Part shown: in pieces, positions 1-64,000 of the stretch
How positions within the stretch are numbered: the stretch's first letter is position 1
Layout: every line of letters begins with the position of its first letter
IMG/VR virus record: IMGVR_UViG_3300047094_000158
Direction: 5' to 3' (one strand)
Source: an uncultured virus (IMG/VR IMGVR_UViG_3300047094_000158)
Taxonomy: Duplodnaviria; Heunggongvirae; Uroviricota; Caudoviricetes
Length of the DNA stretch: 64,000 nucleotides
Notes under the pieces: generated by a model
The model's input: only the letters and a program-made list of their open reading frames with translations
What the model was told of the DNA's origin: nothing
Databases searched by the model: none
Program-made: the position numbers and the translations under genes

Positions 1-2
1 AC

Positions 3-1040
3 ATTGTCTACTCCATAATAATCCCAGTTGGCAGGAATATTTATTGTTGCAATAGTTTTTCCTGTTGGTGCAGTAATTGTTTCTTGATGAACATAGTTTG
101 GGTATTCCTGACTAACATTATGCTGAATACTAAAAGTACTTGTAGTTCCGTCAGTATATGTAACTACGGCATTATGATCACCATTTTTAGCAAAAACCTG
201 GAAACTTGCAGAGGTTGTGTTTGCTGGCATAGTTATAAGAGTATCTGCAGTTGAACCTATAAGTGTTAGAGAAGGATCTTGTCCAGGACCAGGGAATCCG
301 ATTGATCCTATATATACATTATTATTATTTTCAGTAGAAACAGGGGTTCCATTTACTGTGATTCCAATAGATGTATTTAAACGATTACCAGCAAATGTTT
401 CAGTTACTGTTGTTGTGGTAGTTGCACCATTTACTGTTGGTCCTGAACTACCATACTGCTCATCAATTCCATCTGTATCTGTACCAGTATAGACAACATT
501 TCCACCCATGGCTGGCATGTTGTTTGTTCCAGGATTATGATATATTGTTACATTTAATCCAGGAGTTGTGTTAGCCTCAACCACTGCTGTTGCTGATTCT
601 AAAACCAATGTCTTGTCTTCTACTACTGCTGTTTGAGACTCTACCGCTATTTCTGCAATAGCAACATTTTCTTCAGCCTCAGCAACTAAAACGGTAGCAG
701 AATCAACCTGAGCCACAGCCACAGTAGCACTATCTACTACTGTTTGAGCCTGTAATATTGAGTCCTGTGCCTGTGTGATAGTGGCTGTAATGGTCTCTGT
801 AGGGCTTGTAATGGCTGTTGCTTGGATTTCTATGACTGCCGTGGCAGTTTCAGCCTGAGCAATAGCAGCAGTTGCTGACTCTATAGTTTGGGCTACCACG
901 GTGGCAGTATCTAGTATGGGTTGGTTAGTTGTCTCTAGTTGTACAGTCTCTTCAGCATGTGCTTTTTCTGTTGGGGACAGCAAGGTCCACATAAACAATA
1001 ATAATGCTATTAAACTTAACCTAATAAACAACTTTTTAAT
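3..1040 (-). CDS. Secreted protein, partial (runs off window start): signal peptide, Ala/Thr/Val-rich helical stalk, then PA14-like/beta-rich region
   Basis: Not in ORF track; translated by hand: (I/M)KKLFIRLSLIALLLFMWTLLSPTEKAHA|EETVQ...GLNVTIYHNPGTNNMPAMGGNVVYTGTDTDGIDEQYGSSGP..., open to position 3. In-frame TAA just upstream; AAAGGA lies 6 nt before ATT at 1040. Confidence 0.8.
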   Translation of the reverse strand, partial: MKKLFIRLSLIALLLFMWTLLSPTEKAHAEETVQLETTNQPILDTATVVAQTIESATAAIAQAETATAVIEIQATAITSPTETITATITQAQDSILQAQTVVDSATVAVAQVDSATVLVAEAEENVAIAEIAVESQTAVVEDKTLVLESATAVVEANTTPGLNVTIYHNPGTNNMPAMGGNVVYTGTDTDGIDEQYGSSGPTVNGATTTTTVTETFAGNRLNTSIGITVNGTPVSTENNNNVYIGSIGFPGPGQDPSLTLIGSTADTLITMPANTTSASFQVFAKNGDHNAVVTYTDGTTSTFSIQHNVSQEYPNYVHQETITAPTGKTIATINIPANWDYYGVDN

Positions 1041-1079
1041 TTGGGGTCCTTTACGTTAGCCCCCATATCTAACAATACT

Positions 1080-1088
1080 ATTATATCA
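1080..1088 (-). promoter_or_regulatory. Extended -10 promoter TGATATAAT
   Basis: Member of the recurrent TGnTATAAT motif; lies immediately downstream of a terminator and upstream of the secreted-protein gene. Confidence 0.7.
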
Positions 1089-1098
1089 TTTTATGCAA

Positions 1099-1137
1099 TA
1101 AAAAAGAGGGTAGAAATTAATCTACCCTCAATTTTTA
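1099..1137. terminator. Intrinsic terminator, probably bidirectional
   Basis: GAGGGTAGA-aattaa-TCTACCCTC stem (1106-1129) flanked by A and T tracts, just after the stop of 1147..2748. Confidence 0.85.
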
Positions 1138-1146
1138 TAAGGAGTT

Positions 1147-2748
1147 TTAAGCCTTTACCTTCTTCTGAATCTTTAGAACCAAGTTTGTTAATGTAACAAT
1201 CAAGGTGCGTAGAGATGCAATTGTTGCTGTTAAAGCAGCAATTTGTGTAAGTGCAACTGTAGCAGGACTTACCACTGTTGCTGATGCAGATACTTCTACC
1301 TGTCCAGCAGTTGGTAGTAATGATCCACCCTTTGCAGTAACTTTAATATCACCCTCTACTGCTGGCATAAATACTTTGTAAATCTTTACACCGTTAGCGT
1401 CTGTTGTTACAGATGTTGCAGTTAAAGTATCGCTACCTGAACCAAATGCATAATTTGTTGAAATTCCACCATCTGTTAATACGTTTGTATTAGTTTTTCC
1501 AGATAAAGCCAATCCGCTTGCATCAAGAACTGACAATGTGATTGTTGCAGCCTCACCTGGTGCATATGTTGTCTTATCAAAAGCAACCTTTACAGATGAT
1601 GCAGTTCCTTCTACACGAACAGTTACTGTATCAGCAACAATTGTTCCACTTTTTACAACAATTCCAGCCTTACCAGTTGCAACACCAGTAAGTGAGAACA
1701 GTGCTTCACCATTTACGATGGAAGCAGTTGTTGCAGAGTTGCTAACTATAGATAACGCATCTGATGTTGCTGAAAGTGTTCCAGCACCAACCTTTACACC
1801 ACTTGAATCATAGGCAATTGCAGAAATAGCATCAGCATTTGATCCTGTAGAAATTACAGGCTTCTTAACTGTAGTTACTACCTTGGCAATATCACCATAA
1901 AATGTTATTGATTCTGTTCCAAGCACCACACCAGATTGTGTTGTAATTGTAACTGTTCCTACTCCAGATGTACCATCAGCAAATACACCAATGTAGTTGC
2001 CAGCAGCGACTGAAATAGAACGTCCTAGTGCTGAAATTGTTGCGTGGTTTGAACCAGTTCCAATAAGACCAGAACCTGAAACTGTTGCTATCAAAGATTC
2101 TGAAACAGATGTTCCAGCAGCATTCTTTTGTGTTACTACGATTACCGCAGCAGCATCAGAAGATACAGTCTTTGGGGCAAAAACAGTTGCGTCAGCAGTT
2201 GCTGTGATTGTTTCTCCAGAGTTAATAATAGATGTTGAATTTGATGCAGATGCTTTTACATCTGCTGCACTAACTACAACTGACCACAGAACAGCAGAAG
2301 AATTTAATGTTCCTCCACCACCCTTTACAGATGGAGTTAATTTAATAACATAAGTTCCAGCAACCGTTGGGTTTACTAGGCTTACATTTAACTTTGTGGA
2401 TACTGAGGTAAGAGCATTTACGGATGAGGAAACATCAGCCGAATATAAATCTGCTGCTACAACAACTACAGCGCTAGTTGTTTCTTTTACAGACAAAGTT
2501 GCTAATTTAGCAGCCCCTGTTGGAAGACTTACAACTGATGAAGTTACCGTGAGAGTATCTCCAGTATTACCTGCCAAAAAAGACAATGTTGCTACTGCCG
2601 TTGCAGTCTCACCTGTTGAAATAGTGCTTGACACTGTATCAATAGTAAGAGAGTCTGCATTATGCACAGCATTTGCCTGAGTTGCAGTTAAGGTGCTAAT
2701 AGACAAGGCTGCAGCCATGACTAAAGCGATTTTCTTAAATGAATTCAT
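1147..2748 (-). CDS. Secreted surface/S-layer-like protein with Ig-like beta domains and C-terminal coiled coil
   Basis: Sec signal peptide MNSFKKIALVMAAALSISTLTATQANA; Ala/Thr/Ser/Val-rich beta strands; DKTTYAPGE and TDANG Ig-like motifs; heptad tail ALTQIAALTATIASLRTLIVTLTNLVLKIQKKVKA; SD AAGGAG. Confidence 0.7.
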   Translation of the reverse strand: MNSFKKIALVMAAALSISTLTATQANAVHNADSLTIDTVSSTISTGETATAVATLSFLAGNTGDTLTVTSSVVSLPTGAAKLATLSVKETTSAVVVVAADLYSADVSSSVNALTSVSTKLNVSLVNPTVAGTYVIKLTPSVKGGGGTLNSSAVLWSVVVSAADVKASASNSTSIINSGETITATADATVFAPKTVSSDAAAVIVVTQKNAAGTSVSESLIATVSGSGLIGTGSNHATISALGRSISVAAGNYIGVFADGTSGVGTVTITTQSGVVLGTESITFYGDIAKVVTTVKKPVISTGSNADAISAIAYDSSGVKVGAGTLSATSDALSIVSNSATTASIVNGEALFSLTGVATGKAGIVVKSGTIVADTVTVRVEGTASSVKVAFDKTTYAPGEAATITLSVLDASGLALSGKTNTNVLTDGGISTNYAFGSGSDTLTATSVTTDANGVKIYKVFMPAVEGDIKVTAKGGSLLPTAGQVEVSASATVVSPATVALTQIAALTATIASLRTLIVTLTNLVLKIQKKVKA

Positions 2749-2764
2749 TTTTCTCCTTATTAGT

Positions 2765-4549
2765 TTATATTAAGTTTAATTTATCCAGGAAATCCTTAAC
2801 ATCGTTAGGCATTTCCCGATTATCTAATTCTACCATAAGTTGTTGTTTTTCTGCAAGTCTTGTTGCAGAACTCCAAGTGTGGACATCTATCTCTGTATTA
2901 TTAGTCCTTGCTGTATGAGAAATTGCTCCAAATACCGCTCCACAAACCGCATCAGCCAAGTCTTTAGATTTTTTACGTGGATGGTCAACTCTGTTACCTT
3001 TCATTATTCTCAATTCTGACATTTCTTCTAACAGAATTGGGATCATAGGAATAGCAACACGTTCTTCGTAAATCATCATCGCTAAATCTTCATAGTGTTT
3101 TTTAGCAACTGATACAGTTTCTGTTTTAATTCCAACAGCCTGTAATTCATTTTGGATATCAAAAGATTGCCACCTATCAAAAGAAACCATTCCAATATTA
3201 AAACCTTCTCTGCGTAAGTTAATAATCCACTGTTTTACTTCTGATAAATTTACTGGTCCTTCTGCTCTTGGCTCCCACCAGGCCACAGCATCAACAACAA
3301 CAATGGGGGCTACCTGTTCATAATCTTTAATAACCTGAATATTAACCCATTTATCTACGTGAGCAATTGCTACTGCACACTTATCGTGTTTTTGTGCAAG
3401 GTCAGCATGGATGTAATAAATTTTTTCTGGATCTGCTTTAAAAGTTTCATCAAACCTTCTAAAAGAGTCTAGTGGATTTCTTGTGTTCATGCATTTTTCT
3501 AATTTTTCTTTTTGTTTAAAGAATGCATCTGAGGCAAAGGTTGGTACGCAGGCAAAACGCATCATTGCATCACCCAAATCTGTATAAAATGCTAATTTAA
3601 AATCATCTATTTTGCGAGTAGGATTTACTTCCCATGTAGGTCTTTTTAATGCTAATATTTTTGGTACCTTGTAAGAAATAATAGAATCTTCTTCCCAGAT
3701 AATCTCAAATTGATTGCTAACGTCATCATGCGGTAAGTCTTCGTTCATAATAAATGTATGTTTTTTTTCAATTATTTCTTTTTCCATAATAACATCTTCA
3801 TACCTTTTTGAAATAAAGTCACCTTGATAACGAGGGAATGAAAGTAATACTACTTTGCCTAAATCTGGAAAGCGAGAATCAACTGAGCCACGAAACGCTT
3901 TGTAAATATTTTCTGCTGTCTTGCCTTGCTCATTGCCAGTTCCAACTTCAGATGCAAAACCAGAAATTTCATCAAGCACTGCAAGTAATAAGTTTAATCC
4001 CTCATGCGATTCTCTTTCTGAGTGTCCAGAGTAAACTGTAATTGATTTATCAAACTCTATTGAGTCTGCTTTAGCATTATACTTACCAGCAAACCATGGT
4101 GATCTTTCAATCTTACTTTTAAAACCTTTAAAGAAAACATTTTTTGCTTGCTGTGCATTTATTGCAACGTTAATTAAATCTATTGCATCTCCGCTTGGCT
4201 TTCCAAAATATCTAGCGGGATCCTTAAGACACAACAACTTATATACAATATAGGCACAGGCAACCGTAGAGGTAAAGTCTTTACCAGAGCCTTTTCCTAG
4301 TTGTAAAATAATTTCATTTTTAGTATATTTGTCATAATATCTTGCGCCTTCTACTGGGCCATACAATTCTTGCAAGTCTTCTTTTTTATATATTTGACTC
4401 ATTGCTTCTACAATGTCATATTGAATTGATGATAGCGGTGGCTGCCCCAAATAATCAGAAGACTCAACAAATGTCTTTGCATCTACTGGCTGTTCTTCAA
4501 ATTGTTTTTCTTTTAGTACCTCAAAAAAATCATTGAACATCTTGGACAA
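2765..4549 (-). CDS. terL: Terminase large subunit
   Basis: Walker A LGKGSGKD, Walker B LLAVLDE, RNase H-like nuclease motifs HADLAQKHD, FDRWQS, KDLADA. Confidence 0.93.
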   Translation of the reverse strand: MSKMFNDFFEVLKEKQFEEQPVDAKTFVESSDYLGQPPLSSIQYDIVEAMSQIYKKEDLQELYGPVEGARYYDKYTKNEIILQLGKGSGKDFTSTVACAYIVYKLLCLKDPARYFGKPSGDAIDLINVAINAQQAKNVFFKGFKSKIERSPWFAGKYNAKADSIEFDKSITVYSGHSERESHEGLNLLLAVLDEISGFASEVGTGNEQGKTAENIYKAFRGSVDSRFPDLGKVVLLSFPRYQGDFISKRYEDVIMEKEIIEKKHTFIMNEDLPHDDVSNQFEIIWEEDSIISYKVPKILALKRPTWEVNPTRKIDDFKLAFYTDLGDAMMRFACVPTFASDAFFKQKEKLEKCMNTRNPLDSFRRFDETFKADPEKIYYIHADLAQKHDKCAVAIAHVDKWVNIQVIKDYEQVAPIVVVDAVAWWEPRAEGPVNLSEVKQWIINLRREGFNIGMVSFDRWQSFDIQNELQAVGIKTETVSVAKKHYEDLAMMIYEERVAIPMIPILLEEMSELRIMKGNRVDHPRKKSKDLADAVCGAVFGAISHTARTNNTEIDVHTWSSATRLAEKQQLMVELDNREMPNDVKDFLDKLNLI

Positions 4550-5066
4550 TGGTAATCACTTCTCCCTCTTTAGCAATTTCAGAAAGACGGTGCATAATTA
4601 AATCACGAACCTCTGGATGCTCAGAAGCAACGTCTCTAAGAATTCCAATGAGAACTTCTTGTTTACGTTCAATCTGCACCATTTCTTCTGCTAGTTCCTT
4701 GTTTTCAAGAAGTCCAGCCTTTTGTAACATTTCAATTCTAGATTTTTCTATATCCATAACTAATTTAATTGCTTGAGTTTTTGCACTAAGATTATTTGTC
4801 ATTGATGCTTCATCAATAACCTCATAAGATTTTGTAATTAATTTGCTATAGTGTGCATCTGCTCCAGCAAGGGCTTCTTTTGCACGAGCACGTATAGCGT
4901 CATTGGCAGATGCCATAACTTTCCATTCATTAATTAATGCAACAACACGAGTTCTTGGCATATCCAAATCTTTAGAAATTTTTGTAGGATCTTGGCCTTT
5001 AAGATATTCTGCAACAACTTTGTTTACTTCATCAAGATGTTGAATTAATTCTATTTCAGTTGACAT
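4530..5066 (-). CDS. HTH/helical DNA-binding protein, probable terminase small subunit
   Basis: N-terminal HTH (PTKISKDLDMPRTRVVALINEW) plus long helices; overlaps the terL start. Confidence 0.6.
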   Translation of the reverse strand: MSTEIELIQHLDEVNKVVAEYLKGQDPTKISKDLDMPRTRVVALINEWKVMASANDAIRARAKEALAGADAHYSKLITKSYEVIDEASMTNNLSAKTQAIKLVMDIEKSRIEMLQKAGLLENKELAEEMVQIERKQEVLIGILRDVASEHPEVRDLIMHRLSEIAKEGEVITIVQDVQ

Positions 5067-5391
5067 TTTTTTCCTTTGCTATTTTAAGCAATACTAAGTA
5101 TCCAATAAGATCATCTATATCGTTGTCTCCAATATAGTCCGTGCCTTTCATAAGTCTGCTTAATTTATCATCAATTCTTACTCTAAGTTGTTCTACTGGA
5201 TCTGCCTTGCTAAAAATTCTAACAGGATCTAAAGCAGAATCTCCATATGCAATATTTTTATCAATAAGCATCTGTGCAATTCCATGACATGTTGACCAAA
5301 TCTCTTTTCCAGAAGGTGCGCTAATAGAATAAAGATATAAATCCTCACAACTAAAACTTTTTACATCCTTATAAACTGGATTTAGTTTCAT
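5056..5391 (-). CDS. DUF1599 / nucleotide-modification-associated domain protein
   Basis: KNIAYGDS...RVRIDDKLSRL...DLIGYLVL motif pattern. Confidence 0.7.
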   Translation of the reverse strand: MKLNPVYKDVKSFSCEDLYLYSISAPSGKEIWSTCHGIAQMLIDKNIAYGDSALDPVRIFSKADPVEQLRVRIDDKLSRLMKGTDYIGDNDIDDLIGYLVLLKIAKEKNVN

Positions 5392-5543
5392 CGTTTTGAT
5401 TTCCTTAATCCAAATTTAGCAAGGTATACGTAGATTGTTTCTACGCTTGCCCCACACTCTTTGGCAATGTCTTGTGGAGACTTTTTATCCATAAGGTATC
5501 TCTTACGAAGCCAAGTTTCACTTGTATACAGTTTACCAGTCAT
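5388..5543 (-). CDS. Small HTH DNA-binding protein
   Basis: MTGKLYTSETWLRKRYLMDKKSPQDIAKECGASVETIYVYLAKFGL; start moved to ATG 5543 to avoid overlap with the upstream gene. Confidence 0.75.
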   Translation of the reverse strand: MTGKLYTSETWLRKRYLMDKKSPQDIAKECGASVETIYVYLAKFGLRKSKR

Positions 5544-5547
5544 AGTA

Positions 5548-6192
5548 TTATTTGTCAACCTCAGTCTCATTAATTTCATAGTTAAACCTATCACTGTCTT
5601 CTAAGGTCCATTTGTCTTGATTCTCTACGTCCCACTTATAATCATTAATTATTCTATCAATAACATATTCCTTTTTTAAAGTAAAAGAAGGTTCATAAAT
5701 ACGAACTCTATTGTTTGGCTGTATAGCAAAGTTCCCATCGTCTCTTTGTATAACATGACCACATTTATGTTCCGCTGGATTCTCTGAGTACCCGTCATCT
5801 AAAACATTGGAGTCTGGATTGTGCCAGTCAAGTGTAAACAAATATGTCCCCTTATGCATAGTCTTTGTTCTATCAATGTAAGACATTTTAAGATTTGTTA
5901 AGTTTTCAAATTTTGTTACAGATATATGATGACTAAAGGCATTCCATAAAACCAAATTGTGTATGTCTTGTTCTTGTACTCCAGGTTGTGTACAGAATGC
6001 GCTGATTGGCATTCTCCACCACAAACCACCATCTTCCATCATTATGTGGAATAAGGGACTTCTACTTTTAATACTAGCAACACCAAATATAACACATGGA
6101 AAATATTTATCATGACTATCTAATTGATTTCTTAAATAGTTTCCACGCACATAACATTCTATAGGTGGTATGTTTGCATTTAATTCTGGCAT
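5548..6192 (-). CDS. Hypothetical phage protein
   Basis: 214-aa ORF, operon-packed; EHKCGH and QPNNR motifs; function not recognised. Confidence 0.75.
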   Translation of the reverse strand: MPELNANIPPIECYVRGNYLRNQLDSHDKYFPCVIFGVASIKSRSPLFHIMMEDGGLWWRMPISAFCTQPGVQEQDIHNLVLWNAFSHHISVTKFENLTNLKMSYIDRTKTMHKGTYLFTLDWHNPDSNVLDDGYSENPAEHKCGHVIQRDDGNFAIQPNNRVRIYEPSFTLKKEYVIDRIINDYKWDVENQDKWTLEDSDRFNYEINETEVDK

Positions 6193-6195
6193 TTT

Positions 6196-7656
6196 TTAAC
6201 CTATCCCTCTAATAATTTTAATTATTTCTTTATGATTTAAGTATTGTTTAGACTGATCTTGAAAAACCGCTGAATTAATCATTATTTCTGCATTATTTTT
6301 TATATTTTTTGATAAAAATTGATACTCGTTTAAAATTGCATCATTGTCAAACAAATTAAGACCTGCCATGACAACGACAAAGTTTAATGGTAAAAACATA
6401 GCATAAGAAGAATCTTTTCTAAAATCCTCTTTAATTGGAAGTTTTGTTTTCCATTTTTCTAAATTATATTTTAAAGATTCTGGTATGTCTATAGTTAAAA
6501 TATTTTTCCAAAATTCGGTATCATTTCTTTTTGTTAAATAATGTAAAACAATAAAGTCTCTAATATTTTCTGTAATATTTTCAAATGACTCATTATATTC
6601 TTTTATAACTCTTTCGTTATAATTTTGAAGTCTATGCATTAATAAAAAACTTTGTTGAATAGTTAATCCAATTGATGTTGCCTCTAGTGGTTCAAAAAAA
6701 CATCCACTTAATCCCATTGCAACACAATTTTTCGTCCATACAGTTTCTAAAGCCCCTGGATCAAAATTAAAAGTTTTTCCAACTTCTATTTTGTAACCAA
6801 GTTCTTTTTCTACTTCTAACTTTGCTTGATCGGCATTTATAAAATTATTATCATATATGTATCCATTTCCATGTCGTCCCCAAGTTGGTATTTTAAATCT
6901 CCAACCAGAATCCATGGCTTTTGCTAATGTCCAAAAATTATAATTATCTTCGTCAACAGTTGGAAATGTAATTGCAGAGTTCAATTTTAAATATTTATTA
7001 AAAGATTTCCATTTAACATCTAATTTATTCATTAAAACTCGTTTAAATCCTGTTGCATCTATATAAAAATCACTTTTATATTTATTTTTTTCTCCCACTA
7101 CATAATCAATAAATCCATTTTGATCTAATTCAACATATAAAATATTATCATCAAAAACATTGATTCCTTTTTCAATTGCTTTCTTTTTTAAAAAATCATT
7201 TAATTTAAATGTATTAAAATGATATTGATTTGTTACTGGTGTATTATCTATGTTTATTGCTTGAGCAATAACTTTATTTTGTAAAACACTATCTGGATAA
7301 ATGTATTGTAAGCCTTCAGATATTTGTTTTGCGTATACGTGTGAATATTGACCAACTATATTGCTAAATGGTGGACCAACCGTATGCATATATTTTTTAT
7401 TTTTAATCCAGCCATCAAACATAATTCCAATCTTAAATGTTGCATCACATTCTGTAATGATTTCACTACCTTTAATTCCAACAAAATCCATAAACTCTCT
7501 AAAATGTTCTGTTGATCCTTCTCCTACACCAACAATTCCAATATTTGAAGAATATACTAAATTAACCTCTAAAGTGCTACGTTCTTTTAAAATAAGTGCA
7601 GAAATTAAGCCAGCAGTTCCCCCACCAACAACAGTTAAACTTTTCACATGTTTCAT
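6196..7656 (-). CDS. Flavin-dependent halogenase, tryptophan halogenase (PrnA/RebH) family
   Basis: GGGTAG FAD motif, GVGEGS, ATFKIGI (catalytic Lys position), YIDATGF, WRFKIP (WxWxIP variant), FEPLEATSI. Confidence 0.88.
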   Translation of the reverse strand: MKHVKSLTVVGGGTAGLISALILKERSTLEVNLVYSSNIGIVGVGEGSTEHFREFMDFVGIKGSEIITECDATFKIGIMFDGWIKNKKYMHTVGPPFSNIVGQYSHVYAKQISEGLQYIYPDSVLQNKVIAQAINIDNTPVTNQYHFNTFKLNDFLKKKAIEKGINVFDDNILYVELDQNGFIDYVVGEKNKYKSDFYIDATGFKRVLMNKLDVKWKSFNKYLKLNSAITFPTVDEDNYNFWTLAKAMDSGWRFKIPTWGRHGNGYIYDNNFINADQAKLEVEKELGYKIEVGKTFNFDPGALETVWTKNCVAMGLSGCFFEPLEATSIGLTIQQSFLLMHRLQNYNERVIKEYNESFENITENIRDFIVLHYLTKRNDTEFWKNILTIDIPESLKYNLEKWKTKLPIKEDFRKDSSYAMFLPLNFVVVMAGLNLFDNDAILNEYQFLSKNIKNNAEIMINSAVFQDQSKQYLNHKEIIKIIRGIG

Positions 7657-8231
7657 TTATTTTTTACCGTGTTCCACTTGTCCCAATTATTAATAGCCCA
7701 ATGCCCAATACCACAAGCGTCAGCAACGTCATTATCATTAATAACTTTATTATAATTAATTTCAATTAGTTTGATAGTTCTTTCTTTCCTAATTTGTCTT
7801 TCATATGTTTTATACCAAGAGTCTGACTTTCCTGGGTTCTTTGATCTAATTACAACCTGTTCCTCTTTTGTTATTTTTTTATTTCCTAAATAGTTTTGCC
7901 AAGTTATTGGTGCTACAGTTCCTATAACCTTTGTTCCAGTTAGTCCTGCTGCTCCTAATAGCGCACCTTGGACTAAAGCCAAATCCGCAGCAGTTTTAGG
8001 GCTATTCATAAAAACGGTATGCTCAATTACAATTGTTTTAAATCCACCATAATATTCAAAAAATGCTTTTGTCTTAGCACAAGCATCCATAACTTTTTCA
8101 TAATTTGTATTTCCTTCAAACCTAATCTTACCAATACTTTCTAGATTGTTATTATTAAAAATAGCAAAGGCAAGACTATTAGTGCTTGCATCAATAGCAC
8201 AAACTGTTTTTGAATTACCACTGTTGTTCAT
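7653..8231 (-). CDS. ruvC: RuvC-like Holliday junction resolvase
   Basis: AIDASTNSLAFA, IVIEH and DVADA acidic RNase H-fold motifs. Confidence 0.8.
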   Translation of the reverse strand: MNNSGNSKTVCAIDASTNSLAFAIFNNNNLESIGKIRFEGNTNYEKVMDACAKTKAFFEYYGGFKTIVIEHTVFMNSPKTAADLALVQGALLGAAGLTGTKVIGTVAPITWQNYLGNKKITKEEQVVIRSKNPGKSDSWYKTYERQIRKERTIKLIEINYNKVINDNDVADACGIGHWAINNWDKWNTVKNK

Positions 8232-8508
8232 AGTCAATAAATCCTTTTATTTGTTTTAACATTTTATCTACTTCTTTTTTATTTATATTGCAATTAGGAC
8301 AAAATCCAGAGTCATTATATATTGACAGTTGTTCTCCACAGCCACCAAAGCAAAGTCTTTTTTTGCCTATTCTTTTTTGTCTACGAGTTATTTGATACCT
8401 TTCGGCTATCTTTATTTTGGTGGCTCCTTCTCTACAAACATCTCCACAATAAATTTGATAACTTACCTTTGGTGTAAATTGGGTCTCGCACCTTTCACAT
8501 AGTTTCAC
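8215..8508 (-). CDS. Cys-rich zinc-finger protein
   Basis: CERC, CGDVC, CFGGC, CPNC. Confidence 0.75.
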   Translation of the reverse strand: MKLCERCETQFTPKVSYQIYCGDVCREGATKIKIAERYQITRRQKRIGKKRLCFGGCGEQLSIYNDSGFCPNCNINKKEVDKMLKQIKGFIDYEQQW

Positions 8509-8510
8509 AT

Positions 8511-9374
8511 TTATTCATCTTTCTCGTCCTTTAATAATTTCATAGGTTTAATCTTAATTGTTCCGTCTCCTGCTTCAGCACATGCCTTTTGAATAGGACA
8601 CACTTTGCAAATTTTTGAATTTGAACGATAAGGAATTTCTGGTAATTGTTTATCTTGCCAACTCTTGTAAACTACTCTCATCCATTCAAATGTTTCATCT
8701 ACCCAAGTACGATACTGATCATTTACTACAACGGGCAATGTAAGTAGTTCATGATTGTTTTTATTTTCATAAATCATTACACCCTTGCCAATTTTCCAAA
8801 CCTTCATATACATTAGTAATTGCATTAAGTGACCCATTTTAGGTTTTCTACTTAATTTTTTATGTTCAAAGTCGTCGTTTCTTATTGTTTTAATTTCACC
8901 AACAAGTCTTTCACCTTTATAGTCAATCATGACATCTCCATACCCGTCAAAAGGTGGATCATCAGTTTTAACTCTAAACTCCATTGCTGGGTGAGTTTGC
9001 TTGCTATATTTTCTTGGTATTGGATCAAACTCTAAATCTTGTGCAAGTAAACCAGAAGCCTCTATTGCATCTTGTATTCTTCCATGTCCGAGAGTTCCTT
9101 GTGTTCTATTTGCTACGCCAATGGCGTCTGAGTTATCATAAAATATTTGTCCATCAAACCCTAGGTGCCAATATCTTGGACACTCACCTGCGCCATAAGT
9201 CAAACCAGATGCAGAAAAATTATTTTTCTTAGTAAACTTTGGTTTTGTTTTAGTAAGATAGCCAGCATTTATGGCAGTATCTAAACCTTCAACAAGACTT
9301 TCGTCTTCTTCGCTATTTCTTTTTTTCTTTTTGGTATCTTTAATCATAACCTGTTTTAGTAAGTTTTTAGCCAT
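8511..9374 (-). CDS. Cas4-like PD-(D/E)xK exonuclease with Fe-S cysteines
   Basis: ECPRY, GTLGH, GYGD, EIKT, QLLMY, CKVCPIQKAC. Confidence 0.85.
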   Translation of the reverse strand: MAKNLLKQVMIKDTKKKKRNSEEDESLVEGLDTAINAGYLTKTKPKFTKKNNFSASGLTYGAGECPRYWHLGFDGQIFYDNSDAIGVANRTQGTLGHGRIQDAIEASGLLAQDLEFDPIPRKYSKQTHPAMEFRVKTDDPPFDGYGDVMIDYKGERLVGEIKTIRNDDFEHKKLSRKPKMGHLMQLLMYMKVWKIGKGVMIYENKNNHELLTLPVVVNDQYRTWVDETFEWMRVVYKSWQDKQLPEIPYRSNSKICKVCPIQKACAEAGDGTIKIKPMKLLKDEKDE

Positions 9375-9396
9375 ATTTCATCCTTTGTTTATATTA

Positions 9397-9405
9397 ATTA
9401 TAGCA
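9397..9405 (-). promoter_or_regulatory. Extended -10 promoter TGCTATAAT
   Basis: Recurrent motif in the intergenic gap upstream of the Cas4-like gene. Confidence 0.7.
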
Positions 9406-9407
9406 GG

Positions 9408-9722
9408 TTAGCGCATTATGTATTTAAGCGCTGATACCAGATCGTTTATTGCTTGTGCTGCTGTAAAGTATATGTTTTTCTTTGCCCTGTCAGATTTGTC
9501 AACATTGGCCATCCAAGTGGCTTTAAAAGACATTTTTGCTGCAATGGCTTGTAGCCTTACAATTTCAAGGCTAGCAGCCTGAAGGGGGATATCTGGTTTT
9601 ATAATAATTTTTGCGATCATAGTTAAAGCAACGGTCAATTCCTCATCTTGCATATAGTCTGCAATCTCTGTTAAACCATTTACCATGTCAAGTGTTGTTT
9701 TTTGTGATCCTGGTTCAGACAT
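9408..9722 (-). CDS. Hypothetical helical protein
   Basis: 104-aa ORF in the recombination cluster, SD GAGGAG. Confidence 0.75.
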   Translation of the reverse strand: MSEPGSQKTTLDMVNGLTEIADYMQDEELTVALTMIAKIIIKPDIPLQAASLEIVRLQAIAAKMSFKATWMANVDKSDRAKKNIYFTAAQAINDLVSALKYIMR

Positions 9723-10014
9723 TATATTTCTCCTCTGTTAATTGTTCTAGCATGTTCATTTCAATTATGGCAAGTCTTACTTTTGTATTTCCTTCTCCAA
9801 GAATTACAACAATGGCTGGAGACTTATCTCTACCTGCTTGAATAGAATCAGTAACAGCCTTTGCCCATACGTCCTTATTTAATGTAAAAGATTTGCTGGC
9901 TTCTTTAAAGTCAACAACAAATTCACGCCATGTTGCATCGCCCTTCTGTGTGTTTCTACCAGAATTTTTATGCTGCTTAGCACCTATTCTTTTACTTTCG
10001 TTCTTTTCGCTCAT
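9715..10014 (-). CDS. Small PD-(D/E)xK nuclease, Holliday-junction-resolvase-like
   Basis: NSGR..KGD...VDFKE motif; start moved to ATG 10014 (MSEKNES). Confidence 0.65.
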   Translation of the reverse strand: MSEKNESKRIGAKQHKNSGRNTQKGDATWREFVVDFKEASKSFTLNKDVWAKAVTDSIQAGRDKSPAIVVILGEGNTKVRLAIIEMNMLEQLTEEKYNV

Positions 10015-10180
10015 AATCCTTCTTTGTTGGGGGAAGTAGGTTAACTTTTGAAATATGTTTTTGTGTACACATCCATGTCGCATCTCCAGTCTCTCTCCAA
10101 TATCTTAAAGATGTTACAATTTCTTGGCAAGTTTTACATGGCCACTGGCCAGGATACACGGTAAAATTTTTTTCAAGCAT
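9992..10180 (-). CDS. Small zinc-ribbon protein
   Basis: CKTC ... CTQKH; overlaps neighbours in operon fashion. Confidence 0.65.
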   Translation of the reverse strand: MLEKNFTVYPGQWPCKTCQEIVTSLRYWRETGDATWMCTQKHISKVNLLPPTKKDYERKERK

Positions 10181-11186
10181 TAATTATTTTTGCCTTAAGT
10201 TGTTCTTGTAAAATTAGGTCTTCTTTGACACGGTCTATAAACCCATCACGACCTTGCACCTTTGTTCCATCATCTAACTGATACCATGCTCCAGTTCTAT
10301 TGACTAATCCCATTGATTCTGCGGTATCAACTAAGTCCCCTATTGCATCAATACCAATATTGTCACCTCTAAAATAAAAATCATACTCACCAGATTGAAA
10401 CCCTGGAGAGGTTTTAGAGAATTGTAGTTCCCAACGAATCTTTCTACCAATTTTTTCTTCAATTAATTTATCTCCCACTTTAATCTTTCCTTTAATTGCT
10501 TGATTTTCTGACTCAGAAGAAAACAATTTAATTACGCAAGATGAATAGAATTTTGTAGCCTGACCGCCAGAAGGCTGTTGACTTGTGTACATCGCATTAA
10601 TGTTATTTCTTGATTGTGAAATAAGAACAAGCAATGTCGGTTTTACCTTGTTGTTGGCATAGTTAAGCATTTTCCAGGCATTGCTAAAATCTCTAGACTC
10701 TGCACCAATCTGTTTTGTATTTTCAAGTGCTTTCATTTCGTCTGAATCTTTTTCAAAATATATTGCAGGAAGCATTGATGTAATTGAATCAATAACAATA
10801 AGATCAACTCCAGCATTTATAAGTCCAACACCAACATCTACCATGTCGCTAATAGTACGTGCTTGTGAGTAAATTAATTTTGTTGGATCTACCCCCATTT
10901 GTTTAGCCCAATCTTCTGAATAGGACATTTCAGAATCAATCCATGCACAAGTCTTGCCTTCTTTTTGTGCTAAAGCAATCATTTGTAGACACATAGAAGA
11001 TTTTGCAGATGACTTGCTACCCCAAACAAGAACCTGCCTTCCGTATGGCAATCCGCCACCTAGAGCACGATTTAAACCAAAACTTGGAGTGGGCTGATAC
11101 TCAAAATTAATTCCCTCTCCTGTGCCAAGACGTTTTCTAATTCTTGGGTCTAACTGTGCTAGTACATCTTGTATATTAACTGACAT
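10173..11186 (-). CDS. recA: RecA/UvsX-like recombinase
   Basis: LNRALGGGLPYGR, Walker A variant GSKSSAKS, WIDSE, IVIDS, SGGQATKFYSS, GAWY. Confidence 0.93.
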   Translation of the reverse strand: MSVNIQDVLAQLDPRIRKRLGTGEGINFEYQPTPSFGLNRALGGGLPYGRQVLVWGSKSSAKSSMCLQMIALAQKEGKTCAWIDSEMSYSEDWAKQMGVDPTKLIYSQARTISDMVDVGVGLINAGVDLIVIDSITSMLPAIYFEKDSDEMKALENTKQIGAESRDFSNAWKMLNYANNKVKPTLLVLISQSRNNINAMYTSQQPSGGQATKFYSSCVIKLFSSESENQAIKGKIKVGDKLIEEKIGRKIRWELQFSKTSPGFQSGEYDFYFRGDNIGIDAIGDLVDTAESMGLVNRTGAWYQLDDGTKVQGRDGFIDRVKEDLILQEQLKAKIINA

Positions 11187-14100
11187 TTACATCCTCCATA
11201 ATTACCGTGCCATCTTTGGTTTTACCAAAACTAAATTTATATGATTTGCCTTCTTCAATGTGCATATATGCTTTTGGAAATGCCGTAGGAAATACTGTTA
11301 CTGAGTGTAAGTCTCTTGAGGTATCTGCCAAAGTTAAAGAAGCCATTTTCTTTCCAGCCTTTGTTATTCTTGATTTAAATGAAACAACAAACATCTCATC
11401 TTCTGTATAAGGTAGTTGTTTATAACTTAAAAATTTAACAAGTGCATTTGTAGATCCTTTTATTTCATCAACAGGAATTGCAGAAACAATCCTATTATCG
11501 TTAGCAAGAACCAAGTAAGTGCGACCCGTTTCAACAGTTGTTGACTCTTCATCAAATACACCAACACTCCCAGTTTTGTCCAGAATTTCAACTCGTGACC
11601 AACCCTTTCCCCTTTTAATTGCTTTAACCATGCCCATTAAGATAAAAGATCCTTTTTCCTCAAAATCTTCAATTGATTGAATAAATGCATAATAGTGAGA
11701 TGGAATAGAAACATTAAACTCTGGAAGATTTAAATACTCATAAAGATTTTCTTTAATGTCTTCATCATTACGTGGATTATCAGAAAATGTTGCAGCACCA
11801 GTTAGCCTAAGTGCATTTAGTGCTCTACTGTTTACGCCATTACCTTTTGTAAAAGTAAATTCTTCAAGTTGTTTATAACTAGTAAATGGTCTTGCATCAA
11901 TATATTTTTGTGCAATATTATTTGAAATAAACTTAATTCCAGTTAGTCCAAAACGAATACCCTTACCTTCAATTTTAAAATCTAAACCTGAGTCATTGAT
12001 GTGTGGTAGTTTAATTGAAATTCCCATACGCTTAGCCTCAATTAAATATTCTGTACGACCATCTTTATCTTTTTCATTTTTAAGAAGAGCAAACATAAAC
12101 TCAAGTGGGTAATAGTATTTTAACCACGCCGTCCAATACGAGAGCGTAGAATAAGCAACCGCATGAGATTTGTTGAACGAATACCCTGCGTGTTCTTCAA
12201 AGTCTTTCCATAGATCCAAGGCCTTATTAGGAGATATGAACTTGCTCGCCCCAGCAACAAACCTATCTTGAAATAAATTGAATTCTTTCGCATCTTTTTT
12301 CTTTCCAATAATCTTACGAACCTTGTCAGCCTCTGCCATTGTCATTCCACCAAGATAAACGCAAGCCTGCATAACTTGTTCCTGATACAGGATACACCCA
12401 TATGTATCATCTGTAAATTCTTTCATAGTTTGATGAATATAAGAAACGTTTTGCTTACCATGTTTACGAGCAATATAATCTTTTCCAATAGTATTCATTG
12501 CACCTGGACGGACAAGGGCATTGGATGCTGCTAACTCATTAAAGTTTTTTACTCCCATTTTTACTAAAAGGTTTGTATATGGAGTTGCTTCACATTGAAA
12601 TACACCCTTGGTATATCCATCTGAAAGCATTTCATATACTTTAGGATCTGCCATGTCAATAGATAAAAGATCAATATCCTTATAATGATTTTCTTTAACC
12701 ATATCAATGCAATCTTTTACTACGCTTAAAGTTTTAAGACCAAGAGCATCAATTTTTATAAGACCAATTTTTTCAGCCTCTTCCATATCAACACCAACCA
12801 CAGGAATGCGATCATCAGATCCAGGAGAAGAACGGGTTTCTAATGGCGCATATCTAAAGATTGGATTTTTACTAGTAACCACGCCAGCAGCGTGAATGCC
12901 CGTACCCCTAATACGGCCACGTAATTGCTCTCCATAAATCTCTACCTCTGGGTATTTTTCTCTAAAAGATAATGTAGTTTTAGATGTGCAATATTCATCC
13001 CAGGTATCAACAAGTTTTAAAACCTTGTTAACATCTGTAAGTGGAATATCTAAGACTCTTGCAACATCTCGCACAACACCCTTATCTTTAAATTGAAGGA
13101 ATGTTGCAATAGATGCTACGTGCCTATACTGTCTAACTAAATAATCTTTTACTTCATCACGACGAGTATCTTGGATATCTGTATCAATATCGGGGAAGTC
13201 GTTACGTTCTGGATTAATAAAACGAAAGAACAAAAGACCATGTTCTAATGGATCAATGTCAGTAATACCAAGAAGATAACAAACCAAAGAGCCAGCAGAA
13301 GAGCCACGTCCTGGACCAACCAAGATTCCCTCTTTCTTTGCCCAAGAAATCATATTTTGAACTACTAAGAAGTATGGTGCAAATTTTTTATCACGAATAA
13401 TGTCAAGTTCTTCTGTTAGGCGAAGTTCATAGGCATCATTTCCAAGCCAGTTAGAATTTAAATTTTTTTCTTCTAGCGCAGCAAAGGCCAAGTTTGCTAA
13501 TTCTTGATCTGGATTTTTGTATTGAACTGGAAGTAAATCAAGACCATCTTTAATGTCATAGTCTTTTACTGTCTCTGCTAGTAATAGTGTGTTTGAGTAT
13601 ATGTCTTCTCTATCAATACCCTGTTTTTCCATTGCTGCTTTAATCTCTTCATAAGAAAGTAAGTGAATGTCAAATTTATTAAATGTTATCTGACGATCTT
13701 CCCCATAAAGATAGTCAAGGCGCTCCATCATAGAATCAATCTTTATAGATTTTGCATATGTGGTATCTTTTTGTACCTTAGCGTGAGTATTCATTAAAAG
13801 TTTAAACTCTTGAATATGCTTTTGTGATTCATCAGCGTGATGACAATCTGGCGTAACTACAACCTTAATATTAAATTCATCGGCAAGATCAATAAGGTAT
13901 TTATTTATTTCTGGTGTATTGTGTGGCATAACCTCAATGTAGTAGTCGCTACCAAAGTTATCTTTAAACCACCCAATGTGTTTTTTAGCAAGTGCAAATT
14001 CCTGCTCTTCTAATGCCTTAACGATAACGCTGCTAGGACAAGCAGATGTTACAATTATTCCTTCTTTATATTTTTGAAGAATTTCAAAATCAAACCTTGG

Positions 14101-14463
14101 CTTTTTAAAAAATCCATCTGTCCATGCTATTTCACTAATCTTGTTAAGATTTTCTAAACCTTTTTGGTTCTTGGCTAGAAGGATAATATGATTATAAACA
14201 AGATCTTGTTGACCTGTTCTTTCAGACTTATCTCTTTTATCTGATATGTCTGCACACATATATCCTTCTAGACCAAGTATTGGCTTAATACCCTTTTCTT
14301 TTGCAGAACGGTAAAACTCTCTGTGACCAGAAAGTGAACCGTGATCTGTAATTGCAAGAGCGTTCATACCCAACTTGCTAGCACGGTCTACATACTCTTG
14401 TGGAGTTGCTATGCCGTCAAATAGGGAGTAGTGAGTATGAACATGTAAGCCTACGTAGTTCAT
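11176..14463 (-). CDS. dnaE: DNA polymerase III alpha subunit (family C)
   Basis: PHP domain HVHTHYS, ITDHG, DCHH; GRGSSAGS; DFPDIDTD; KIDALG; YSFNKSH; C-terminal OB folds. Confidence 0.96.
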   Translation of the reverse strand: MNYVGLHVHTHYSLFDGIATPQEYVDRASKLGMNALAITDHGSLSGHREFYRSAKEKGIKPILGLEGYMCADISDKRDKSERTGQQDLVYNHIILLAKNQKGLENLNKISEIAWTDGFFKKPRFDFEILQKYKEGIIVTSACPSSVIVKALEEQEFALAKKHIGWFKDNFGSDYYIEVMPHNTPEINKYLIDLADEFNIKVVVTPDCHHADESQKHIQEFKLLMNTHAKVQKDTTYAKSIKIDSMMERLDYLYGEDRQITFNKFDIHLLSYEEIKAAMEKQGIDREDIYSNTLLLAETVKDYDIKDGLDLLPVQYKNPDQELANLAFAALEEKNLNSNWLGNDAYELRLTEELDIIRDKKFAPYFLVVQNMISWAKKEGILVGPGRGSSAGSLVCYLLGITDIDPLEHGLLFFRFINPERNDFPDIDTDIQDTRRDEVKDYLVRQYRHVASIATFLQFKDKGVVRDVARVLDIPLTDVNKVLKLVDTWDEYCTSKTTLSFREKYPEVEIYGEQLRGRIRGTGIHAAGVVTSKNPIFRYAPLETRSSPGSDDRIPVVGVDMEEAEKIGLIKIDALGLKTLSVVKDCIDMVKENHYKDIDLLSIDMADPKVYEMLSDGYTKGVFQCEATPYTNLLVKMGVKNFNELAASNALVRPGAMNTIGKDYIARKHGKQNVSYIHQTMKEFTDDTYGCILYQEQVMQACVYLGGMTMAEADKVRKIIGKKKDAKEFNLFQDRFVAGASKFISPNKALDLWKDFEEHAGYSFNKSHAVAYSTLSYWTAWLKYYYPLEFMFALLKNEKDKDGRTEYLIEAKRMGISIKLPHINDSGLDFKIEGKGIRFGLTGIKFISNNIAQKYIDARPFTSYKQLEEFTFTKGNGVNSRALNALRLTGAATFSDNPRNDEDIKENLYEYLNLPEFNVSIPSHYYAFIQSIEDFEEKGSFILMGMVKAIKRGKGWSRVEILDKTGSVGVFDEESTTVETGRTYLVLANDNRIVSAIPVDEIKGSTNALVKFLSYKQLPYTEDEMFVVSFKSRITKAGKKMASLTLADTSRDLHSVTVFPTAFPKAYMHIEEGKSYKFSFGKTKDGTVIMEDVNVS

Positions 14464-14464
14464 A

Positions 14465-15121
14465 TTACCAATCTGTGTTGGTTGATGAAGTTACGGATGG
14501 AGTATCAAACCCCAAATAGAATGCTTCTTGCTCAGCATAAGGAATTTTCTTTAGTGCTAACTCAAGTGCATATGGCTTTAGTGCTGCCCAGTTAAATGGT
14601 TCTTTGTCTGGTGCAGATGGAATAAGTGTATAACTTGTTTCAGTTCCCTGACCATTACGCTTCACTTTCCATGTAAGATTTGAAATACTGCCTGTCTCCA
14701 GTGCGTATTCACGAATAGTATTAAATGCAGATTGCTTGCTTACGCCCATTGACCAAATAGCCACATATGGCTCTTCAATTCCATCATCTACAAGTACGTT
14801 GCAATAAAAACGAAGACGTGCTCTCCAGCCAGCCTTTGGATCCTTGCGATGCATTTCTTCAGCCCAGTCACGACCTTCTGATTCCATAGTGTCTACAGCC
14901 TTACGCTTATAGTCCTTTGGATTTGTGTGTTCTTTAACAACAAGTGCTAAACCACGTTCTGCGTTGTAATTTGCAGAGTCTTCGTCAAGTTCTTCAACGA
15001 ACCTAATTTTTGCAGACTGTCCATCGGCAAGTTTTAACCATCTTACCTTTGGAGAGTTTTCATCATACTTTGGCTTGTCAACTAGGGCATTAATGTTTTT
15101 GAGTCCCTTTACAATAGTCAT
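14465..15121 (-). CDS. Single-stranded DNA-binding protein (phage OB fold)
   Basis: Position between primase and polymerase; WLKLADGQSAKIRF, KVKRNGQGTETSYTL; short C-terminal tail ending DW. Confidence 0.65.
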   Translation of the reverse strand: MTIVKGLKNINALVDKPKYDENSPKVRWLKLADGQSAKIRFVEELDEDSANYNAERGLALVVKEHTNPKDYKRKAVDTMESEGRDWAEEMHRKDPKAGWRARLRFYCNVLVDDGIEEPYVAIWSMGVSKQSAFNTIREYALETGSISNLTWKVKRNGQGTETSYTLIPSAPDKEPFNWAALKPYALELALKKIPYAEQEAFYLGFDTPSVTSSTNTDW

Positions 15122-15147
15122 ATTATTTTTTCTCCTTGTTTTTTATT

Positions 15148-15462
15148 TTATAGTACTAACCCAAAATGTTTTAAAATAAATATGATAGCAAGAGCACTCC
15201 ATAATATATTAAACCAAATTAAAGTTGGTATAGTTTTTACTGTTGATGACCAGATTAGCCCCAAACTTGACACTAAAGCAAAAATGTAAAACCACCATAT
15301 GCTAATATCAAATAAAAGGCCTGGAATGATAATTAGGCCTTTGGCAACAAAAGCAAAAAACTCAACAGTATTGGCTTTAGTCCAATATTTTTTATGACCC
15401 ATTGTTTTTAAAGCAATAACCCACTGCATGTTTTTATTTTTTGTTTTATTTTTCATGTTCAT
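15148..15462 (-). CDS. Small integral membrane protein (about 3 TM)
   Basis: Three hydrophobic segments; AT-rich; inserted between primase and SSB. Confidence 0.65.
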   Translation of the reverse strand: MNMKNKTKNKNMQWVIALKTMGHKKYWTKANTVEFFAFVAKGLIIIPGLLFDISIWWFYIFALVSSLGLIWSSTVKTIPTLIWFNILWSALAIIFILKHFGLVL

Positions 15463-15467
15463 CTTTT

Positions 15468-16391
15468 CTATTTTAACATACTGGTAATGGAATTGTCAAA
15501 CTTAAACTCCAGTTTTTTAATTGCATCATCATCCATGTCGCCTATATCTTTATATTTTTTATCTATATACACAGAAGTAACAACAGGCCCAAGTCTTTTA
15601 ATTAACTTATCTCTCATTATTATTCCTGCATCATCGTTATCTGCAATTAAAACAATGCTATTAAAATACTTTTCTAATAGTTTTATCTGTGCTGCAGAAA
15701 CATTAGCACCCAGCGTAGCAACCGCAGGGAATCCTACTTGATCTAACCTAATTGCATCAAATGAAGACTCTACTACATAGACAATACTTGAAGTCTTTAT
15801 TCTATGTAAATTAAATAATGTTTTACCTTTTGGCAATCCAGGTGTATTTTTAAATTCTTTTCCTTCAACAGTTCTAGCCACAAACCCTATACACATTCCA
15901 TCTGGGGAGTGTACTGGTATTGTTACTGAATCTTGTTTTTCTGAATACCCAAGATTAAACTTATTAATAGAGTCTTTTGTAATACTTCTTCCTTCAAAAT
16001 ATCTAACTGCTCTTGGAGACTCCAATGCTTGATTAGTTAATCTTTTAATAAGAAGTTCATCGTACTGAATAAATTCTGGTTTTTCAACTAATGCCCTGTT
16101 TACTGAATCCTCAATACTTGTCTCTTGTTCTTTGCTTTTAATATACCTAATTGATTCAAAGTATGTTCTATTAGATGTGTGCATTATAAATTCAATAAGT
16201 GTTTTTGTTGTCTGGCATCCAAAACAAAAAAACATCCCATGATCTTTTGATACTTCTCCAGCAGGAGTTCTATTGTTATTGTGATATGGACAAAAAACAA
16301 TGTAGTCAGTTCCATACTCTGCTTCAATGTCAATTCCAGCGCCAGTTAGTACACGACGTACCTGTTCTGCAGTATACACATCTTTAACCAT
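15468..16391 (-). CDS. dnaG: DNA primase
   Basis: CHC2 zinc finger CPYH...CFGC; TOPRIM VVESSFD and IADNDDAG; start moved to MVKDVY at 16391. Confidence 0.92.
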   Translation of the reverse strand: MVKDVYTAEQVRRVLTGAGIDIEAEYGTDYIVFCPYHNNNRTPAGEVSKDHGMFFCFGCQTTKTLIEFIMHTSNRTYFESIRYIKSKEQETSIEDSVNRALVEKPEFIQYDELLIKRLTNQALESPRAVRYFEGRSITKDSINKFNLGYSEKQDSVTIPVHSPDGMCIGFVARTVEGKEFKNTPGLPKGKTLFNLHRIKTSSIVYVVESSFDAIRLDQVGFPAVATLGANVSAAQIKLLEKYFNSIVLIADNDDAGIIMRDKLIKRLGPVVTSVYIDKKYKDIGDMDDDAIKKLEFKFDNSITSMLK

Positions 16392-17610
16392 TTTTATCCT
16401 CATAGTCTTTATAGCGATAGTATCCTCTATCAAAGTCTACTTGAACTAAAAAATCACCCATAAAACCATTTCTATTTTTTCTAAATACGCATTCAATAAT
16501 ATCACTATTCGTAGCACGACCAAGAGCCATTACCCAGTCAGCATCATAGGCAATCTGTCTTGACCAAGCCGTTTGACCCAGTGTTGGTGGGCTAGATAAA
16601 TCCTTAACATCATCTGGTGTAGCAGAAGAAATAGCCATAATTGGAACCTCTTCACTGATAGACATAAGTTTAAGTTCTCGTGAAAGGTTTTTCATTCGTA
16701 CCGTTTCATTATCTGATTTTTGATTTGGAGACATAAGTTGTAAATAGTCAACAACAACAAAGTCTGGTTTATACTGATCAATTTTTCCACGTATAACCGA
16801 AGGAGTCACTTCTCCACCACTGTCATTAGATATAATATGAAACTCTGGCTTACCCTGTAATTTATCTGCATGCCATTTTTTAAGCATATCAATCTCTACT
16901 TCGCCATTGCTAAGTTTACGATGAGACCAAAGACCTTCACCCATAATTGCAAATACACGATTACGAACTTCTGTTTCAGACATTTCAAGACTTATGACTA
17001 GTGGGCTACGACCCTGTTTCCAAGCCTGTACAGCGAAATACAAGGCCAGCCAAGACTTTCCAATACCTGGGTATGCAAGGAAGACTCCAAGTTGTCCTGG
17101 CATAATTCCAGAAGGTAAATAGTTATCAAACCCTGGAAGCCCAGTTTTAATTCCAACCTGTCCAAGATCCTGCATTTTTTTTACATTTTCAAAATAAGCA
17201 ACTGCAGAGTCAAGGTCTGTTACCTCAATATCTCTAATTGCAGCAGTATTTTTTTTAAGTTCTGATGTCTTGGTAATTAAATGTTCAAGAGCATTATTAC
17301 CATTACCGCTTTGAACTTCACCTGCTGCATTTCGTAAAATATCTTTAAGGCTATCATTTAAATATTCTGATTGTAATTCTTCAAGATGGTGCTTAGTTGC
17401 ACCAACCCCCTCTACTGGATTAAAATCTCTAAACTTTTCTACAACTAATGATGTTGGTGGAACCGATTGGTTATTTTCTGAATACTGTCTAATAAAATTC
17501 CAGACATCGTTGTGAGTTCTTAAAAGATTATCAACATTGGCTTGTAACAATACATGGATTTGTTTATCATTTAATACTGCTGTAATTAATTTTGCTTCTG
17601 TATTATTCAC
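16384..17610 (-). CDS. dnaB: Replicative DnaB-like helicase
   Basis: AYPGIGKS, SLEMS, VVDYLQL, YDADWV, KNRNG. Confidence 0.93.
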   Translation of the reverse strand: MNNTEAKLITAVLNDKQIHVLLQANVDNLLRTHNDVWNFIRQYSENNQSVPPTSLVVEKFRDFNPVEGVGATKHHLEELQSEYLNDSLKDILRNAAGEVQSGNGNNALEHLITKTSELKKNTAAIRDIEVTDLDSAVAYFENVKKMQDLGQVGIKTGLPGFDNYLPSGIMPGQLGVFLAYPGIGKSWLALYFAVQAWKQGRSPLVISLEMSETEVRNRVFAIMGEGLWSHRKLSNGEVEIDMLKKWHADKLQGKPEFHIISNDSGGEVTPSVIRGKIDQYKPDFVVVDYLQLMSPNQKSDNETVRMKNLSRELKLMSISEEVPIMAISSATPDDVKDLSSPPTLGQTAWSRQIAYDADWVMALGRATNSDIIECVFRKNRNGFMGDFLVQVDFDRGYYRYKDYEDKNG

Positions 17611-17911
17611 TAATCCACTTTCTTGCTAGTTTTCTTCGCTCTTCTCGTTCTTTAATATCTTGCTCTACTTCTATTTTACCATTAAGAATTTTTTCTGCAT
17701 TGTATGCAAAATAATTCCAAGTAGGATTTTCCGCTATCTTAAAATAATAATCTAATAAATCATAACATTGAGAAATGCTATAAGATTCAACAAGAGCATC
17801 TGCAGCCCATTGTTCAACATTAAGATTCATGTTGCTTTTGGCTTCATATCTTTGTAGATGCAACTTATTGTATCTACTGAGCAAAGCCATACGGTCTTTG
17901 CGTTCAGCCAT
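17603..17911 (-). CDS. Hypothetical protein next to helicase
   Basis: 102-aa ORF, translationally coupled. Confidence 0.75.
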   Translation of the reverse strand: MAERKDRMALLSRYNKLHLQRYEAKSNMNLNVEQWAADALVESYSISQCYDLLDYYFKIAENPTWNYFAYNAEKILNGKIEVEQDIKEREERRKLARKWISE

Positions 17912-18123
17912 TAGTCGTTACTGTCGGCCTCTGACTCGGCTTCTTTAACTTTTTCTGTTAACTTTTCTTCAACAAATTTATAAATTCTTTCAAAAGCCTG
18001 CTCTGTATTTTCATCATCACGCTTAGAATCAACTACTCCAAAATCAAATCTTAATGACTGAAAATTACCTAGATTAAGCGTATATCCAAGTGCTACAGAT
18101 ATTTTTGTATTTTCGTTTTCCAT
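17911..18123 (-). CDS. Hypothetical phage protein
   Basis: MENENTKISVALGYTLNLGNFQSLRFDFG; start moved to ATG 18123, preceded by GGTGGGG. Confidence 0.75.
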   Translation of the reverse strand: MENENTKISVALGYTLNLGNFQSLRFDFGVVDSKRDDENTEQAFERIYKFVEEKLTEKVKEAESEADSND

Positions 18124-18142
18124 TACCCCACCATTTCTGCTA

Positions 18143-18685
18143 TTAAATATTCTCTGCCCAAACAGGAATAAATCTACCATCTTCTGTCTTCGTATATGTA
18201 AGTATACCGTCTCCCATTCGCCGTGTCAATTCTTGGCTTGTAGGAGTCATATTATTTGTTATAAGTCCATCTTTTCTTGGTTGCCCTATATGTATAGTAG
18301 CCAGTATAGCACGAATGTCCTTTACCATGCTTTCTGAATAATATGACCTTATTCTAAAACCACGTTCGCCATTTAACTTTGATCCAACTGGTAATGGAAT
18401 TACACCGTTTTTCATTAATTTAGGCATATACTTTCTATGACGATTAATCAATTTAGCAGTCTCTGCTACGGTGTAGGCTCTTTCTCTTTTTTTTCTAAAA
18501 TCTGAACGTAAACAAGTTTCAAGTCTATCTTTAGTTATATTATAAACAGAAACCATGCCAGTAGATCGTGAACTATGATGAAGCCTTACAAGATCTCCAT
18601 TAAGAAACCATATTTTTTTATTTCCTTGTATTACAGTTTCGTTATTGTATGCTTGGCTCTGAATGATTCCTTTGCTAGTAACCAT
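18143..18685 (-). CDS. MerR-like HTH DNA-binding protein
   Basis: AYTVAETAKLINRHRKYMPKLMKNGVIPLP...RSYYSESMVKDI. Confidence 0.7.
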   Translation of the reverse strand: MVTSKGIIQSQAYNNETVIQGNKKIWFLNGDLVRLHHSSRSTGMVSVYNITKDRLETCLRSDFRKKRERAYTVAETAKLINRHRKYMPKLMKNGVIPLPVGSKLNGERGFRIRSYYSESMVKDIRAILATIHIGQPRKDGLITNNMTPTSQELTRRMGDGILTYTKTEDGRFIPVWAENI

Positions 18686-18822
18686 CTACCTTCTTCGCTT
18701 TCTGTTGGCGGATGAAAGAATTTTCTTAATCCACATATAACACAATATGTTTCCATATGCTGGATACTACTATATTGTCTGTCAACAAGTACTCTACCCC
18801 TACATTTTTTACAAAAAATCAT
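18631..18822 (-). CDS. Small zinc-ribbon protein
   Basis: CKKCRG ... CVICG. Confidence 0.65.
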   Translation of the reverse strand: MIFCKKCRGRVLVDRQYSSIQHMETYCVICGLRKFFHPPTESEEGRWLLAKESFRAKHTITKL

Positions 18823-18832
18823 TGTTTTATTC

Positions 18833-19273
18833 TCAGTTTGGAATTCCGATAATAATTAAGTGTACTGATAAAGATAGGTCACCAGAGGTACCAAACCTTA
18901 CAACGCCTTCAACTCTTGTTTCTGTAACGCTTTTTAAAACAATATTCACGTTTTGTCCTGCTGGAGTACCTCTAGTATTAACTGGTGTTGCTGATACTAT
19001 TGGTGGATATTTAAAGTCTTTAAAGTCATAAGTAAATGTTCTTTCGTTTCCCGCTGAAACTGTGGAGTTATTTGCAACTTCAACCAAACCGCCAACTATT
19101 CTTGTGTTAGAAGTTTGCACCTCTGCCTTACCCGCACTTGCTGTATCAATAATTGTTTTACTTGTTTGCTTAGAAGCAACATTTGTAGAAAGGTCGTTTA
19201 CAGCCTCAATCAATTGATATAAATATGTAACATCAAGAGGTTGCCCTCTTTCTGGTAGTGGTACTTTTGCCAT
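18833..19273 (-). CDS. Minor tail/tip protein with C-terminal H-type-lectin-like domain
   Basis: FKDFKYPPIVSATP...VHLIIIG; SD AGGAGG; last gene of the tail block. Confidence 0.55.
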   Translation of the reverse strand: MAKVPLPERGQPLDVTYLYQLIEAVNDLSTNVASKQTSKTIIDTASAGKAEVQTSNTRIVGGLVEVANNSTVSAGNERTFTYDFKDFKYPPIVSATPVNTRGTPAGQNVNIVLKSVTETRVEGVVRFGTSGDLSLSVHLIIIGIPN

Positions 19274-19289
19274 TTATTCCTCCTATTTT

Positions 19290-19298
19290 ATTATACCA
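19290..19298 (-). promoter_or_regulatory. Extended -10 promoter TGGTATAAT
   Basis: Recurrent motif; overlaps the stop codon of 19291..19716. Confidence 0.65.
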
Positions 19299-19716
19299 AA
19301 GAAACTAAGCCAGAATTGTATATTTGCAAATTGGCATTTAATGTTTTTTCAGATGATTCAACTTGAATAATTACACGTACATTTGTGGTTCCAGTTTTAA
19401 TAAATTGATATGAGTGAATTGGTGTTGTCCCATGATAGGTTGCCGTAGCCCCATCAAATCCAACAAAAACATCATACTTTGGTCTATTTAATTCATCTCC
19501 CCATACTGCACTAATAACCGAGGTTGAGACCTGTATGGCTCCAGCAACGCTGGTAATTGAGTCATCTAATACAAGATTTATTGGAGACCATTGAGAGGTT
19601 CTGTTTTTATCTTCAGAAACAATCCTATATCTAAAAACGTATCCAACTTTATCATGATCTAGTGCTGGCAAAGATGTTTTTTTAATTATAACTTTTTTAA
19701 TTCCTGCATCAGCCAT
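19291..19716 (-). CDS. Minor tail protein (beta-rich, FN3-like)
   Basis: YRIVSEDKNRTSQWSP motif; position in tail block. Confidence 0.6.
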   Translation of the reverse strand: MADAGIKKVIIKKTSLPALDHDKVGYVFRYRIVSEDKNRTSQWSPINLVLDDSITSVAGAIQVSTSVISAVWGDELNRPKYDVFVGFDGATATYHGTTPIHSYQFIKTGTTNVRVIIQVESSEKTLNANLQIYNSGLVSLV

Positions 19717-20876
19717 TATGAATTATTTCCACTAGAAAGATCTACTGAAAATCTAAATTCAACATAGTTACTGGTATTGGGACTCTTAACTATAGTTGCT
19801 GCGCCTGAAGTTTGAATAACTGAGTATCCTGTTAATCCATAAAGTGGATTTACTGTAGCAACATTTTCTAGTTTTAAAGCATCTAGGGCTACATAATAGT
19901 TTCCCGATGGATTAACTCCATCAATAACACATGCGTATATTTTAACTACAGAAACATCATTCCAATCAAATCCAGATGTTCTATATAGTTGTTGAAGTTG
20001 TTTTGTTACAACAAAGTACCTTTCTGTAGCAAAATCATGTTGTCCACCACTACTGTCATCTGCAACTTCTGCTTCAAGTCTTGCAAATTGTGTTCCACTT
20101 GTATTTTCAAATGAAACTAAAACTCTTGCTCTTTCTGGTTGAGTGCCAGCCCCATATGTTCCATCTCTATTTATTATTGAAAATGCCAATCTTAGTTCAT
20201 CTGTTGGAGCATTTCTTGTAAAGTCAACCGTTGCTCCGCTTAATCTAATATAGTTTGATCCTGCTCCTATTTGAAAAGTATCTTGTGTTGGACCGCTATC
20301 TGATTCAATATCAAGATCAGCCTCATTGCCTTTTATCATAATTACATTATTTAAAAATCTTGGTCTTTCATATCTTGCAACTCTTGGTGATTTAAAAAAT
20401 ATTGGGTTATCTGCGTTTGTTTGAAATACTGGATTTGCTATAGCGATAATGTTGTCATAGTTTGGGGCATCTAACGCATTGGATTCTGTATTAATTGCTA
20501 CTGCAGATGCTGCTGTTACATATTGCCAGTTTTCTGTTTGTGTAAAAGCAAAAACTGTTTTACTATCATATGCTCCCGCAGATGGGTTAGAACCTGCAGA
20601 ATATATTCCAATTTCAGATATTTCATATCTTTCTTCTGTTGGTAGTTCTGCTGTCAAAACAATTTTATCTACACCGTCTTCGTTTACAAAGCCTCTAGAA
20701 GATATTGGAACACGAAACATTTCAAAATTTAAATTTGTTTTTGTTGAATAGTCGCCAATTTCATCGGCAGTATCTAGTGGGGTAGCACCACAACCAATAG
20801 CAATATACGAGGCATAGGCAGGGGCCTGACCAAGTAAATATTTTGCAATAATAGATTTACCAGTATTAGTTATCAT
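19716..20876 (-). CDS. Minor tail/baseplate protein
   Basis: MITNTGK...YIAIGCG...ISEIGIY resembles tail-fibre/baseplate N-terminal domains. Confidence 0.65.
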   Translation of the reverse strand: MITNTGKSIIAKYLLGQAPAYASYIAIGCGATPLDTADEIGDYSTKTNLNFEMFRVPISSRGFVNEDGVDKIVLTAELPTEERYEISEIGIYSAGSNPSAGAYDSKTVFAFTQTENWQYVTAASAVAINTESNALDAPNYDNIIAIANPVFQTNADNPIFFKSPRVARYERPRFLNNVIMIKGNEADLDIESDSGPTQDTFQIGAGSNYIRLSGATVDFTRNAPTDELRLAFSIINRDGTYGAGTQPERARVLVSFENTSGTQFARLEAEVADDSSGGQHDFATERYFVVTKQLQQLYRTSGFDWNDVSVVKIYACVIDGVNPSGNYYVALDALKLENVATVNPLYGLTGYSVIQTSGAATIVKSPNTSNYVEFRFSVDLSSGNNS

Positions 20877-21739
20877 GAGGCGTAGTCTCCAAGATCTGCT
20901 TCATATATTGTACCACTTACGCTAATCTGTGTTTCTATTTGTTCATCAGGATTTATATTAATAAATTCAATAATTAAGTCTCCTGTTGCGTTAAGGTACA
21001 CGTTTTCTCCATTAGTCCCGTTGCCAGTTTCTGGAATTTTGTCCTCTAATTTAATTGAAAATCCAGCAAAAAATTTATCTGAGGTTTGTTGAAGACTAAT
21101 AATATTGTTTGAATTATATATTTGTTGAATGGCTGAAAGGTTTTTAATTGGTTGATATGATATTTTTTGACCATTAACAATATCAGACCTTGTTATATTA
21201 ATTAATTCTTGTCCGCCAATATTTTCAAATATTTGATCAAACATTCCGTCTGTTGTAACAACTTCTTCATCAAATAAAATAATATCTAATGTTGCAGTTT
21301 TAACTGGTGGTGGAGGTGGAGAGACTGTTACTGACAAGTTTGGAGTTTGTGGTATTGCAACTATTGCACCTGTCATAAAAGTAGTTTGTCCTGTATTTGC
21401 AACTACAGTTTCTTGCTTAACTTTTCCTGGTTCAGATTCTTTTTTAACTGTTGCTGGCTCATACCCAGTTGCTGTACGAACAGTTCCCATCGGTATAGGT
21501 CCAATAAATAATTTATTTGATGATGTTGACTGAACAGCAGAAGATTTTGTAGGAACTGTTTGAGTTTTTGCGATTGGCGTTGGGGTAAAATTTAGACGAT
21601 CTTCTCTTATGTTTGCTTTATTAGCATCTCTCTTTGCTTCAACAGCAATTGCTTCGGCTTTTTTTGCTGCTTCTCTTTTTTCAAATTCTTTTCTTACGTT
21701 TGGCACTCCAGCAGAAGTAGGAGTAAATGGTTTTGCCAT
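20873..21739 (-). CDS. Minor tail protein with low-complexity N-terminal half
   Basis: Pro/Thr/Lys-rich N-half and globular C-half; position in tail block. Confidence 0.6.
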   Translation of the reverse strand: MAKPFTPTSAGVPNVRKEFEKREAAKKAEAIAVEAKRDANKANIREDRLNFTPTPIAKTQTVPTKSSAVQSTSSNKLFIGPIPMGTVRTATGYEPATVKKESEPGKVKQETVVANTGQTTFMTGAIVAIPQTPNLSVTVSPPPPPVKTATLDIILFDEEVVTTDGMFDQIFENIGGQELINITRSDIVNGQKISYQPIKNLSAIQQIYNSNNIISLQQTSDKFFAGFSIKLEDKIPETGNGTNGENVYLNATGDLIIEFININPDEQIETQISVSGTIYEADLGDYAS

Positions 21740-21740
21740 A

Positions 21741-24700
21741 TTACACCTCCGCTAAATAAATAGTCATATCTGGACCATTTATTTTTCTTGTATATTCAAT
21801 ATTATAAACTATAAATCTAGAGTTATCTGAAGTAACCAAATCTAAATTATTAGAATCTTTATAGTTAATTGTTAGTATATCTCCTAGTTGAATTGTTGGA
21901 GTTGCAAATATTTTTAAACCGATTAATTTTTTAGGAAACATAAGTTTATTTATTGTCCAGCCCATTAAATTTTCTGCATCATCCTGTGTTTGTATGTATG
22001 GGGTATCTAAAGTAAACTCGTTATTTCCGTAAATCATCCTGCTTCTTTTAATTTCATCAAACTTTTGTTTTTCAACTTGTGGAGAAACAATTTGAGAAGA
22101 TCCAGTTAATAATGGATTAGAAAAATTGCCACGTTTTTTAAAGTACTCGTCAACAGTTAATTCATGAGTGGTATCCTGTGTAAATGTTATACCCTGAATT
22201 CTTAAATAATTACCGCTTGTCTCATCAAGATTTAATGCTGTGTCTGTAGCGTTAAATATTAAAAACTCAGCACCATATGAGTCTGCATAAAAGCCAGATG
22301 AAACATATCCCTTAATGTTATTAAATGTTGGCGATAATTTGGCATAAAGCGCAGGGTATGCACGATCATATTTAATATCAAAATAGGCGCACTCTCTCAT
22401 TATTGAGCCAAATTCATCAAAATATAAATTATATTTAGGTGGTTGTTGAGAACTAATTCCAGATAAATAAGTTGCCTGAACAATACCACTCATTGCATAT
22501 TTTCTTAAAGACTCACTAGCGCTTATTTCGTTGTCGCCAAAGGCGGAAGATAGCGTTTCTCCAACTGTAAATACAGTATTTTGAGAATAGTTTTGAGATA
22601 GAGCGTATATGTTTTCAAACATTACTCTAGATGATCCACGGACAAACGGAGCCATATTATTATATATTGGAAGTGGATCTGGATCATCTACAACCTTAAT
22701 TAATTGATTATTAATGTATAAATAAAATCTTCTTATTTTTCCTATATCTTGGTACTCTACTGCTAAATCATATACCGTTGGATTTTCTTCGCCAGTCATT
22801 CTATATTGGCCAGTAAACCTTCCATCGTCAACTATAATTTTTGATAGACCTCCATAAAGTTTTACAGGAATTGCATCATTATTTGATGCATCTTTTTTAA
22901 TTTTATAAAATACAACGTTGTTGATAGAAATGTTTGATTTATTTTCTTTGTCTAATTTTAAGTATGACTCTATATTGTCTTCTGTTAGTGCAGCAATTTC
23001 AAAATAGTACCCATTGTTAGTGGTTGGATTAAGCAATACTGCAAGGCCACCTGAGCCACCACCAATACTTACGTTTTGGTCTGGTTGAACTCCAGCAACT
23101 TGATAATATGTTGTGCTTCCGTTTGGCGTTTGACTACGGCGTTCGTTATTTTCAATTTTTCCAATAATACGTATTCTTGTTCCAAAATGTTTGTAGGAAT
23201 TGTCTAATTCTTTATAAACATAAGAAACTAGATTAATTGGAGTTTCTGTTGTTTCAAAAGTTGGACCATTCATTACTAGCGCTGATGATTGAATTGTTCC
23301 AGTTTTAGGAGATGTAGTTGAATTAACTGAAGTTTCTGTTGTATAACTTGAAGACATAAAATTTTTAATTGTTCCATTTCTTAAAGTTTGTTGAGCCTTA
23401 GAATTATTAACTCCTGCTGCCCCAGTAGTAGTTGCTGGTAAAGAAATATCTTCAAGTAGGGTGGTTGTAAATAAATATTCAGTTTGCATTTCACAACCTC
23501 TAACATAAGAATTGTCTGACCAATAAGAATTTATTCCAGCCGTATGATCTGTTATAGTTGTTCCAAATTGAGCACGACCATGCTCATAAACTGCACCATT
23601 TTGTAAGCGAGTAATACCTTCAATTTCTTCATAAAATGGAACTGTATAAATCCTTATTAAGCCAGTCGGATATATTTTTCCATTAAACGGTAGTGATCTA
23701 AAAAAATTTTGATATTCTTGATTATTTGTAATCCACACATTGCTACTACCTTGCTTATGAGATGCCCTCCATGCCTGAATTTCTTCACCCTTTTGTGCTT
23801 CTGTAATTTCTCCATTTGCAACCTTCTTGTCTAATCCATCAATAACACCTGTTGGGGCTAGTCTTCCAGGTAAAACTATTTGTGGTTTAGAGTCATCTAG
23901 ATTTATACCGTCCGATAATATTGGATACCAAATTGCAAGAGTAACGTTAAATTGGGCAGCATCATATCTAATAACTTCTCCATTAGAATAAAAATATCCT
24001 TGGTATCTTGTAAGCCAATAAATATTTTCTCCAACATCAAAAACATTGTTTACTATTTTATGATTAACTACGCTTGGTGCAGATGCAGTAAGGTCCGAAC
24101 TTAATGGCATTGCACCCAAAACATATTTTCCTTGTTTAGACGCAACTTCATTAATTGTTTTAGTTGAGTCTGTTCCAGATACTTCCCATAAAAGTGCAGG
24201 TTTGTAGATCCAAGTTTTGTCTATATCAATCATACTTGCTTGGCGAATAGAACCATATGATCTTTGTATATACCTAGTAGTGTAATTAATTTTTCCATTA
24301 TTATAAACTTTTTTGTCTTGTGAGGCAATTGAAATAATGTTTGGAAGTGTTCCAGATGAAAAATTTTCAACAATACCACTAATAGATTGGTTGTTAGTTC
24401 CAGATAAAACCATGCTGGATGCTCTATCATTTAAATTTGGAAGCATGTAATTTTTGCTCATTACAATAAAATTATTGTATTCATCAAAAAACATTGCTGT
24501 TTGTGTAGAAACTGCAAGTTGGTTTAACACTTCTGCTACCGTTTGGTCTGGAGCAATAAAAAAATATGGAATGATTGGATCTGGCTCATTAACTGTTCTA
24601 TAAAATGCATAGTTGCTAAATCCAATGTAATCAAGGATTAAACTAATTGCATAACTAAGTGATACTTCTGTTACTAACATTCTTGGAGCAGGCATAGATT

Positions 24701-26249
24701 CTAAGAAAAAATAAAAATCTCTTAAAGATATTTCTAACGTACCCGCAGTGACATCTGCTTGTGGAAATCCATCGGAGTAAAGTGTTTTAATTGGGACCCA
24801 ATAGTCAAACCCACTTACATTTAATATTTTTTCATAAAAATTAAATTTAATATTTTTACGAACATAATCACTAACTATGCTATTAGTATTGTTTTCATTA
24901 AATGCTTGATCATCATCAAACAGAGACATGCTTCCAGTTGAGGCAAGTAACTGTCCTACTGGCAAAGCAGATGTTCCAAGATCGGAAAGAATTTTTTTAA
25001 CACTGTATTCAATTGTTTTATTAGATAAATCAACAATCAGTCTTGGTGACATTTCAATTAAATCAAAAGTAGAGTCAAATTTGTTCATTCTCTCTACAAC
25101 AATTCTTAGACCACGAAGATTTTGAAATTCTCTGTAAAAAGTTTTACCGTTTGTTGTTTCTTGAAAAGATAATGGATTTGTAAGATCTGTAACAAAAGTT
25201 GTTTTATTATTAATTTCTTCGTTTCCTAATACCCAGCCGTAAACTGGAGCAAATGTTTCATATTCTTCTGTAGTGCTATTCCAAACACTATATGTTCCAA
25301 CTTCATTTTCGTTTGCAATAACTAAATATGCGTATCCATTTATTGATTCTTTTGGCAACAAAGTAGATGATGAAATTGTATCAACATGAATAAAATTGTC
25401 TTCAAAAATACTTGGAATATTTTTTACTCCATACTGTAACTCAACATAGCCGTCAGAAGCAATAATAGGAGATCCATCATTGCGAGTATCATTTTCAGTA
25501 AATACGTAAGCATCTGTCCAATTATTTTCTTCAAGGTACTGAATTTTCCATCTTGTTGGTGTTGTCTTATTTTCATTACCAAAAAATGGATCTGCAAAAG
25601 TTTTAGATATATCGGTAAAATCTCCCAAGTCTATATCTCCAACATTAGTTTGCATTTTTACAATAATTCGGTTTGCTGGTACATTTTTTTTATAAACTAC
25701 AAACGGTACGGCATCATCTATATAGTAATTGCCATTAACAATTATTTTAGCAATACCTCTTTCAATACCACTTTCAGTTCTAAAAGATGTAAAATATTTA
25801 AATTGATCATAGCGTGATGCCATATAATATCTTGGCCTTCTTGCAAGGTCACTGCCAGAGTTTGATAAAAACTTTCCTTTAAAGGCAACTGCTTTGTTAA
25901 TACCAGATCTTGGCCTGAATGGTTTTACGCAATCTTCTAGTGAGTATAAAAGTTTATTTTTTTCTTTTATAGATGTAAAAATTTGTGGTGTTTCATTATT
26001 TTCAAATCCTCCGTCAATGATAACATCAGCGTCTGTTGCACCAGTATAAAATAACCCAGTGTCTGCGTTATCAAATGTGTTTGGTAATGTTAAAAATTTA
26101 GAACTTTGCTCTTGAGATCTATATCTATAATTGCCAAGTTTAAATATATTATCTGGCATATTCATGTTCCACTCAGCCAAAACTAGGGATTCTGTTTGTA
26201 TTGTTGCAGATGTTTCAAAATGGTTTTTTAGTTCGGTGCTTTCAAACAT
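21741..26249 (-). CDS. Large minor tail protein (hub/central tip)
   Basis: 1502 aa, second gene after tape measure; C-terminal PYIQTQDDA...PTIQLGDILTI hub-like motif. Confidence 0.7.
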   Translation of the reverse strand: MFESTELKNHFETSATIQTESLVLAEWNMNMPDNIFKLGNYRYRSQEQSSKFLTLPNTFDNADTGLFYTGATDADVIIDGGFENNETPQIFTSIKEKNKLLYSLEDCVKPFRPRSGINKAVAFKGKFLSNSGSDLARRPRYYMASRYDQFKYFTSFRTESGIERGIAKIIVNGNYYIDDAVPFVVYKKNVPANRIIVKMQTNVGDIDLGDFTDISKTFADPFFGNENKTTPTRWKIQYLEENNWTDAYVFTENDTRNDGSPIIASDGYVELQYGVKNIPSIFEDNFIHVDTISSSTLLPKESINGYAYLVIANENEVGTYSVWNSTTEEYETFAPVYGWVLGNEEINNKTTFVTDLTNPLSFQETTNGKTFYREFQNLRGLRIVVERMNKFDSTFDLIEMSPRLIVDLSNKTIEYSVKKILSDLGTSALPVGQLLASTGSMSLFDDDQAFNENNTNSIVSDYVRKNIKFNFYEKILNVSGFDYWVPIKTLYSDGFPQADVTAGTLEISLRDFYFFLESMPAPRMLVTEVSLSYAISLILDYIGFSNYAFYRTVNEPDPIIPYFFIAPDQTVAEVLNQLAVSTQTAMFFDEYNNFIVMSKNYMLPNLNDRASSMVLSGTNNQSISGIVENFSSGTLPNIISIASQDKKVYNNGKINYTTRYIQRSYGSIRQASMIDIDKTWIYKPALLWEVSGTDSTKTINEVASKQGKYVLGAMPLSSDLTASAPSVVNHKIVNNVFDVGENIYWLTRYQGYFYSNGEVIRYDAAQFNVTLAIWYPILSDGINLDDSKPQIVLPGRLAPTGVIDGLDKKVANGEITEAQKGEEIQAWRASHKQGSSNVWITNNQEYQNFFRSLPFNGKIYPTGLIRIYTVPFYEEIEGITRLQNGAVYEHGRAQFGTTITDHTAGINSYWSDNSYVRGCEMQTEYLFTTTLLEDISLPATTTGAAGVNNSKAQQTLRNGTIKNFMSSSYTTETSVNSTTSPKTGTIQSSALVMNGPTFETTETPINLVSYVYKELDNSYKHFGTRIRIIGKIENNERRSQTPNGSTTYYQVAGVQPDQNVSIGGGSGGLAVLLNPTTNNGYYFEIAALTEDNIESYLKLDKENKSNISINNVVFYKIKKDASNNDAIPVKLYGGLSKIIVDDGRFTGQYRMTGEENPTVYDLAVEYQDIGKIRRFYLYINNQLIKVVDDPDPLPIYNNMAPFVRGSSRVMFENIYALSQNYSQNTVFTVGETLSSAFGDNEISASESLRKYAMSGIVQATYLSGISSQQPPKYNLYFDEFGSIMRECAYFDIKYDRAYPALYAKLSPTFNNIKGYVSSGFYADSYGAEFLIFNATDTALNLDETSGNYLRIQGITFTQDTTHELTVDEYFKKRGNFSNPLLTGSSQIVSPQVEKQKFDEIKRSRMIYGNNEFTLDTPYIQTQDDAENLMGWTINKLMFPKKLIGLKIFATPTIQLGDILTINYKDSNNLDLVTSDNSRFIVYNIEYTRKINGPDMTIYLAEV

Positions 26250-26885
26250 TTAAACTTCTTCCAAGGTTACCGATATGTTCCAAAGGTCATGATTTGTCGC
26301 TCCACGCTTTATCACGGAATAATTAAAATCTGCAAAGTAAACTTGAATAATTTGGTTATATCTATTCAAACCAGTATATTGATAATTTTCCCCATCTAAA
26401 TTTGTATATTTATCATAAGCAAGGTACATAAAAAATGGACCTTGATGTGTCTCATACCAATCAAGAAGTTCTACTCCACCTGCACCGCCATCTGCTGTGT
26501 ACTCTGTTTTAGATCCTTCACTTGGAGATATGCCAGTTGATGTATTAAATGCTGGATCAGCACTATAGGCTCTTGATGGCAACATGTTCCAAGACACAGA
26601 CATGGTTAGTTTGTCTGCAATATGATATGAACGCATACGACCATTAATTGTTCTTTGGCGTTGCTCAATTCTTTGGGTATTAAATTGCATATCACCCCTA
26701 TTGTGATCAGATAAAATAATAAACTGGTCTAACAGGCTTGGATTTGTTTCTCCCGTAGATGCTCCTACCTCTATCCCATTGGGCACGTATAGGCCATTAG
26801 AGAGGGTTCCAGGGTTGTTTGCCCATAAGATACCCTGGGGTCTTGTATATCTACGTCTACCTGTTAGATAGGCACTAGTAGCCAT
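26250..26885 (-). CDS. Distal-tail (Dit)-like protein
   Basis: Directly follows tape measure; RTINGRMRSYHIADK...WNISVTLEEV. Confidence 0.6.
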   Translation of the reverse strand: MATSAYLTGRRRYTRPQGILWANNPGTLSNGLYVPNGIEVGASTGETNPSLLDQFIILSDHNRGDMQFNTQRIEQRQRTINGRMRSYHIADKLTMSVSWNMLPSRAYSADPAFNTSTGISPSEGSKTEYTADGGAGGVELLDWYETHQGPFFMYLAYDKYTNLDGENYQYTGLNRYNQIIQVYFADFNYSVIKRGATNHDLWNISVTLEEV

Positions 26886-29800
26886 TATATTCTTTGCCCC
26901 CGAATTCTTTGTGAATCAACATTTTTAATTTCTCTTATTACTGCCCTAGCAATATCATTTGGATTTGAGTTACTTCCGTTAATATTAAATCCCAGACTAT
27001 AATTATACACTGCTGTAGAATTATCATTCATTGATGTAGAAATACTATTAACTGGAACCTGGGCACTATTTCTATTGCCAATCATTGAAGGATATTTTGA
27101 CTCATTCAACATTGATAGCAATGGGCCAAACTGCTGGGTTGCTTTTTTGTTCATTACAAACTCGCCAGGGGTGAGCATTGCTGGCACGGTATCAGAGCCA
27201 ATTGATCCACCATTAGCCATATATTTAGGAACTAGTCCTCCCATAGCCATAGATAAAATTTTTCCACCATACATTTTCTTCTGTGCTCCAGTAAATGGAT
27301 CAATGTTTGGATTTGCTTTAAAATAAGCATCGGCTTGGGCCTGTAATCTAACAGATGATGCGGCCAAGCCTGATGCTGGACCTGATGCTATTCCCCTATC
27401 TGTAAATTCTTTTGTTAAATCTTTTTGCATTTTATCATAGTCTGCAGGACCTGCAGTTTTTGCTGTAGGGCTAGGCACTGCTCCTGAAAGCGATGATGCA
27501 GCCTTCATTGAAGCAAGAATACTTGTCCACGCACCTGCTGCTGTGGTGGAAGAAGTGGCAACCTTGTCTATATCAATTACTATTTGATTCAGATGTTTAT
27601 TTGTTGCATCTGTATATCTTTGTATAAAGTCCCACTCAGCCCTTGTCATTCCATTAATTGTTAATGATTGTTGTTCTTTTGAAATTTGAAAATCAAGATC
27701 AGAAAGCAATTTCTTTTTTGCATCTGCTTGTTTTTGTAAAGGTTCAAGTTGTTTTAATTCAATATTATAAATTTCATCGTTTAAAGTAATAATTTTCGCA
27801 TCAATTTGTTTTCTAGTTAACTTTTCACCATTAACAACAGCGGTGACTAAAGACAAATCTTTTTGTTTTTCTAGTTCTAAGTTGCTTGTTGCTTTTTCTA
27901 ATCCTCCACCCATTCTATTAAGGGCTTCCTCTGCTGAACTTGCTCGCATTTCTTGTGCAATTGAAGCGGCTGCTGAAATATCTCCTTGAGTTAATGCGTT
28001 AGCAAGGCCAAGTTGTTTTTGTTGTTGTGAAATCAAAAATGAATTTATTGATTTTATTGATTCAAGAGCGTCTTTTTGTTTATTTAAAGATTCAATTTTT
28101 TTATCATAAGTTTCTGTAATAATACTTTCTTGTTTACCGATTGAGTCAAGAGTGCGACTATAAGATTTAATTTTTAAGTTAATTCCATTAATCTCATCTT
28201 CAATTTTATTAATTGCTTGTTCGTCAATCATAATGCTTAATTCTATTGCTTCTGAAGACATACCATTTATCTTTTTAAATGAATCTTTTGCCTTTTTTTG
28301 AATTTCAATAAATTGATAATCAAAATTTTCACTTAATGCTTCTGCTCCACCTTCTGATAATTCATCTGCTTCAAATTGAGTAGCCTTTAATGCTTTTTCA
28401 AATTCTTTTGTTGCAGCAGTAGCCTTTTTAGTTCTATCAATCATTTTTTCTAGATCTTTGCCATCCAGGTCTTTACTTACGATCGCTGCTGCTTGTGCTG
28501 CATCAGCAGTTAATTCTAGTGCAGTAGCGGCATCAACGCCTCTTGCTCTCAGCATTGATAGTGCTTTATTTTGAGTTGTTTGTTCTCTTGTAATCTGGTC
28601 CTGTTGTCTTAAATATATACCCGCCTGAACTGTTGGGAATAGTCGGTTTAATGATTTACCATAATCGTTTAGCACTAACTTGCCATTCTTTGCCTTACTT
28701 GTAATCTTATCAAAGAATTTTCCTGCTTCTTCTGCACCAAGTCCTTCGGCAAACTGAACTAAACTTTCGTTAGCACCCATACCTTGTAATTGATTTGTAG
28801 TTCCCTTAAATGCATTTATAGATTTTCCGCTACCCAGTTGTTTGACAAGTTCTTTCCAACCACCCAAAGCATTTACAGACTCTTTTCTAAATAATTTTAA
28901 TTTTAATAATAAGTCGTCAAGCACTGTATCTCGTTTGCCAGGACCCTTATCTTCAACAACTCCTCCACCTGGTATTGCTCCTGGTAATATTCCACCCTTT
29001 GCTATAATTTCTGCTGCACTTTTGCCAGCAGCACCTTCAAAACCTTTAAAGTTTGGATCGTTAGATACAACATCAAAAGCAACCTTTAGGTTTTTATTTA
29101 CAAAATCTTTTCCTTCAGACAAAATTGTCCATTGATCATAAAAAGCCTTCCACTCTCCTGGTTTTTCTTCAGCAAGTTTTGCAACTACATCTTTAGTTAA
29201 TGTGGGATCTAGCCCTTCAATTTGTTTTAATGCATTTGTAGCCGTTGCCAATTGCTGTATTCCATTGGCTTTAAGATCAAGAGTAATTCCATATGTAGGA
29301 TTTATTTGATTTAAGAAACTTAATGCTTGCATATCTTTATCAAAATCTTCACTGTTGTTATTAATATATCCAAGCATAAGCGCTCTTGTTGTATCTGTTG
29401 CACCCTCAGATGGTAACAATTCTGCAATTAATGCAGCATCTGCAAGACCTTGCTTGTCAACTAAAAGACTAAATGCTGTTTCAAATCCTTTATTTCCTGC
29501 TGCAGTTGAAAGAATTTTTGTAATTACTGCTGGTCCTACCTGCCCAGATGCAAGACCTACCTGCAACTCTGTTTTAAATTCTGAATCTTTTAAATTATTT
29601 AATGCGTCTAATGCTTGATCTTTAAAGACTGCCATTGGACCTTCTTTATACATCGCATCTGCTGCTGCCTTAATTCCTTTAGTAAACGCTTCTCCTCCTA
29701 GTTGATCTCTTTGTTTTACTAATAAATTTAATGCATTTGCATTACTTGCATTTAATGTAGCAAGACCTGCTTTTCTTTGATCTTCAATTGTTTTTATTTC

Positions 29801-32800
29801 TTGTTCTGTTTTTGCAGACTTTAACTTTAAATCATATTGTTTATTTAATGAATCTACAAGTCCTTGATTTTGTGCTACCTCTTGTATTCCAAGTTCAACT
29901 GCTGCTGCAGCAAGTTTAACATTTACTGATTTTCTTTTATTAGCGTCTGCCTCTCCTCCAAGCATCAATCCCGCTCCAGTAGCGGCAAGGGCTGCACCTG
30001 GAACTGCAGCAGCGCCTGCGGTGAGAACGGCAGCGGCTGCTCCTGCTGCTATTAATCCAAAGCCAGCAACTCTTGCCAATACATTTGGACCAGTTGATTC
30101 ACTAATAGCCCCATCTACTGCTGTTCTAAAAGAGTCAGCCTGTCTTTGCATAGAATCTTTTTGTATTTGCAATGTTACCTGTAATGGATCTGTTGCAAGG
30201 TTTTCGCCATTTGGACCAAGCAGACTTACAAGTTTTCCACTTACTAGTGCTGGAATTTCATAACTTCCAAGTTTTTCTCCAAGTGCTGCAGAAATGCTTC
30301 TTGCTTGACTTGTTGTTACCGCTCCTTGTGCAACTGCAACTGCTAAATTATTAGCAAGGTTTTGAGATATTTCTTTAATTGATTTACCACTTTTAGATTG
30401 TTTTTCTATATCTGCAAGAATTCCTTTTCCAAACTCACTCTCTAATGTATTTTGTCCAAACTGTCTTTGTCCTTCAACTGTTCCAGAAACTATGTTTTTT
30501 CTTCTTCTTGCAGCCTCTTCACTTGCACTTACAGTTCCAGCAATAACAGATAAAGCAGTTAATTTTTCTGAAGTCATACTCATTGATTTAGCAAGATTAA
30601 TTCCTTCTAGCCTTGCTTTTTCTAAATCTTTACCCATTTTATATATTACTCCACCAACCAAAGCAAATCCAGCAACAACTGCTACCAAAGGATTAGCGAG
30701 TAGTGGAAGAATCATAGCAATACCCTGTAATCCAAAAACAAATGGCATTATAGTTTGAGCCATTTCTCCTAACTTGCCTCCAGCAAAAGATGCTGCAATT
30801 GTAAGTCCAGAGATAGCGCCAAGGCCCATAGTTGCTTTTGAACTAAAAGCAGTCAGACTTTGTTTTGCTGTTTTTGTTTGCTTTGTAAGATCATCTGTAG
30901 CCTGGGTTGATTGTTTTATTGATTCATTTTGTTTTTTTATTTCTTGTTGCTGTTTAGCAATTAAACCTCTAGGACCCATTGCCAATTTAGATGTAGCCTC
31001 AGATAAAGGAACTCCTTTGCTGTCAACCTTTTGAGCATCAGCAAAGCCACGTATTCTTCTAATTCTTTGAACTACAGTTTCTTTTGGACCAAGAGTTGTT
31101 GTTCTATTATCTGCAATATTTCTGCTTGTTGTTCCAACCGATGCTGGCTTTCTTTCAGTGTTTTGTCCAGTAAGTGCGGTTAATTTTCCACTGGAATCAC
31201 GCTTAAACTCTCCTCTTGCTCTAACGGCAACAGTTTCTTTTTGAGGTTGTTTACTAATTAATCTATCAAAGGTATCATTCATTGATTTAGTAATTTTAAG
31301 AACCTGTCGTCCACCACCTAGAAATTCTCTTTGTGATCTAAACTTTCCATCAACTAATCCATTCATTACATTATTCCCTGTAACTTTTCCACCTGTTATT
31401 TCAGGTCTTCTATAAGCAACAATTTCACCTGCACTATTTAGGCTAGTTGGAATTTGAAGATTTGGATTAAGTTTTTTTAACTCATTTAATTTTTTAACCA
31501 ATACTGGATTTGAACGAGTTTTTTGTACTGCCTTAATTACATCATCAATTGGCTTTAATTTATTTGTTGCAATTTTTGATCCGCCAACCGCACTTGTAGA
31601 TGCTGCTCCAAGCAATGATCTTGCTGCTTTAGATATAATTGGATCTCCTGATTTTGCAAGCGCACCCATAATTCCAGTTCTTTCATTACCCATTCTAGAG
31701 TAAATCATTTTGTCATTAATTAAAGTACCAGATGGCAAACCACTTAAAGATTTTAATAAATTTCCTCTAATTTGTTGTGCAACTTTATATGCTTCTCTAT
31801 CTGGAATTCCTCTTTTAGCCAGACTTAAAGTCATTGTTCTTAAAGAGTTGTTATTAAGAAGGGCTTTTCTATAATCATCAATGTTTACTCTTGAATTAGT
31901 TCTGTTTAATTGTGCATTCATTTCTTTAGGAATATCAAAGCCAACGGACGTATAAAGATTTTCTCTTCCAAAGCCAAGTTGTCTAAATTTATCTGATACG
32001 TTTGCTCCAGAAACTTGTCTATAATCTACAGCATGTCCAAATGCCAAGCCTGGCTTTACTCCAGTTGTTCCACCATTATATTGTGCAATTTTTCCACTTA
32101 CAAGTGCTGCAACTAATGGTTTAAATCTATCGTCTTGTGCTATTGGCTCTGGAACTACTGCTTCTCCAGGAGTTAATAATGCTGGTACAGAATCTTTTCC
32201 TGATTCCCCGCCAACTACACCTGTAGTTCCAGAAGAAAACTTTTGCGTTCCTCCGCCTTTTATTCCTCTAAATCCTGGTAACATCATTCCTGGATTTGTT
32301 GCTGCAAACCTTGCTGCTGCTGCAGTTGCATCAATATATGCCTGACGAAGTAATTTCAGTGAACCTGCTTCCATTACAAACTGTTGTGTAAGTTGTGTAT
32401 GTCTTTGATTTAGTGATGCTGCTATTGTTGCAGCCTCTAATTGTTCTACTGATAAATAATTTGTTTGTTCTGCAAGGATTTTTGAATTACCGCCAAGCCT
32501 TAAAAATCCACTACGCATTACTGCAAATAATTTAATACCATTTGCAACAGCGTTTAATAATAAACCAAAAGTCATTAATAATACTGGGCCAATAACTCCA
32601 ACCAGTGTAGTTGCTACTACTATAAACTTCTTTGTGCCATCTCCAAGATTATTAAATTTATCTAATAAGCCAGCAATTGATTGAGCAATTGGAGTTACTG
32701 CTTCTAAAAATGTTTTACCAATTGGCGCAAGAGTTAACTTAAGATCTTCAATTGCTTTTTTAAATTTAGTTCCAACAGCATTCTCTAAAACTCCAAGTTC

Positions 32801-34252
32801 TCTTTCAGACATAATCGCAAGTTGTTCAACTGAGTTTGTTGTTAAAGCAAGTACCTTTGATGCCTGTGTTCCATCTTTTGTTACGTTTTGAAATAATGTT
32901 GATAAACGTGAAAATTGGAACTTGCCGAATAACTGTTCAATTGCACGAGCACGATTAAGTGGATCTAATGTATCCAAGGCTCTTGAAAAGTCAATAACTG
33001 TTTGTCTAATGTTTCCTTGGTTGCCTTCTACAATTGCATTAATATTAATACCAAACCCTGCAAGCATGGCGCTTGCTTTTTTTGTTGGATTAATTAATGA
33101 TGCAAGACCAGATTTGAGTGCGTTGGCGCCTTCTGATGCATTGATACCGCCCTCTTTCATGGCAGTCAAGAAAAATGCTAAATCTTCAACATCTCCACCA
33201 AGTTGTTTAACAACTGGACCTGCTTTAGGAATTGCAATAGTTAAATCTTCAATAGATACAACTGTTTGGTTTTCAACTGCGTTAAGAAAGTCAATCTTTT
33301 TTGCTAAATCTTCTGCTGCTATTCCAAAAGCATTTGTTACTGATATTGTGGTTTCTAATGCTTGACTCTGTTCTACTCCACCAAGGACTGCAAGTCTTGT
33401 AGCCTGTGCAACTTGTGCAGTAAGTTCTGCTCCAGTTTTACCCATTGCCGCAGCATCTGCTGCCATCTTCATTGTATCTACAACTGCTACACCATACTTT
33501 GTAAATGACTCTGCAAGTTGTTTTATATTTTCAAGAGCCTCATTTGTTTGTTCCGTTGTTGTAAAGACGTCTCCATAAACACGTTTAAATCTAATAGCCT
33601 GTTTTTCAAGATCCATAAATGTTCTGCCAGCCACAGTTCCTAAATAAACAAGTGGAATTGTAAAACCAACCATAAGTTGGCGACCTGCCCATTGTGTGTT
33701 TTTACCAAAGTTTAAAAGATTGGTAGATCCTTGTTTTAATAATTGATTAAATAGTGCTTGTTTTTGTGCTGCCATAGCAATTTGCGTGCCATAGTCTTTC
33801 ATGTTTAGGCTAGTTGGAGTAACAGAGATAGCCTTCATTGCTCCGCTTGCATCACGGCCTAGTTTAATATATTGTGTTTGTAATTTTTTTACACGCTCTT
33901 GCGCTACCTTGCCAATTGTGTCAAACTCTGTTTTAAATAATCTTCCAAATGTTTTTGTTGAACCGCCCGCAAAACGGAAGTATTCACGCATTGACAGTTT
34001 ATTTTTTTCAAGAGAATGTGTAAAAGATTCTGTAGATGTTCTAACAACACCCATTTGTGCTGAAAATTTACCAGTAGCATTTATTGAATTCAGCAGATTC
34101 TGCTGCATATTTCTTTGTTGAGCAGCAGCAGAAGCACTACCCTTTGATACCGAAGTATGGAATAGTGCTAACTGTCGCTGTAAACCTTTAAGTTCCGCTA
34201 ACGCCTGCGACGTATCAATTTGTACGCCAATTTTGGCATTAACATCACTCAT
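26885..34252 (-). CDS. Tail tape measure protein
   Basis: 2455 aa, Ala/Gly-rich helical TMP core (EGANALKSGLASLINP), hydrophobic segments, follows tail chaperones. Confidence 0.93.
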   Translation of the reverse strand: MSDVNAKIGVQIDTSQALAELKGLQRQLALFHTSVSKGSASAAAQQRNMQQNLLNSINATGKFSAQMGVVRTSTESFTHSLEKNKLSMREYFRFAGGSTKTFGRLFKTEFDTIGKVAQERVKKLQTQYIKLGRDASGAMKAISVTPTSLNMKDYGTQIAMAAQKQALFNQLLKQGSTNLLNFGKNTQWAGRQLMVGFTIPLVYLGTVAGRTFMDLEKQAIRFKRVYGDVFTTTEQTNEALENIKQLAESFTKYGVAVVDTMKMAADAAAMGKTGAELTAQVAQATRLAVLGGVEQSQALETTISVTNAFGIAAEDLAKKIDFLNAVENQTVVSIEDLTIAIPKAGPVVKQLGGDVEDLAFFLTAMKEGGINASEGANALKSGLASLINPTKKASAMLAGFGININAIVEGNQGNIRQTVIDFSRALDTLDPLNRARAIEQLFGKFQFSRLSTLFQNVTKDGTQASKVLALTTNSVEQLAIMSERELGVLENAVGTKFKKAIEDLKLTLAPIGKTFLEAVTPIAQSIAGLLDKFNNLGDGTKKFIVVATTLVGVIGPVLLMTFGLLLNAVANGIKLFAVMRSGFLRLGGNSKILAEQTNYLSVEQLEAATIAASLNQRHTQLTQQFVMEAGSLKLLRQAYIDATAAAARFAATNPGMMLPGFRGIKGGGTQKFSSGTTGVVGGESGKDSVPALLTPGEAVVPEPIAQDDRFKPLVAALVSGKIAQYNGGTTGVKPGLAFGHAVDYRQVSGANVSDKFRQLGFGRENLYTSVGFDIPKEMNAQLNRTNSRVNIDDYRKALLNNNSLRTMTLSLAKRGIPDREAYKVAQQIRGNLLKSLSGLPSGTLINDKMIYSRMGNERTGIMGALAKSGDPIISKAARSLLGAASTSAVGGSKIATNKLKPIDDVIKAVQKTRSNPVLVKKLNELKKLNPNLQIPTSLNSAGEIVAYRRPEITGGKVTGNNVMNGLVDGKFRSQREFLGGGRQVLKITKSMNDTFDRLISKQPQKETVAVRARGEFKRDSSGKLTALTGQNTERKPASVGTTSRNIADNRTTTLGPKETVVQRIRRIRGFADAQKVDSKGVPLSEATSKLAMGPRGLIAKQQQEIKKQNESIKQSTQATDDLTKQTKTAKQSLTAFSSKATMGLGAISGLTIAASFAGGKLGEMAQTIMPFVFGLQGIAMILPLLANPLVAVVAGFALVGGVIYKMGKDLEKARLEGINLAKSMSMTSEKLTALSVIAGTVSASEEAARRRKNIVSGTVEGQRQFGQNTLESEFGKGILADIEKQSKSGKSIKEISQNLANNLAVAVAQGAVTTSQARSISAALGEKLGSYEIPALVSGKLVSLLGPNGENLATDPLQVTLQIQKDSMQRQADSFRTAVDGAISESTGPNVLARVAGFGLIAAGAAAAVLTAGAAAVPGAALAATGAGLMLGGEADANKRKSVNVKLAAAAVELGIQEVAQNQGLVDSLNKQYDLKLKSAKTEQEIKTIEDQRKAGLATLNASNANALNLLVKQRDQLGGEAFTKGIKAAADAMYKEGPMAVFKDQALDALNNLKDSEFKTELQVGLASGQVGPAVITKILSTAAGNKGFETAFSLLVDKQGLADAALIAELLPSEGATDTTRALMLGYINNNSEDFDKDMQALSFLNQINPTYGITLDLKANGIQQLATATNALKQIEGLDPTLTKDVVAKLAEEKPGEWKAFYDQWTILSEGKDFVNKNLKVAFDVVSNDPNFKGFEGAAGKSAAEIIAKGGILPGAIPGGGVVEDKGPGKRDTVLDDLLLKLKLFRKESVNALGGWKELVKQLGSGKSINAFKGTTNQLQGMGANESLVQFAEGLGAEEAGKFFDKITSKAKNGKLVLNDYGKSLNRLFPTVQAGIYLRQQDQITREQTTQNKALSMLRARGVDAATALELTADAAQAAAIVSKDLDGKDLEKMIDRTKKATAATKEFEKALKATQFEADELSEGGAEALSENFDYQFIEIQKKAKDSFKKINGMSSEAIELSIMIDEQAINKIEDEINGINLKIKSYSRTLDSIGKQESIITETYDKKIESLNKQKDALESIKSINSFLISQQQKQLGLANALTQGDISAAASIAQEMRASSAEEALNRMGGGLEKATSNLELEKQKDLSLVTAVVNGEKLTRKQIDAKIITLNDEIYNIELKQLEPLQKQADAKKKLLSDLDFQISKEQQSLTINGMTRAEWDFIQRYTDATNKHLNQIVIDIDKVATSSTTAAGAWTSILASMKAASSLSGAVPSPTAKTAGPADYDKMQKDLTKEFTDRGIASGPASGLAASSVRLQAQADAYFKANPNIDPFTGAQKKMYGGKILSMAMGGLVPKYMANGGSIGSDTVPAMLTPGEFVMNKKATQQFGPLLSMLNESKYPSMIGNRNSAQVPVNSISTSMNDNSTAVYNYSLGFNINGSNSNPNDIARAVIREIKNVDSQRIRGQRI

Positions 34253-34268
34253 TCTTTCACCTCATTAT

Positions 34269-34601
34269 TTAATTGTTTGCAAGAACTGTGTTCAAGAGTG
34301 CATTTGCATCTTGAAGTTTTACCCCTGAAGCAGATTCAATAATTCTGTAAACAGTTGGAAGATCAATATTTTCTTCTAACTTTTTAGCATCTTCTGCAAT
34401 TTCTGGCTTATATTGCTTCATAGCAATTTGAACACACTCAATAAGGACAGTTGTTGACTTGTCATTATCCTCTGCCACCTCTGCTAGTTCTGAAAACTTT
34501 TTCATAAATGGACGAAGTAATGAGATTTTAAGCGGTCTTGCTTTAATCTTGCTTCCGTCCAAAAGAACTAGTTCTACCTCTTCATACGTGTTTGTTGCCA
34601 T
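34269..34601 (-). CDS. Tail assembly chaperone, short (gpG-like) form
   Basis: Between MTP and TMP; clear paralog of the N-terminal ~100 aa of 34663..35358; SD AGGAGG. Confidence 0.75.
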   Translation of the reverse strand: MATNTYEEVELVLLDGSKIKARPLKISLLRPFMKKFSELAEVAEDNDKSTTVLIECVQIAMKQYKPEIAEDAKKLEENIDLPTVYRIIESASGVKLQDANALLNTVLANN

Positions 34602-34628
34602 TGATTTTTCCTCCTATAGGCTATGTCA

Positions 34629-34637
34629 ATTATAGCA
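34629..34637 (-). promoter_or_regulatory. Extended -10 promoter TGCTATAAT
   Basis: Recurrent motif upstream of the short chaperone and TMP. Confidence 0.7.
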
Positions 34638-34662
34638 TGATGATGATTATTTTTTTATTATT

Positions 34663-35358
34663 TTATTTTGTTAAATCTTCGTAATCTAAACCATGACCAA
34701 TGCCAAACCCTGCTTTTTGGGCACTATGTCCTTGAAGAGCCAAAATGTCTTTGCCATCGCCTGTCTTGCCTTTGCTAAATACTCTGGCCTTCATATCTTC
34801 CCACTCTTTTTGTCCCCTATCATTACCTGATTGCTTATCTAAATCTACCCCCTGAATTGCAGCAAGAAATTTTTTTTCTTCATAGTCAAGTTCTCTACGA
34901 CTAGAAAGGGTGGCCATTAATTCTGGCATAGATAGCGATTCTTCTAATTCTTTGTAATCTTTCCAAATGCCCAATAAAAATACTTCTGCTTCTATTTTTG
35001 CTAAATCTAACTCAGACCAAGTAGCATTACTGTCTTTTGCTTGATCTTTTACTGTTTCTTGAGATTCTTTGTTTATTTTAATTCCCGCTGCAACATCTAA
35101 TATTGAATATATAGTTGGCATGTCTAGGCTATCTTCTATGTCCTCTTTGTTTAGTGCTACATCTGGATAATATTGTTTCATACAAATTCTAATGCACTCT
35201 GTTATACATTCTATGGCTTCGTCATCATTTTTGGCTTTTTTGACATACTCAAATGCTTCCATAAACTCACGTAAATGTTTTATTTTTAATGGATTTATTT
35301 CTAACTCTGTGCCATCAATAAGTTTTATTACTTTATTTTGATAAACGGTTGTTGCCAT
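34663..35358 (-). CDS. Tail assembly chaperone, long (gpG-T-like) form
   Basis: G-like N-domain fused in frame to a C-domain (WSELDLAKIEAEVFLLGIWKDYKELEESLSMPEL); start lies 7 nt after TGATAGAAT (35366-35374), no SD. Confidence 0.75.
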   Translation of the reverse strand: MATTVYQNKVIKLIDGTELEINPLKIKHLREFMEAFEYVKKAKNDDEAIECITECIRICMKQYYPDVALNKEDIEDSLDMPTIYSILDVAAGIKINKESQETVKDQAKDSNATWSELDLAKIEAEVFLLGIWKDYKELEESLSMPELMATLSSRRELDYEEKKFLAAIQGVDLDKQSGNDRGQKEWEDMKARVFSKGKTGDGKDILALQGHSAQKAGFGIGHGLDYEDLTK

Positions 35359-35381
35359 AATTTCTATTCTATCATAGGCAA

Positions 35382-35419
35382 AACAAAAAACCCACCTAAT
35401 TAAAGGTGGGCTTTTGTTT
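35382..35419. terminator. Intrinsic terminator after major tail protein
   Basis: CCCACCT-aattaa-AGGTGGG stem with flanking AACAAAA / TTTTGTT. Confidence 0.85.
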
Positions 35420-35433
35420 AATCTAAGTTTAGA

Positions 35434-36075
35434 TTATGATTGTCCATAGGTACGATCAATGATCTTACCGTAAGAACCTGATGTATCTTCAGGAAGAAGA
35501 CGGAATGAAACTTCAAACATTGACGGCTCATCACGCTTTGCTGACACAGTTACGTTCTCAATTGATAGAGCACGATATGCTGCATAGATGCGTTCTTTGT
35601 CCGCAAAAGTGGCTGGGTCACCAGATCCTGGACCAACAGCAACGATTCCTCGTTCTACTGGAACATCTCCGATATCTCCTGCACTTAAGTTAAGTGTTTG
35701 ACCTGTTGATGCGTTTTTATTTCCTGTTATTTTATCATCAGAGTATGCTAGTGCTACAAGCAAGTTTTCTAGGGTTGCTTCAGCAAAAGCGGTAGCAAGA
35801 TTTACTTGCATACCTTGCTTGTATAGTCTTGCAACGTCAAGAATTTGATCTACCTGAACTTCACCGAAGTCTGGTTGGAATTGTAATTCTAAACCATTCA
35901 TGGTGTAACCCACGTTGGTATAAGTAGCGGCTGATGTAAGTGTTTCCTTGTAAGACTCACTTGAATCAATCACTGCTGATGACGCTAAAGTTGCTGGAGT
36001 CAAAGTTGTATCATTAATGAAGAATGCTGCTGCACCCACGATAATGTTATTTGACGTACCACGGCTATATGGCAT
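35434..36075 (-). CDS. Major tail tube protein
   Basis: VGYTMNGLELQF...VDQ...ATAFAEATLENL pattern; strong SD GAGGTG; followed by terminator. Confidence 0.85.
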   Translation of the reverse strand: MPYSRGTSNNIIVGAAAFFINDTTLTPATLASSAVIDSSESYKETLTSAATYTNVGYTMNGLELQFQPDFGEVQVDQILDVARLYKQGMQVNLATAFAEATLENLLVALAYSDDKITGNKNASTGQTLNLSAGDIGDVPVERGIVAVGPGSGDPATFADKERIYAAYRALSIENVTVSAKRDEPSMFEVSFRLLPEDTSGSYGKIIDRTYGQS

Positions 36076-36149
36076 ATTATTTCACCTCTTTCATAAAGTA
36101 TTTATTAAGTTGTTTGGCGTGTTTCCTCTAAAACCAATTATACCGCTTT

Positions 36150-36722
36150 TTATGTATATCTAGAGTCTGAGTCAACTGCAACATGATAGTCATATTCAAC
36201 AATTAACTTGTTTACAAACAGGGTCCTTGCTGAGGCTAGTTCTGCTATGTCTCTGCTTTCGTCTGCCTGGTATACCCTTGTACTGTGGAACATAAGATTA
36301 AACGGAGTAGAAATATCTGCATTAGCATCCAGTATAGGGTTATTAATATTATATCTGTTTACGTCTTCTGCGGATGAGTCTTCACGATCAAGAGCGTTAG
36401 ATATAACACGAACGGAGTCTATTAACTTACCAACGTCTGTAGAATAAATAAAATATATTAACTGCTCTCTTTTATGTAGATAAAACGGGGTAGGCCTAAA
36501 TCTCATTAATCTATCATAAACAATTAAGATAGGGCTTTCTGTCTGTCTAATTTGAATACTGTCATTATATAAATCTTCAATATTGGTTGGAAACTGTGCT
36601 GGAATCATTGGGCTTGGCGTTACTAAATCTGAGTCTGCTACAAGTTCATAATGAGCCAACTCAGACAAAACATATCTATTTAAAAAGGTTGGTGGAAATC
36701 CAGTGTCAGTTAATATAGTCAT
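36150..36722 (-). CDS. Tail terminator/completion protein (putative)
   Basis: Position immediately upstream of MTP. Confidence 0.55.
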   Translation of the reverse strand: MTILTDTGFPPTFLNRYVLSELAHYELVADSDLVTPSPMIPAQFPTNIEDLYNDSIQIRQTESPILIVYDRLMRFRPTPFYLHKREQLIYFIYSTDVGKLIDSVRVISNALDREDSSAEDVNRYNINNPILDANADISTPFNLMFHSTRVYQADESRDIAELASARTLFVNKLIVEYDYHVAVDSDSRYT

Positions 36723-36726
36723 GGTC

Positions 36727-37404
36727 TTATTCTACCCCAATTGTTGCATTAGCAATCCATTTAAATCCTGTATCAATACCCTTAATTTTGCCCATTCTTG
36801 ATCCAGTCTTTATATTTTTTTTATATAGTTGTGGCTTTTTGATATAGTCATAAATACCAGAAGCCTTTAGAAATGATTGTTTAAAATATTTTAATACAAA
36901 CTCGTCTACCGTTTTTTCAAAACTGCCATAAACCATATCTCCACCAGGGTTATCCACAGTAATTGTCTTACTTGTAAATACTTCACCACTTGGTCCATTA
37001 AACTTTAAGACTTTGGCCTTAGTTGGTGCAATTGTAACTGGAACACCATCTTCCATAATTTTTGCTTTATTGTAAAATGGAATTGTCATATTTTCTGATA
37101 CTGTCCTTGATTGTCTAAATGAAGAGTTAATAGATAGTCCCAGGTTGCTAACAGTATATCTTAAATCAAATAGTCTTGCATTTGGACTGCCAGTTTGATT
37201 CCATTCGTAAATATGATGTAATGCTTTTGGGTTTGATCTTGCTTCAATATCAACATATTGTGCAAGAGCACTGATTACTCCAAGTCCTAACTTATCTAAA
37301 AATATTTTTTTACCTTTATGTATACCATCTAAAAATCCAACAGAATAATCAACAATGTTTTTCATTTGCTTATCAAACAATTTTGTATTCATTGAAATTA
37401 TCAT
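36727..37404 (-). CDS. Neck/tail-completion protein (putative)
   Basis: Basic protein in head-tail region; IAPTKAKVLKF...VDNPGG. Confidence 0.55.
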   Translation of the reverse strand: MIISMNTKLFDKQMKNIVDYSVGFLDGIHKGKKIFLDKLGLGVISALAQYVDIEARSNPKALHHIYEWNQTGSPNARLFDLRYTVSNLGLSINSSFRQSRTVSENMTIPFYNKAKIMEDGVPVTIAPTKAKVLKFNGPSGEVFTSKTITVDNPGGDMVYGSFEKTVDEFVLKYFKQSFLKASGIYDYIKKPQLYKKNIKTGSRMGKIKGIDTGFKWIANATIGVE

Positions 37405-37853
37405 TAATCACCTACAGTTTGATTTTCAGCCCTGCGCCACAACATTTTATAATATTCTGTATGTCCAAATGGCCCAGTAAATGGCTCAACTGTTGCCACT
37501 TCGTATATTGTTCCTCTGCCTGATCTTGCTCCTGCTGTTTCTTTATAAATAATGTTGTCAGATGCATCTCTAATATTTGTTATAAGTATATTTGTTGTTG
37601 CATTGTTTGCGTTGTTTGAAGAAAGTCTTGGGTCTTCTTTTGTTCTTGCAATAAGTTTATTTTCATACTTTAAAAAATTATCTGGTTTAACGTCTTCTGA
37701 TCCTAGCCCACCTACAGATGTAGCATTACAAGTAATTGTTCTATCGTATACCCAGTTTTTTGTAGGTTGTCCATAACCACCTTGTGCAAGAATAGGGAAG
37801 TAAATATCAGCCTTCATTGGAAACATAAAGTCTGTGACTTCGCATGCATCCAT
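37404..37853 (-). CDS. Head-tail stopper/closure protein (putative)
   Basis: Size and synteny; GGYGQP...IYEV motif. Confidence 0.55.
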   Translation of the reverse strand: MDACEVTDFMFPMKADIYFPILAQGGYGQPTKNWVYDRTITCNATSVGGLGSEDVKPDNFLKYENKLIARTKEDPRLSSNNANNATTNILITNIRDASDNIIYKETAGARSGRGTIYEVATVEPFTGPFGHTEYYKMLWRRAENQTVGD

Positions 37854-38854
37854 TACAACACTCCAGGACGAACAATATTATTAACATATTTAGACAAAAT
37901 CTTGTCTACAATAATATTTCCAGTACCCTCAATCATTCTTTTGTCATATTCAATTTTAAATTGATCAGTGCTGTAGTTCTTGATATATCTCTTGTAATAA
38001 TCTAATTTTCCACACCTAATATCTTCAACCAATAACTTTGTAGCATCTTGAATATCAATAGGAACTACCTTGTATCCAGTTTCTAACAATAATATAAGAT
38101 CTATTCCTGTTGGAAATGCTACTCCAGGGGTTACGGTCATAGTGTTTCCGCTGTCCTCTGTATCAAAAAGTGAAAAAGAATCTGACGTACCAATTGGAAT
38201 TCTTGATGGTCGGCGCTCTGCTCTATTTATTGCACCCTCTGACGCAGTTGGATCTTTTGTAAGTGCAGTCTTATCTTTAGTAATTACGTATGTGTAGTCT
38301 CCTACAGTTGGGCCATCAGGGTTGTATATGTCATAAACTAGTTCTGTATTTTCGTATACTCTTAATATTTTGTGTACTTTTTTCCAAAGTGGAATATAGT
38401 CTACTTCTTGTCCAACAATCTCTAAAAATTCACGTTCATAATAAAAGCCACCAGTTATTGAATCAATAATTGTTCTTGCTAAATTTTCATACTCTACATA
38501 TTTGGCAATTTCTGTTGCAGATGTTTGATTGTTTGCTGCTGCTAAAAGTGTAGGGTCTACATATGGACGCTTTACCTCTAGGTTATCTTCAACAACTATA
38601 TCTCCACGATCTGCTACAACCATGCCACTTTCTTCTAAATCTTCATAAATTGTCAAAGCATATGATTTATCATATTTAATAAAATCATCATCTAATACAT
38701 AACTAACCTGTTTGCTGGCGTCGGATGTTCTGTAAGAGGCAATTTCTGATTGCTCTGCGACATCTTCAATGACTATAACATACTTAGCGTTAGCGTCTGG
38801 AACTGTATACTTAACAGTTAAAGGATATGGTGGTAGACGAAGAATTGTTGACAT
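37853..38854 (-). CDS. Head-tail adaptor (putative)
   Basis: ARTIIDSITG...GYKVVPIDIQDATKLL...GTGNIIVDKILSKY connector-like motifs. Confidence 0.65.
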   Translation of the reverse strand: MSTILRLPPYPLTVKYTVPDANAKYVIVIEDVAEQSEIASYRTSDASKQVSYVLDDDFIKYDKSYALTIYEDLEESGMVVADRGDIVVEDNLEVKRPYVDPTLLAAANNQTSATEIAKYVEYENLARTIIDSITGGFYYEREFLEIVGQEVDYIPLWKKVHKILRVYENTELVYDIYNPDGPTVGDYTYVITKDKTALTKDPTASEGAINRAERRPSRIPIGTSDSFSLFDTEDSGNTMTVTPGVAFPTGIDLILLLETGYKVVPIDIQDATKLLVEDIRCGKLDYYKRYIKNYSTDQFKIEYDKRMIEGTGNIIVDKILSKYVNNIVRPGVL

Positions 38855-39210
38855 TATGCTTTAGCGTAATAAGATGCTACTTCTTCAGGTTGTGCTATAC
38901 GTACTAACCTGTGAGTAAGCCACTTTTCCGATGCCTCCTTTGAGACTATGTTATACCCCACGCTTAATGCGCCCAGGCTATCCATGTGAATATTTCTACC
39001 TGAATATAGTGCTACTTTGTTTGTTAAGTTTTTATCTTTACCTGCTTTTTCTGCAGTTTCTTCTGTTTTTTCTGGCGGAATCCAACTAGCCAAAATTTCT
39101 AAAATTTCAAGTTTTGTGTTTGATTCAAATAATTCTATGTTGTTTTTCTTTGCATATGCCTTTAATGCCATTACTGTTTTATCTTTTAGTTGATCCATTG
39201 TTAAATTCAT
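38854..39210 (-). CDS. Protein with Rho-N/HeH-like helical domain
   Basis: LKDKTVMALKAYAKKNNI...KLEILEIL; SD GGAG before ATG 39210; promoter TGGTATAAT at 39234-39242. Confidence 0.65.
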   Translation of the reverse strand: MNLTMDQLKDKTVMALKAYAKKNNIELFESNTKLEILEILASWIPPEKTEETAEKAGKDKNLTNKVALYSGRNIHMDSLGALSVGYNIVSKEASEKWLTHRLVRIAQPEEVASYYAKA

Positions 39211-39257
39211 ATTTTCTCCATTGTCCATTTGTAATTATACCATTATAATGACAATAA

Positions 39258-39283
39258 GGAGGACGGTTATTATGCCGTCCTCC
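39258..39283 (-). terminator. Hairpin/terminator after major capsid gene
   Basis: GGAGGACGG-8nt-CCGTCCTCC stem; only a short U-tract. Confidence 0.7.
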
Positions 39284-39304
39284 CTAGTACGTGATGATTA
39301 TATT

Positions 39305-40450
39305 TTAGGAATCAGCACTATCTGAGTCAACATAAGCGACTGCATCTAGTTCTTCCCAAGCAAGACCAAATCGTACGAATACTGTGTATTCAATTGTGTC
39401 TTTCTTTGGTTTGTATTCACGGTTTACAGTGATGTCTCTCTGGAAGCCCCATACACGGTTAGAAGGGAATGTTAAATCAACATAACCTGCTGGGTAGTAA
39501 GGAACTTCTAGTACATCTACACCTAGTACACGAGTTGTACGTGCATTACCAAATGTCTGTGCAGCACCATCCATGTAATCTTGACGGTTTTGCTGTGTGC
39601 TACCAGTGCGATCAGAGAACGCTGCTGAGATAGCATCTGCTAATGTACCGTTGTTACGAACAATACCAGCAAAAGCATCAGTACCTGCGTAGAACTTAAG
39701 ATTGCTCTTAAGTGCACGGTACTTACGAGGCATTGCCAATAGCAAGCCTTGCATTACTGATGTAGTAAAGTTGTTGTCTGATACTGTTGCAGCATATTCG
39801 TGAGCAGCATTTCCTACTGTTCCACGAGTTTGCTTTACGAAACCAGGCATGATGGACAAGAAATCTCCTGTTGCTCCATCACCGTTGATAGCAAGATCTT
39901 CAATATCGTTACCGAATGCGTTGGTCATTAATCGTACTAGACGATCTTCCAATGCTCCGCCTTCAATATTGTCTTCAAGTGCTTCAGTTGCTACTTCCCA
40001 ATCAAGACGAATCTTTTTTGTTGTTAGTTCAACTTTTGTAAATCTAGCGCCAGTGTTTGTGTAGTTTGGTGAGCCTTGTGATGCTGCACGAATTACACGC
40101 TCTCCGACGTTGACTTTTTCAATTTCCATGGTGTTTGCTCTCATGGTGACACGACGGCCATCTTTAGCAAGGACAGTTGCATCCCATACATAATCAATAA
40201 AGCGTTGTGCTTGTTCAGGACGTAGGATACCTCCTGCGTTACCAGTTGGGTTTACTGCGTTATCTCCAGTTGTTGAACCGAAGCCTGCAGTAGCAGTGTG
40301 ACCAAGTTGTGAACCTACAGATGATCCTGCAGCATCCAGACCAGTAGCACTACCAACACCACCAGATACTAAAGATCCCGCTGAGTTAATCTCTGCGCCA
40401 TCTCCTGAACCTGGATAGTTTTTTTCTATCTTTGTGTTTTGTTCCGACAT
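39305..40450 (-). CDS. Major capsid protein (HK97 fold)
   Basis: GGILRPEQAQRFID, EALEDNIEG, DIEDLAINGD; SD GGAGGTG; downstream of protease/scaffold. Confidence 0.92.
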   Translation of the reverse strand: MSEQNTKIEKNYPGSGDGAEINSAGSLVSGGVGSATGLDAAGSSVGSQLGHTATAGFGSTTGDNAVNPTGNAGGILRPEQAQRFIDYVWDATVLAKDGRRVTMRANTMEIEKVNVGERVIRAASQGSPNYTNTGARFTKVELTTKKIRLDWEVATEALEDNIEGGALEDRLVRLMTNAFGNDIEDLAINGDGATGDFLSIMPGFVKQTRGTVGNAAHEYAATVSDNNFTTSVMQGLLLAMPRKYRALKSNLKFYAGTDAFAGIVRNNGTLADAISAAFSDRTGSTQQNRQDYMDGAAQTFGNARTTRVLGVDVLEVPYYPAGYVDLTFPSNRVWGFQRDITVNREYKPKKDTIEYTVFVRFGLAWEELDAVAYVDSDSADS

Positions 40451-40479
40451 TATTTTTCACCTCCTAGTGATTTTTTACC

Positions 40480-41055
40480 TTAGTTAAATAGGTCGGCATT
40501 TGTGAGGAAACGACCGCCCCATAGGGTTTTATGAATCACTTGTGGTGATTCCTGTACGATCTCGCCTAGATCGCCAGACTTGCGGAAAGCGGTATCTTGT
40601 TCTACAAGATCTACTCGCTTGCCAAACTCGTTAAAGTTGTTCTTGATTCCATTAACATCAGATGTTACCGATTCAAGAGATTTTGTTACTGCTGTTACTT
40701 TCTCATTAAGAGATTTAATAGTTTCAGCAAGATCGCCAAAGGCATTAGTAAGAGAACTATTAATTTCTGAAACTGCTTTAGCAACTTCTTCTTTAACATC
40801 TGCAACAGATTTTTCCACTGCATTCTCTACTTCAACTGCTGCTTTTGCAACAGAAGAATCTGCACTAGCATCATCTGACTTAGCAACTGCAAGTTCTTCA
40901 ACTGCTGGTGCTTCTTCAGCGATTGCAGGGGTTTCTTTTGCTTCTGCAACAACTTCTGTTGCTGCTTCTAAGGTTACCTCTGCTGGCTGTGCCTCTGGAG
41001 CAACCTCTGCATTTTCAACTGCAGTTTCTATAACTGCTTCTGTTGATTCTGTCAT
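40480..41055 (-). CDS. Nested in-frame scaffold protein (internal start)
   Basis: AAGGAGGT 7 nt before ATG 41055 (MTESTEAV...), at the protease/scaffold boundary. Confidence 0.75.
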   Translation of the reverse strand: MTESTEAVIETAVENAEVAPEAQPAEVTLEAATEVVAEAKETPAIAEEAPAVEELAVAKSDDASADSSVAKAAVEVENAVEKSVADVKEEVAKAVSEINSSLTNAFGDLAETIKSLNEKVTAVTKSLESVTSDVNGIKNNFNEFGKRVDLVEQDTAFRKSGDLGEIVQESPQVIHKTLWGGRFLTNADLFN

Positions 41056-41814
41056 TGGATTTACCTCCTTAGTAATCTTAATTGTATTAATGCCTTTAGC
41101 ACTATCAACTAAGAATTTTATCATTTCTACGTTATCTTTATCGTTTTTTTCTATAAAGCCAATATTTTGCATTTTGTTTCCAGTTACTGGACTTGTTACT
41201 GAATCAGAGTCTGAGACCATAACAATGCCGTTTTCTGAATCCCAGAATACGTTTTCAATTTCTGTTTTTGACAAATAACCTTCAACAACGTTTTGTCCAT
41301 TTACTTTTTCAATAGACACAATGTTTGCAAACTGATTTGCTGGATTGTCTACAAGAGAAAGTTCATGCAATTCATAAGTTTTAATTACACGAACTGTTTT
41401 GTCAATTTTTTCATCATAAGCATCGTCCCAAGTTTTAATGTTTCCGCCAATTGAAAAACCAGTATATGTTCCGTCTAAAACTTTTTCCCATGCATCTTGT
41501 GCACCCTTAGAAACATAAGCAGATACGTAAACTCCGCTGTAAAATTTTTTGTCACTAGGATCAAAATACTTATCTTCTTTAAAAGAAACAATTTTTCCTA
41601 CAGCACTTGGCTGATGCATTTCACGAAGATTGCCACGGAAATTCTTAAAAGCCTCTATACTAGATTCTGTTGTAACGATGTCACCTTGACGGTCAACATT
41701 GTCAAGCGTAGCAAAACCAGACACCATACGGCGTTCAACGTCTATTTTTCCAATGGGCATTGAAAGGCGAACATTGTCACCTTTAGTTTCCCAATGAGCC
41801 TTATTTATTAACAT
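40480..41814 (-). CDS. Prohead protease fused to scaffold
   Basis: DRQGD, LREMH, GFSIGG, ELSLVDNPAN (HK97-type protease); acidic Ala/Glu-rich coiled C-half. Confidence 0.9.
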   Translation of the reverse strand: MLINKAHWETKGDNVRLSMPIGKIDVERRMVSGFATLDNVDRQGDIVTTESSIEAFKNFRGNLREMHQPSAVGKIVSFKEDKYFDPSDKKFYSGVYVSAYVSKGAQDAWEKVLDGTYTGFSIGGNIKTWDDAYDEKIDKTVRVIKTYELHELSLVDNPANQFANIVSIEKVNGQNVVEGYLSKTEIENVFWDSENGIVMVSDSDSVTSPVTGNKMQNIGFIEKNDKDNVEMIKFLVDSAKGINTIKITKEVNPMTESTEAVIETAVENAEVAPEAQPAEVTLEAATEVVAEAKETPAIAEEAPAVEELAVAKSDDASADSSVAKAAVEVENAVEKSVADVKEEVAKAVSEINSSLTNAFGDLAETIKSLNEKVTAVTKSLESVTSDVNGIKNNFNEFGKRVDLVEQDTAFRKSGDLGEIVQESPQVIHKTLWGGRFLTNADLFN

Positions 41815-41854
41815 AACGTTATAATTATAGCACTGGTTTATATACTTTTCTCAA

Positions 41855-43459
41855 TTATTGAGACGATCTACCTTCACCTTGTGCATTTCGTCCAGATATT
41901 GTAGTTGGTGAGTCAGAATTATTATTTGTTCTTTCTGAATCTCTTTCACGGTTTCCTGCCAAATTTGCTCTAGCATCAGTTGCCTGTCTTGGTGACATCA
42001 CAAATGGTTCATCTCCGTCTACTCTCAATGGCAAGTCTAATTTTTCACGAGCCTCGTTTGGAGTCATAACTTGAGTTTTTACGTATCTTTCAATAATTTG
42101 AGATTGTGCAATTTCGTCAGTTAGGGTTAGTTCGTTAAATTTAAGTTCAAGGATGTCGGTTTTTTCTCGTATAATCTTGTTTACAACTTTTTCCAAATGT
42201 CTTTGTGCTGGACGAGAAACCTGTTCTTTAAATGTACGATCTTGAGAAAGTGCTGCTGCGATGCTTGCAGAGTCTGCACCACCTAGTTTTGAAATAGGAA
42301 CTTGATGTGCAATTAAAATATCATCACGGTTTTGCTTGCGATACTCTTTAAATGAGCCATCTTGAATACCGTTTTCAATTGGTTCCATCTTAAATTCAAC
42401 TTTATTCCCCTCTGTGTCTCCAGGAAGCGGGATATAAAGTGTTCTATGTGACTGAGCCTTAAGCCCAGTTTGTAAAAATCTAAACATTTTATCTTCAGCA
42501 TCACCTGAAAGTTTTGCACCCTTTAGGGTTACAACATATCTCGGAACAGCCTTGTTTTCAAAGTAGTCAATATTGTATTGAGAGGCAAGTTGATCTCCGA
42601 TAAGAGATGGCATTGCTGCAATAATATCTGGAACACCATAAAATGTATTTAAAGGTGAGTATTGTTTTAAATGGATAATCTCATTTGGGCGTGGATCAGT
42701 ACCCAAAGGGTTTGCATTTTTTGCTCCAAAATTTCTAAAGTAAACTACTTTTTGACCAATAATCTGTACAAACCCATCACGCAAGCGTCGTATGCGGACA
42801 GTTGTTGCTGGAATATGTCCAACATAGCCAATTTCTCCAGCAGTTGTTCTACCTACTTCAATAAAACCATTACCTGTTGCCTGAAGGTCTGTGTAAACCT
42901 TCTCCATTGTTTTTGTAAAACTGTCATCATCATTTAAATTTTCTAGCCAGTCACGTACTTGAATCTTGGCTCTTTCAATACGACTACGAGCACGGCTTAC
43001 CGCACCTGCATCGTCATTCATTTCAAACCTTAATAAAGTTCTATCTGAAATATCAAAGCGATATCCAAGACCAACAATGTTTTCTACTTTAGCGTCAATA
43101 GCAGCATGGTTAGCAAATGATGTGTCATAGAAGTTGGCTAACTCATACATGTTATATGGAGGAGTGATTACGTCAAATAGTCCGTAACCATTTCTATATA
43201 CCGTGCCTGGATTGATTTGCTTAGATCCCGCATTTACTCCAGATGGGGTTGCATTTGCTGCGTCTAAGTATGCTTCATTAAATTCTGGTGCAGCATATTT
43301 TGTTAAATTGCGAGTTGTTCTACGACGAAAGTTTTGGTCAAGCCCAACATAATCTTTTAAAACATCCCAAGTTTTGTTAAATGGGTCATGTGATTTAAAA
43401 ATGTTGTCTTGTTTTTCTTCTGTATTAAGACTTGCACGGATATACTGTTCTTCACTCAT
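41855..43459 (-). CDS. Portal protein
   Basis: TGNGFIEV, EIIHLKQYSP..YGVP, YFENKAVP, MTPNEARE; start moved to MSEEQY at 43459. Confidence 0.92.
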   Translation of the reverse strand: MSEEQYIRASLNTEEKQDNIFKSHDPFNKTWDVLKDYVGLDQNFRRRTTRNLTKYAAPEFNEAYLDAANATPSGVNAGSKQINPGTVYRNGYGLFDVITPPYNMYELANFYDTSFANHAAIDAKVENIVGLGYRFDISDRTLLRFEMNDDAGAVSRARSRIERAKIQVRDWLENLNDDDSFTKTMEKVYTDLQATGNGFIEVGRTTAGEIGYVGHIPATTVRIRRLRDGFVQIIGQKVVYFRNFGAKNANPLGTDPRPNEIIHLKQYSPLNTFYGVPDIIAAMPSLIGDQLASQYNIDYFENKAVPRYVVTLKGAKLSGDAEDKMFRFLQTGLKAQSHRTLYIPLPGDTEGNKVEFKMEPIENGIQDGSFKEYRKQNRDDILIAHQVPISKLGGADSASIAAALSQDRTFKEQVSRPAQRHLEKVVNKIIREKTDILELKFNELTLTDEIAQSQIIERYVKTQVMTPNEAREKLDLPLRVDGDEPFVMSPRQATDARANLAGNRERDSERTNNNSDSPTTISGRNAQGEGRSSQ

Positions 43460-43847
43460 CCATTGCTCCTCTTCCATGTTTTTCTAATGTTTGTTGTGCT
43501 GCATGCCAAGCACCTAAGTCATTCATTGAAGGAATTAATCCTTCTTTTAATCTTGCTTTTTGTTCAGAATATTCTTCTTCACTAACCTGAGTTAGCCCTG
43601 GAACAAATACCGCTTTACCAAGTCCATCATCTCCGTGATGCATTGCAACCTTTTTTAACTCTGCAATTTTTGCAATGTCTCCACGGTCGGACGGGATATT
43701 TAGAACTGAGCCTTCTTCGTCCGTAAACCATTTACCAGCAGATGTCTTATATACGTAAAGACCCCAGTCATAATGCTTATCTATTACCTGACGACGTACA
43801 TTTTTGACATAAGGCTTACCAGTTTTTGGATTAATTAAAGATTCCAT
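43452..43847 (-). CDS. Hypothetical protein upstream of portal
   Basis: ORF with likely leaderless ATG 7 nt after TGCTATACT (43855-43863). Confidence 0.75.
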   Translation of the reverse strand: MESLINPKTGKPYVKNVRRQVIDKHYDWGLYVYKTSAGKWFTDEEGSVLNIPSDRGDIAKIAELKKVAMHHGDDGLGKAVFVPGLTQVSEEEYSEQKARLKEGLIPSMNDLGAWHAAQQTLEKHGRGAMDE

Positions 43848-43865
43848 AACCACAAGTATAGCAGA

Positions 43866-46800
43866 TTATACTGGTGTGGATACGTTAGTTGACCAATCTA
43901 CTTCTGCATACACATTTAATTTTTCAGGCTGATAGACTAAGCCTTCTCCATCATCAACAATTATTTTATTTGTGCCTGTATACGTTTTATAAATATCTGA
44001 TGGATTAATTCCATAGAACTCTGATGATCCTATTACTAACATACCGTCCCAGGTAAAGTTATTGAACCAGAACTGCCAGTCATTTGTCGTAATGCCGTCT
44101 GTTAATACCTTAAACCATGGCCTAAATGTTCTACTTTCAACTTCCTGTAGGCTGTTTGCTTGATAATATGCAATATTATTAAATAATATCGGACCAGTCA
44201 AATTTATGCTTCCAAGATATGAATTATAGACAAGAGAAGTTAAAAATGATATACCTATTGAAGACCACGCTTTAAGAGATAAAACTGGTTCTTTTACTAA
44301 AATTCCATTTAAATAAAATCCAACACCATTGTATGGAACACCGTTCTGATTTAAAACAAACACCCTACCTCTATTTAAGTCTTCACTGTTTGCCTGTAAG
44401 TAAAATTTTAAAGTTCCATCTTTATGATTAATTTCAAAAATCTCTGTTGCTGTTGCTGGAAATGCGTCTTGATCATACTTTAACCACAACTGCATAGCAC
44501 TTACCTTATATTCTGTTGCTAACTCCCTGTTAATCGGCAGATTTATTCCACGATTTTCTAAAATGTTAATTTCACCACGAACCTCAATTCCAGATGTTTT
44601 CGTTAAATGTAGGTATGGGGTGCTTTCTTTATATATACTAAAAGGATTTTTAGACTTATAATCAAAATAAATACCATTCTTTTTATATGGAAACAGGTCT
44701 ACTCCAAATCTGGTTCCTATGGGATTAAAAGAGTTATCATTAAATGCCTGAGATGCCAACTGTAACTTATTTAATAAAATCGGCTTAGTTAAAACTCCAC
44801 GACTATTGAACTCAAGGCTGTAGACAATTGCAAGTTGATTAAAGTCTACCGACTTAATTGGATAAATTAATGTATTATTCAAAACTTCAAATCTAGTTGT
44901 TTCCCAATTTTCATAATTATTTAAGTCAAGCACTTTATGCTCATCTGGCGCTTCTTCATTAGCAAAAAGATTGGGGTTATTTGCACCATCGGCAACATAT
45001 TGAAATGTTACATAACTTTTTATCTGTGCACCATCTGTATTGTAATAATAAGAAGATGCCCCAGACTCTTGTTCTAAAGTAGTTGTTGTTGGATACCCTA
45101 AATTAAACTGTAAAAAATCTATTTCATAAAACTCTTGATTGTTACTATTTTTTACAAACTGAGCAAAATAAGAAAGTGGAAGGTAGTCTTGCCAGGATCC
45201 AGCAACACCTATGTCTAAGAAATATTTTTCATAAGCCTCTGATGGAAGTATAGTGTAACTAGAAGTATGGTTGATCAACTCTTGACCCTTATCTATTTCA
45301 ATAAATCCGTTGATGTCAACATAATCTGTTATTTTTGTAGAATTTAATGTTGTAGATAATCCTACAGAATAAAGCCTTCCAGTAAATGTAAACTCTCCAG
45401 AATCTTCTCCACACACATACATTTTTAACGAACTTTGATTTCCAAAAAATGAATTTACGTTGCTGCCAAATTTTTCTGACATTTTTTTTATATTAAATCC
45501 AACTGAAAAAAGACTGTTGGCAGAAATGGCGCTAGAAGTAAAAAGTAACTGGGTAACTCCATTATAGGTTAAAGAATATTTAATTAAATTTCCATCTTTA
45601 AAAATTGTAAAGTAGTTATTATTTAAAGGGTTGTATATTTTAAATAATATTTCATCTGATGCTAAGTTGTGCGAACTAAACACTCCATAGCAACTTTCAA
45701 CTTCGCTTGGCAATAAGTTAAATGTTGAAAAATTTATGTATGACTCAACAGAATTCCAAGTGTTGTTAGGTCTAAATGATAAAAACTTATTATTAATAAC
45801 AGGCCCAGACTCATTATCTTGTGCATCTTTGTTGTCGTCGTATAAATCTTGTAATGTTTTAGTGCCTAAAAATATTTCTGGCAAATTATAATCTGGAGTT
45901 CTTAAACTTGTTTGAGTAGTTGTTAAATTGTCAAAACTGCCTTGATCCCAGCCAGCAAAATCTGGATAATTGTAATTAGCGGTATAGTCTGCAAATGAAT
46001 AATCTATAAAAGCGGTGGTTCCGCCATAAGACGAATTAATTCCTTCTGCAGAAATAACCCCTTGACCATAAACCCATCTACGTTTTGCAACTGTAATTGG
46101 AACTTGGTAAGAATATATAGCAACACAATCAAGTTCAAATGGATATACGTTGCTGCTTGCATAAAAGCCTAGCCAGTCTTGACTATTTCCGCTGTTGTCA
46201 AGTTCTTCTGGAAAAATTAAACTAGCGGTATCTAAAGATAATGATAAAACTTCTTCACCATTAACTAACAAAGATGCAGAATTTTTAATTAAACGAATAT
46301 GAATAAGCATTGGTCTAAACCATTCGCCTACAAAGTGCGATGCAAATTGATCTCCAACAACTAATGTTAAAAATCCATCTTCAACATATAACCCATCCTC
46401 TGAGGATATTGGGCCAAATACTTTAAATGGTGTAGATGTATTTGCTGCTATTCTTGCCCAAAATTCAATAGTGTAGTCGTTGTATTGTCCTTTTTTATTT
46501 AAAAATCCTTTTCCTGGAATAATCAAAGATGCATCAGTGTTTGGTTCTAATCGTGTTACTCCGCTGGCACCATAAACTAATGGAATGCCAGTATTTTTAC
46601 ATTTTAACCCACCCTCAGTAATATAGTATCCAGAATCTTCTGCTATTCCGTATGCTTCTGCTTTTACCGCATTGTATCCGCCATAAATACTTATATCTGA
46701 AGGAACTTCAATTTCTGTTATTCCGTTTAAAGAATAAGTGTTAAACTCTTCATTCCATTGCCCCAAGGTAATACCATTAACATAAAATTCATTATCTTCA

Positions 46801-47330
46801 GAAGTTACTGATCCTTCAAAAACTTTAATCTTAAAAACAATCCTTAGTTGTGCAGAAACATTTGGTATTTCAAAAGTTTCAGAAATAAATCCCCATTTTT
46901 GATAAAGAGTTGTTGTAAAAGTTTTTAAATTTTGAACTATCAATGACGTGTCTGGATCAGTGTACTCGTACCCTATTGACACTGTTTGTAAAAATAAACT
47001 ATTTGAATAAAAATAAGATCCGACAGTAAAAGTTCCAAGATCTTCAAAAGTATTAAGGTTAAGTATGTTTGGACTAATAACTGATGCTTCAAGCGTTTCT
47101 GATAAAGGTACGTCAACCCTAATTCTTGATAAATGACTATCTACAAAAGGTTTGTTTATATCTGCAGCAGAGGCTGCAAGAGCAGCATTTGTTGGTGTCC
47201 AGAAAGTTGCAAGATTGCGTTGGGCTTCAGATATTAAACTCTTATAATCAAGTTTGTCGTCTAAGGCCCACAAGACTACTGGATGCTCAGAATATATTTT
47301 TTCTGCATATAAATTTGATGGGGTAGACAT
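43866..47330 (-). CDS. Large virion protein with LamG/concanavalin-A-like domains
   Basis: HPVVLWALDD, YTIEFWARI, LLVNGEEV, DCVAIY LamG-type motifs; promoter TGCTATAAT at 47348-47356. Confidence 0.65.
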   Translation of the reverse strand: MSTPSNLYAEKIYSEHPVVLWALDDKLDYKSLISEAQRNLATFWTPTNAALAASAADINKPFVDSHLSRIRVDVPLSETLEASVISPNILNLNTFEDLGTFTVGSYFYSNSLFLQTVSIGYEYTDPDTSLIVQNLKTFTTTLYQKWGFISETFEIPNVSAQLRIVFKIKVFEGSVTSEDNEFYVNGITLGQWNEEFNTYSLNGITEIEVPSDISIYGGYNAVKAEAYGIAEDSGYYITEGGLKCKNTGIPLVYGASGVTRLEPNTDASLIIPGKGFLNKKGQYNDYTIEFWARIAANTSTPFKVFGPISSEDGLYVEDGFLTLVVGDQFASHFVGEWFRPMLIHIRLIKNSASLLVNGEEVLSLSLDTASLIFPEELDNSGNSQDWLGFYASSNVYPFELDCVAIYSYQVPITVAKRRWVYGQGVISAEGINSSYGGTTAFIDYSFADYTANYNYPDFAGWDQGSFDNLTTTQTSLRTPDYNLPEIFLGTKTLQDLYDDNKDAQDNESGPVINNKFLSFRPNNTWNSVESYINFSTFNLLPSEVESCYGVFSSHNLASDEILFKIYNPLNNNYFTIFKDGNLIKYSLTYNGVTQLLFTSSAISANSLFSVGFNIKKMSEKFGSNVNSFFGNQSSLKMYVCGEDSGEFTFTGRLYSVGLSTTLNSTKITDYVDINGFIEIDKGQELINHTSSYTILPSEAYEKYFLDIGVAGSWQDYLPLSYFAQFVKNSNNQEFYEIDFLQFNLGYPTTTTLEQESGASSYYYNTDGAQIKSYVTFQYVADGANNPNLFANEEAPDEHKVLDLNNYENWETTRFEVLNNTLIYPIKSVDFNQLAIVYSLEFNSRGVLTKPILLNKLQLASQAFNDNSFNPIGTRFGVDLFPYKKNGIYFDYKSKNPFSIYKESTPYLHLTKTSGIEVRGEINILENRGINLPINRELATEYKVSAMQLWLKYDQDAFPATATEIFEINHKDGTLKFYLQANSEDLNRGRVFVLNQNGVPYNGVGFYLNGILVKEPVLSLKAWSSIGISFLTSLVYNSYLGSINLTGPILFNNIAYYQANSLQEVESRTFRPWFKVLTDGITTNDWQFWFNNFTWDGMLVIGSSEFYGINPSDIYKTYTGTNKIIVDDGEGLVYQPEKLNVYAEVDWSTNVSTPV

Positions 47331-47365
47331 ATTTCTCCTATCCCCTTATTATAGCAGGACGAAAA

Positions 47366-49396
47366 TTAATATAGTTTAATTTCGCAAGCGTCTGTTGAAC
47401 AATACCTTTCAGACTCTGCATCAAGATTATCCTTACCATCATAAATAGCAGACCAATCAATTTTACCAATTTTACCAACATAAGAGTTATATTCTTCTCT
47501 TGTGATGTTTGTGTATGGCTGTTGTGGATAAGTCTTGTTACCCATAGGTAAAAATGAAACTGCCTTTAGTTGACCTTCATGCATGTGTAATGCTGGGGCA
47601 ATGTGCTTGGTCTCAGACTCTTTGTCAAATGATAAGGTTACCGATACTCCATTATCAGACCAATACTTTTGAGCAGTAGCAGCCAAACCAATTTTTTCAA
47701 AAAGACTTACATCTTTTTCAGATCTTGGATGTCCAGACGCTACTGGAAAATATACTACTGATGTGTTTGCAGATACTAGGTCTGCTTCAATTTTATACCC
47801 TGCTGCTTTAAATAAATGAAGCATTGGATCTGTATTTCCAAACCTAATAGCACGAAGATAGAATGCTCCTCCAGGACCCCAATGAACTCCAGGAGTTGCA
47901 CCAGAAAGCAAAGATACAGAGCCAGAAGGTTTGACGGTAGTTACACGAATTGATTCACGTACACATAGCCATTCTGAGTATGAGTGATCGTATGAACGAA
48001 TCTTTTTATACCCTTCGTCCATCCATTCACGAATTATTGGCATGCCTTTTGTATCTGCAAATGACGCAATGCCAGTTAGCGATGTTCCAATACGACGGTT
48101 ACGTTGCATAATTCCATTTGTGGTTTGCCAATGTGTTGGCATTAATGTAACAGTCTTTCCATACAAATATGCAAACTTTAACGTACGAAGAAAATCTTCT
48201 TTATCTTCATGACGGTTTAAGTGAACCTCTACCAGTGTACATAGTTCATAACTTTCTAAGGGTTGTTCGGCGCAAGGGTTAAATCCCATAACACGAGAAT
48301 CTTTATGGTCTGGAGCATCCGCTAATCTTCCATAATCTCTAGCAACGTCTAACCAAATAAATCCTGGCTCACCATTATCTGCAATTAAGTCAACATAGTC
48401 TTCATATTTTGTTCCAACCTCTGCAGCGATAGAATTATTAGACATCCAAGCCCATCCTGGATTTTCTGAATCAAATGAGTTTCTATCTGGAAAAGCCTCT
48501 GCATTTTTTAAATTAATAAAATCTTTATCTTCTGGTAGTCCTAAAGCCAAGGTAGCAGAACGACGAACATTTCCAGAAACAACACACGTACCAATAAGGT
48601 TTACAATGTCTACTATTGCACGAGAATCAAGTATTTCTCCTGCTCTACCGCCAATTACCCTGTCTATCTTACTATGTAGTGCAATGAGTGGTTCTGGACC
48701 GCTAGCAACCCCTCCAAAGCCTTTTATAGGGGCACCTAGTGGACGGATAAGGTCATAATTAAACTTCTGTATAGCCTGATTGGGGCGCAGGTATGAGTTT
48801 AAAAGCATTCTTACTGAGTCAACCCAACCCTCACGAGTATCTGGAATATCCCATACATTTTCTGGTTCTGTTGGAGAATAGATTGACATTTCTTTGTCTT
48901 GACCAAGGGTATCAAACCCCACTCCAATACCCAACATTAAAGCATCCATAACCCAAGCAAATAGTGCTCCTGGATCATTACGATCAATATCACGAGTAGA
49001 AACCATAGCGCAATTCTGAAGAGAGGCAGAGTTACGTTTTTCCATAGTCATTGGAGTTCCAAATGCCCAAAGTCCTCTACCTGGCGGAGTCCATTTTAAT
49101 TCAAACATTCTTTGAAAGGCTTCTTGAGCAGACTTTTGAGCCTTATTATCATTCCATGGAAGTCTATTGTCTTTAGCGTGGTTTTTTTGTACAGAGTACA
49201 TTCCTTCAATTACTCGCTTGCAAACCTCATGCCATCTTTCTTTAGTTCCATTATCTTTCATCCTAGAGTATGTACGTATAAAGGTAATCTCTCCTAAAGA
49301 GTTTGACCCAGCATCTGAAAAGCCAAATGGGGCTGGTGCCTCAATATATTTATTTACAAACTCATCTGACAAACGAAAAGAAAAAATATCTGACAT
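47366..49396 (-). CDS. nrdJ: Class II (adenosylcobalamin-dependent) ribonucleotide reductase, monomeric RTPR type
   Basis: PPGRGLW, LQNC, GNVRRSA, NPCAEQ, TTVKPSG, C-terminal CSTDAC. Confidence 0.93.
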   Translation of the reverse strand: MSDIFSFRLSDEFVNKYIEAPAPFGFSDAGSNSLGEITFIRTYSRMKDNGTKERWHEVCKRVIEGMYSVQKNHAKDNRLPWNDNKAQKSAQEAFQRMFELKWTPPGRGLWAFGTPMTMEKRNSASLQNCAMVSTRDIDRNDPGALFAWVMDALMLGIGVGFDTLGQDKEMSIYSPTEPENVWDIPDTREGWVDSVRMLLNSYLRPNQAIQKFNYDLIRPLGAPIKGFGGVASGPEPLIALHSKIDRVIGGRAGEILDSRAIVDIVNLIGTCVVSGNVRRSATLALGLPEDKDFINLKNAEAFPDRNSFDSENPGWAWMSNNSIAAEVGTKYEDYVDLIADNGEPGFIWLDVARDYGRLADAPDHKDSRVMGFNPCAEQPLESYELCTLVEVHLNRHEDKEDFLRTLKFAYLYGKTVTLMPTHWQTTNGIMQRNRRIGTSLTGIASFADTKGMPIIREWMDEGYKKIRSYDHSYSEWLCVRESIRVTTVKPSGSVSLLSGATPGVHWGPGGAFYLRAIRFGNTDPMLHLFKAAGYKIEADLVSANTSVVYFPVASGHPRSEKDVSLFEKIGLAATAQKYWSDNGVSVTLSFDKESETKHIAPALHMHEGQLKAVSFLPMGNKTYPQQPYTNITREEYNSYVGKIGKIDWSAIYDGKDNLDAESERYCSTDACEIKLY

Positions 49397-49472
49397 TTAT
49401 GTTCCAACTTTCTATTAAAATACTATAAGTACTTTGTAAAATTCAAAGTAGTGTTAAGTATATCATAGAATT

Positions 49473-49504
49473 AAAAAGAAAAACACGCTTGTTTAAGGCG
49501 TGTT
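49473..49504 (-). terminator. Intrinsic terminator after fibre operon
   Basis: AACACGC/GCGTGTT stem followed by a U-rich run on the minus strand. Confidence 0.75.
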
Positions 49505-49535
49505 AATCTTTAGTTAAGGGTTAGTGCTTTGTATT

Positions 49536-50825
49536 TTAGTAAGCACCCATAATTATGATTGCTTCGTCTACTCCTGCTGCAGGTGTTGACCAAGATAAAA
49601 TTGCAGAGCCATCTGTTGTTAAAACCTGATTAGCAGTTCCATCTGTTGAAGGAAGTGTCCATACCTTATTTGCTGCAACAGTTTCTGGAGATTTAAAACC
49701 AACATAGTGACTTGAGTCTGTATCTGCAAGTCTAAGTTCTGCTGTAGCATTAAGAGTAAATGATGTTGTTGCTACCGCACTTCCTAATGTTTTATTAGTA
49801 AGGGTTTCTGAAACATCTTTAAGCAAAGTGCCATTCATATGATATGACTTGCCTGAAGCAAGATTAATATGTTCTGATGAAGTCCAAGCGTCTGTAGCGT
49901 CTACCCAGTTAAAGGTTTTATCAGTTGTTCCTTTTAATGTTATACCGCCACCATCTGCAGTTGCGTCTGCTGGTTCTGTAGTGTCTCCAAGAACAATGTT
50001 TTTATCTTCAACAACAAGGTTCGTTGAATTAATATTTGTTGTTGTTCCATTAACTGTTAAGTTACCAGAAAGAGTTAAATCTGTTCCAGATACCGCCCCA
50101 GTAAATGTTGCTCCTGAAAGATTTGCTTTTAGATTAAGTTCTGTTTGAGTTGCAGTTGAGACTGGTTTATTTGCATCTGTTGTATTATCAACATTTGCAA
50201 GACCAACGTCTGTTTTTGTAATTCCAGTAGGTGTATTGATTACTGGAGAAGTTAAAGTTTTGTTTGTAAGTGTTTCTGTTTTTGAAGCAGTTGACTTATC
50301 GTCTAGTTGGGTTTGAATTGCTGAAGTAACACCATTAAGGTATCCAATTTCGGTATCAGACACATCTGTAACACGAGCCTGAATTGTTGTGGTGTCTACT
50401 GCCAAAGTTAGTGTGTTTGCGCCATCGTTATAAGTCTTTGTTATACCTGTACCCGCAGTTAGTGCAGAATCAATAGCATCTTGTGAAAGTTCTGAAATAT
50501 CAGATGTTAGGGCTACTGTGCCTGTTGCATCTGGAAAAGTAATTGTACGGTCAGCAGTTGGGTCTGTTATTGCAAGAGTTGTCTCAAAATCATTTGCGGT
50601 AGCGCCTTCAAAAGTAATGCTTGAACCAAAAGCAGGGTTAACGGTAGAGTTAACATCAGAGAAGTAGTCTAGGCTTGTCCAGTTATTTACACCATCACCA
50701 ATTTTAAATTTATTTGTGTCTGATTCCCAACCCATTTCGCCAGCATTTAATACTGGTCCTGCTCCTCCGTTTGTAGAGATCCACTGCGCTGCAGTTCCTC
50801 TACGCTGTTGCATTCTGGTTGCCAT
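49536..50825 (-). CDS. Fibre protein with Mtd_N-like N-terminal domain and C-terminal IIMGAY tag
   Basis: MQQRRGTAAQW...GEMGWESDTNKFKIGDG..W..LDY; shared fibre repeat modules; LTNKTL repeats. Confidence 0.8.
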   Translation of the reverse strand: MATRMQQRRGTAAQWISTNGGAGPVLNAGEMGWESDTNKFKIGDGVNNWTSLDYFSDVNSTVNPAFGSSITFEGATANDFETTLAITDPTADRTITFPDATGTVALTSDISELSQDAIDSALTAGTGITKTYNDGANTLTLAVDTTTIQARVTDVSDTEIGYLNGVTSAIQTQLDDKSTASKTETLTNKTLTSPVINTPTGITKTDVGLANVDNTTDANKPVSTATQTELNLKANLSGATFTGAVSGTDLTLSGNLTVNGTTTNINSTNLVVEDKNIVLGDTTEPADATADGGGITLKGTTDKTFNWVDATDAWTSSEHINLASGKSYHMNGTLLKDVSETLTNKTLGSAVATTSFTLNATAELRLADTDSSHYVGFKSPETVAANKVWTLPSTDGTANQVLTTDGSAILSWSTPAAGVDEAIIIMGAY

Positions 50826-50861
50826 GTTACTCCCTATACTTAGTTATATTATAACAGATAA

Positions 50862-51320
50862 TTAATTAAAATTATCTGTTGCTATCCCGCCGTCATACGT
50901 TGCTTCAAATTCTGTAGTGTTATAAAGTCCAGCACTTACAAGAACTCCAGGTTCATAATAAAACCCAGCATCAATAAATCTACTTACAACCAATCCAGTT
51001 CCATCAATTGATGTGTCATGAATATGGTCTTGTAGCGTTTCTGCATCTTCAAGTGTTGCAATAGCAATCCATTGACTACTATAATAAACGTGAACACGCT
51101 GTGTTACTGTGTCAAACCATAAATCTCCATTATCTGGAGAAACTGGCTGTGTTTCACTAACTGGAATTGTTGGTGAACTTACTGCATTGTCTACATAAAG
51201 TTTTGTTGCTGCATGTGCGTTTTCAGTAGGAGTGGCAACTGTAACAGTTCCTCCAAAAGTACCGCCATCGGCTACTGCAATGCCGTGCTTTACTCTAAAG
51301 TCTCTATTAGTAGTTGCCAC
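50862..51320 (-). CDS. Short fibre linker protein
   Basis: N-terminal DFRVKHG, HAATKLYVD trimer motif, NGDLWFD...W knob, C-terminal YDGG. Confidence 0.7.
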   Translation of the reverse strand: MATTNRDFRVKHGIAVADGGTFGGTVTVATPTENAHAATKLYVDNAVSSPTIPVSETQPVSPDNGDLWFDTVTQRVHVYYSSQWIAIATLEDAETLQDHIHDTSIDGTGLVVSRFIDAGFYYEPGVLVSAGLYNTTEFEATYDGGIATDNFN

Positions 51321-51338
51321 TTCCGACCTCTATTCTAG

Positions 51339-53099
51339 TTATGCTTCAATATAAATTTTGTGTACTTTAACAGCGGTATCTGCTGATGCACCAGTTACCT
51401 GAAGAAGAACGTTTCCACCACTGTAAACAGCGTTAGTTGTTCCTAGTTCAGTGTTACTGATTACATCTGCATACTCTGTTAAGTAAACGTTGTTTGATCC
51501 ATCAACTGTTACAAGAACTTCAATTACTTCAATATCTGTACCCTTTTTCATCTGCACGATATATTTAGCACTTGAGTATGTTGTTGCTGACCAAGAGTCA
51601 ATTGTTGTTGCTGAGGCTGAAGCGGTAGCAAGAGCAGAACCCATAAGAGCATCTGGAAGAGCAATGCTTGTAGCAGTTGCTGCACCAAGTACTGGAGTAA
51701 CAAGAGTTGGTGTATTAGCAAATACTAGAGCACCAGTTCCTGTTTCATCAGAGATAACTCCTGCAAGTTGTTCTGAAGTTGTTGCTGCGAATACACCTAA
51801 GTTGTTTGTTGTATATGCACCATTTGTTACTGTTGCAGCATTTCCTGTGTATTCTGTTGCTGATAGAACTTGAGTTCCAGCAACTTTTAATACCTTGCCA
51901 GAAGCAAGATCTAAGTGCTCAGAAGATGTCCATGAATCAGTTGCATCTACCCAGTTAAAAGTCTTGTCTGTAGCACCCTTAAGAGTAAGACCACCACCGT
52001 CTGCTCCTGCGTCTGTTGGAGATGTTACTGCACCAAGAATAAGGTTCTTATCATCAATTGTGATTTCTGTTGAGTTAATTGTAGTTGTTGTACCGTTAAC
52101 TGTTAGGTCCCCTGAAAGAACCAAAGATGTACCAGTTGCAGCACCAATGTTTGGTGTTACAAGTGTTGGGGTATCAGCAAAAACAAGTGCTCCAGTACCA
52201 GTCTCATCAGAGATTACTGTACGAAGTTCTGATGAAGTTGTTGCAGCAAAAACATCTAACTTGTTATTTGTAAGAGCAACAGTACCTGTTGCATCTGGCA
52301 AAGTGATAGTCTTGTCTGAGGTTGGATCTGTAACTGTAAGCGTTGTTTCAAAATCATTTGCTGTAGCACCTTCAAACACAATTCCATTGCCGTCTACTGC
52401 TGGTGATGTAAGTGTTTTATTTGTAAGAGTCTGTGCATCGCTTGTTCCAACGATATTACCAGTTACACCGTGAGTTGATGTAAGTCCTGCGTGAGTTGAA
52501 ACATATCCTGAAGCAGTTGATTCTGCTGCAGTTTGTGCTGATGCTGCTGCACCAAATGCATCAAAAGTATTTGCTGTTACAGAAATTGCTCCAGTACTGT
52601 CTGTGTATGTAAGACCAGTTCCGACCGCATTACCTACTGCGTCTTGTGCTCTTTCATCAGTGAAGTAAAGGTTTGTACCTTCCTCAATAACTGTTGTTGA
52701 AATTGCATCTATTGCAGATGTAATATCAGCAGTAAGTGCTACAGTTCCTGTTGCATCTGGAAGTGTGATTGTGCGATCTCCAGTTGGGTCTGTTACTGAA
52801 AGAGTTGTTTCAAAATCGTTTGCTGTTGCACCTTCAAATGTAATTGAAGATTCAAAAACACCAACTGCTTGTGGTGCCTTCCAAGCAATACCATCTGTTG
52901 CATTTGAGTCTGCTGTAAGAATATAATTATCTGTTCCAACGGCAAGACGAGTTACTGCGTCTGCACCAGATGCTACTAGTAAATCACCTTTGGCGTCTAC
53001 TAATGCTTCTGTTAATATATCGTGAGAGTTAACGGTAGCAGTTGATCCCTCAACTACAAGTCCCGCTTTTACTCTAAAGTCTTTTGTTACTGTTGCCAT
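51339..53099 (-). CDS. Long fibre protein with internal repeats
   Basis: N-terminal DFRVKAG; AKGDLLV; two FEGATANDFETTL modules; NLYFTDERA; two ISDETGTGALVFA modules; C-terminal SSAKY beta domain. Confidence 0.8.
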   Translation of the reverse strand: MATVTKDFRVKAGLVVEGSTATVNSHDILTEALVDAKGDLLVASGADAVTRLAVGTDNYILTADSNATDGIAWKAPQAVGVFESSITFEGATANDFETTLSVTDPTGDRTITLPDATGTVALTADITSAIDAISTTVIEEGTNLYFTDERAQDAVGNAVGTGLTYTDSTGAISVTANTFDAFGAAASAQTAAESTASGYVSTHAGLTSTHGVTGNIVGTSDAQTLTNKTLTSPAVDGNGIVFEGATANDFETTLTVTDPTSDKTITLPDATGTVALTNNKLDVFAATTSSELRTVISDETGTGALVFADTPTLVTPNIGAATGTSLVLSGDLTVNGTTTTINSTEITIDDKNLILGAVTSPTDAGADGGGLTLKGATDKTFNWVDATDSWTSSEHLDLASGKVLKVAGTQVLSATEYTGNAATVTNGAYTTNNLGVFAATTSEQLAGVISDETGTGALVFANTPTLVTPVLGAATATSIALPDALMGSALATASASATTIDSWSATTYSSAKYIVQMKKGTDIEVIEVLVTVDGSNNVYLTEYADVISNTELGTTNAVYSGGNVLLQVTGASADTAVKVHKIYIEA

Positions 53100-53114
53100 C
53101 TTTTATCTCCTTGG

Positions 53115-53561
53115 TTAGGCCTTTAATCCCATACGCATATAGCGTAGAGTTATAGGTGTAATTCCCCCAACTGGAACAACAGTTAATGAAACTGTATCTC
53201 CAGCCCGTGAAACAGAGATGGTGCCAATATTCCCATCATTTTCAACTATTCCATATTGACTAACGGATACATCTGTTCCGTCAACTAATATAGATAATTC
53301 AGTAGCAGAGTATTTGTTTCCTCCACCTGCTACATATTTAAGTGAGATCATATACTTCATTGATCTAAACTCGCTTGCTAAAAAGTTATCAAACACTGTT
53401 GAGTTTTCAATTCCATTAATTGTTGACTCGTTATTGCCATCTGAACCAAGATCTGTAGACCTAGCAGAAGTGCTGTCAATTAAATCTTCGTAGTTTGCCT
53501 GTGTTGGTCTATCTCCTGTTTCAAACAGGGCCTTAACGTTTGCTGTTGATATCTTTGCCAT
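53115..53561 (-). CDS. Fibre base/adaptor protein
   Basis: N-terminal FETGDRPTQANYEDLIDS; C-terminal RSMKY domain similar to the C-domain of 51339..53099. Confidence 0.7.
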   Translation of the reverse strand: MAKISTANVKALFETGDRPTQANYEDLIDSTSARSTDLGSDGNNESTINGIENSTVFDNFLASEFRSMKYMISLKYVAGGGNKYSATELSILVDGTDVSVSQYGIVENDGNIGTISVSRAGDTVSLTVVPVGGITPITLRYMRMGLKA

Positions 53562-53583
53562 AGTGTAATTATATCATTATATG

Positions 53584-53805
53584 TTAAAGTATATAGTTAT
53601 TTACACCAATAACTTGAAGACCAATTCCAGGGATATTTGCATTTGCTGGAGCAATTCCTATTGTGGTAAATTTAATTCTAAAGGGTAAAATTTCATTAAT
53701 TTTTACTGAATTTGCTTTGTAAATTATTTCAGATAGTGGGTAGCCAACAGAATTTATTCTTTTTAATTTTTGACTATCTGTATCAACAATTACAGCATAG
53801 GCCAT
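53584..53805 (-). CDS. Small virion linker protein
   Basis: Coupled (TAATG) to the upstream BppU-like gene; PGIGLQVIG. Confidence 0.65.
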   Translation of the reverse strand: MAYAVIVDTDSQKLKRINSVGYPLSEIIYKANSVKINEILPFRIKFTTIGIAPANANIPGIGLQVIGVNNYIL

Positions 53806-54218
53806 TATGACTCTTGACCGTTTGTAATATCCTCAATGATTGTTAGGGTGCCACGAGCAACTGTCCAAACCCTAGTTGCATCACTTAGTTCAATATCAAA
53901 AATATCACCTGTATTAAGACTTCTTGATTCTGCCGAAGTTAAAGATACTGTAAACTCTCCATCTCCATCTTCTACTGTGGCTACTGGATATAACGTTAAT
54001 ACACTTGTTGGATTTGCATCATTAAGATTACCCGCTACTGTTGGTCTTTTAATTTCCATTTCAACTGTCCACTCAGAAATAACTAGTGGATCTTTGTCGT
54101 CATCTGTTACGTATACCCTAAATGCAGCGGTATCACCTTTTACAACTGTCCATTGTACGGTTGGCGGGGTAGATCCAACGGAATATGAACTTTGTGATTG
54201 ATTTCTAAATGTAGCCAT
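53805..54218 (-). CDS. BppU-N-like anchor protein, paralog 3
   Basis: VVKGDT...FDIEL...ARGTLTIIEDIT; promoter TGGTATAAT at 54228-54236. Confidence 0.65.
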   Translation of the reverse strand: MATFRNQSQSSYSVGSTPPTVQWTVVKGDTAAFRVYVTDDDKDPLVISEWTVEMEIKRPTVAGNLNDANPTSVLTLYPVATVEDGDGEFTVSLTSAESRSLNTGDIFDIELSDATRVWTVARGTLTIIEDITNGQES

Positions 54219-54283
54219 AATCTTATCATTATACCATTAACTAATAACAATATTATAAATATTTTTTTATTTTATGCGGGTAT

Positions 54284-54313
54284 TTGACTCAAAAGGTCAA
54301 ATAGTGGTATAAT
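54284..54313 (+). promoter_or_regulatory. Sigma70-type promoter TTGACT-18-(TGG)TATAAT
   Basis: Near-consensus -35 and extended -10 upstream of the plus-strand lysozyme gene. Confidence 0.8.
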
Positions 54314-54364
54314 TAATACATGCTACCTACTTGGTAGCATTTGTTCTCTAGGAGGTAATTTACA

Positions 54365-54919
54365 ATGAGAGAATCTAATGCTTGGCTAGGGGTATTATCG
54401 TTAGTTATTTGTAGTACCGTTTTTGTGGGTACAGCAAAAGCATCAAACGAAAATAACTTATTAATTAAAGAGTCCATTAAGTCTGCCACCCAAGAGGTGG
54501 CTTTTTTGGTTTCTAAAGATAAAAAGTTAGAAAAATATGAAAATGCTGATAAATTAACCAATGAAGAATTAGTTGATTTGTTAAAGCATGTGGGGTTTGA
54601 AGGAAATGCTTTAAGAACTGCTTGTGCAATTGCTATGGCCGAAACCAACGCTAGACCACATGCTTTTAATGGTAATCCTAAAACTGGAGATAGTTCTTAT
54701 GGAATGTTTCAAATAAACATGATAGGGGACTTGGGGCCAGATCGCAGGGAGAAGTTTGAATTAGGTTCAAACTCTGAACTGTTTAACCCAGTTAAAAACG
54801 CACAGATAGCACATCATATGACTAAAGGTGGTAAAGACTGGTCTTCCTGGACTACCCTGAATGGATCACGGTATCAGGAATGGTACAACAAATATCCATG
54901 CAAAAAAGACAAAAAATAA
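54365..54919 (+). CDS. Secreted lysozyme-like / lytic transglycosylase protein
   Basis: N-terminal signal peptide; AIAMAET (catalytic Glu position), SYGMFQIN, LFNPVKNAQIA, WSSW; SD GGAGGT. Confidence 0.85.
   Translation: MRESNAWLGVLSLVICSTVFVGTAKASNENNLLIKESIKSATQEVAFLVSKDKKLEKYENADKLTNEELVDLLKHVGFEGNALRTACAIAMAETNARPHAFNGNPKTGDSSYGMFQINMIGDLGPDRREKFELGSNSELFNPVKNAQIAHHMTKGGKDWSSWTTLNGSRYQEWYNKYPCKKDKK
54485..54507 (+). terminator. Intragenic intrinsic terminator inside the lysozyme-like gene
   Basis: GCCACC-caaga-GGTGGC-TTTTTT on the coding strand. Confidence 0.65.
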
Positions 54920-54925
54920 TATCAA

Positions 54926-54967
54926 ATAAAATACCCCCCTTGCTTTTGGCTTGGGGGGTTTTATTTT
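54926..54967. terminator. Bidirectional terminator between convergent genes
   Basis: ACCCCCC...GGGGGGT stem with A-rich and T-rich flanks. Confidence 0.8.
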
Positions 54968-55016
54968 AAATGTTAACTATTTTACTAACATAAAAGGCTA
55001 GAAATAAAGTATAAAA

Positions 55017-55706
55017 TTAAACCTTGCTAGTCCAGTATAGGTTGTAGTAGTCAACGTTTAATTGAAACCTTTTTACGTGCGTAGCAATAGCGCCTGTGTG
55101 TGCATGTAATGGAATTCCTGCTGCTTTTAATTTTCTAAAGAAAACAACATCTTCACCAATATACTCGTCTTCAATCCCCTCTTGTTCTGCAAATAAAGAC
55201 TGATTTGGATATTTTTCTCTTAATTTAGAAATAATAGATCGGTGCATAATTACTAACCCCATTCCAGCAGAATCACACCTTACAACCTCATCAACTGGAA
55301 GAGGATGTACATACTCAATAGCAAACTCAGACAGGTCATTAAATAGTGCGGGAAAAGGTACCATAAGAGAGCCATCTAATTGTTTAGAAATAAAATATGT
55401 TCCACTTACAACTGGTCTTTTTTCTTTGTCTGCCGTATCCCAAATTTTCTTTAATGTTTCTGCAGTTATATGAATGTCAGAGTCAATCCATAACAACCAA
55501 TCATCTTGTGAATCATTTGCCCAACAATCAAAAAGTGCTTGCCTCTGTCTTCCTATTTGATTTCCTTCTACACGCACAAAAGAATCTATGTTAAGACCAA
55601 GACTTTTGCCATGGGTAAAAATTGAAACTAATCCTTCTACAAATTTACCATCTGTGTTGCCATTGTCGCACCAACCAAGCGCAACAGATTCTTTTTTAGT
55701 TATCAC
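55017..55706 (-). CDS. Glycosyltransferase, GT-A fold (GT2-like)
   Basis: IGRQRQ, WLLWIDSD (DxD), AGMGLVIMHR, GEDVVF, terminal His. Confidence 0.85.
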   Translation of the reverse strand: MITKKESVALGWCDNGNTDGKFVEGLVSIFTHGKSLGLNIDSFVRVEGNQIGRQRQALFDCWANDSQDDWLLWIDSDIHITAETLKKIWDTADKEKRPVVSGTYFISKQLDGSLMVPFPALFNDLSEFAIEYVHPLPVDEVVRCDSAGMGLVIMHRSIISKLREKYPNQSLFAEQEGIEDEYIGEDVVFFRKLKAAGIPLHAHTGAIATHVKRFQLNVDYYNLYWTSKV

Positions 55707-55718
55707 GATTCTCCTATT

Positions 55719-55910
55719 TTATAAGTTTGGGATAGGTACAACTATATCAGAAGACAGTCCGCAGTTAAAGCAATGAGAACCTGGCGCATAAAAGTATTGG
55801 CTTTTATCAGATGCAAGGATTACCTTATTTTGTTTAAATAAGGGAATCATTTCTTGAGACCAATTACCGTAAATAATTGGCGCTAAGTCTGCACCGCAGT
55901 TTGGACACAT
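55719..55910 (-). CDS. Small zinc-binding protein
   Basis: CPNC...IIYG...CFNC; coupled to the upstream gene. Confidence 0.65.
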   Translation of the reverse strand: MCPNCGADLAPIIYGNWSQEMIPLFKQNKVILASDKSQYFYAPGSHCFNCGLSSDIVVPIPNL

Positions 55911-56596
55911 TACCTATACTCCTTTTTATTCCAAAACATAGTTTTATATCTATCAAAAAATTTGCTGTTTAGTTTTGACCTAATACTATGTTGTTCTTTA
56001 AGTTCTTTGTCAGATCCTAAACTCATATGCCAAGTATCACGCCTGAAGGGAATAACCTGTGCAATAGGTGTTCCTTTTGGAATTAACCCCTCAAAGTCAG
56101 GATCATTCATAATCATAGGGAAATTAATTGGCGCCGTGTAAGTGTCGGTATCCACAATTCCTGGAAGAATGGTAAAAACCGATTCTCTATGAAACGGTTG
56201 AACAAATAAGGTTGAATATCCTTTAGGTGTTTTAATAGACCAAGGATTCTCCCACTTGGGTACAGGTACATCTTGTCTATTTCGGGCTGGATGCTCAATG
56301 GCTTGTTCTAGAGAATGCAGACTAATTAAATTAAAAGAAGCCCATTCAAAGTAATGATAACCATCTACAAGGCTAACGTAGACATCAGCGGGTGACGAGA
56401 TTATATATCCTGCAGTTATAGCATCAAACACTGGCATGCAACGTTTTATCGTTCCCGTTGTACCACCGTTACCATCTGGTTTTTTATTTTTACCAATGTA
56501 TGAGTCTGTGTTTGTGTACCATTCAGGTATAAACTTAGATGCGGGTTGTGGGGGATCTATTTCAAAAGGAATAGTGTTGGTAAAAGTAATATTCAT
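55910..56596 (-). CDS. DUF6065-like protein (dUTPase-like beta-fold motifs)
   Basis: KRCMPVFDAITAGY, PWSIKTPKGYSTLF, PGIVDTD, IPKGTPIAQVIPF. Confidence 0.65.
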   Translation of the reverse strand: MNITFTNTIPFEIDPPQPASKFIPEWYTNTDSYIGKNKKPDGNGGTTGTIKRCMPVFDAITAGYIISSPADVYVSLVDGYHYFEWASFNLISLHSLEQAIEHPARNRQDVPVPKWENPWSIKTPKGYSTLFVQPFHRESVFTILPGIVDTDTYTAPINFPMIMNDPDFEGLIPKGTPIAQVIPFRRDTWHMSLGSDKELKEQHSIRSKLNSKFFDRYKTMFWNKKEYR

Positions 56597-56660
56597 CTGC
56601 CCCCCCGTTTATATTATTAAACCCACTATACAGCAATTACAAGCAAGCCTTTAAAACTAG

Positions 56661-56939
56661 TTAATTATTTGTAATCCAAGAAAGATTTTCTTCATCCCAA
56701 ACCATAGTTGCATCTGGACACTCTACTGGTGCATTCCAACTACCATTTGAGTAGACCCAACTTGGAAAAGGTTTAACTGGTATAAAGTTTCCGTTAATAT
56801 ATGAGCCACCTACTTGAGCATTATCTTCATCTGTACACTCAACACAGGCAAACTCTGTCACCGACTGTGCAATTTCTAGTGAATCAGCAATAATAATATT
56901 TACTACTTCATCCCCATCAATAAATGCAAATTTACTCAT
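56661..56939 (-). CDS. Fibre-tip associated / assembly protein
   Basis: VVNIIIAD...GGSY...KPFPSW...WNAPV..P...WDEENLSW; directly follows the Gly-rich tip gene. Confidence 0.6.
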   Translation of the reverse strand: MSKFAFIDGDEVVNIIIADSLEIAQSVTEFACVECTDEDNAQVGGSYINGNFIPVKPFPSWVYSNGSWNAPVECPDATMVWDEENLSWITNN

Positions 56940-56951
56940 GATAGTTCCTCT

Positions 56952-57863
56952 CTAAACCTCAAGGACGTAAGCAACGCCTGCTCCACCATCGCCACCATTG
57001 CCAGTAGGGCCATTACCACCTGCTGCGCCACCACCACCTTTAAGACCTGCACCAGCATTAGTACCCCAAGCACCGCCAGTTGATATAGTTCCACTTTTTA
57101 CGAAAATAAATTCACCCGAGTTGTAAGAGGTGCCACCACCAGTACCATATCCATGGGGTCCTCCAGAACCACCATTTACGGCATTTCCAGTTCCGCCTCC
57201 GCCACCTTGTGCGCCATTGTGTAGTGAGTAATGTCCGCCACCACCGCCGTTTGCAGTTAATGTTGTAATTCCAGTACCAGAAATTGTTGATGTGCCACCA
57301 CCTGAAGCATTTCCTCCGCCAAATCCTGCGCTGGGTCCTGCGCCACCTGCGCCACCGCCAATTACTATAGAAGCGTTTGATGATATTGGAGTATAGCCAG
57401 CAGAAATACCGCCAGCGCCACCAGCACCGCCTGGGTATGATCCAGCACCTGATCCGCCACCTCCGCCACCAACAATTATGCTATATGCAGCACCAGTTGT
57501 ACTAAGAGTTGTAGTTGTATTATATTCAGTAGCCGCACCAGTTGCTACTGGGCTAAGGGATCTACCGCTAGGGGTAATCGTAACAATTACGCTAGTTCCA
57601 GCATTAGTATAGATAAGTGCTTTATCTGCATCTCTAGACAAACTGAGTTGAACTGAACCACTTGATGTAGAAGTTCTTCCAATTGCGCCAGCAGAGTCTT
57701 CAAAAGTTACTGTAGCAACAACAGTTGCTGGGCAGGTGATTGTGTAGGTAGATGCGGGAAAACTTGTAGATAGTCTGTAGCCAACAGATGCTGCTGGTAC
57801 CGATACCGCTTTAGTTTCTAATACAGACGCTGCTGATGCTGGGGGAAATACACTAATTCCCAT
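56952..57863 (-). CDS. Glycine-rich fibre tip / adhesin-like protein
   Basis: N-terminal MGISVFP; VGGGGGG...GGAGG...ANGGGGG polyglycine motifs ending GGAGVAYV. Confidence 0.75.
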   Translation of the reverse strand: MGISVFPPASAASVLETKAVSVPAASVGYRLSTSFPASTYTITCPATVVATVTFEDSAGAIGRTSTSSGSVQLSLSRDADKALIYTNAGTSVIVTITPSGRSLSPVATGAATEYNTTTTLSTTGAAYSIIVGGGGGGSGAGSYPGGAGGAGGISAGYTPISSNASIVIGGGAGGAGPSAGFGGGNASGGGTSTISGTGITTLTANGGGGGHYSLHNGAQGGGGGTGNAVNGGSGGPHGYGTGGGTSYNSGEFIFVKSGTISTGGAWGTNAGAGLKGGGGAAGGNGPTGNGGDGGAGVAYVLEV

Positions 57864-58165
57864 TACGCTATCTCCACTCCGCTAATGTGAAAGTCTACTG
57901 TTGTAGCAGATGCTAAACCTTTAATTGTATCTGTAGCCTCTAAGACCTGCTTAAGGTCAATGTATGCTGTTGTATTGGCAGCGACTGTTGAGTCTTTCTG
58001 TAATTCAATATCATCTAACAAAATAGTGAATGTTGCTGCAGATGCTGCAGTATTAGCAACAGAAATATTTGTTACTACCGTTGTGGTTGACGAAGGGGTT
58101 GTGTATAGGGTTGCGCTTGAGGTTGATGCTGCTCCTCTAAAAAGCACCTTTGAAGTTGTAGCCAT
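57863..58165 (-). CDS. Small beta-sandwich adaptor protein
   Basis: TLYTTP..TTVVTNISVAN...HISGVEI; coupled to the Gly-rich gene; promoter TGCTATAAT at 58195-58203. Confidence 0.7.
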   Translation of the reverse strand: MATTSKVLFRGAASTSSATLYTTPSSTTTVVTNISVANTAASAATFTILLDDIELQKDSTVAANTTAYIDLKQVLEATDTIKGLASATTVDFHISGVEIA

Positions 58166-58208
58166 TAGTTACTACCTTTCTGTGGTATGAGATTATTATA
58201 GCACCTTT

Positions 58209-58589
58209 TTATAAGGTATAAACTCCCATAATTGTTTTAATTTCTAACTCTTCAACGATAGATTGTTTTGCAATTGGTAACCAGTTAGATCCATCATAAA
58301 TTTGAAGGGTATTAATTATATTTCCAGATGAATCTTGTCTTATTACACATATTGATCCAGCGACTGGAGATGTAATTGATGCATCTCTTGCTGCTGGATT
58401 AAGATAATTATTTATACCCCTTTTTGCAACTAACGCCTCAACCATTGTTACATTAGATAAATAGGTTTGCAACCCCGCCCACTCATAAGTTCCAGATGTA
58501 TCTGTTTTACCAGATAACTCATACCAGGTATCGTCTGCTACATTATAAATATATCCTGGTTTTCCGTCGTAATTAAATAATGTTGGCAT
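58209..58589 (-). CDS. Short fibre protein with C-terminal TIMGVY tag
   Basis: AARDASITSPVAG...IYDGSNW knob; ends EELEIKTIMGVYTL. Confidence 0.7.
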   Translation of the reverse strand: MPTLFNYDGKPGYIYNVADDTWYELSGKTDTSGTYEWAGLQTYLSNVTMVEALVAKRGINNYLNPAARDASITSPVAGSICVIRQDSSGNIINTLQIYDGSNWLPIAKQSIVEELEIKTIMGVYTL

Positions 58590-59068
58590 TAAACCACCTG
58601 ATCAAAAGTGCTAGTGTCCCCATTATAAACATACATCTCTAGTGGGCTTGATCCTTTTTTAATCCAAATAACTCCATTGGCTAATCCAGTTGATGGCTGT
58701 GTTGCAGTATAAATAGATGTTGCCGATATATACCCTACTGGGGCTGCTGCATCTTTGTCCACCCAAATATATCCATCTGGTATTGTTGCAGAAAATGTTG
58801 TGAAGTTTGCTGCAACGGGTGCAGAGTTTTGTGCTGAAGATATGTTTCTTGCTGAAACCTCTAGCGCAGCCTTTGTAGTGATTTGACTCTGTAAACTGTT
58901 AATTGTATAAGCAATTGATGGATTTAAAAGTTCTGCTGGATCTGTTTCTGCAGTATCAAAATCATACGAGCCGTAGTGGTATGCCTTTAAAGCATCTTGA
59001 ATATTAGCATCATCAATTAATGCTGGAATTTTTGTTGGTACTAAATTTCCTATATTTTCTACAGCCAT
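58589..59068 (-). CDS. Short fibre protein
   Basis: IPALIDDANIQDALKAY N-terminus; GYIWVD and GVIWI knobs; promoter at 59087-59095. Confidence 0.7.
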   Translation of the reverse strand: MAVENIGNLVPTKIPALIDDANIQDALKAYHYGSYDFDTAETDPAELLNPSIAYTINSLQSQITTKAALEVSARNISSAQNSAPVAANFTTFSATIPDGYIWVDKDAAAPVGYISATSIYTATQPSTGLANGVIWIKKGSSPLEMYVYNGDTSTFDQVV

Positions 59069-59103
59069 CGGATCACCTCTTTAAAGATTATACCATTTTT
59101 ATA

Positions 59104-59679
59104 TTAAACTATAGATATAAAAAGGTGTACAGTTTTATTTCCAGTAAGCGCTGACCAACTACCACCGCTATATTGAACTGCGTCAAAGTTTATTACTAAG
59201 TTTGTTCCAGCCCCTGCTAAAGCAGGTATCTCCATTGATGAAGCAATTGGATTTGCTCCTTCAATTTGAAACTGAACATTGAAGTTTGAAGCGGTAAGTG
59301 GTGAACCACTAACTGTTACTATGTTTGATATTGGAATAGTTATTGATCCTGCGCCAGACGTAAAGGCAATTGTTTCTACAGAGGAGTAAATTGCTGGACT
59401 TACTTTTAAAACTTGAACCCAAGTATTTGCACCAGCCTGAGAAATATATTGATACATATATCCATAGTTTTCTCCTGGGGCGGTATTAATATACATATCA
59501 TTTAAAATTAAGGTGTTTCCAAATAAAACACCACTTGCTGTTAATGCATTAGGTTCTCCAGAACCAACAATAAACTTACTACCACGAGTTCCCTGTGGTC
59601 CAATGTCAACTAATAGATCAATTGACTCTGGCGGTCCTATAACAACAACATCATCGGTATTAAGTAGTACGTCAACCAT
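59104..59679 (-). CDS. Fibre base protein
   Basis: GPQGTRGS...GSGEP...NDMYIN motif; coupled to the BppU-like gene. Confidence 0.65.
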   Translation of the reverse strand: MVDVLLNTDDVVVIGPPESIDLLVDIGPQGTRGSKFIVGSGEPNALTASGVLFGNTLILNDMYINTAPGENYGYMYQYISQAGANTWVQVLKVSPAIYSSVETIAFTSGAGSITIPISNIVTVSGSPLTASNFNVQFQIEGANPIASSMEIPALAGAGTNLVINFDAVQYSGGSWSALTGNKTVHLFISIV

Positions 59680-60029
59680 TATGAATCATCTGCTCCAGTA
59701 ATATCATCTGTTACTGTTATTGATCCAGTCAAAAGTGTGTAAATTAGTGTTGCTCCAGAATCTATTTGAACATCGTAAACATATGTTCCAGCAGCAAGTT
59801 CTTCTCCAGCACCTGGTAAAATTGTGCAAGTTACTACATCTGTAGAGCCATCAACAACTGCTTGCATTTCATATTGAGTTTTATTTTCACCTCTTTGATT
59901 TGCAATGAAAAAGCCTGCACTATATCCTGTTAAGTCAAATGCGTCGCCGTTTGCGTTTTTAGGACGGATTACAAATTCGTACCTATCACCACGGTAGTAA
60001 TTAAAATTATATGTGCCTGGAAATGCCAT
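59679..60029 (-). CDS. BppU-N-like anchor protein, paralog 2
   Basis: YYRGD...FDLTGY...YVYDVQI...LLTGSITVTDDIT; promoter at 60045-60053; SD AGGAGG. Confidence 0.7.
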   Translation of the reverse strand: MAFPGTYNFNYYRGDRYEFVIRPKNANGDAFDLTGYSAGFFIANQRGENKTQYEMQAVVDGSTDVVTCTILPGAGEELAAGTYVYDVQIDSGATLIYTLLTGSITVTDDITGADDS

Positions 60030-60053
60030 TATTCCTCCTATAACATTATACCA

Positions 60054-60773
60054 TTATGATACTGCTATATATATGCCTTTTAATATAAAAGATCCTTCAT
60101 TGTCTGTTCTGATTTGAGGGATGCCTCCATAATTTTTTATCTTGTCGCTATTTATAAAAATGGTTTGAGAGTAAGACAGGTCATATTGATATTGATATTT
60201 TAATAACCCAACATATCCTATAGGTGATAATTCTTCGTTTCGTAAAAAGGTTCTAATCCAAACTTCTGTATTGTTTGAATATGTTTCTAAAGAAAAATCA
60301 TACCTAACCTCTACCTTTGCCCCTACTTTAAGTGTTTTTAGGTTGATAGTCTTTGCTATTTGATTTAATAAAGAAACTGATTTGTTTGGAAGATATGCTT
60401 CATTGGTTTGGGATTCATCTATATCTAAGAAAAAAGAAACCCATCCATCTTCTCCTCTTTCTGGACCGACTTTATAAGTCTTTGTATTTTTTCCAACATA
60501 GTGTGCCCACCCAGGGTACTGACCAGAGGGGCTATCGTATCCTTCTGCACCTTTACCCGTATCACCTTTTTCTCCTTTTGGTCCTTGTAGTCCTTGTGCA
60601 CCCTTTTCGCCTCTATCACCTTTTATACCTTGAGGGCCTTGAGGACCAATTGGCCCCACTTCACCTTTTTCCCCTTGGATTCCAGGAACGGCAATATACT
60701 CAATAGATTTTGTTTGTTCTACAGTCTCAGTGTATTTTTTCTTTTTGATTGGAAAATCCATGCTCTTTGTCAT
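60054..60773 (-). CDS. Collagen-like fibre protein
   Basis: 14 consecutive Gly-X-Y triplets followed by a globular beta domain. Confidence 0.8.
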   Translation of the reverse strand: MTKSMDFPIKKKKYTETVEQTKSIEYIAVPGIQGEKGEVGPIGPQGPQGIKGDRGEKGAQGLQGPKGEKGDTGKGAEGYDSPSGQYPGWAHYVGKNTKTYKVGPERGEDGWVSFFLDIDESQTNEAYLPNKSVSLLNQIAKTINLKTLKVGAKVEVRYDFSLETYSNNTEVWIRTFLRNEELSPIGYVGLLKYQYQYDLSYSQTIFINSDKIKNYGGIPQIRTDNEGSFILKGIYIAVS

Positions 60774-60785
60774 GTTTTCCAAACC

Positions 60786-60875
60786 TTACTTTATTTTTGT
60801 CTTAAAGACCTTTTTGCCAATTTTAACAATTGGTGGAATATTTGTATTTGGAGTAGAAACCTTTACAACTGGCAT
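60786..60875 (-). CDS. 29-aa basic peptide MPVVKVSTPNTNIPPIVKIGKKVFKTKIK
   Basis: Below ORF-track cutoff; TAATG coupling to upstream gene, GGAGG upstream, fills the gap exactly. Confidence 0.65.
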   Translation of the reverse strand: MPVVKVSTPNTNIPPIVKIGKKVFKTKIK

Positions 60876-61276
60876 TATAAACTTCCTCCAGGGGTGACAT
60901 TTCCAAGCACACAAATTGTTCCAATTACTGGAGTCCAAATTGTGTCTGCTTCTCCACTACCACCAGGAATTGTAACCTGAAGGTCAAATTGTAATTCTGA
61001 AACCACGGACCTATACTGAGTCCCCCAGTTAGTAGCAATATCTGCAGGTATAGAAATAATTGCATACCCATCATCTTCTGTTACTGTAAGTTCATCAAGA
61101 ACTTCTCCTGTAGGATCATAGGCTGTAGATAGGTATGTCCAGCCATCTGTGTCGTAAACAGTTGTTTCGTCATCTTCAAAAAATTCTACTTTTAGGGTCG
61201 CATTGTTTCCACGGACTACGGTCCATTGAATGTTTGCTGGCGAAGCGCCATATTTTTCTATTGTAGGAGCACACAT
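60875..61276 (-). CDS. BppU-N-like anchor protein, paralog 1
   Basis: IQWTVVRGN...QFDLQV...WTPVIGTICVLGNVT; promoter at 61285-61293. Confidence 0.65.
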   Translation of the reverse strand: MCAPTIEKYGASPANIQWTVVRGNNATLKVEFFEDDETTVYDTDGWTYLSTAYDPTGEVLDELTVTEDDGYAIISIPADIATNWGTQYRSVVSELQFDLQVTIPGGSGEADTIWTPVIGTICVLGNVTPGGSL

Positions 61277-61296
61277 AATAATTGATTATACCATTA

Positions 61297-61352
61297 AATA
61301 AAACTGGACACCTAGACGCAGTGGGGTGGGGGGGTAGTATCTAGGTGCCAGC
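61297..61352 (-). ncRNA. Candidate ~55-nt hairpin sRNA with C-rich loop
   Basis: TGTTATAAT at 61359-61367, then GCTGGCACCTAGA-tactaCCCCCCCACCCCactgcg-TCTAGGTG-t-CCAG-TTTTATTT. Confidence 0.5.
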
Positions 61353-61568
61353 ATAAAAATTATAACATTGTATTATTCTAAAACGGACATATTATAACAA
61401 AACGTTATAAACCAGACATTAAAAGAATTGTTATAGAATCGTTATAATCATTTCCGCATAAAGTGTAAAAAACCAGGGTATAAAAGTGTATACTTAAAAT
61501 ATATAAAGAAAAAGAATAACTAGCAAGTAAGGTTTTTAAAGTATCTTATATATTATATATAAAGAAAA

Positions 61569-61784
61569 TTATTTTTTAGAATGATCTTTAAAGTGTTCAA
61601 GTAAAAGATCAAATAGTTTGTCAGTTTTTTCCTCTAGGCGATTAACGGAGTCTTTTAGACTGGATCCAGAATTTGGCTTAAGTTCGTTTAAATAATGCTT
61701 TACAAGCCAACGAATTCCACCAGCAACAATAGTTACAATGGTAAGAAGAGTTAAGGTTAATGCTGCCCAATCTTGAGGTGACAT
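61569..61784 (-). CDS. Single-TM membrane protein with coiled-coil tail (holin-associated type)
   Basis: N-terminal TM, LKPNSGSSLKDSVNRLE; leaderless start 7 nt after TGATATAAT (61792-61800). Confidence 0.7.
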   Translation of the reverse strand: MSPQDWAALTLTLLTIVTIVAGGIRWLVKHYLNELKPNSGSSLKDSVNRLEEKTDKLFDLLLEHFKDHSKK

Positions 61785-61813
61785 AAGGTTTATTATATCA
61801 TTATTTGAGACTG

Positions 61814-62260
61814 TTATTCACAAATGTATGAAAAAGACATATGAAATAAATCATTTGTTGTTAAACCAATTGGACTGTTGTGGTCAAATGGTTCATCTGC
61901 TGCCGAAGATTTAATATTCCAAATTGTAAAAGTAGAACTGCCATCATCTAAATGTCCTTTAAGACTATAGTGATCCACACCTTGATTTACAATATCATGA
62001 ACGGAGCCACCATAAACATCCGTATGGTATTTTGATGGAAACGGAAGTGTTAAGAAATATTGTCCAGTTCCGAAATTACTTACATTATCAAAGTCAACGC
62101 TAATTTGAACTTGGATAAAATTTCCTATTTTTATATATGTTCCTGTTGCAGGAGTTCCAGTAAAGACTAATCCAGTTCCAGACCATACTGGAAAATAAGA
62201 TTTTATTTCGGTTGTGAGTCCGCCGACATCTCCAAAAGCGGGATGCGTAAATCTTGCCAC
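61814..62260 (-). CDS. Receptor-binding-head-like beta protein
   Basis: GTYIKIGNFIQVQI...YFLTLPF pattern seen in phage RBP C-terminal heads. Confidence 0.55.
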   Translation of the reverse strand: MARFTHPAFGDVGGLTTEIKSYFPVWSGTGLVFTGTPATGTYIKIGNFIQVQISVDFDNVSNFGTGQYFLTLPFPSKYHTDVYGGSVHDIVNQGVDHYSLKGHLDDGSSTFTIWNIKSSAADEPFDHNSPIGLTTNDLFHMSFSYICE

Positions 62261-62539
62261 TTAAGGCTCCAAGCCGATTTGAATCATAGCAACGTTCATA
62301 GAGTTTACGGATGAAGTTGCATATAGCGCATCATTGGATACAAGTTCAAAAGAGATTGAATGGTTTGGCATAATTCTAAACCCGTAGTTAGAAGATGATA
62401 CTCCTTCGCCACCAATATAAATATATCCAGTTGCGTTAACATTTTGTAGGGTAATATCCATTCCGCCGTGTGCGCCTAATGGCGTCAAGCGAGTAGCAGA
62501 AGAATCGCTAAGTGTGACTAATGAATGCGCTGTTGCCAT
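62261..62539 (-). CDS. Small beta-sandwich virion protein
   Basis: ITLQNV...IYIGG..VSSSNYGFRI...LYA; leaderless start. Confidence 0.6.
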   Translation of the reverse strand: MATAHSLVTLSDSSATRLTPLGAHGGMDITLQNVNATGYIYIGGEGVSSSNYGFRIMPNHSISFELVSNDALYATSSVNSMNVAMIQIGLEP

Positions 62540-62667
62540 ATAGCAATTATATCTATTTATTTAGGCGGGATATAAGTTAAGCCGAAAATAGAGATATCAA
62601 ACCATCATAAGACATAATACGACTGCTACGCAGTCCACAAATGTCTAATCGGATGTAGTATCTATGT

Positions 62668-62696
62668 TTGCTTAATATCCCGATATGGGTTATACT
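62668..62696 (+). promoter_or_regulatory. Sigma70-type promoter TTGCTT-17-TATACT
   Basis: Ends 5 nt before GTG 62702. Confidence 0.6.
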
Positions 62697-62701
62697 TAGA
62701 T

Positions 62702-63298
62702 GTGCTAGATATGATTAAGCAAATCCTTATTGAAGGTTTGACAAGCAAACTAAAAACACATCATTCAGTTTATAGGCTTCCCTGTACAAGTGAGTTTTTG
62801 GAAGAACTTATTGCTAACACCTTTACAGAACATGGCCTGATAAACGACTGGCAGCCTAATAGAAGCCATTCCGTCAGCGTAGACATGTCTTTAGAGTCAG
62901 GCGAAAGTTTCTCTGTTAAATCGGGTGTATACGCAAATAACACACTAACCTTCTCTGGATCCAGGCTAGGTAAATATCAAACCTTAGATGCCATGATATC
63001 TAGCGTAGTGGATAATAGTGCTAAGTATTATGTGTGTCTTGCTAAGTCAGACCAGGATTGGTCTTCTGTCCCCGCCGAAAATGAGAAAAAGGTTTATTAT
63101 CTTTTTGTATTTGATTCCCAAACCTTGATATATGATAGTGGGGTTTGGAACAAAGTTCAAACCAAGTCTGGAGGATATAACTACGTTATGGAGTCTATAG
63201 GTATGTCTGCTAAAATTAATACTAGTATGTCCTCACAGTTGTGGACCAGTGTTAGTGAGAGTCTTATTGGTGCCCCGATAAAATTGGAGATATTGTAG
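62702..63298 (+). CDS. Restriction-endonuclease-like PD-(D/E)xK protein
   Basis: FLEELI helix, SHSVSVD, FSVKSG (D...SxK variant). Confidence 0.5.
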   Translation: MLDMIKQILIEGLTSKLKTHHSVYRLPCTSEFLEELIANTFTEHGLINDWQPNRSHSVSVDMSLESGESFSVKSGVYANNTLTFSGSRLGKYQTLDAMISSVVDNSAKYYVCLAKSDQDWSSVPAENEKKVYYLFVFDSQTLIYDSGVWNKVQTKSGGYNYVMESIGMSAKINTSMSSQLWTSVSESLIGAPIKLEIL

Positions 63299-63406
63299 TT
63301 ACTTTTTAAAGTACCAAAATATTATTGCTACCCCCGACAAAATTGCAAAAATTAACAAACCTCTATCCGAATGATCATATGGATCTGTGTGAACTAAATA
63401 ATTCAT
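63299..63406 (-). CDS. 35-aa single-TM peptide
   Basis: MNYLVHTDPYDHSDRGLLIFAILSGVAIIFWYFKK; TAATG coupling, GAGG SD. Confidence 0.6.
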   Translation of the reverse strand: MNYLVHTDPYDHSDRGLLIFAILSGVAIIFWYFKK

Positions 63407-63522
63407 TATTCCTCAAATGAGGTTTGGGATTGTAGTAAGTCATTTACTGTGGTTTGACAATTACAATCACAAGGTTTGTTTATAATAGGAATATCTTTTG
63501 GTTTGTCTATGTTAGATTCCAT
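63406..63522 (-). CDS. 38-aa peptide with CxCxC
   Basis: MESNIDKPKDIPIINKPCDCNCQTTVNDLLQSQTSFEE; GGAGG upstream. Confidence 0.5.
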   Translation of the reverse strand: MESNIDKPKDIPIINKPCDCNCQTTVNDLLQSQTSFEE

Positions 63523-63664
63523 GATCCTCCATGTATTTTAGACGTTCCATTAACTTATGGTGTTCTGGATCTTCAAGCATTTCTTTAATTACATCGTTAA
63601 CTGTTTTCTTTGGAATACCATAGTCATCTGGCAAAGATGCTTCAAGATTGTCTAAAATAGCCAT
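63512..63664 (-). CDS. 50-aa acidic peptide
   Basis: MAILDNLEASLPDDYGIPRKTVNDVIKEMLEDPEHHKLMERLKYMEDHGI. Confidence 0.55.
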   Translation of the reverse strand: MAILDNLEASLPDDYGIPKKTVNDVIKEMLEDPEHHKLMERLKYMEDHGI

Positions 63665-63717
63665 ATCAATGCTGCCAAACCAATTATTATGATAGAGACT
63701 AGTATTCGTTGTTTCAT
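63652..63717 (-). CDS. 21-aa hydrophobic peptide
   Basis: MKQRILVSIIIIGLAALIWLF; ATG 6 nt after TATAAT (63724-63729). Confidence 0.5.
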   Translation of the reverse strand: MKQRILVSIIIIGLAALIWLF

Positions 63718-63743
63718 ATAATAATTATACCCTATACCCTGCC

Positions 63744-63787
63744 AAATCTGAAAAAATTTTCATTTTGAGAAAATCTGAATATTTTTC
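63744..63787. repeat. Direct repeat AAATCTGAA...TTTTC in AT-rich non-coding gap
   Basis: AAATCTGAA at 63744 and 63771, each followed by an A/T run ending TTTTC. Confidence 0.6.
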
Positions 63788-63823
63788 TTAGATGTATGAT
63801 ATGTAATTTTAAAAATAAAAATG

Positions 63824-63866
63824 AAAAAAAATAGTGAGCACACTACTCTGACTCTGTGTAGTGTGT
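63824..63866 (-). terminator. Intrinsic terminator
   Basis: CACACTAC/GTAGTGTG stem followed, after a short spacer, by a long T-run on the minus strand. Confidence 0.55.
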
Positions 63867-63944
63867 CCTATCATAGTTAGCAAGTGTCCCACCATTTTCT
63901 AGGTGGGCTTTGCGTCTTAACTGTTCAGCAGAATACTCAGACAC
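63843..63944 (-). CDS. 33-aa hypothetical peptide
   Basis: GTG start, MSEYSAEQLRRKAHLENGGTLANYDRTHYTESE; overlaps the stop of an upstream ORF entering from the window end. Confidence 0.45.
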   Translation of the reverse strand: MSEYSAEQLRRKAHLENGGTLANYDRTHYTESE

Positions 63945-64000
63945 TCTTGCGTCCTTGTATCCAACCTGAGTGAATACCAATGAGCGGTGCGTCAATGTTG

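Follow-up and report, generated by a model that had tools for sequence, protein, structure and literature searches.

The two adjacent genes that lie between the major tail protein (MTP) and tape measure protein (TMP) genes of this uncultured virus are, in our judgment, likely to encode a hard-wired pair of lambda-type tail assembly chaperones, the ratio of which would be governed through two separate start regions. Phages of the lambda type obtain the long chaperone form when ribosomes undergo a programmed frameshift, usually -1 and rarely +1, on a slippery sequence close to where G ends; the tape measure is the binding partner of G and the major tail protein that of T, and the virion contains neither chaperone. 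The window, by which we mean the whole 64,000-nucleotide stretch of DNA that was analyzed, carries on its minus strand, according to the list of open reading frames (ORFs), an MTP gene, a long gene of 231 aa, a short gene of 110 aa, and a TMP gene of 2455 aa, in that order. Judged by its gene order and its relatives, the window phage is a siphovirus, and the two-gene arrangement is found in a large, environmentally abundant clade.

The MTP gene (213 aa; 35434..36075, minus strand) matched phrog_2175 (1.2e-31) and phrog_885, labelled "major tail protein" (0.0038), and the proteins annotated as major tail proteins in Streptomyces phages Circinus and MulchMansion are 42 to 46% identical to its product. 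At the other end of the interval, the TMP gene (26885..34252, minus strand) begins 16 nt past the short gene, with GAGGTGA ahead of its ATG, and the N terminus of its product shares 23 to 25% identity with annotated tape measure proteins of Streptomyces phages. The long gene (34663..35358, minus strand) comprises a G1 domain (residues 1 to 100; 35059..35358, minus strand) and, in the same frame, a T domain (residues 114 to 231 plus the stop; 34663..35019, minus strand); the short gene, G2 (34269..34601, minus strand), encodes a G domain and a short zero-frame tail, with no T. The first-pass annotation had regarded the two as paralogous over roughly their first 100 aa and had proposed a pairwise alignment as a check. 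The similarity proved to be significant: BLASTP aligned both proteins from residue 1, with 37 of 96 positions identical (39%), 72% positives, one gap, and an E value of 7e-26. The statement that the long gene continues in frame into an extra domain was likewise upheld, as about 130 residues follow the shared part without a stop, and the long protein matched phrog_10504 at residues 1 to 106 (3.5e-23) and phrog_10474 at residues 131 to 197 (4.8e-15); phrog_10504 was the only match of the short protein (2.1e-22). Both of these families, corresponding to G and T, respectively, are labelled "unknown function" in PHROGs. All parts are under purifying selection (dN/dS of 0.22 for G1, 0.11 for T, and 0.13 for G2), and G1 has evolved faster than G2 (dN of 0.26 versus 0.16). 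When the sequence was read by eye, no X_XXY_YYZ heptamer was seen in the zero frame of the long gene at the junction between G1 and the linker.

Searches by fold and by family yielded a mixture of positive and negative results. The structure models were of low to moderate confidence: that of the long protein had a pLDDT of 65.9, with values of 70 to 83 over residues 10 to 100, and that of the short protein, at 56.3, was too poor for searching. Comparison of the G1 model with 48,161 chains by VIA-align placed YqbN at rank 1 (3klu_A; Z 5.2, rmsd 3.4, 85 residues aligned), with a Z score in the chance range, and the HK97 tail assembly chaperone at rank 2 as a weak match (2ob9_B; Z 4.5, rmsd 4.5, 84 residues aligned); YqbN is a prophage tail chaperone homologue. 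Foldseek returned nothing from the PDB at an E value of <=0.001, with the HK97 chaperone at rank 48, and this chaperone came first when the Foldseek list was re-scored. In an Atlas feature search with the short protein, the top named clusters were tail assembly chaperones (0.90 to 0.91). Pfam held no chaperone family matching the long protein, the short protein, or any of the 28 sequences in the short-gene alignment, and sequence profiles of the PDB gave nothing meaningful, the best E values being 0.027, for a designed protein, and 0.53.

The relationship to tail chaperones is most readily seen in phages that still encode G and T in two frames. The reading frames for G plus T in the tail chaperones of Streptomyces phages are collinear with the long protein: each of the 127 phage records that matched was a Streptomyces phage, and among the 40 matches listed, the similarity fell in two pieces over two ORFs, many of them annotated "tail assembly chaperone." The T domain of the window is 42 to 51% identical to the -1-frame T ORFs of these phages, and the similarity begins upstream of the annotated ATG. 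Stanwilliamsviridae Streptomyces phages (BillNye, Circinus, Samisti12, MulchMansion, and others) resemble the window in having homologous G (35 to 45%) and T (42 to 51%) sequences flanked by genes for the major tail protein and for a tape measure that, in these phages, has about 2100 aa, and the window shares with them a large-phage replication gene set that includes a DnaE-type polymerase. Unlike the window, these phages carry G only once and place T in the -1 frame, and in their records T is mostly annotated as a separate hypothetical ORF and not as part of a joined product. We examined five outgroup lineages, namely, Circinus (L001), MulchMansion (L002), the uncultured L089, L178 to L181, and L188, in which T lies in the -1 frame, overlaps the end of G, and is open from 19 to 58 nt before the G stop. 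A C_CCA_AAN slippery heptamer was present at the overlap in four of the five, as CCCAAAT in Circinus, CCCAAAA in L089, and CCCAAAC in L178, L181, and L188; no such heptamer was found at the G/T overlap of MulchMansion. The sister lineages that keep the slip have tail-tube identities of 60 to 68%. The tail of the short gene, LQDANALLNTVLANN, is like the zero-frame G tails of the outgroups (LNDPNLLAMAAEALGKN and LNDPNLLGASLVGMN), with the slippery Pro codon gone.

The frameshifted layout is absent from the window itself, where G1 and T occupy one frame without a stop, as they do in 175 of 180 related viral contig loci from IMG/VR; the other 5 loci have the canonical -1 arrangement. A survey of the MTP-TMP interval in related genomes, which the first-pass annotation had recommended, thus revealed both single frameshifted and two-gene loci, and because so many related loci have the same arrangement, it is not an assembly artifact. 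A separate downstream G was present in 171 of the 175 fused loci, the remaining 4 being cut by the contig end, and the order MTP, long gene, short gene, and TMP is common to 171 related loci, with 115 distinct pairs of long and short proteins. Among the 161 loci whose short gene is not truncated at a contig end, 160 have the two genes intact; in the relative L057, the reading frame of the short gene is broken. Contigs from genome bins gave a similar picture, with four of five carrying the fusion plus G and one being canonical. Wider searches matched 6487 proteins in a 90%-identity collection (E <= 0.001) and 375 IMG/VR stretches. Among proteins clustered at 50%, fused representatives were few (P0121, P0122, and P0125) compared with the many T-only and G-only ORFs. 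Scans of viral contigs with P0141 and P0140 yielded no confirmed loci, and a megablast search of the phage collection with 16 kb of sequence gave no match.

The signals that precede the two genes differ from one another in every case examined. An intrinsic-terminator-like hairpin with a T tail (35386..35415, minus strand; 12 pairs, 5 of them G-C, in our scan) lies between the MTP gene and the long gene; a terminator separating MTP from the chaperone genes had been proposed earlier. The hairpin is retained in 52 related sequences, which share a 9-pair consensus stem with changes on both sides at 7 of the 9 pairs. The sequence motifs quoted in the first-pass annotation were present where it had placed them, and its description of a long gene with a non-consensus promoter and a leaderless start lacking a Shine-Dalgarno sequence, followed by a short gene with a consensus -10 element and AGGAGG, was confirmed across the relatives. 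In the window, the extended -10-like element of the long gene, TGATAGAAT (35366..35374, minus strand), is 7 nt before the ATG, a leaderless layout without a Shine-Dalgarno sequence; the short gene has the consensus extended -10 element TGCTATAAT (34629..34637, minus strand) and the Shine-Dalgarno sequence AGGAGG (34610..34615, minus strand) 8 nt before its ATG. All 119 distinct upstream sequences of the long gene in the relatives contained TGNTANNNT, the -10 hexamer never being TATAAT; the spacing from the -10 element to the ATG was 6 to 9 nt in 112 of them, and a Shine-Dalgarno sequence of the GGAG/GAGG type occurred in none of the 119. The other seven have a leader of 14 to 15 nt ahead of the long gene, and the G run that it contains may serve as a weak ribosome-binding site. 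Each of the 104 distinct upstream sequences of the short gene contained TGNTATAAT plus a Shine-Dalgarno sequence (AGGAGG in 91, GGAGG in 5, and GAGG in 8), and TGNTATAAT was retained even where a gene for a 215-aa methyltransferase had been inserted between the long and short genes.

Codon use in G2 was nearer than that in G1 to the codon use of the MCP and MTP genes in 25 of 25 diverse loci, a comparison in which the p value exaggerates the support because these loci are related. From the motifs together with codon use we infer an excess of G over G-T, a claim that extends to its direction and not to its size, and the start signals would be what sets it. The earlier supposition that a leaderless start means weak expression is doubtful by itself: six other genes of the window, including that for the prohead protease, have the same leaderless layout behind the consensus TGNTATAAT, and therefore low output does not follow from leaderlessness alone, particularly should the host be actinobacterial. 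The source is an uncultured lake phage, and in 24 lake or freshwater RNA runs the fraction of sampled words present was at most 0.10. RNA contigs from four runs covered the MTP gene in all four and, at low depth, part of the short gene in X1, X2, and X4; no contig from these runs extended over the long gene or the start of the TMP gene, but such contigs cannot rank genes, and the gap proves nothing.

We suggest that the arrangement still seen in the sister lineages, a lone G gene plus a -1-frame T and a C_CCA_AAN slip site, was the ancestral one and that, in the clade to which the window belongs, one copy of G became joined in frame to T, with a second copy, situated between T and the TMP gene, keeping the old zero-frame tail and losing the slip site. 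The 110-aa gene would then make the G form, and the 231-aa gene would make G-T directly, with no ribosomal slip. By analogy with lambda, both G domains would coat the 2455-aa tape measure and the T domain would recruit the major tail protein, the relative amounts of the two forms being set by the two separate start regions and no longer by slip frequency. The long gene would be expressed from behind the terminator, with its off-consensus extended -10 element 6 to 9 nt from the ATG and no Shine-Dalgarno sequence; the short gene, served by a consensus extended -10 element and a strong Shine-Dalgarno sequence, would be co-transcribed with the TMP gene and could also be read from any transcript starting at the long gene. 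G1 and G2 are just 39% identical, and in lambda the G part of GT is the same as G; co-assembly of the two domains on the tape measure is an assumption.

The arrangement could have other explanations. The two proteins might be made in comparable amounts and divide the work between them, for example, by binding different stretches of the tape measure, with separate promoters serving timing or coupling to the TMP gene and not the ratio. The divergence of G1 and G2 to 39% identity at unequal evolutionary rates, the frequency in the window of leaderless genes with strong promoters, and the great length of the tape measure, at 2455 aa, would all fit such a division; we nevertheless regard it as improbable, given the off-consensus -10 element of the long gene (119/119), the consensus element plus Shine-Dalgarno sequence of the short gene (104/104), the codon use of G2, which resembles that of the capsid and tail-tube genes more closely than the codon use of G1 does in 25/25 loci, and the large excess of G that lambda requires according to PMC5009743. 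A far more remote prospect is that one gene is a decaying leftover or that the two genes do not encode tail chaperones. Such a reading could draw on the broken short gene of L057 and on the failure to obtain a Pfam family or a significant PDB sequence or Foldseek match, but it is opposed by the integrity of both genes in 160/161 uncut loci under purifying selection, by conserved start signals, by a position between tail tube and tape measure, by homology to proteins annotated as chaperones in phages that have T in the -1 frame, and by the top ranking of chaperone folds.

The origin of the two copies bears on how the arrangement arose rather than on what it does. The first-pass annotation had supposed that duplication replaced recoding; two paralogous genes do stand where relatives have a frameshifted G/T, but the duplication itself is unsettled. 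In a tree of the G domain, G2 paired as sister with G from L089, a frameshift-type outgroup (96/88), with G1 branching outside that pair, and roughly equal distances separate G1, G2, and the G proteins of the outgroups from each other (35 to 47% identity). Both observations would be expected if the function were the same but either G1-T or G2 had been gained by recombination from a related phage, making the copies xenologues. We consider such an acquisition unlikely, though less so than a division of work, since the tree is built from only 105 columns, a clade of G1 plus G2 was not rejected (lnL difference of 5.7; p-AU of 0.155), the long stem (0.79) and faster evolution of G1 can draw it away from a true sister, and local duplication needs fewer events.

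Two-gene solutions to the chaperone problem are not new, being reported for T4-like phages and, as separately expressed ORFs, in Microbacterium phages, and the novelty of the present case was overrated in the first-pass annotation because the T4-like solution has been published. Phage T4 genes 26 and 51 are the short and long tail assembly chaperones, as Vladimirov, Gautam, and Davidson reportedly described in 2022 in Virology 566:9; we found gp26 and gp51 to be 20% identical over 161 aa (E value of 2e-6). T4 and the window are thus alike in making short and long chaperones from two separate, related genes. T4, however, is a myovirus in which genes 26 and 51 are divergently transcribed at the baseplate-hub cluster, whereas the genes of the window follow one another in the same direction between tail tube and tape measure, each has its own promoter, and close sister lineages still frameshift. 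BLASTP detected no significant similarity between the two systems (long protein and gp51, E value of 0.033 over 11 aa; short protein and gp26, E value of 0.52), and the two cases therefore look independent. The other comparison is with lambda gpG and gpGT and with the -1 frameshift that is conserved among tail assembly chaperone genes (Levin 1993; Xu, Hendrix, and Duda 2004, 2013, and 2014, as described in PMC5009743, where C_CCA_AAG is listed as shift-prone). The lambda genes also lie between those for the tail tube and the tape measure and give a short form and a long form with a shared N-terminal domain and an added T domain, and the sister lineages of the window, like lambda, use a -1 slip, at C_CCA_AAN. 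In the window, by contrast, a single open frame gives the long form and another gene the short form, the domain common to the two is paralogous (39% and not 100% identical), and the ratio is not tied to slip frequency. Microbacterium Cluster EA phages are reported to have separately expressed chaperone ORFs (Jacobs-Sera et al. 2020, PMC7302621; PMC11659878), in passages that are silent on a shared G domain or an in-frame G-T fusion. A literature search, with most subscription journals outside its reach, found no description of a G gene paired with an in-frame G-T paralogue in a siphovirus.

What the window may add is a naturally occurring case, widespread and long-lived, in which a siphovirus clade with a diverged, faster-evolving G1 and separately tuned promoters has replaced the frameshift that its nearest sisters still use; we advance this tentatively, with slightly more doubt than confidence. 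Diverged G1 may have gained a role of its own. The G/G-T frameshift is among the most widely conserved recoding events in phages, and it is usually explained by the need for a fixed ratio of domain-sharing proteins. If our reading is correct, the frameshift is needed neither to provide identical G domains nor to couple synthesis on one mRNA, and the pair, together with its frameshifting sisters, would constitute a ready-made comparison for asking why the slip has otherwise been so widely kept. The comparison is a natural one in which it may be asked whether the ratio alone is important, whether the shared domain must be identical, and how promoter and ribosome-binding strength can replace slip frequency. 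Annotators should note that an apparently "missing" frameshift in the tail module of a siphovirus can conceal a G-T gene in one open frame next to another gene for G.

Every gene in this region is carried on the minus strand of the window, and the order of transcription runs from the capsid gene (39305-40450; phrog_1623, 6.8e-71) through five small genes to the 213-aa major tail protein (tail-tube) gene (35434-36075; phrog_2175 and, weakly, phrog_885 'major tail protein'), the long gene (231 aa; 34663-35358), the short gene (110 aa; 34269-34601), and the tape measure gene (2455 aa; 26885-34252), the product of which is 23-25% identical at its N terminus to annotated Streptomyces phage tape measure proteins. 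The first-pass annotation had described the long and short genes as paralogues, an observation confirmed by alignment and by PHROGs. From residue 1, the two proteins align over 96 residues with 39% identity, 72% positives, and a single gap (E 7e-26). PHROGs divides the long protein into phrog_10504 (residues 1-106; the G1 domain) and phrog_10474 (residues 131-197; the T domain), and the short protein, G2, matches phrog_10504 alone.

When 50,697 phage records were searched by tblastn with the long protein, 127 matched, all from Streptomyces phages, and those whose taxonomy was looked up were Stanwilliamsviridae. Among the matches listed, 40 of 40 were split between two adjacent ORFs, the first often annotated 'tail assembly chaperone' and the second 'hypothetical protein'. 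In the Streptomyces phages Circinus and MulchMansion, the second ORF lies in the -1 frame relative to the first and is already open 55 and 58 nt ahead of the first ORF's stop, and the similarity of T to the C-terminal half of the window's long protein (WEELDLAKLEAEVFLLG...) starts upstream of the annotated ATG; judged from sequence, this is the classic G/G-T layout. The -1 layout was also found in the uncultured outgroup loci L089, L178-L181, and L188. Where a slippery heptamer is present in the outgroups, it sits exactly at the opening of the T frame, on the conserved Asp/Ser-Pro-Asn/Lys of G: a C_CCA_AAN slip site occurs in four outgroup lineages, as CCCAAAT in Circinus, CCCAAAA in L089, and CCCAAAC in L178, L181, and L188, and the canonical heptamer is absent from MulchMansion at this point. 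An excerpt of one report lists C_CCA_AAG among the highly shift-prone heptamers of E. coli (PMC5009743). The tail-tube protein of L089, the nearest frameshift-type outgroup, is 60-68% identical to that of the window and is encoded by two tandem major tail protein genes (L089:280-2031; 60% and 68%).

The interval between the tail-tube and tape measure genes, which the first-pass annotation had proposed as the place to look for single frameshifted versus duplicated loci, was surveyed in 180 loci retrieved from IMG/VR with four queries (two further queries gave no relatives) and classified by tblastn and frame; some contigs were fetched twice, and there were 115 distinct long/short protein pairs. 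G and T shared a single uninterrupted frame in 175 of the 180 loci, and 171 of these fused loci carried a second G homologue ahead of the tape measure gene; in the remaining 4, the contig edge fell within the long gene or just after it. The second copy was complete in 160 of the 171 loci, was cut by the contig end in 10, and contained a frame break in 1. The other five loci had the canonical -1 layout without a second G. Of five matches in genome-bin contigs, four were of the fused-plus-G type and one was canonical. The frame break, the sole case among the relatives, splits the short gene into pieces of 32 and 77 aa (L057:3753-4081) and may reflect faulty assembly or a defective genome. When 1.84 billion proteins clustered at 50% were considered, few representatives spanned both domains (P0121, P0122, and P0125; 48-62% identity), whereas dozens contained G only or else T only, the T-only ORFs beginning within the T domain or a little ahead of it. 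The fused form is therefore the mark of a single clade, and slippage is the state that surrounds it. Three protein-library relatives were odd: among P0123 (295 aa), P0130 (286 aa), and P0136 (136 aa), two long forms continue into unrelated C-terminal sequence, and one G ORF enters the start of T in frame and ends just past the conserved EVF. Assembly errors may account for them, or they may represent further variants of the junction.

The slip product predicted for the outgroups and the long protein are collinear; the stretch that runs from the conserved G(I/V)K to the conserved T-domain Trp counts 19 residues in the window, compared with 13 in L089 and 14 in Circinus. The tail of the short protein (LQDANALLNTVLANN) resembles zero-frame G tails (Circinus, LNDPNLLAMAAEALGKN; L188, LNDPNLLGASLVGMN), and the slip-site Pro codon has given way to another in the short gene (GAT GCA AAT versus GAC CCA AAY); the long and short products would match the two frames of the ancestor. 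Within the clade, dN/dS was 0.76 for the short-gene tail versus 0.13 for G2, 0.11 for T, and 0.22 for G1, ratios that are rough because dS is near saturation; by this measure, the tail varies almost freely and the three domains are under constraint. Of the two G domains, G1 is the faster evolving (mean pairwise identity, 63% versus 76% for G2; dN, 0.26 versus 0.16).

The second G could stem from a duplication in this lineage, or one of the modules could have been acquired from a related phage. In a G-domain tree of 25 diverse loci and five frameshift-type G proteins (105 columns), G1 formed one group (90/84) and G2 another (99/86), and the frameshift-type G of L089 was sister to G2 (96/88), a placement that speaks for acquisition. 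However, a tree holding G1 and G2 together was 5.7 log-likelihood units worse and was not rejected (p-AU 0.155), and G1 sits on a long stem, so that duplication and acquisition cannot be told apart from the tree. We favor, as the simpler course, a duplication in this lineage after which G1 changed faster.

The start signals attributed to each gene in the first-pass annotation were located: TGATAGAAT at 35366-35374 (minus strand), 7 nt before the long-gene ATG and with no Shine-Dalgarno sequence, and TGCTATAAT at 34629-34637 with AGGAGG at 34610-34615 (minus strand) before the short-gene ATG. The terminator that it had placed after the tail-tube gene corresponds to a terminator-like hairpin and T tail (35386-35415). 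The hairpin is conserved in 52 sequences, and seven of its nine pairs have changed on both sides of the stem. All 119 distinct sequences upstream of the long gene had an extended -10-like TGNTANNNT near the ATG, with the hexamer TAGAAT (77), TAAAAT (39), TATACT (2), or TAGAGT (1) and never TATAAT, and none of the 119 had a GGAG/GAGG-type Shine-Dalgarno sequence. The -10 element ended 6-9 nt before the ATG in 112 sequences and 14-15 nt before it in 7; the latter bear a G run, which might serve as a weak ribosome-binding site, and L169, L173, L174, and L177, the most divergent fused relatives, have 4-5 G before the start and a short leader instead of the leaderless layout. Upstream of the short gene, all 104 distinct sequences had TGNTATAAT 23-32 nt before the ATG and a Shine-Dalgarno sequence 4-10 nt before it (AGGAGG, 91; GGAGG, 5; GAGG, 8). 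In six loci (L024:3725-4372; also L026, L027, L028, L036, and L054), a 215-aa SAM-dependent methyltransferase gene (Methyltransf_25, 4.7e-17) lies between the two genes, and the short gene downstream of it retains its promoter and Shine-Dalgarno sequence; the long and short genes are therefore separable units.

With codon weights derived from the window's capsid and tail-tube genes versus its other genes, G2 came out nearer than G1 to the highly expressed genes in all 25 loci, which represent one trend and not 25 trials because they are related. Start signals and codon use fit a predicted excess of G over G-T, and the suggestion that promoter and initiation strength would set this ratio is plausible and well supported by the comparison. 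Six other minus-strand genes of the window (61569-61784, 60875-61276, 53805-54218, 53115-53561, 40480-41814, which encodes the prohead protease, and 38854-39228) lack a Shine-Dalgarno sequence and have the consensus extended -10 TGNTATAAT, with its end 5-9 nt from the ATG, so that leaderless mRNAs seem to be a regular feature of this phage. Since these consensus-promoter genes share the leaderless spacing, the off-consensus hexamer would, if the long gene is weakly expressed, be a better candidate for the cause than the missing leader. Actinobacteria commonly have leaderless mRNAs and translate them well. Of the five genome bins holding related contigs, three are labelled Actinomycetota, in agreement with the Streptomyces phage relatives, but only as a hint of an actinobacterial host, because the binning of phage contigs is unreliable.

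Position and homology to annotated Streptomyces phage chaperones are the main evidence for a putative chaperone role. The long-protein model (pLDDT 65.9; 70-83 over residues 10-100), compared with 48,161 chains, had YqbN as its best match (Z 5.2, rmsd 3.4, 85 aligned), followed by the HK97 tail assembly chaperone (Z 4.5, rmsd 4.5, 84 aligned), both Z scores being low in absolute terms; a Foldseek search with this model gave no significant match, and re-scoring of its list placed the HK97 chaperone first. A language-model feature search with the short protein returned tail-assembly-chaperone clusters at the top (0.90-0.91), and Pfam and PDB sequence searches gave no significant match. In lambda, according to an excerpt of one report, T binds the tail-tube protein and G binds the tape measure (PMC5009743); by analogy, the same contacts may be made here.

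The window belongs to a large phage (G+C, ~31-40%) that also carries genes for a portal, a prohead protease, a DnaE-type polymerase, RecA, DnaB, a primase, and a class II ribonucleotide reductase. At the usual ~0.15 nm per residue, its tape measure protein of 2455 residues implies a tail some 370 nm long. A 486-aa tryptophan-halogenase-family gene (PF04820, 5.9e-92; 6196-7656, minus strand) lies among the replication genes, and a 429-aa protein with a major-tropism-determinant N-terminal domain (Mtd_N, 5.7e-10; 49536-50825, minus strand) and a 242-aa protein with collagen triple-helix repeats (60054-60782, minus strand) are possible fiber or receptor-binding parts.

Separately expressed chaperone ORFs are reported for Microbacterium Cluster EA phages, in an excerpt that makes no mention of whether one is a G-T fusion (Jacobs-Sera et al., PMC7302621), and a literature search, with most subscription journals outside its scope, found no description of the arrangement in this clade. 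By analogy, the window's pair may work like lambda G and G-T, but it lacks the programmed slip that defines that system. The closest published parallel is T4, for which Vladimirov and coworkers (2022) reportedly described gene 26 as the source of the short chaperone and gene 51 as that of the long one. The T4 products gp26 and gp51 are similar to each other (E 2e-6) but show no significant similarity to the window's long and short proteins, and the two-gene solution therefore seems to have arisen independently in the two phages. The core reading, that two genes stand in place of a programmed frameshift, is one that the comparison of sequences supports, through the prevalence of fused loci in the clade and through outgroups that keep T in the -1 frame.

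Follow-up and report, generated by a model that had tools for sequence, protein, structure and literature searches.

The fibre operon p137-p73-p148-p586-p152-p429 of an uncultured freshwater phage probably encodes one segmented, and probably trimeric, fibre whose proteins are predicted to bind each other serially, head to tail. The window analyzed was a stretch of 64,000 nt from this phage. Fibres decide the host range of phages, and the fibre genes of uncultured phages remain mostly unannotated.

Organization of the Fibre Operon

The initial annotation of this DNA had described four consecutive ORFs whose terminal motifs match up in gene order. These four neighbouring ORFs, p148, p586, p152 and p429, were located on the minus strand (as are all of the features below) with every one of the named motifs present. 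The first gene of the conserved operon is p137 (53805..54218), encoding a small Ig-like protein of phrog_1084 (PHROG E 2.1e-13) with a weak match to Invasin_D3 and two paralogues within the window, p116 and p133. Its position upstream of p73 and p148 is kept in related loci. The following gene, p73 (53584..53805), encodes a small conserved protein with the C-terminus ...IG(V/F)(N/S)NYIL, and was found directly upstream of p148 in every case in these loci. Both p137 and p73 lie inside the range covered by the initial annotation, which did not mention them.

The fibre connector p148 (53115..53561), a "mini-gp9", consists of a helical N-terminal part (residues 1-36) and a gp9-like C-terminal beta domain, here called socket S1 (residues 43-148, 53118..53435), with RSMKY at residue 66. 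Fibre segment A, p586 (51339..53099), starts with MATVTKDFRVKAG and carries a plug, D1 (residues 1-30, MATVTKDFRVKAGLVVEGSTATVN..., 53010..53099), a variable shaft with FEGATANDFETTL repeats and a C-terminal socket, S2 (residues about 495-586, 51342..51617), with SSAKY at residue 509. The adaptor p152 (50862..51320), with the N-terminus MATTNRDFRVKHG, comprises a second plug, D2 (residues 1-45, MATTNRDFRVKHGIAVADGGTFGG...HAATKLYVD, 51186..51320), a small beta domain (residues 50-95), an invariant HIHD motif and a C-terminal tail of the form YDGGxAxDNFN (residues 140-152, ...ATYDGGIATDNFN, 50865..50903). Since p152 ends in ...YDGGIATDNFN, the YDGG motif stands seven residues before the end. The distal fibre segment B, p429 (49536..50825), has an Mtd_N domain at its N-terminus (residues 6-46, 50688..50810), a shaft related to that of p586 and a hypervariable C-terminus ending in IIMGAY, of which the last 80 residues (49539..49778) are the likely receptor-binding tip. 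D1 starts 15 nt past the stop codon of p148, and D2 starts 18 nt past that of p586. The phage appears siphovirus-like: a 2455-aa tape measure was found in the window, and a sheath gene was not.

Sockets Are Homologous and Plugs Are Alike Within the Chain

The N-termini of p586 and p152 matched each other over 16 residues (BLASTP E 3e-4), with the consensus MATxx(K/R)DF(R/K)VKxG for both plugs. The C-terminal domains of p148 and p586 gave a weak pairwise match (E 0.052), and the comparison of their family profiles with hhalign gave a probability of 96.9% and an E-value of 1.4e-10 over 83 columns at 25% identity. S1 and S2 are thus homologous, as had been claimed for the SSAKY domains, and both the N-terminal and the C-terminal likenesses exceed chance. 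Among the 182 ORFs scanned in the window, DF(R/K)VKxG was present only at the N-termini of p586 and p152, and (R/S)S(M/A)KY only in the C-terminal domains of p148 and p586. D1 and D2 are alike in their first 16 residues and consistently different after residue 16. The p586-like, p152-like and 750-aa fibres, unrelated in other respects, all have the conserved plug N-terminus of about 16-30 residues. A central shaft region common to p586 and p429 (42% identity over 359 residues), absent from the initial annotation, was also observed.

The two modules sit at the ends of their proteins. No internal copy of the plug pattern occurred in 275 proteins and all of the locus ORFs, and the socket ended within 12 residues of the C-terminus in 141 of 150 library representatives; the plug is confined to the N-terminus and the socket, nearly always, to the very C-terminus.

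The Socket Has the Fold of the T4 gp9 Fibre-Attachment Domain

The AF2 monomer model of p148 (pLDDT 82.7) had the C-terminal domain of T4 gp9 as its best match (Foldseek, 1qex, E 7.5e-6). The fold compared was the eight-stranded beta domain of gp9 (residues 167-288), and p148 residues 43-148 were superposed on 1qex_A 173-284 with a VIA Z of 12.9, an rmsd of 2.3 Å and 24% identity over 102 aligned residues. According to this model, S1 has the fold of the gp9 fibre-attachment domain. The gp10 and TSP4 XD domains were absent among the matches listed for the model. At the level of profiles, p148 matched phrog_967, "baseplate wedge tail fiber connector" (the gp9 family), with an E-value of 1e-4, and hhalign against gp9 gave 4.1e-4 for the p148 family and 3.1e-5 (probability 73%) for a joint socket profile. 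The gp9 match in the PDB profile search reached only E 0.26, and gp9 was not found when the T4 genome was searched with the socket profile at E<=1. No match to Pfam PF23618 (T4_gp9_10_C) was obtained for p148 and p586, which had no Pfam hit at E<=0.1, or in two complete relatives; the socket of cyanophage S-TIM5 scored under the cut-off for this family (E 0.0027, 15.4 bits).

In T4, gp9 is the "socket protein" that connects fibre and baseplate, and the N-terminus of gp34, the proximal protein of the long tail fibre, is described as joining that fibre coaxially to the gp9 C-terminal domain (PMC3004832 and PMC10253068). The plug showed a weak, in-register alignment with the gp34 N-terminus, MAEIKREFRAEDGL, with E 0.031 and a low probability (1.6%) for an alignment of residues 1-16, and E 0.0053 and a low probability (6.8%) for D1 against residues 1-18. 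The gp9-like fold is met in other settings as well. It caps Acinetobacter phage tailspikes without a known partner (Z 9.5-9.9), the corresponding fold in RaK2 gp529 was read as a trimerization domain (PMC10253068), and small gp9-like "LTF platform" trimers of phage Bas63 are described in PMC12609058. Socket-like domains also occur in tandem arrays, with up to eight copies per protein in a domain scan and up to nine matched stretches with HMMER, and the domain is therefore not only a terminal socket.

Sockets Are Followed by Plugs in Related and Distant Loci

The adjacency of the motifs across phage loci, proposed in the initial annotation as a check, lends indirect support to the pairing. A plug began the next gene in 200 of the 246 unique socket-to-next-gene pairs from related loci, a count that reflects inherited gene order and not independent events, because most of these relatives were retrieved with the same chain proteins. 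The other pairs had a gp9-N-like start (28/246, all in one marine lineage) or were contig-end artefacts (18/246). Conversely, 200 of the 202 plug genes were preceded by a socket gene, one of the other two being at the edge of a contig and one being a split gene. Four relatives of 104-118 kb, 96-100% complete, had two sockets and two plugs each, neither more nor fewer, and every plug adjoined a socket, starting 19-36 nt past the end of the socket match. For p148 itself, the protein collection contained 2632 close clusters, and identity across 27 non-redundant relatives was 64-93%.

The arrangement recurs in distant lineages. In one of them every one of the 56 socket links led to a plug-type N-terminus, and the longest chains comprised five genes. 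Cyanophage S-TIM5 has a 674-aa virion protein with a C-terminal socket, and the next gene encodes a virion protein of 81 aa with the N-terminus MATNKHFHIKHGLTV. Against the serial reading, S-TIM5 also has a 564-aa tail fibre with a plug-like start, a socket end and no adjoining partner gene. At another locus (L337) a single socket protein, of 218 aa, stands before two fibres with plugs, on neither of which a socket was detected, and at a further one (L383) the first chain protein has a gp9-N-like start. A marine lineage contains gene runs in which all of the proteins have the gp9-N-like start motif and a socket-like end.

Joints Are Conserved and Shafts Are Variable

Across 74 non-redundant loci the median identity at the joints was 82% for S1, 83% for D1, 86% for S2, 80% for D2 and 80% for Mtd_N (taken over p429 residues 1-60), compared with 38% for the middle of p586 and 53% for the other shaft. 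No other part of fibre segment A is as conserved as S2. The last 80 residues of p429, with a median identity of 22% and many alternative endings, formed the least conserved module. Lengths ranged from 508 to 873 aa for p586 in the 74 relatives and from 146 to 1356 aa for p429. The joints are therefore conserved, the shafts variable and the last C-terminus hypervariable.

The Adaptor p152 and the Distal Fibre p429

In the tail of p152, residues G144, G145, D149, N150, F151 and N152 were invariant or nearly so in the family alignment (A3, 53 sequences). Residues 8-50 matched the C-terminal fibre segment of the phage hyaluronidase HylP1 (E 8e-5). The AF2 monomer model was poor outside residues 50-95 and gave only weak rows against TSP4-N (E 0.4). 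Comparison of the p152 family with T4 gp36 aligned only the widespread ...KxYVD fibre motif, over 14 columns (probability 1.1%). Residues 6-46 of p429 matched Mtd_N (Pfam PF18454) with an E-value of 5.7e-10 and 39.4 bits (cut-off 26.3). Mtd_N is the domain that attaches Mtd to a tail fibre. It is common to Mtd of Bordetella phage BPP-1 and the p429 N-terminus; the body of Mtd is a C-type lectin fold, whereas p429 has, beyond this domain, a fibre shaft akin to that of p586. A variant adaptor of 138 aa, with the C-terminus ...TIDGGTAA, also precedes an Mtd_N fibre.

The serial reading had been proposed for all of the joints in the chain. For the two SSAKY-to-DFRVK joints it has strong indirect support, with the gp9-like fold, the terminal positions, the adjacency and the conservation in their favor; for the YDGG-to-Mtd_N joint the evidence is the conserved gene order, which would be consistent with a putative contact between p152 and p429. 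Of the further suggestion that segments can be added or swapped, swapping is supported by eight loci, where the pair formed by p152 and the Mtd_N fibre is replaced by a single plug-first fibre of 750 or 902 aa, while added segments were found only in other lineages.

A Model for Serial Assembly and Its Alternatives

In the proposed model, p148 would play the part of T4 gp9 as a small connector, held at its presumed site on the virion by the helical N-terminus, with S1 leaving a distal face open at the threefold axis of a trimer. D1, the N-terminal 30 residues or so of p586, would dock coaxially there, in the way that gp34 docks on gp9 by its N-terminus. S2, at the other end of p586, would receive D2 of the small adaptor p152, whose C-terminal tail may in turn hold the Mtd_N domain of p429, leaving the variable C-terminus of p429 to meet the host, presumably by binding a receptor. 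The order of assembly in this model is a prediction.

A different arrangement, unlikely in our judgment, is that p148 is the sole true socket, p586 and p152-p429 attaching to copies of p148 as alternative or co-existing fibres, and that p586's C-terminal domain only folds, trimerizes or caps the protein. The tailspikes that end in the gp9-like fold without a known partner, the fold interpreted as a trimerization aid in RaK2 gp529 and the tandem arrays, in which the socket domain can serve simply as one unit of a shaft, all fit this arrangement, as do the L337 locus and the likeness of D1 and D2 in their first 16 residues. A folding cap, however, need not be conserved at 86% beside a p586 middle at 38%, and the divergence of D1 and D2 after residue 16, together with the 25% identity of S1 and S2, suggests two distinct cognate pairs. 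Sockets also equal plugs in number in every complete relative, and the 81-aa plug protein of S-TIM5 is too small to form a fibre of its own.

It is still less probable that the matching ends have no physical meaning and only record past tandem duplication and the shuffling of modules, with paralogous fibre genes attaching independently elsewhere on the virion and the gene order merely conserved. Tandem duplication of a gene with both plug and socket would likewise put a socket beside a plug, the marine-lineage runs look as duplication predicts, and the adjacency counts are phylogenetically dependent; the shaft common to p586 and p429 means that these genes exchange parts. Yet p148 has a socket and no plug, and p152 a plug and no socket, so that they are not whole-gene copies, and p148 comprises hardly anything besides a gp9-type attachment domain. 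Moreover, the plug is never internal, and socket-plug neighbours are found again where the upstream architecture is unrelated (S-TIM5, the 218-aa socket protein of L337, and L383).

The serial fibre thus remains the preferred reading, and it resembles known systems in part. T4 gp9 has the same C-terminal beta fold as the window sockets, with a fibre N-terminus attached coaxially, but has an extra middle domain, a different N-terminus and a place on the baseplate of a contractile tail, unlike in this siphovirus-like phage. The socket is used once in T4 and is repeated in the window, at the C-terminus of a fibre segment. The T4 long tail fibre (gp34-gp35-gp36-gp37), according to its record annotation, is likewise built end to end from the products of consecutive genes with small connectors between long rods; its joints, however, are made by gp35 and gp36, the latter without detected similarity to p152, and the gp9-type domain is not reused between its segments as far as the present data show. 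In anchor-branch receptor-binding proteins, a short conserved N-terminal peptide or domain docks on the beta-jellyroll of another fibre, and the modules are exchangeable (PMC6872550, PMC13352976 and PMC8825819). Such systems (Klebsiella phages KP32, K11 and KP34; CBA120 TSP1-4; G7C gp66/gp63.1) share with the window plugs the conserved short N-terminal segment on the docking protein, but their docking domains (T4 gp10-like XD2/XD3) lie near the anchor N-terminus and yield branches, whereas the docking domain in the window is the last in the chain and would yield a linear series.

More tentatively, and with somewhat less than even confidence, the gp9-type C-terminal domain and the N-terminal plug may form a widespread, position-specific joining code, in which socket subtypes pair with plug subtypes and consecutive genes thereby yield linear fibres of two to five different proteins in a set order. 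On this view gene order would reveal how a fibre is built, and its segments would be exchangeable as cassettes. The window operon, the 674-aa/81-aa pair of S-TIM5 and the chains of five genes from large uncultured phages would be instances of it. No description of a serial use of the gp9-type joint was found in open-access papers and preprints. If the serial reading is right, a gp9-like C-terminus followed by a plug gene would be a rule for linking neighbouring "hypothetical" genes into one appendage, with its order and host-facing end; the T4 gp9-gp34 joint would be one case of a reusable joint and not a baseplate speciality; and fibre segments could be exchanged between laboratory phages at these natural junctions. 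The potential scale of such a rule is wide, since the socket family is large, with 6409 representatives at 50% identity (E<=0.001).

Organization of the fibre genes

The stretch 49536-54218 consists of six tightly packed minus-strand genes with intergenic gaps of 15 to 36 nt. Named by protein length in amino acids, they are p137 (53805-54218; a small Ig-like protein, phrog_1084), p73 (53584-53805), p148 (53115-53561), p586 (51339-53099), p152 (50862-51320) and p429 (49536-50825). Beyond p429 a gap of 139 nt, with one hairpin located 3' of p429, is followed by a class II ribonucleotide reductase gene. A promoter scan of the operon gave nothing exceeding background, and the terminator-like sites were commoner than in shuffles, none of them being decisive for the operon end. 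The antisense ORFs inside p586 and p429 mirror the Thr/Ala/Gly-rich frames of the fibres and were taken to be spurious.

The last four proteins probably form a segmented fibre, putatively joined by a reiterated socket of the type of T4 gp9 and a gp34-like plug. The socket (the C-terminal SSAKY beta domain; S1 on p148, S2 on p586) of one segment would take the plug (the N-terminal DF(R/K)VKxG start; D1 on p586, D2 on p152) of the next, end to end. The motifs on which the initial annotation had based such a chain were all present in the proteins of the window. The N-termini of p586 and p152 are alike (E 3e-4), and p429 carries an Mtd_N domain exceeding the Pfam cut-off. The C-terminal domains of p148 and p586 gave a weak pairwise match (E 0.052), but their homology was clear when family profiles, built from aligned sequences of IMG/VR loci (28 p148 relatives; 34 fibre C-termini), were compared (hhalign probability 96.9%, E 1.4e-10); a pattern common to both socket families is visible in the joint alignment. 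That these matching ends reflect mere paralogy is considered improbable.

A shaft region is also common to p586 and p429. The library protein P0136 (622 aa) combines an Mtd_N start, as in the p429-like fibres, with a socket end, as in the p586-like fibres. This protein was seen in none of the loci examined; it may be a real recombinant, formed via the shaft region that the two fibres have in common, or an artefactual chimera of the assembly.

A gp9-like fold in the proposed socket

In the AlphaFold2 model of p148 (pLDDT 82.7), three short helices at the N-terminus precede a beta domain (residues 43-148). Among known structures the model matched the T4 gp9 C-terminal domain best (Foldseek E 7.5e-6), with Z 12.9, an rmsd of 2.3 A over 102 residues and 24% identity to gp9 residues 173-284. 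Next came a baseplate protein resembling gp9 from Klebsiella phage KP1 (Z 11.1), tailspike C-terminal domains from Acinetobacter phages (Z 9.5-9.9) and the fibre gp42 of Klebsiella phage Kp9 (Z 8.5). The sequence evidence agrees with this match and is weaker: p148 matched PHROG 967 (E 1e-4), annotated as "baseplate wedge tail fiber connector", and the socket profile matched the gp9 sequence of the T4 record (hhalign E 3.1e-5, probability 73%). The Pfam model T4_gp9_10_C gave no match on p148 or p586, the socket profile run on the T4 genome did not recover gp9, a sequence search of the PDB with p148 and p586 as single sequences returned nothing meaningful, and the same database searched with the socket profile (alignment A2) yielded chance-level rows only. 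From the structural and sequence matches, therefore, p148 reads as a mini-gp9, a predicted connector bearing a socket. A smaller gp9-like "LTF platform" has been described in phage Bas63 (PMC12609058).

The socket profile detected 6409 representatives at E<=0.001 among 1.84 billion proteins. In the best 150 of them, the socket ended no more than 12 residues from the C-terminus in 141 cases, and a plug start was present on at least 70.

The plug and p152

The first 16-30 residues are conserved on otherwise differing fibres, namely a 750-aa terminal fibre and those of the p586 and p152 types. T4 gp34 begins with a sequence that aligns in register with the plug (E 0.0053 and 0.031) at low probability, so that the likeness is suggestive only. 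Residues 8-50 of p152 match a phage hyaluronidase fibre segment, ...PTxxxHAATKxYVD (E 8e-5), and the plug would thus be made of ordinary trimeric fibre elements. The PDB search with the plug profile (alignment A4) gave 0 hits. The plug pattern was never internal (0 cases in the proteins scanned), and no natural fusion protein was found that carries a socket and, after it, an internal plug.

The structure model of p152 was poor (pLDDT 64.7), and Foldseek returned no match to it at E<=0.001. In the protein atlas p152 matched unnamed viral clusters only, plus one lead below 0.9, and it is unlike T4 gp36. Residues 99-102 of p152, HIHD, do not vary among 53 relatives. In some trimeric fibres, metal ions on the axis are coordinated by His-x-His motifs. 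For Bas63, "di-histidine repeats" are mentioned (PMC12609058).

Adjacency and conservation in related loci

Gene order is the same, p137-p73-p148-[plug...socket fibre]-p152-[Mtd_N fibre], across the loci related to p148 and p152. Among 246 unique pairs formed by a C-terminal socket and the gene after it, that gene had the plug in 200, counts that stand for conservation and not for independent origins, since the loci were retrieved via the window's own proteins. The remaining pairs corresponded to a gp9-N-like start in one marine lineage (28/246) and to contig-end artefacts (18/246). In the reverse direction, 200 of 202 plug genes come after a socket gene; of the two exceptions, one is at a contig edge and the other is a fibre gene broken into two parts. 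Four near-complete relatives have exactly two sockets and two plugs each, adjacent in every case; the third matches observed at the two record ends of one of them, G004, were read as terminal redundancy of the same genes. Loci related to the library proteins P0133 and P0145 provided no new socket context beyond the window's own group. Socket and plug subtypes paired cleanly when tabulated, a result that was not accepted as independent evidence, since it would follow from conserved gene order by itself.

Median identity to the window was calculated over 74 non-redundant loci having all four genes. It was high at the proposed joints: 82% in S1, 83% in the plug of fibre A (the p586 type), 86% in its socket S2, 80% in the p152 plug and 80% in Mtd_N (residues 1-60 of fibre B, the p429 type). 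It fell to 38% in the middle of fibre A, 53% in the middle of fibre B and 22% in the last 80 residues of fibre B. Lengths span 508-873 aa in fibre A and 146-1356 aa in fibre B. Joints that stay conserved, shafts that are free to vary and a hypervariable final tip, as seen here, are what would be expected if the chain had a single receptor-binding end, at its distal side; a role of S2 in receptor binding is unlikely. The contact between the YDGG tail of p152 and Mtd_N of p429 is proposed from the conserved gene order and termini; an Mtd_N fibre is also preceded by an adaptor variant of 138 aa that ends in ...TIDGGTAA.

The idea that segments can be added or swapped was supported in its second part: in 8 loci a single plug-start fibre of 750 or 902 aa replaces p152 and the Mtd_N fibre. 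No locus of the window's group had an extra plug-socket segment, and none had one missing.

In one relative an extra 580-aa fibre (L117:1101-2843) has a p148-like N-terminus (MAIVPIEILKTKFESGDFP...), and the N-terminus of p148 may therefore be itself a reusable attachment module. The p126 family (58209-58589) has a tail (TIMGVYTL, FMLMGG) similar to the p429 tail IIMGAY (49536-49560) and to the tails of many fibre B variants (FMLIGA, LMLIGA); a hydrophobic C-terminal strand may be common to distal fibre proteins.

Sockets and plugs in other lineages

In the cultured cyanomyovirus S-TIM5, a virion protein of 674 aa, whose N-terminus is of another kind, ends in the socket. Pfam T4_gp9_10_C matches that socket weakly (E 0.0027). 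After the gene of the 674-aa protein, 61 nt on, there is the gene for an 81-aa virion protein starting with MATNKHFHIKHGLTV (the pair at L258:5453-7784, JQ245707 63452-65783). The 81-aa protein is little more than a plug. A distant lineage (L381-L455, e.g., L391, L393 and L384), which includes contigs of 220-364 kb, has a plug-type N-terminus (FNSVGGFSVG or KNFVVKNG/KYFNVKNG) after all 56 of the 56 socket genes having a neighbour within 100 nt, and its chains reach five consecutive fibre genes. Some of these chains begin with a plugless protein, one of which has a gp9-N-like start. The marine lineage L231-L254 shows runs of fibre genes with N-termini resembling that of T4 gp9 (..GTGDxL..KIN.NF); these genes carry 4-12 tandem copies of the socket-like domain, and more genes of their kind come after them.

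End-to-end or parallel docking

The docking-domain argument made for CBA120 TSP4 holds that only a chain-ending domain leaves the distal trimer face free (PMC8825819). The strict terminal positions of plug and socket fit end-to-end docking. The plug proteins could instead dock in parallel on p148, which we regard as unlikely. In favour of such docking, one socket protein precedes two plug fibres with no detected socket in the related locus L337, the gp9-type fold also caps tailspikes without known partners, and the domain has been interpreted as a trimerization aid in RaK2 gp529 (PMC10253068) and occurs in tandem arrays (up to 8 copies per protein by domain scan, up to 9 matched stretches by HMMER). 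A 564-aa "tail fiber" of S-TIM5 (L255:5651-7345), with a plug-like start, a socket end and no neighbouring partner, was counted against the serial chain. Fibres made of several proteins, plug-like docking peptides and the gp9-gp34 joint are already known; among open-access papers and preprints, no description was found of the gp9 C-domain being reused serially as a joint between segments, or of its being widespread in that use.

Other features of the virus

The window also has genes for a portal, a protease, the major capsid protein, a tape measure protein of 2455 aa and the tail, but none for a sheath was found, and by its gene content the virus therefore looks like a large siphovirus; its relatives that are 96-100% complete measure 104-118 kb. 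The window proteins had no close relative among cultured phages (weak, partial tblastn matches; DNA search coverage at most 9% of the query). At 2455 residues, the tape measure protein (26885-34252) implies a tail of unusual length. The two tail chaperones (34269-35358) have a common N-terminal part with 38.5% identity over 96 residues. The replication module includes a tryptophan-halogenase-like gene (6196-7656; phrog_2928, E 5e-98) and a Cas4-like exonuclease gene (8511-9374).

The sole plus-strand gene of this region (54365-54919) encodes a lysozyme-like protein (Pfam SLT_3, E 9.4e-18) and has a set of fibre genes on either side. The small Ig-like proteins p116 (59679-60029), p137 (53805-54218) and p133 (60875-61276) are paralogues, each at the head of a fibre-like gene set; p116 and p137 belong to phrog_1084, and p133 is related to p137. 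A collagen-repeat protein (60054-60782) belongs to one of these sets, and a Gly-rich protein of 303 aa (56952-57863) to another.

Follow-up and report, generated by a model that had tools for sequence, protein, structure and literature searches.

A predicted single-hairpin small RNA of putative freshwater actinophages with a C-rich loop that co-varies with the start region of a replication-block gene

Introduction

Small RNAs of enterobacterial phages depend on Hfq. The oop RNA of phage lambda is a short phage RNA, running from its promoter to its terminator, that down-regulates a phage gene and is cis-antisense to this target, and in phage T4 a protein, RegA, represses the translation of early phage mRNAs at start sites. 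In the literature surveyed, the phage sRNAs whose targets are known belong to E. coli phages and prophages; one preprint, by its title, connects a phage sRNA with the replication machinery of the host (10.1101/2024.10.31.621285), and phage-encoded sRNAs are the subject of a review (PMC12197685). The other point of reference is the 6C RNA (RF01066), whose C-rich loops are reported to pair, independently of both Hfq and ProQ, with G-rich ribosome-binding sites (RBSs) like the AGGGGGG of panD, short G-C seeds being enough in Actinobacteria (PMC6486639).

sRNAs that base-pair through C-rich loops are already known, as are sRNAs encoded by phages, and the predicted RNA that we describe is a variant of these. 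It resembles 6C in being a small RNA with a long G+C-rich stem and an unpaired C-rich loop, in having a hairpin that serves as terminator (in 6C the last one), and in its actinobacterial setting. A literature search of titles and abstract openings returned no description of this RNA or of any actinophage sRNA.

The locus lies in a 64,000-nt stretch of an uncultured virus (IMG/VR record IMGVR_UViG_3300047094_000158), referred to below as the window. A first-pass annotation had proposed a self-contained small RNA at this place, 6C-like or a mimic of a host sRNA, with several G-rich phage leaders as targets. Here, we present its anatomy, its conservation in relatives, and the evidence for a specific target in the replication block of the phage.

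Results

Phage and host setting

The window encodes Pol III alpha, RecA, DnaB, SSB, and a class II ribonucleotide reductase, as well as a portal, a protease, and a 2455-aa tape measure protein; a tRNA scan of the window found none. The portal finds its best matches in Streptomyces phages (46% identity across 99% of the length; 127 of the 311 matching records). A complete relative with the RNA, G002 (109,757 bp, with terminal repeats), encodes WhiB (43.8 bits against a cut-off of 23.6), which is an actinophage marker (PMC10202952). All 24 sequencing runs containing the stretch are DNA runs from lake-water or related metagenomes. Based on the portal, on WhiB in G002, and on the common leaderless promoters described below, we infer that the source is a freshwater actinophage, uncultured and with a genome of about 105-110 kb. 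Among the 50,697 deposited phages of INPHARED, we found no homologue of the region, the lone match lying in a neighbouring gene, and none of the 133-aa protein encoded downstream of the hairpin; the nearest record (G001) had no match to the hairpin region.

Anatomy of the locus and its promoters

According to the ORF map of the 64-kb window, the minus strand carries every gene from 62539 down to 1147. The locus is to be read on this strand as well, and the features given below are on the minus strand.

The word TGNTATAAT is found at 19 sites of the window, compared with 5.8 +/- 2.4 expected, and none of 100 shuffles reached 19. Seventeen of the 19 sites are on the coding strand, and comparison with the ORF map places 14 of these just upstream of a gene start. 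The word is a genuine promoter word of the phage. At several sites the start codon comes just 5-9 nt past the -10 hexamer, a spacing that implies leaderless mRNAs. Two of the words, those at 61359 and 61391, stand before the hairpin and before no protein gene, and the promoter type of the RNA is that of the structural genes. The intergenic region is rich in promoter words and in TTATAAC repeats.

The proximal extended -10 promoter, TGTTATAAT (61359..61367), was identified by the promoter-word scan and by flank conservation. It would place the start at G61352, the seventh nucleotide past its -10 hexamer, so the predicted RNA comprises this start, a hairpin, and a U tail (about 55 nt, 61296..61352), with its ends set by these motifs. 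A distal tandem copy of the extended -10 word, TGTTATAAT (61391..61399), stands about 32 nt before the proximal one; it is kept in the flanks of most relatives and may be used too. The hairpin (61304..61351), supported by folding and covariation, has 13-14 bp with one bulged U, its 5' arm being 13 nt long (61339-61351) and its 3' arm, which includes the bulge, 14 nt (61304-61317). Between the arms lies the unpaired C-rich loop ACUACCCCCCCACCCCACUGC (61318..61338, 21 nt), which contains C7-A-C4 at 61323-61334, has near-invariant columns, and is the proposed pairing surface. The terminator U tail UUUUAUUU (TTTTATTT) follows at 61296..61303, its columns being U or A in nearly all variants, with L095 as the exception. 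The next promoter, TGGTATAAT (61285..61293), present in 72 of 72 flanks, serves a leaderless 133-aa gene (60875-61276) whose ATG is eight bases after the -10 hexamer. The extended promoter about 7 nt before a start at the hairpin base, the C-rich loop, and the U tail that the first-pass annotation had read from the letters are all present on the minus strand.

The minimum free energy (MFE) of the hairpin is -20.3 kcal/mol (z -3.8), and an equally good fold was obtained in 0 of 200 shuffles. The statement that the C-run stands out needs qualification: a C6 run alone is ordinary in the window (6 observed against 7.5 +/- 3.5 expected), and it is the 48-nt hairpin that is unique, having no second copy there. 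The pattern GGG+[T/A]GGG+ occurs in the window at the hairpin locus and at two short sites only.

The G+C-rich stem stands directly before the U-rich tract, as in an intrinsic terminator; a simple terminator scan missed the hairpin because the loop limit of the scan was 8 nt. The hairpin probably also ends the transcript of the upstream three-gene unit. At the level of motifs, a promoter and a terminator of its own surround a predicted non-coding transcript, which is the arrangement of a trans-encoded sRNA. With a promoter, a hairpin that covaries, a C-rich loop that is unpaired and conserved, and a terminator, the locus is a predicted self-contained sRNA gene.

Conservation, covariation, and the structured strand

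The anchor set consisted of relatives of the 133-aa protein (162 confirmed stretches, 80 loci retained), and a covariance model, R1, was built from 33 variants. In the 64-kb window R1 has one strong match (78.6 bits; the next match has 10.4 bits, E 2.8). It matches 78 of the 80 protein-anchored loci; the loci that it misses, L025 and L038, have just 405 and 38 nt of upstream sequence. The element is found about 800 nt further upstream in L004 and L006 because another gene is inserted there. A scan of IMG/VR with the loop pattern gave at least 120 contigs, from which 80 loci were fetched, including one false positive (L110). The wider set of 100 sources combined these 80 pattern loci, the window, and 19 stem-class representatives picked from the anchored 80. 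R1 matches 99 of the 100 sources, corresponding to 67 distinct sequences. Exactly one R1 match is present in each of five long relatives, and all 37 folded variants form a single hairpin.

The stem covaries in both sets: 96.0% of cells are paired in the protein-anchored set (6 of 14 pairs changed on both sides; 43 both-side cells against 13.4 +/- 4.8, reached in 0 of 500 shuffles; slid controls 25-46% paired) and 93.8% in the wider set (7 of 14 pairs; 99 both-side cells against 31.6 +/- 3.7, 0 of 500 shuffles; slid controls 27-46% paired), two caveats being that the model itself guided the alignments and that the wider set was retrieved by a pattern fixing CTAG in both arms. The upper stem also varies with compensation (CUCAGGA/UCUUGAG, CCAAGU/GCUUGG) in further relatives found via another gene. 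Covariation, suggested earlier as a check on the structure, was obtained in relatives. Among the stem cells, G-U combinations are far more frequent than A-C (96 against 9), which indicates that the structure is selected on the minus-strand RNA and not as a DNA palindrome.

In the 67 distinct variants, CCCC-ACUGC of the loop and CUAC before the C run are near-invariant, and most of the variants have C in loop columns 29-38. The loop keeps this near-invariance while the neighbouring 133-aa protein drops to 66% identity. The flanks, which lie outside every search pattern, are conserved as well: in all 72 distinct flanks a TANNNT hexamer precedes the first stem base by 6-8 nt (TATAAT in 69 of them, preceded by TG in 65), and in 72 of 72 the U tail gives way to a further TGNTATAAT and, 6-8 nt past it, a start codon, also where a gene has been inserted. 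Conservation of an overlapping 22-codon ORF in place of the C-run had been named as a result that would speak against the RNA; we found the reverse, since the C-run is conserved and the start and open frame of this ORF are kept in 7 of 67 variants. The element lengths occupy all three classes mod 3.

Overall, on this comparative evidence, the element is a conserved single-copy RNA gene as far as sequence comparison can tell. The proposal of a self-contained small RNA gene agrees with the promoter in 72 of 72 flanks, the covarying stem, the conserved loop, and the terminator.

Complementarity to the start region of the 70-aa gene

The candidate target is AAAUGGUGGGGUA-AUG (18121..18140), the start region of a 70-aa gene at the head of the replication block (17911..18123; phrog_5189 by protein annotation, function unknown), with which the loop can form seven contiguous Watson-Crick pairs. 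The gene is missing from the ORF calls because its open frame continues upstream past the true start, and it is about 43 kb away from the RNA gene. In the sequence UAAUG, the stop codon of the 70-aa gene and the ATG of a 102-aa gene overlap; the 102-aa gene overlaps the DnaB helicase gene (16384-17610) by 8 nt, and SSB, Pol III alpha, and RecA come after. At least 597 stretches contain the 70-aa gene.

The calculated duplex of the site with its cognate loop is -16.8 kcal/mol in the window (rank 2 of 68 start regions), -17.5 kcal/mol in G002 (rank 1 of 154), -18.5 kcal/mol in G004 (rank 1 of 124), and -13.4 kcal/mol in G003 (rank 11 of 154), and shuffled sites give p values of 0.001-0.023 in seven of eight genomes (window 0.023; G003 0.14), where neither ranks nor p values are independent because the genomes are related. 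The four-genome mean for the 70-aa gene, about -16.6 kcal/mol, compares with -5.2 +/- 2.5 in 54 other ortholog families with aligned starts, the best of which reaches -12.3 kcal/mol. The site region is unstructured (MFE -4.4 kcal/mol, z +0.65), which makes occlusion more plausible than activation by unfolding.

Complements of the loop 7-mers are not enriched over start regions generally. In the window the match is just seven contiguous pairs long, and another gene has a G7 leader with a better score. GGGG is present in the leaders of only 4 of the 68 called genes in the window and in that of the uncalled gene at 18123. Glycine-codon repeats and the G7 RBS of a 228-aa gene give the loop its best duplexes in the window.

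Loop and site change together in relatives

Searches of long RNA-bearing records for the 70-aa gene were positive in 4/4, 4/5, 0/5, and 1/5 cases, and searches of long gene-bearing records with R1 at E <= 0.01 in 3/5 and 0/5. Five records bearing the 70-aa gene (49-74% complete) had no RNA match. Two divergent genomes were reached by other routes, G169 via a weak R1 match (E 0.12) and G170 by BLAST with the G169 module. Among the 14 genomes in which both the RNA and the gene were located, the longest run of Watson-Crick pairs between loop and mRNA spans 5-10 nt and always falls within -10..0 of the start codon.

The longest matches are those of G176 (loop UACCCCACCC, site GGGUGGGGUA, 10 contiguous pairs) and G004 (loop UACCCCACC, site GGUGGGGUA, 9 contiguous pairs), in which a matched change is seen: the loop UACCCCACC(C) goes with the site (G)GGUGGGGUA. 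G159 has one C fewer in the loop and one G fewer in the site (UACCCACC and GGUGGGUA; 8 contiguous pairs). The window and six relatives (G002, G005, G006, G160, G166, and G167) combine C5 to C7 loops with the site GGUGGGG in 7 contiguous pairs, so the register is not always exact, as C5 or C7 loops face G4 sites. Six contiguous pairs are found in G168 and five in G003, where the site has diverged and complementarity is weak.

The divergent module of G169 (118.8 kb, complete) and G170 (89% complete) has the same order of parts, namely a promoter, a 14-bp hairpin, a U tail, and the next promoter. Its loops, CCUAUACCC and UUUCUUAUACCCAC, can form 7 and 8 contiguous pairs with the sites GAAGGGUAUAAA and AAGGGGUAUAAA, respectively, (U)UAUACCC of the loop pairing with GGGUAUA(A). 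UUAUACCC with GGGUAUAA is one of the natural pairs of loop and site classes. In a 14 x 14 cross-matrix, each loop class prefers its own site class. A conserved unpaired seed is accordingly accompanied by compensatory change at the site, in three loop/site classes that reflect few independent compensatory events (two or three), G003 being the weak case. A pattern search for an sRNA matching the canonical AGGAG-site class of the 70-aa gene (G171 and G173) returned only antisense copies of ordinary RBSs.

Other candidate targets and partners

The first-pass annotation had listed four G-rich leaders as possible targets. All four exist, and among complementary sites the one best conserved in relatives is GGTGGGG before 18123; the other three, near 56596, 47330, and 1060, found no support. 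The G-run before 56596 is the strongest of these in the window: the G7 RBS (56597..56610) of the 228-aa gene (55910-56596) forms the window's best duplex, at -23.7 to -25.7 kcal/mol. This leader was rejected as a conserved target, as it is not kept with the RNA in relatives. The orthologues mostly have AAGGGGAC or are leaderless, the RNA lies within 8 kb upstream in just 12 of 80 loci, and a G run of at least 4 is present in 6 of 9 distinct pairs, its length not tracking the loop.

A hairpin with a G-rich loop in G002 and G003 was considered as a partner of the RNA and dropped, the pattern scan being too unspecific.

Relation to 6C and other RNA families

A search of the 64-kb window against Rfam at the gathering score, a search of 61100-61700 with the 6C model at E <= 10, and a search of 12 divergent relatives against Rfam at E <= 1 all gave no match, and the RNA is absent from Rfam 15; weak matches to rseX, CAESAR, and mir-7 were set aside as chance. 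The phage RNA does not reach the 6C gathering score of 47 bits, and the Rfam search including 6C that had been suggested for it matched no family. The four 6C examples fold as two hairpins with the loops GACCCCCCG and UCCUCCCCCCCU. The phage RNA has the at least six conserved unpaired cytosines of 6C in one hairpin, not in two tandem stem-loops with C-rich loops, and is borne by a phage, not by an actinobacterial chromosome. The proposed 6C-like membership must therefore be given up, as no 6C match was obtained and one hairpin is present, not two.

6C is present in 8 of the 151 Actinomycetota genomes sampled, seven of 6-9 Mb and one 2.7-Mb Corynebacterium; R1 matched none of 151 genomes in a partial sample of this kind. 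A pattern scan of genome contigs for a host copy gave nine stretches with no real match (best 17.9 bits). Two loci from the scans, L085 and the viral L110, were rejected as family members and belong to a G+C-rich repeat element. With no homologue in the contig scan or in the 151 sampled genomes, the idea of a host sRNA mimic loses its footing. Having no match in Rfam and none to R1 in these bacteria, the RNA appears to resemble 6C by design and not by descent.

Discussion

We regard it as rather probable that the locus gives rise to an independently transcribed, trans-acting RNA of about 55 nt whose loop pairs with the RBS and start of the 70-aa gene and thereby lowers translation of this gene and of the coupled helicase genes. 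The anatomy of the gene, its conservation with stem covariation, the strand of the structure, and a complementarity that co-varies with the site are what the comparisons show; expression of the RNA, its timing, its binding, and the repressive direction of the effect are the parts of this model that we deduce from sequence. The C-rich loop matches the RBS of the first gene of the replication block, so it probably holds down translation of the block.

The model would work as follows. The phage RNA would be transcribed from its own host-type promoter and would end at its own terminator hairpin. Its apical C-rich loop of 17-21 nt would base-pair in trans with GGUGGGG(UA)AUG of the 70-aa gene, and the pairing would occlude the RBS and the start codon and so reduce translation of the 70-aa gene. 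Translational coupling would carry the drop to the 102-aa gene and the DnaB helicase, with SSB, Pol III alpha, and RecA behind them. As with 6C, no chaperone would be needed in an actinobacterial host. We see about an even chance that this minimal, chaperone-free single hairpin is a dedicated controller of the phage's own replication module, its loop kissing the RBS, and that co-evolution has taken loop and site through three or more sequence classes in hundreds of uncultured freshwater actinophage genomes.

Other explanations of the same data have to be weighed. The RNA could be a 6C-like global regulator of the host or of many G-rich phage leaders, the match to the 70-aa gene being one of many or incidental. 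That short G-C seeds suffice in Actinobacteria, as reported in PMC6486639, would be in keeping with such a role, as would the top rank of another gene's G7 leader among the window's duplexes and the near-invariance of CCCC-ACUGC although the matched register varies between genomes. We nevertheless hold it to be unlikely: phage start regions show no enrichment of loop complements, the 228-aa gene can have its G-rich leader whether the RNA is close by or not (it lies within 8 kb upstream in 12/80 loci), and the loops of G169 and G170 have lost most of the C run but kept complementarity to their own 70-aa site. The fact that loop changes follow a specific mRNA site also argues against a decoy or ligand, in which a host or phage protein (e.g., Rho, an RNase, or a translational repressor) would bind the loop and the upper stem with no base-pairing. 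The upper stem CCUAGG and the 3' motif of the loop are indeed conserved in sequence while the lower stem covaries, and the RNA is C-rich and G-poor, both of which speak for such a protein, but the upper stem varies with compensation in further relatives, and we consider a protein ligand quite improbable.

We give similarly little credence to a cis element without trans function, be it one that terminates or insulates the upstream three-gene unit or, like the lambdoid PR'-tR', a promoter-proximal terminator overcome by an antiterminator. Its appeal is that the hairpin and U tail are terminator-like, that no other hairpin was noticed between them and the stop of the upstream 71-aa gene (61569), and that the locus is near the head of a long leftward gene array. 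A terminator, however, does not need a conserved 20-nt loop, nor a conserved promoter leading straight into the hairpin, as seen in 72 of 72 flanks; and whereas the genes downstream of a lambdoid PR'-tR' are promoterless and depend on read-through, the next gene here comes with a leaderless promoter of its own in all 72 flanks, even with an inserted gene. Finally, the inverted repeat stands amid promoter words and TTATAAC repeats, as might a DNA palindrome serving as operator, origin, or packaging signal, and the window has an ATG-started frame that might be read as a 22-codon peptide gene. Both seem to us barely credible given the one-strand selection indicated by G-U 96 against A-C 9, the preservation of the frame in 7 of 67 variants, and lengths in all three classes mod 3. 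The trans-acting RNA directed at the 70-aa gene is thus the reading that we retain.

The family is abundant, with at least 120 IMG/VR contigs by loop pattern and 162 relatives of the neighbouring gene, and the RNA is compact and has a specific, falsifiable target. If the model is true, the RNA tunes replication genes in phages of abundant lake actinobacteria, it provides natural compensatory variants for C-loop/G-site pairing of the 6C type, and it forms a new RNA family usable in the annotation of phages in metagenomes. It would also be the RNA equivalent of translational repressor proteins like T4 RegA, among hosts whose sRNA biology is almost unknown.

Compared with 6C, the C-rich loop of the phage RNA is broken by an A and ends in ACUGC, and its proposed target is the phage's own gene. 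An intrinsic terminator differs from it in lacking the conserved loop of 17-21 nt, the dedicated promoter 6-8 nt upstream, and the co-variation of the loop with a distant mRNA site. With the enterobacterial phage sRNAs it shares being a small phage transcript and the control of translation by base-pairing, which is predicted here; it differs from them as a minimal single hairpin that presents a loop instead of a single-stranded 5' seed, is found in uncultured probable actinophages, and appears to target the phage's own replication block. Unlike lambda oop, it is not cis-antisense to its proposed target, from which its gene is about 43 kb away, and in contrast to T4 RegA, the putative regulator is an RNA and not a protein.

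Repeats Upstream of the Predicted sRNA and Its Divergent Versions

Upstream of both promoters of the predicted sRNA, a C-rich-loop hairpin RNA on the minus strand, lie repeated TTATAAC / GTTATAA half-sites (61400-61445, minus strand) in the arrangement TTATAAC-N5-GTTATAA, and TGTCTGG and TGTCCG boxes stand 16-19 nt ahead of each -10 element. The boxes are also retained in relatives. Together these elements may constitute an operator or a -35-like element.

Divergent sRNA modules, whose loops carry UAUACCCAC, were found in the related phages G169 (L606:1495-1562, minus strand) and G170 (L607:1590-1645, plus strand). Both fall below the threshold of R1, the covariance model of the sRNA, indicating that the family is wider than the reach of this model.

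Proposed Target Site and G-Rich-Loop Hairpins

The proposed sRNA target site at the start of the 70-aa gene is overlapped by a three-codon mini-frame, AUG GUG GGG UAA (18123-18134, minus strand), the stop of which overlaps the AUG of the gene. The mini-frame is not conserved, and its AUG is replaced by ACG in the relative G004.

Two other relatives, G002 (~78,690-78,760, minus strand) and G003 (28,385-28,480, plus strand; L302:8385-8480), contain, just ahead of a promoter, a hairpin with the stem GGGAG(A)GCGC / GCGCUCUCCC and a loop containing GUGGGG or GGUGGG. This loop is complementary to the C-rich loop of the sRNA. The G-rich-loop hairpin is absent from the window.

Other Features

A C6...G6 hairpin at 54934-54958, between the convergent genes 54365-54919 (plus strand) and 55017-55706 (minus strand), looks like an ordinary two-way terminator. 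The window also encodes a full-length tryptophan halogenase homologue (6196-7656, minus strand; Pfam PF04820, E 5.9e-92). In the complete relative G002, a run of paralogues combining fibronectin type III with glycine-rich domains is accompanied by several glycosyltransferases and an Hsp20 gene (L298:7495-14760, L299:17648-18862, L300:100-1296).

Promoters and Leaderless Genes

In some relatives, the sRNA is separated from the 133-aa gene by an inserted gene whose protein start includes KKPIIVYWSPE (L004:1690-1800, L095:1240-1330). At L004, this extra gene is leaderless, with a TGATATACT promoter; at L095, it has the ribosome-binding site GGGGGAC, and the sRNA there lacks a clean U tail.

On the minus strand of the window, TGNTATAAT occurs upstream of many genes (39234-39242, 53568-53576, 54228-54236, 61285-61293, 61792-61800 and others), with just 5-9 nt from the -10 hexamer to the start codon, and strong AGGAGG sites are present on other genes of the same phage. 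Because of this short spacing, the sequence points to leaderless mRNAs being widespread in the phage, side by side with the strong-AGGAGG genes.
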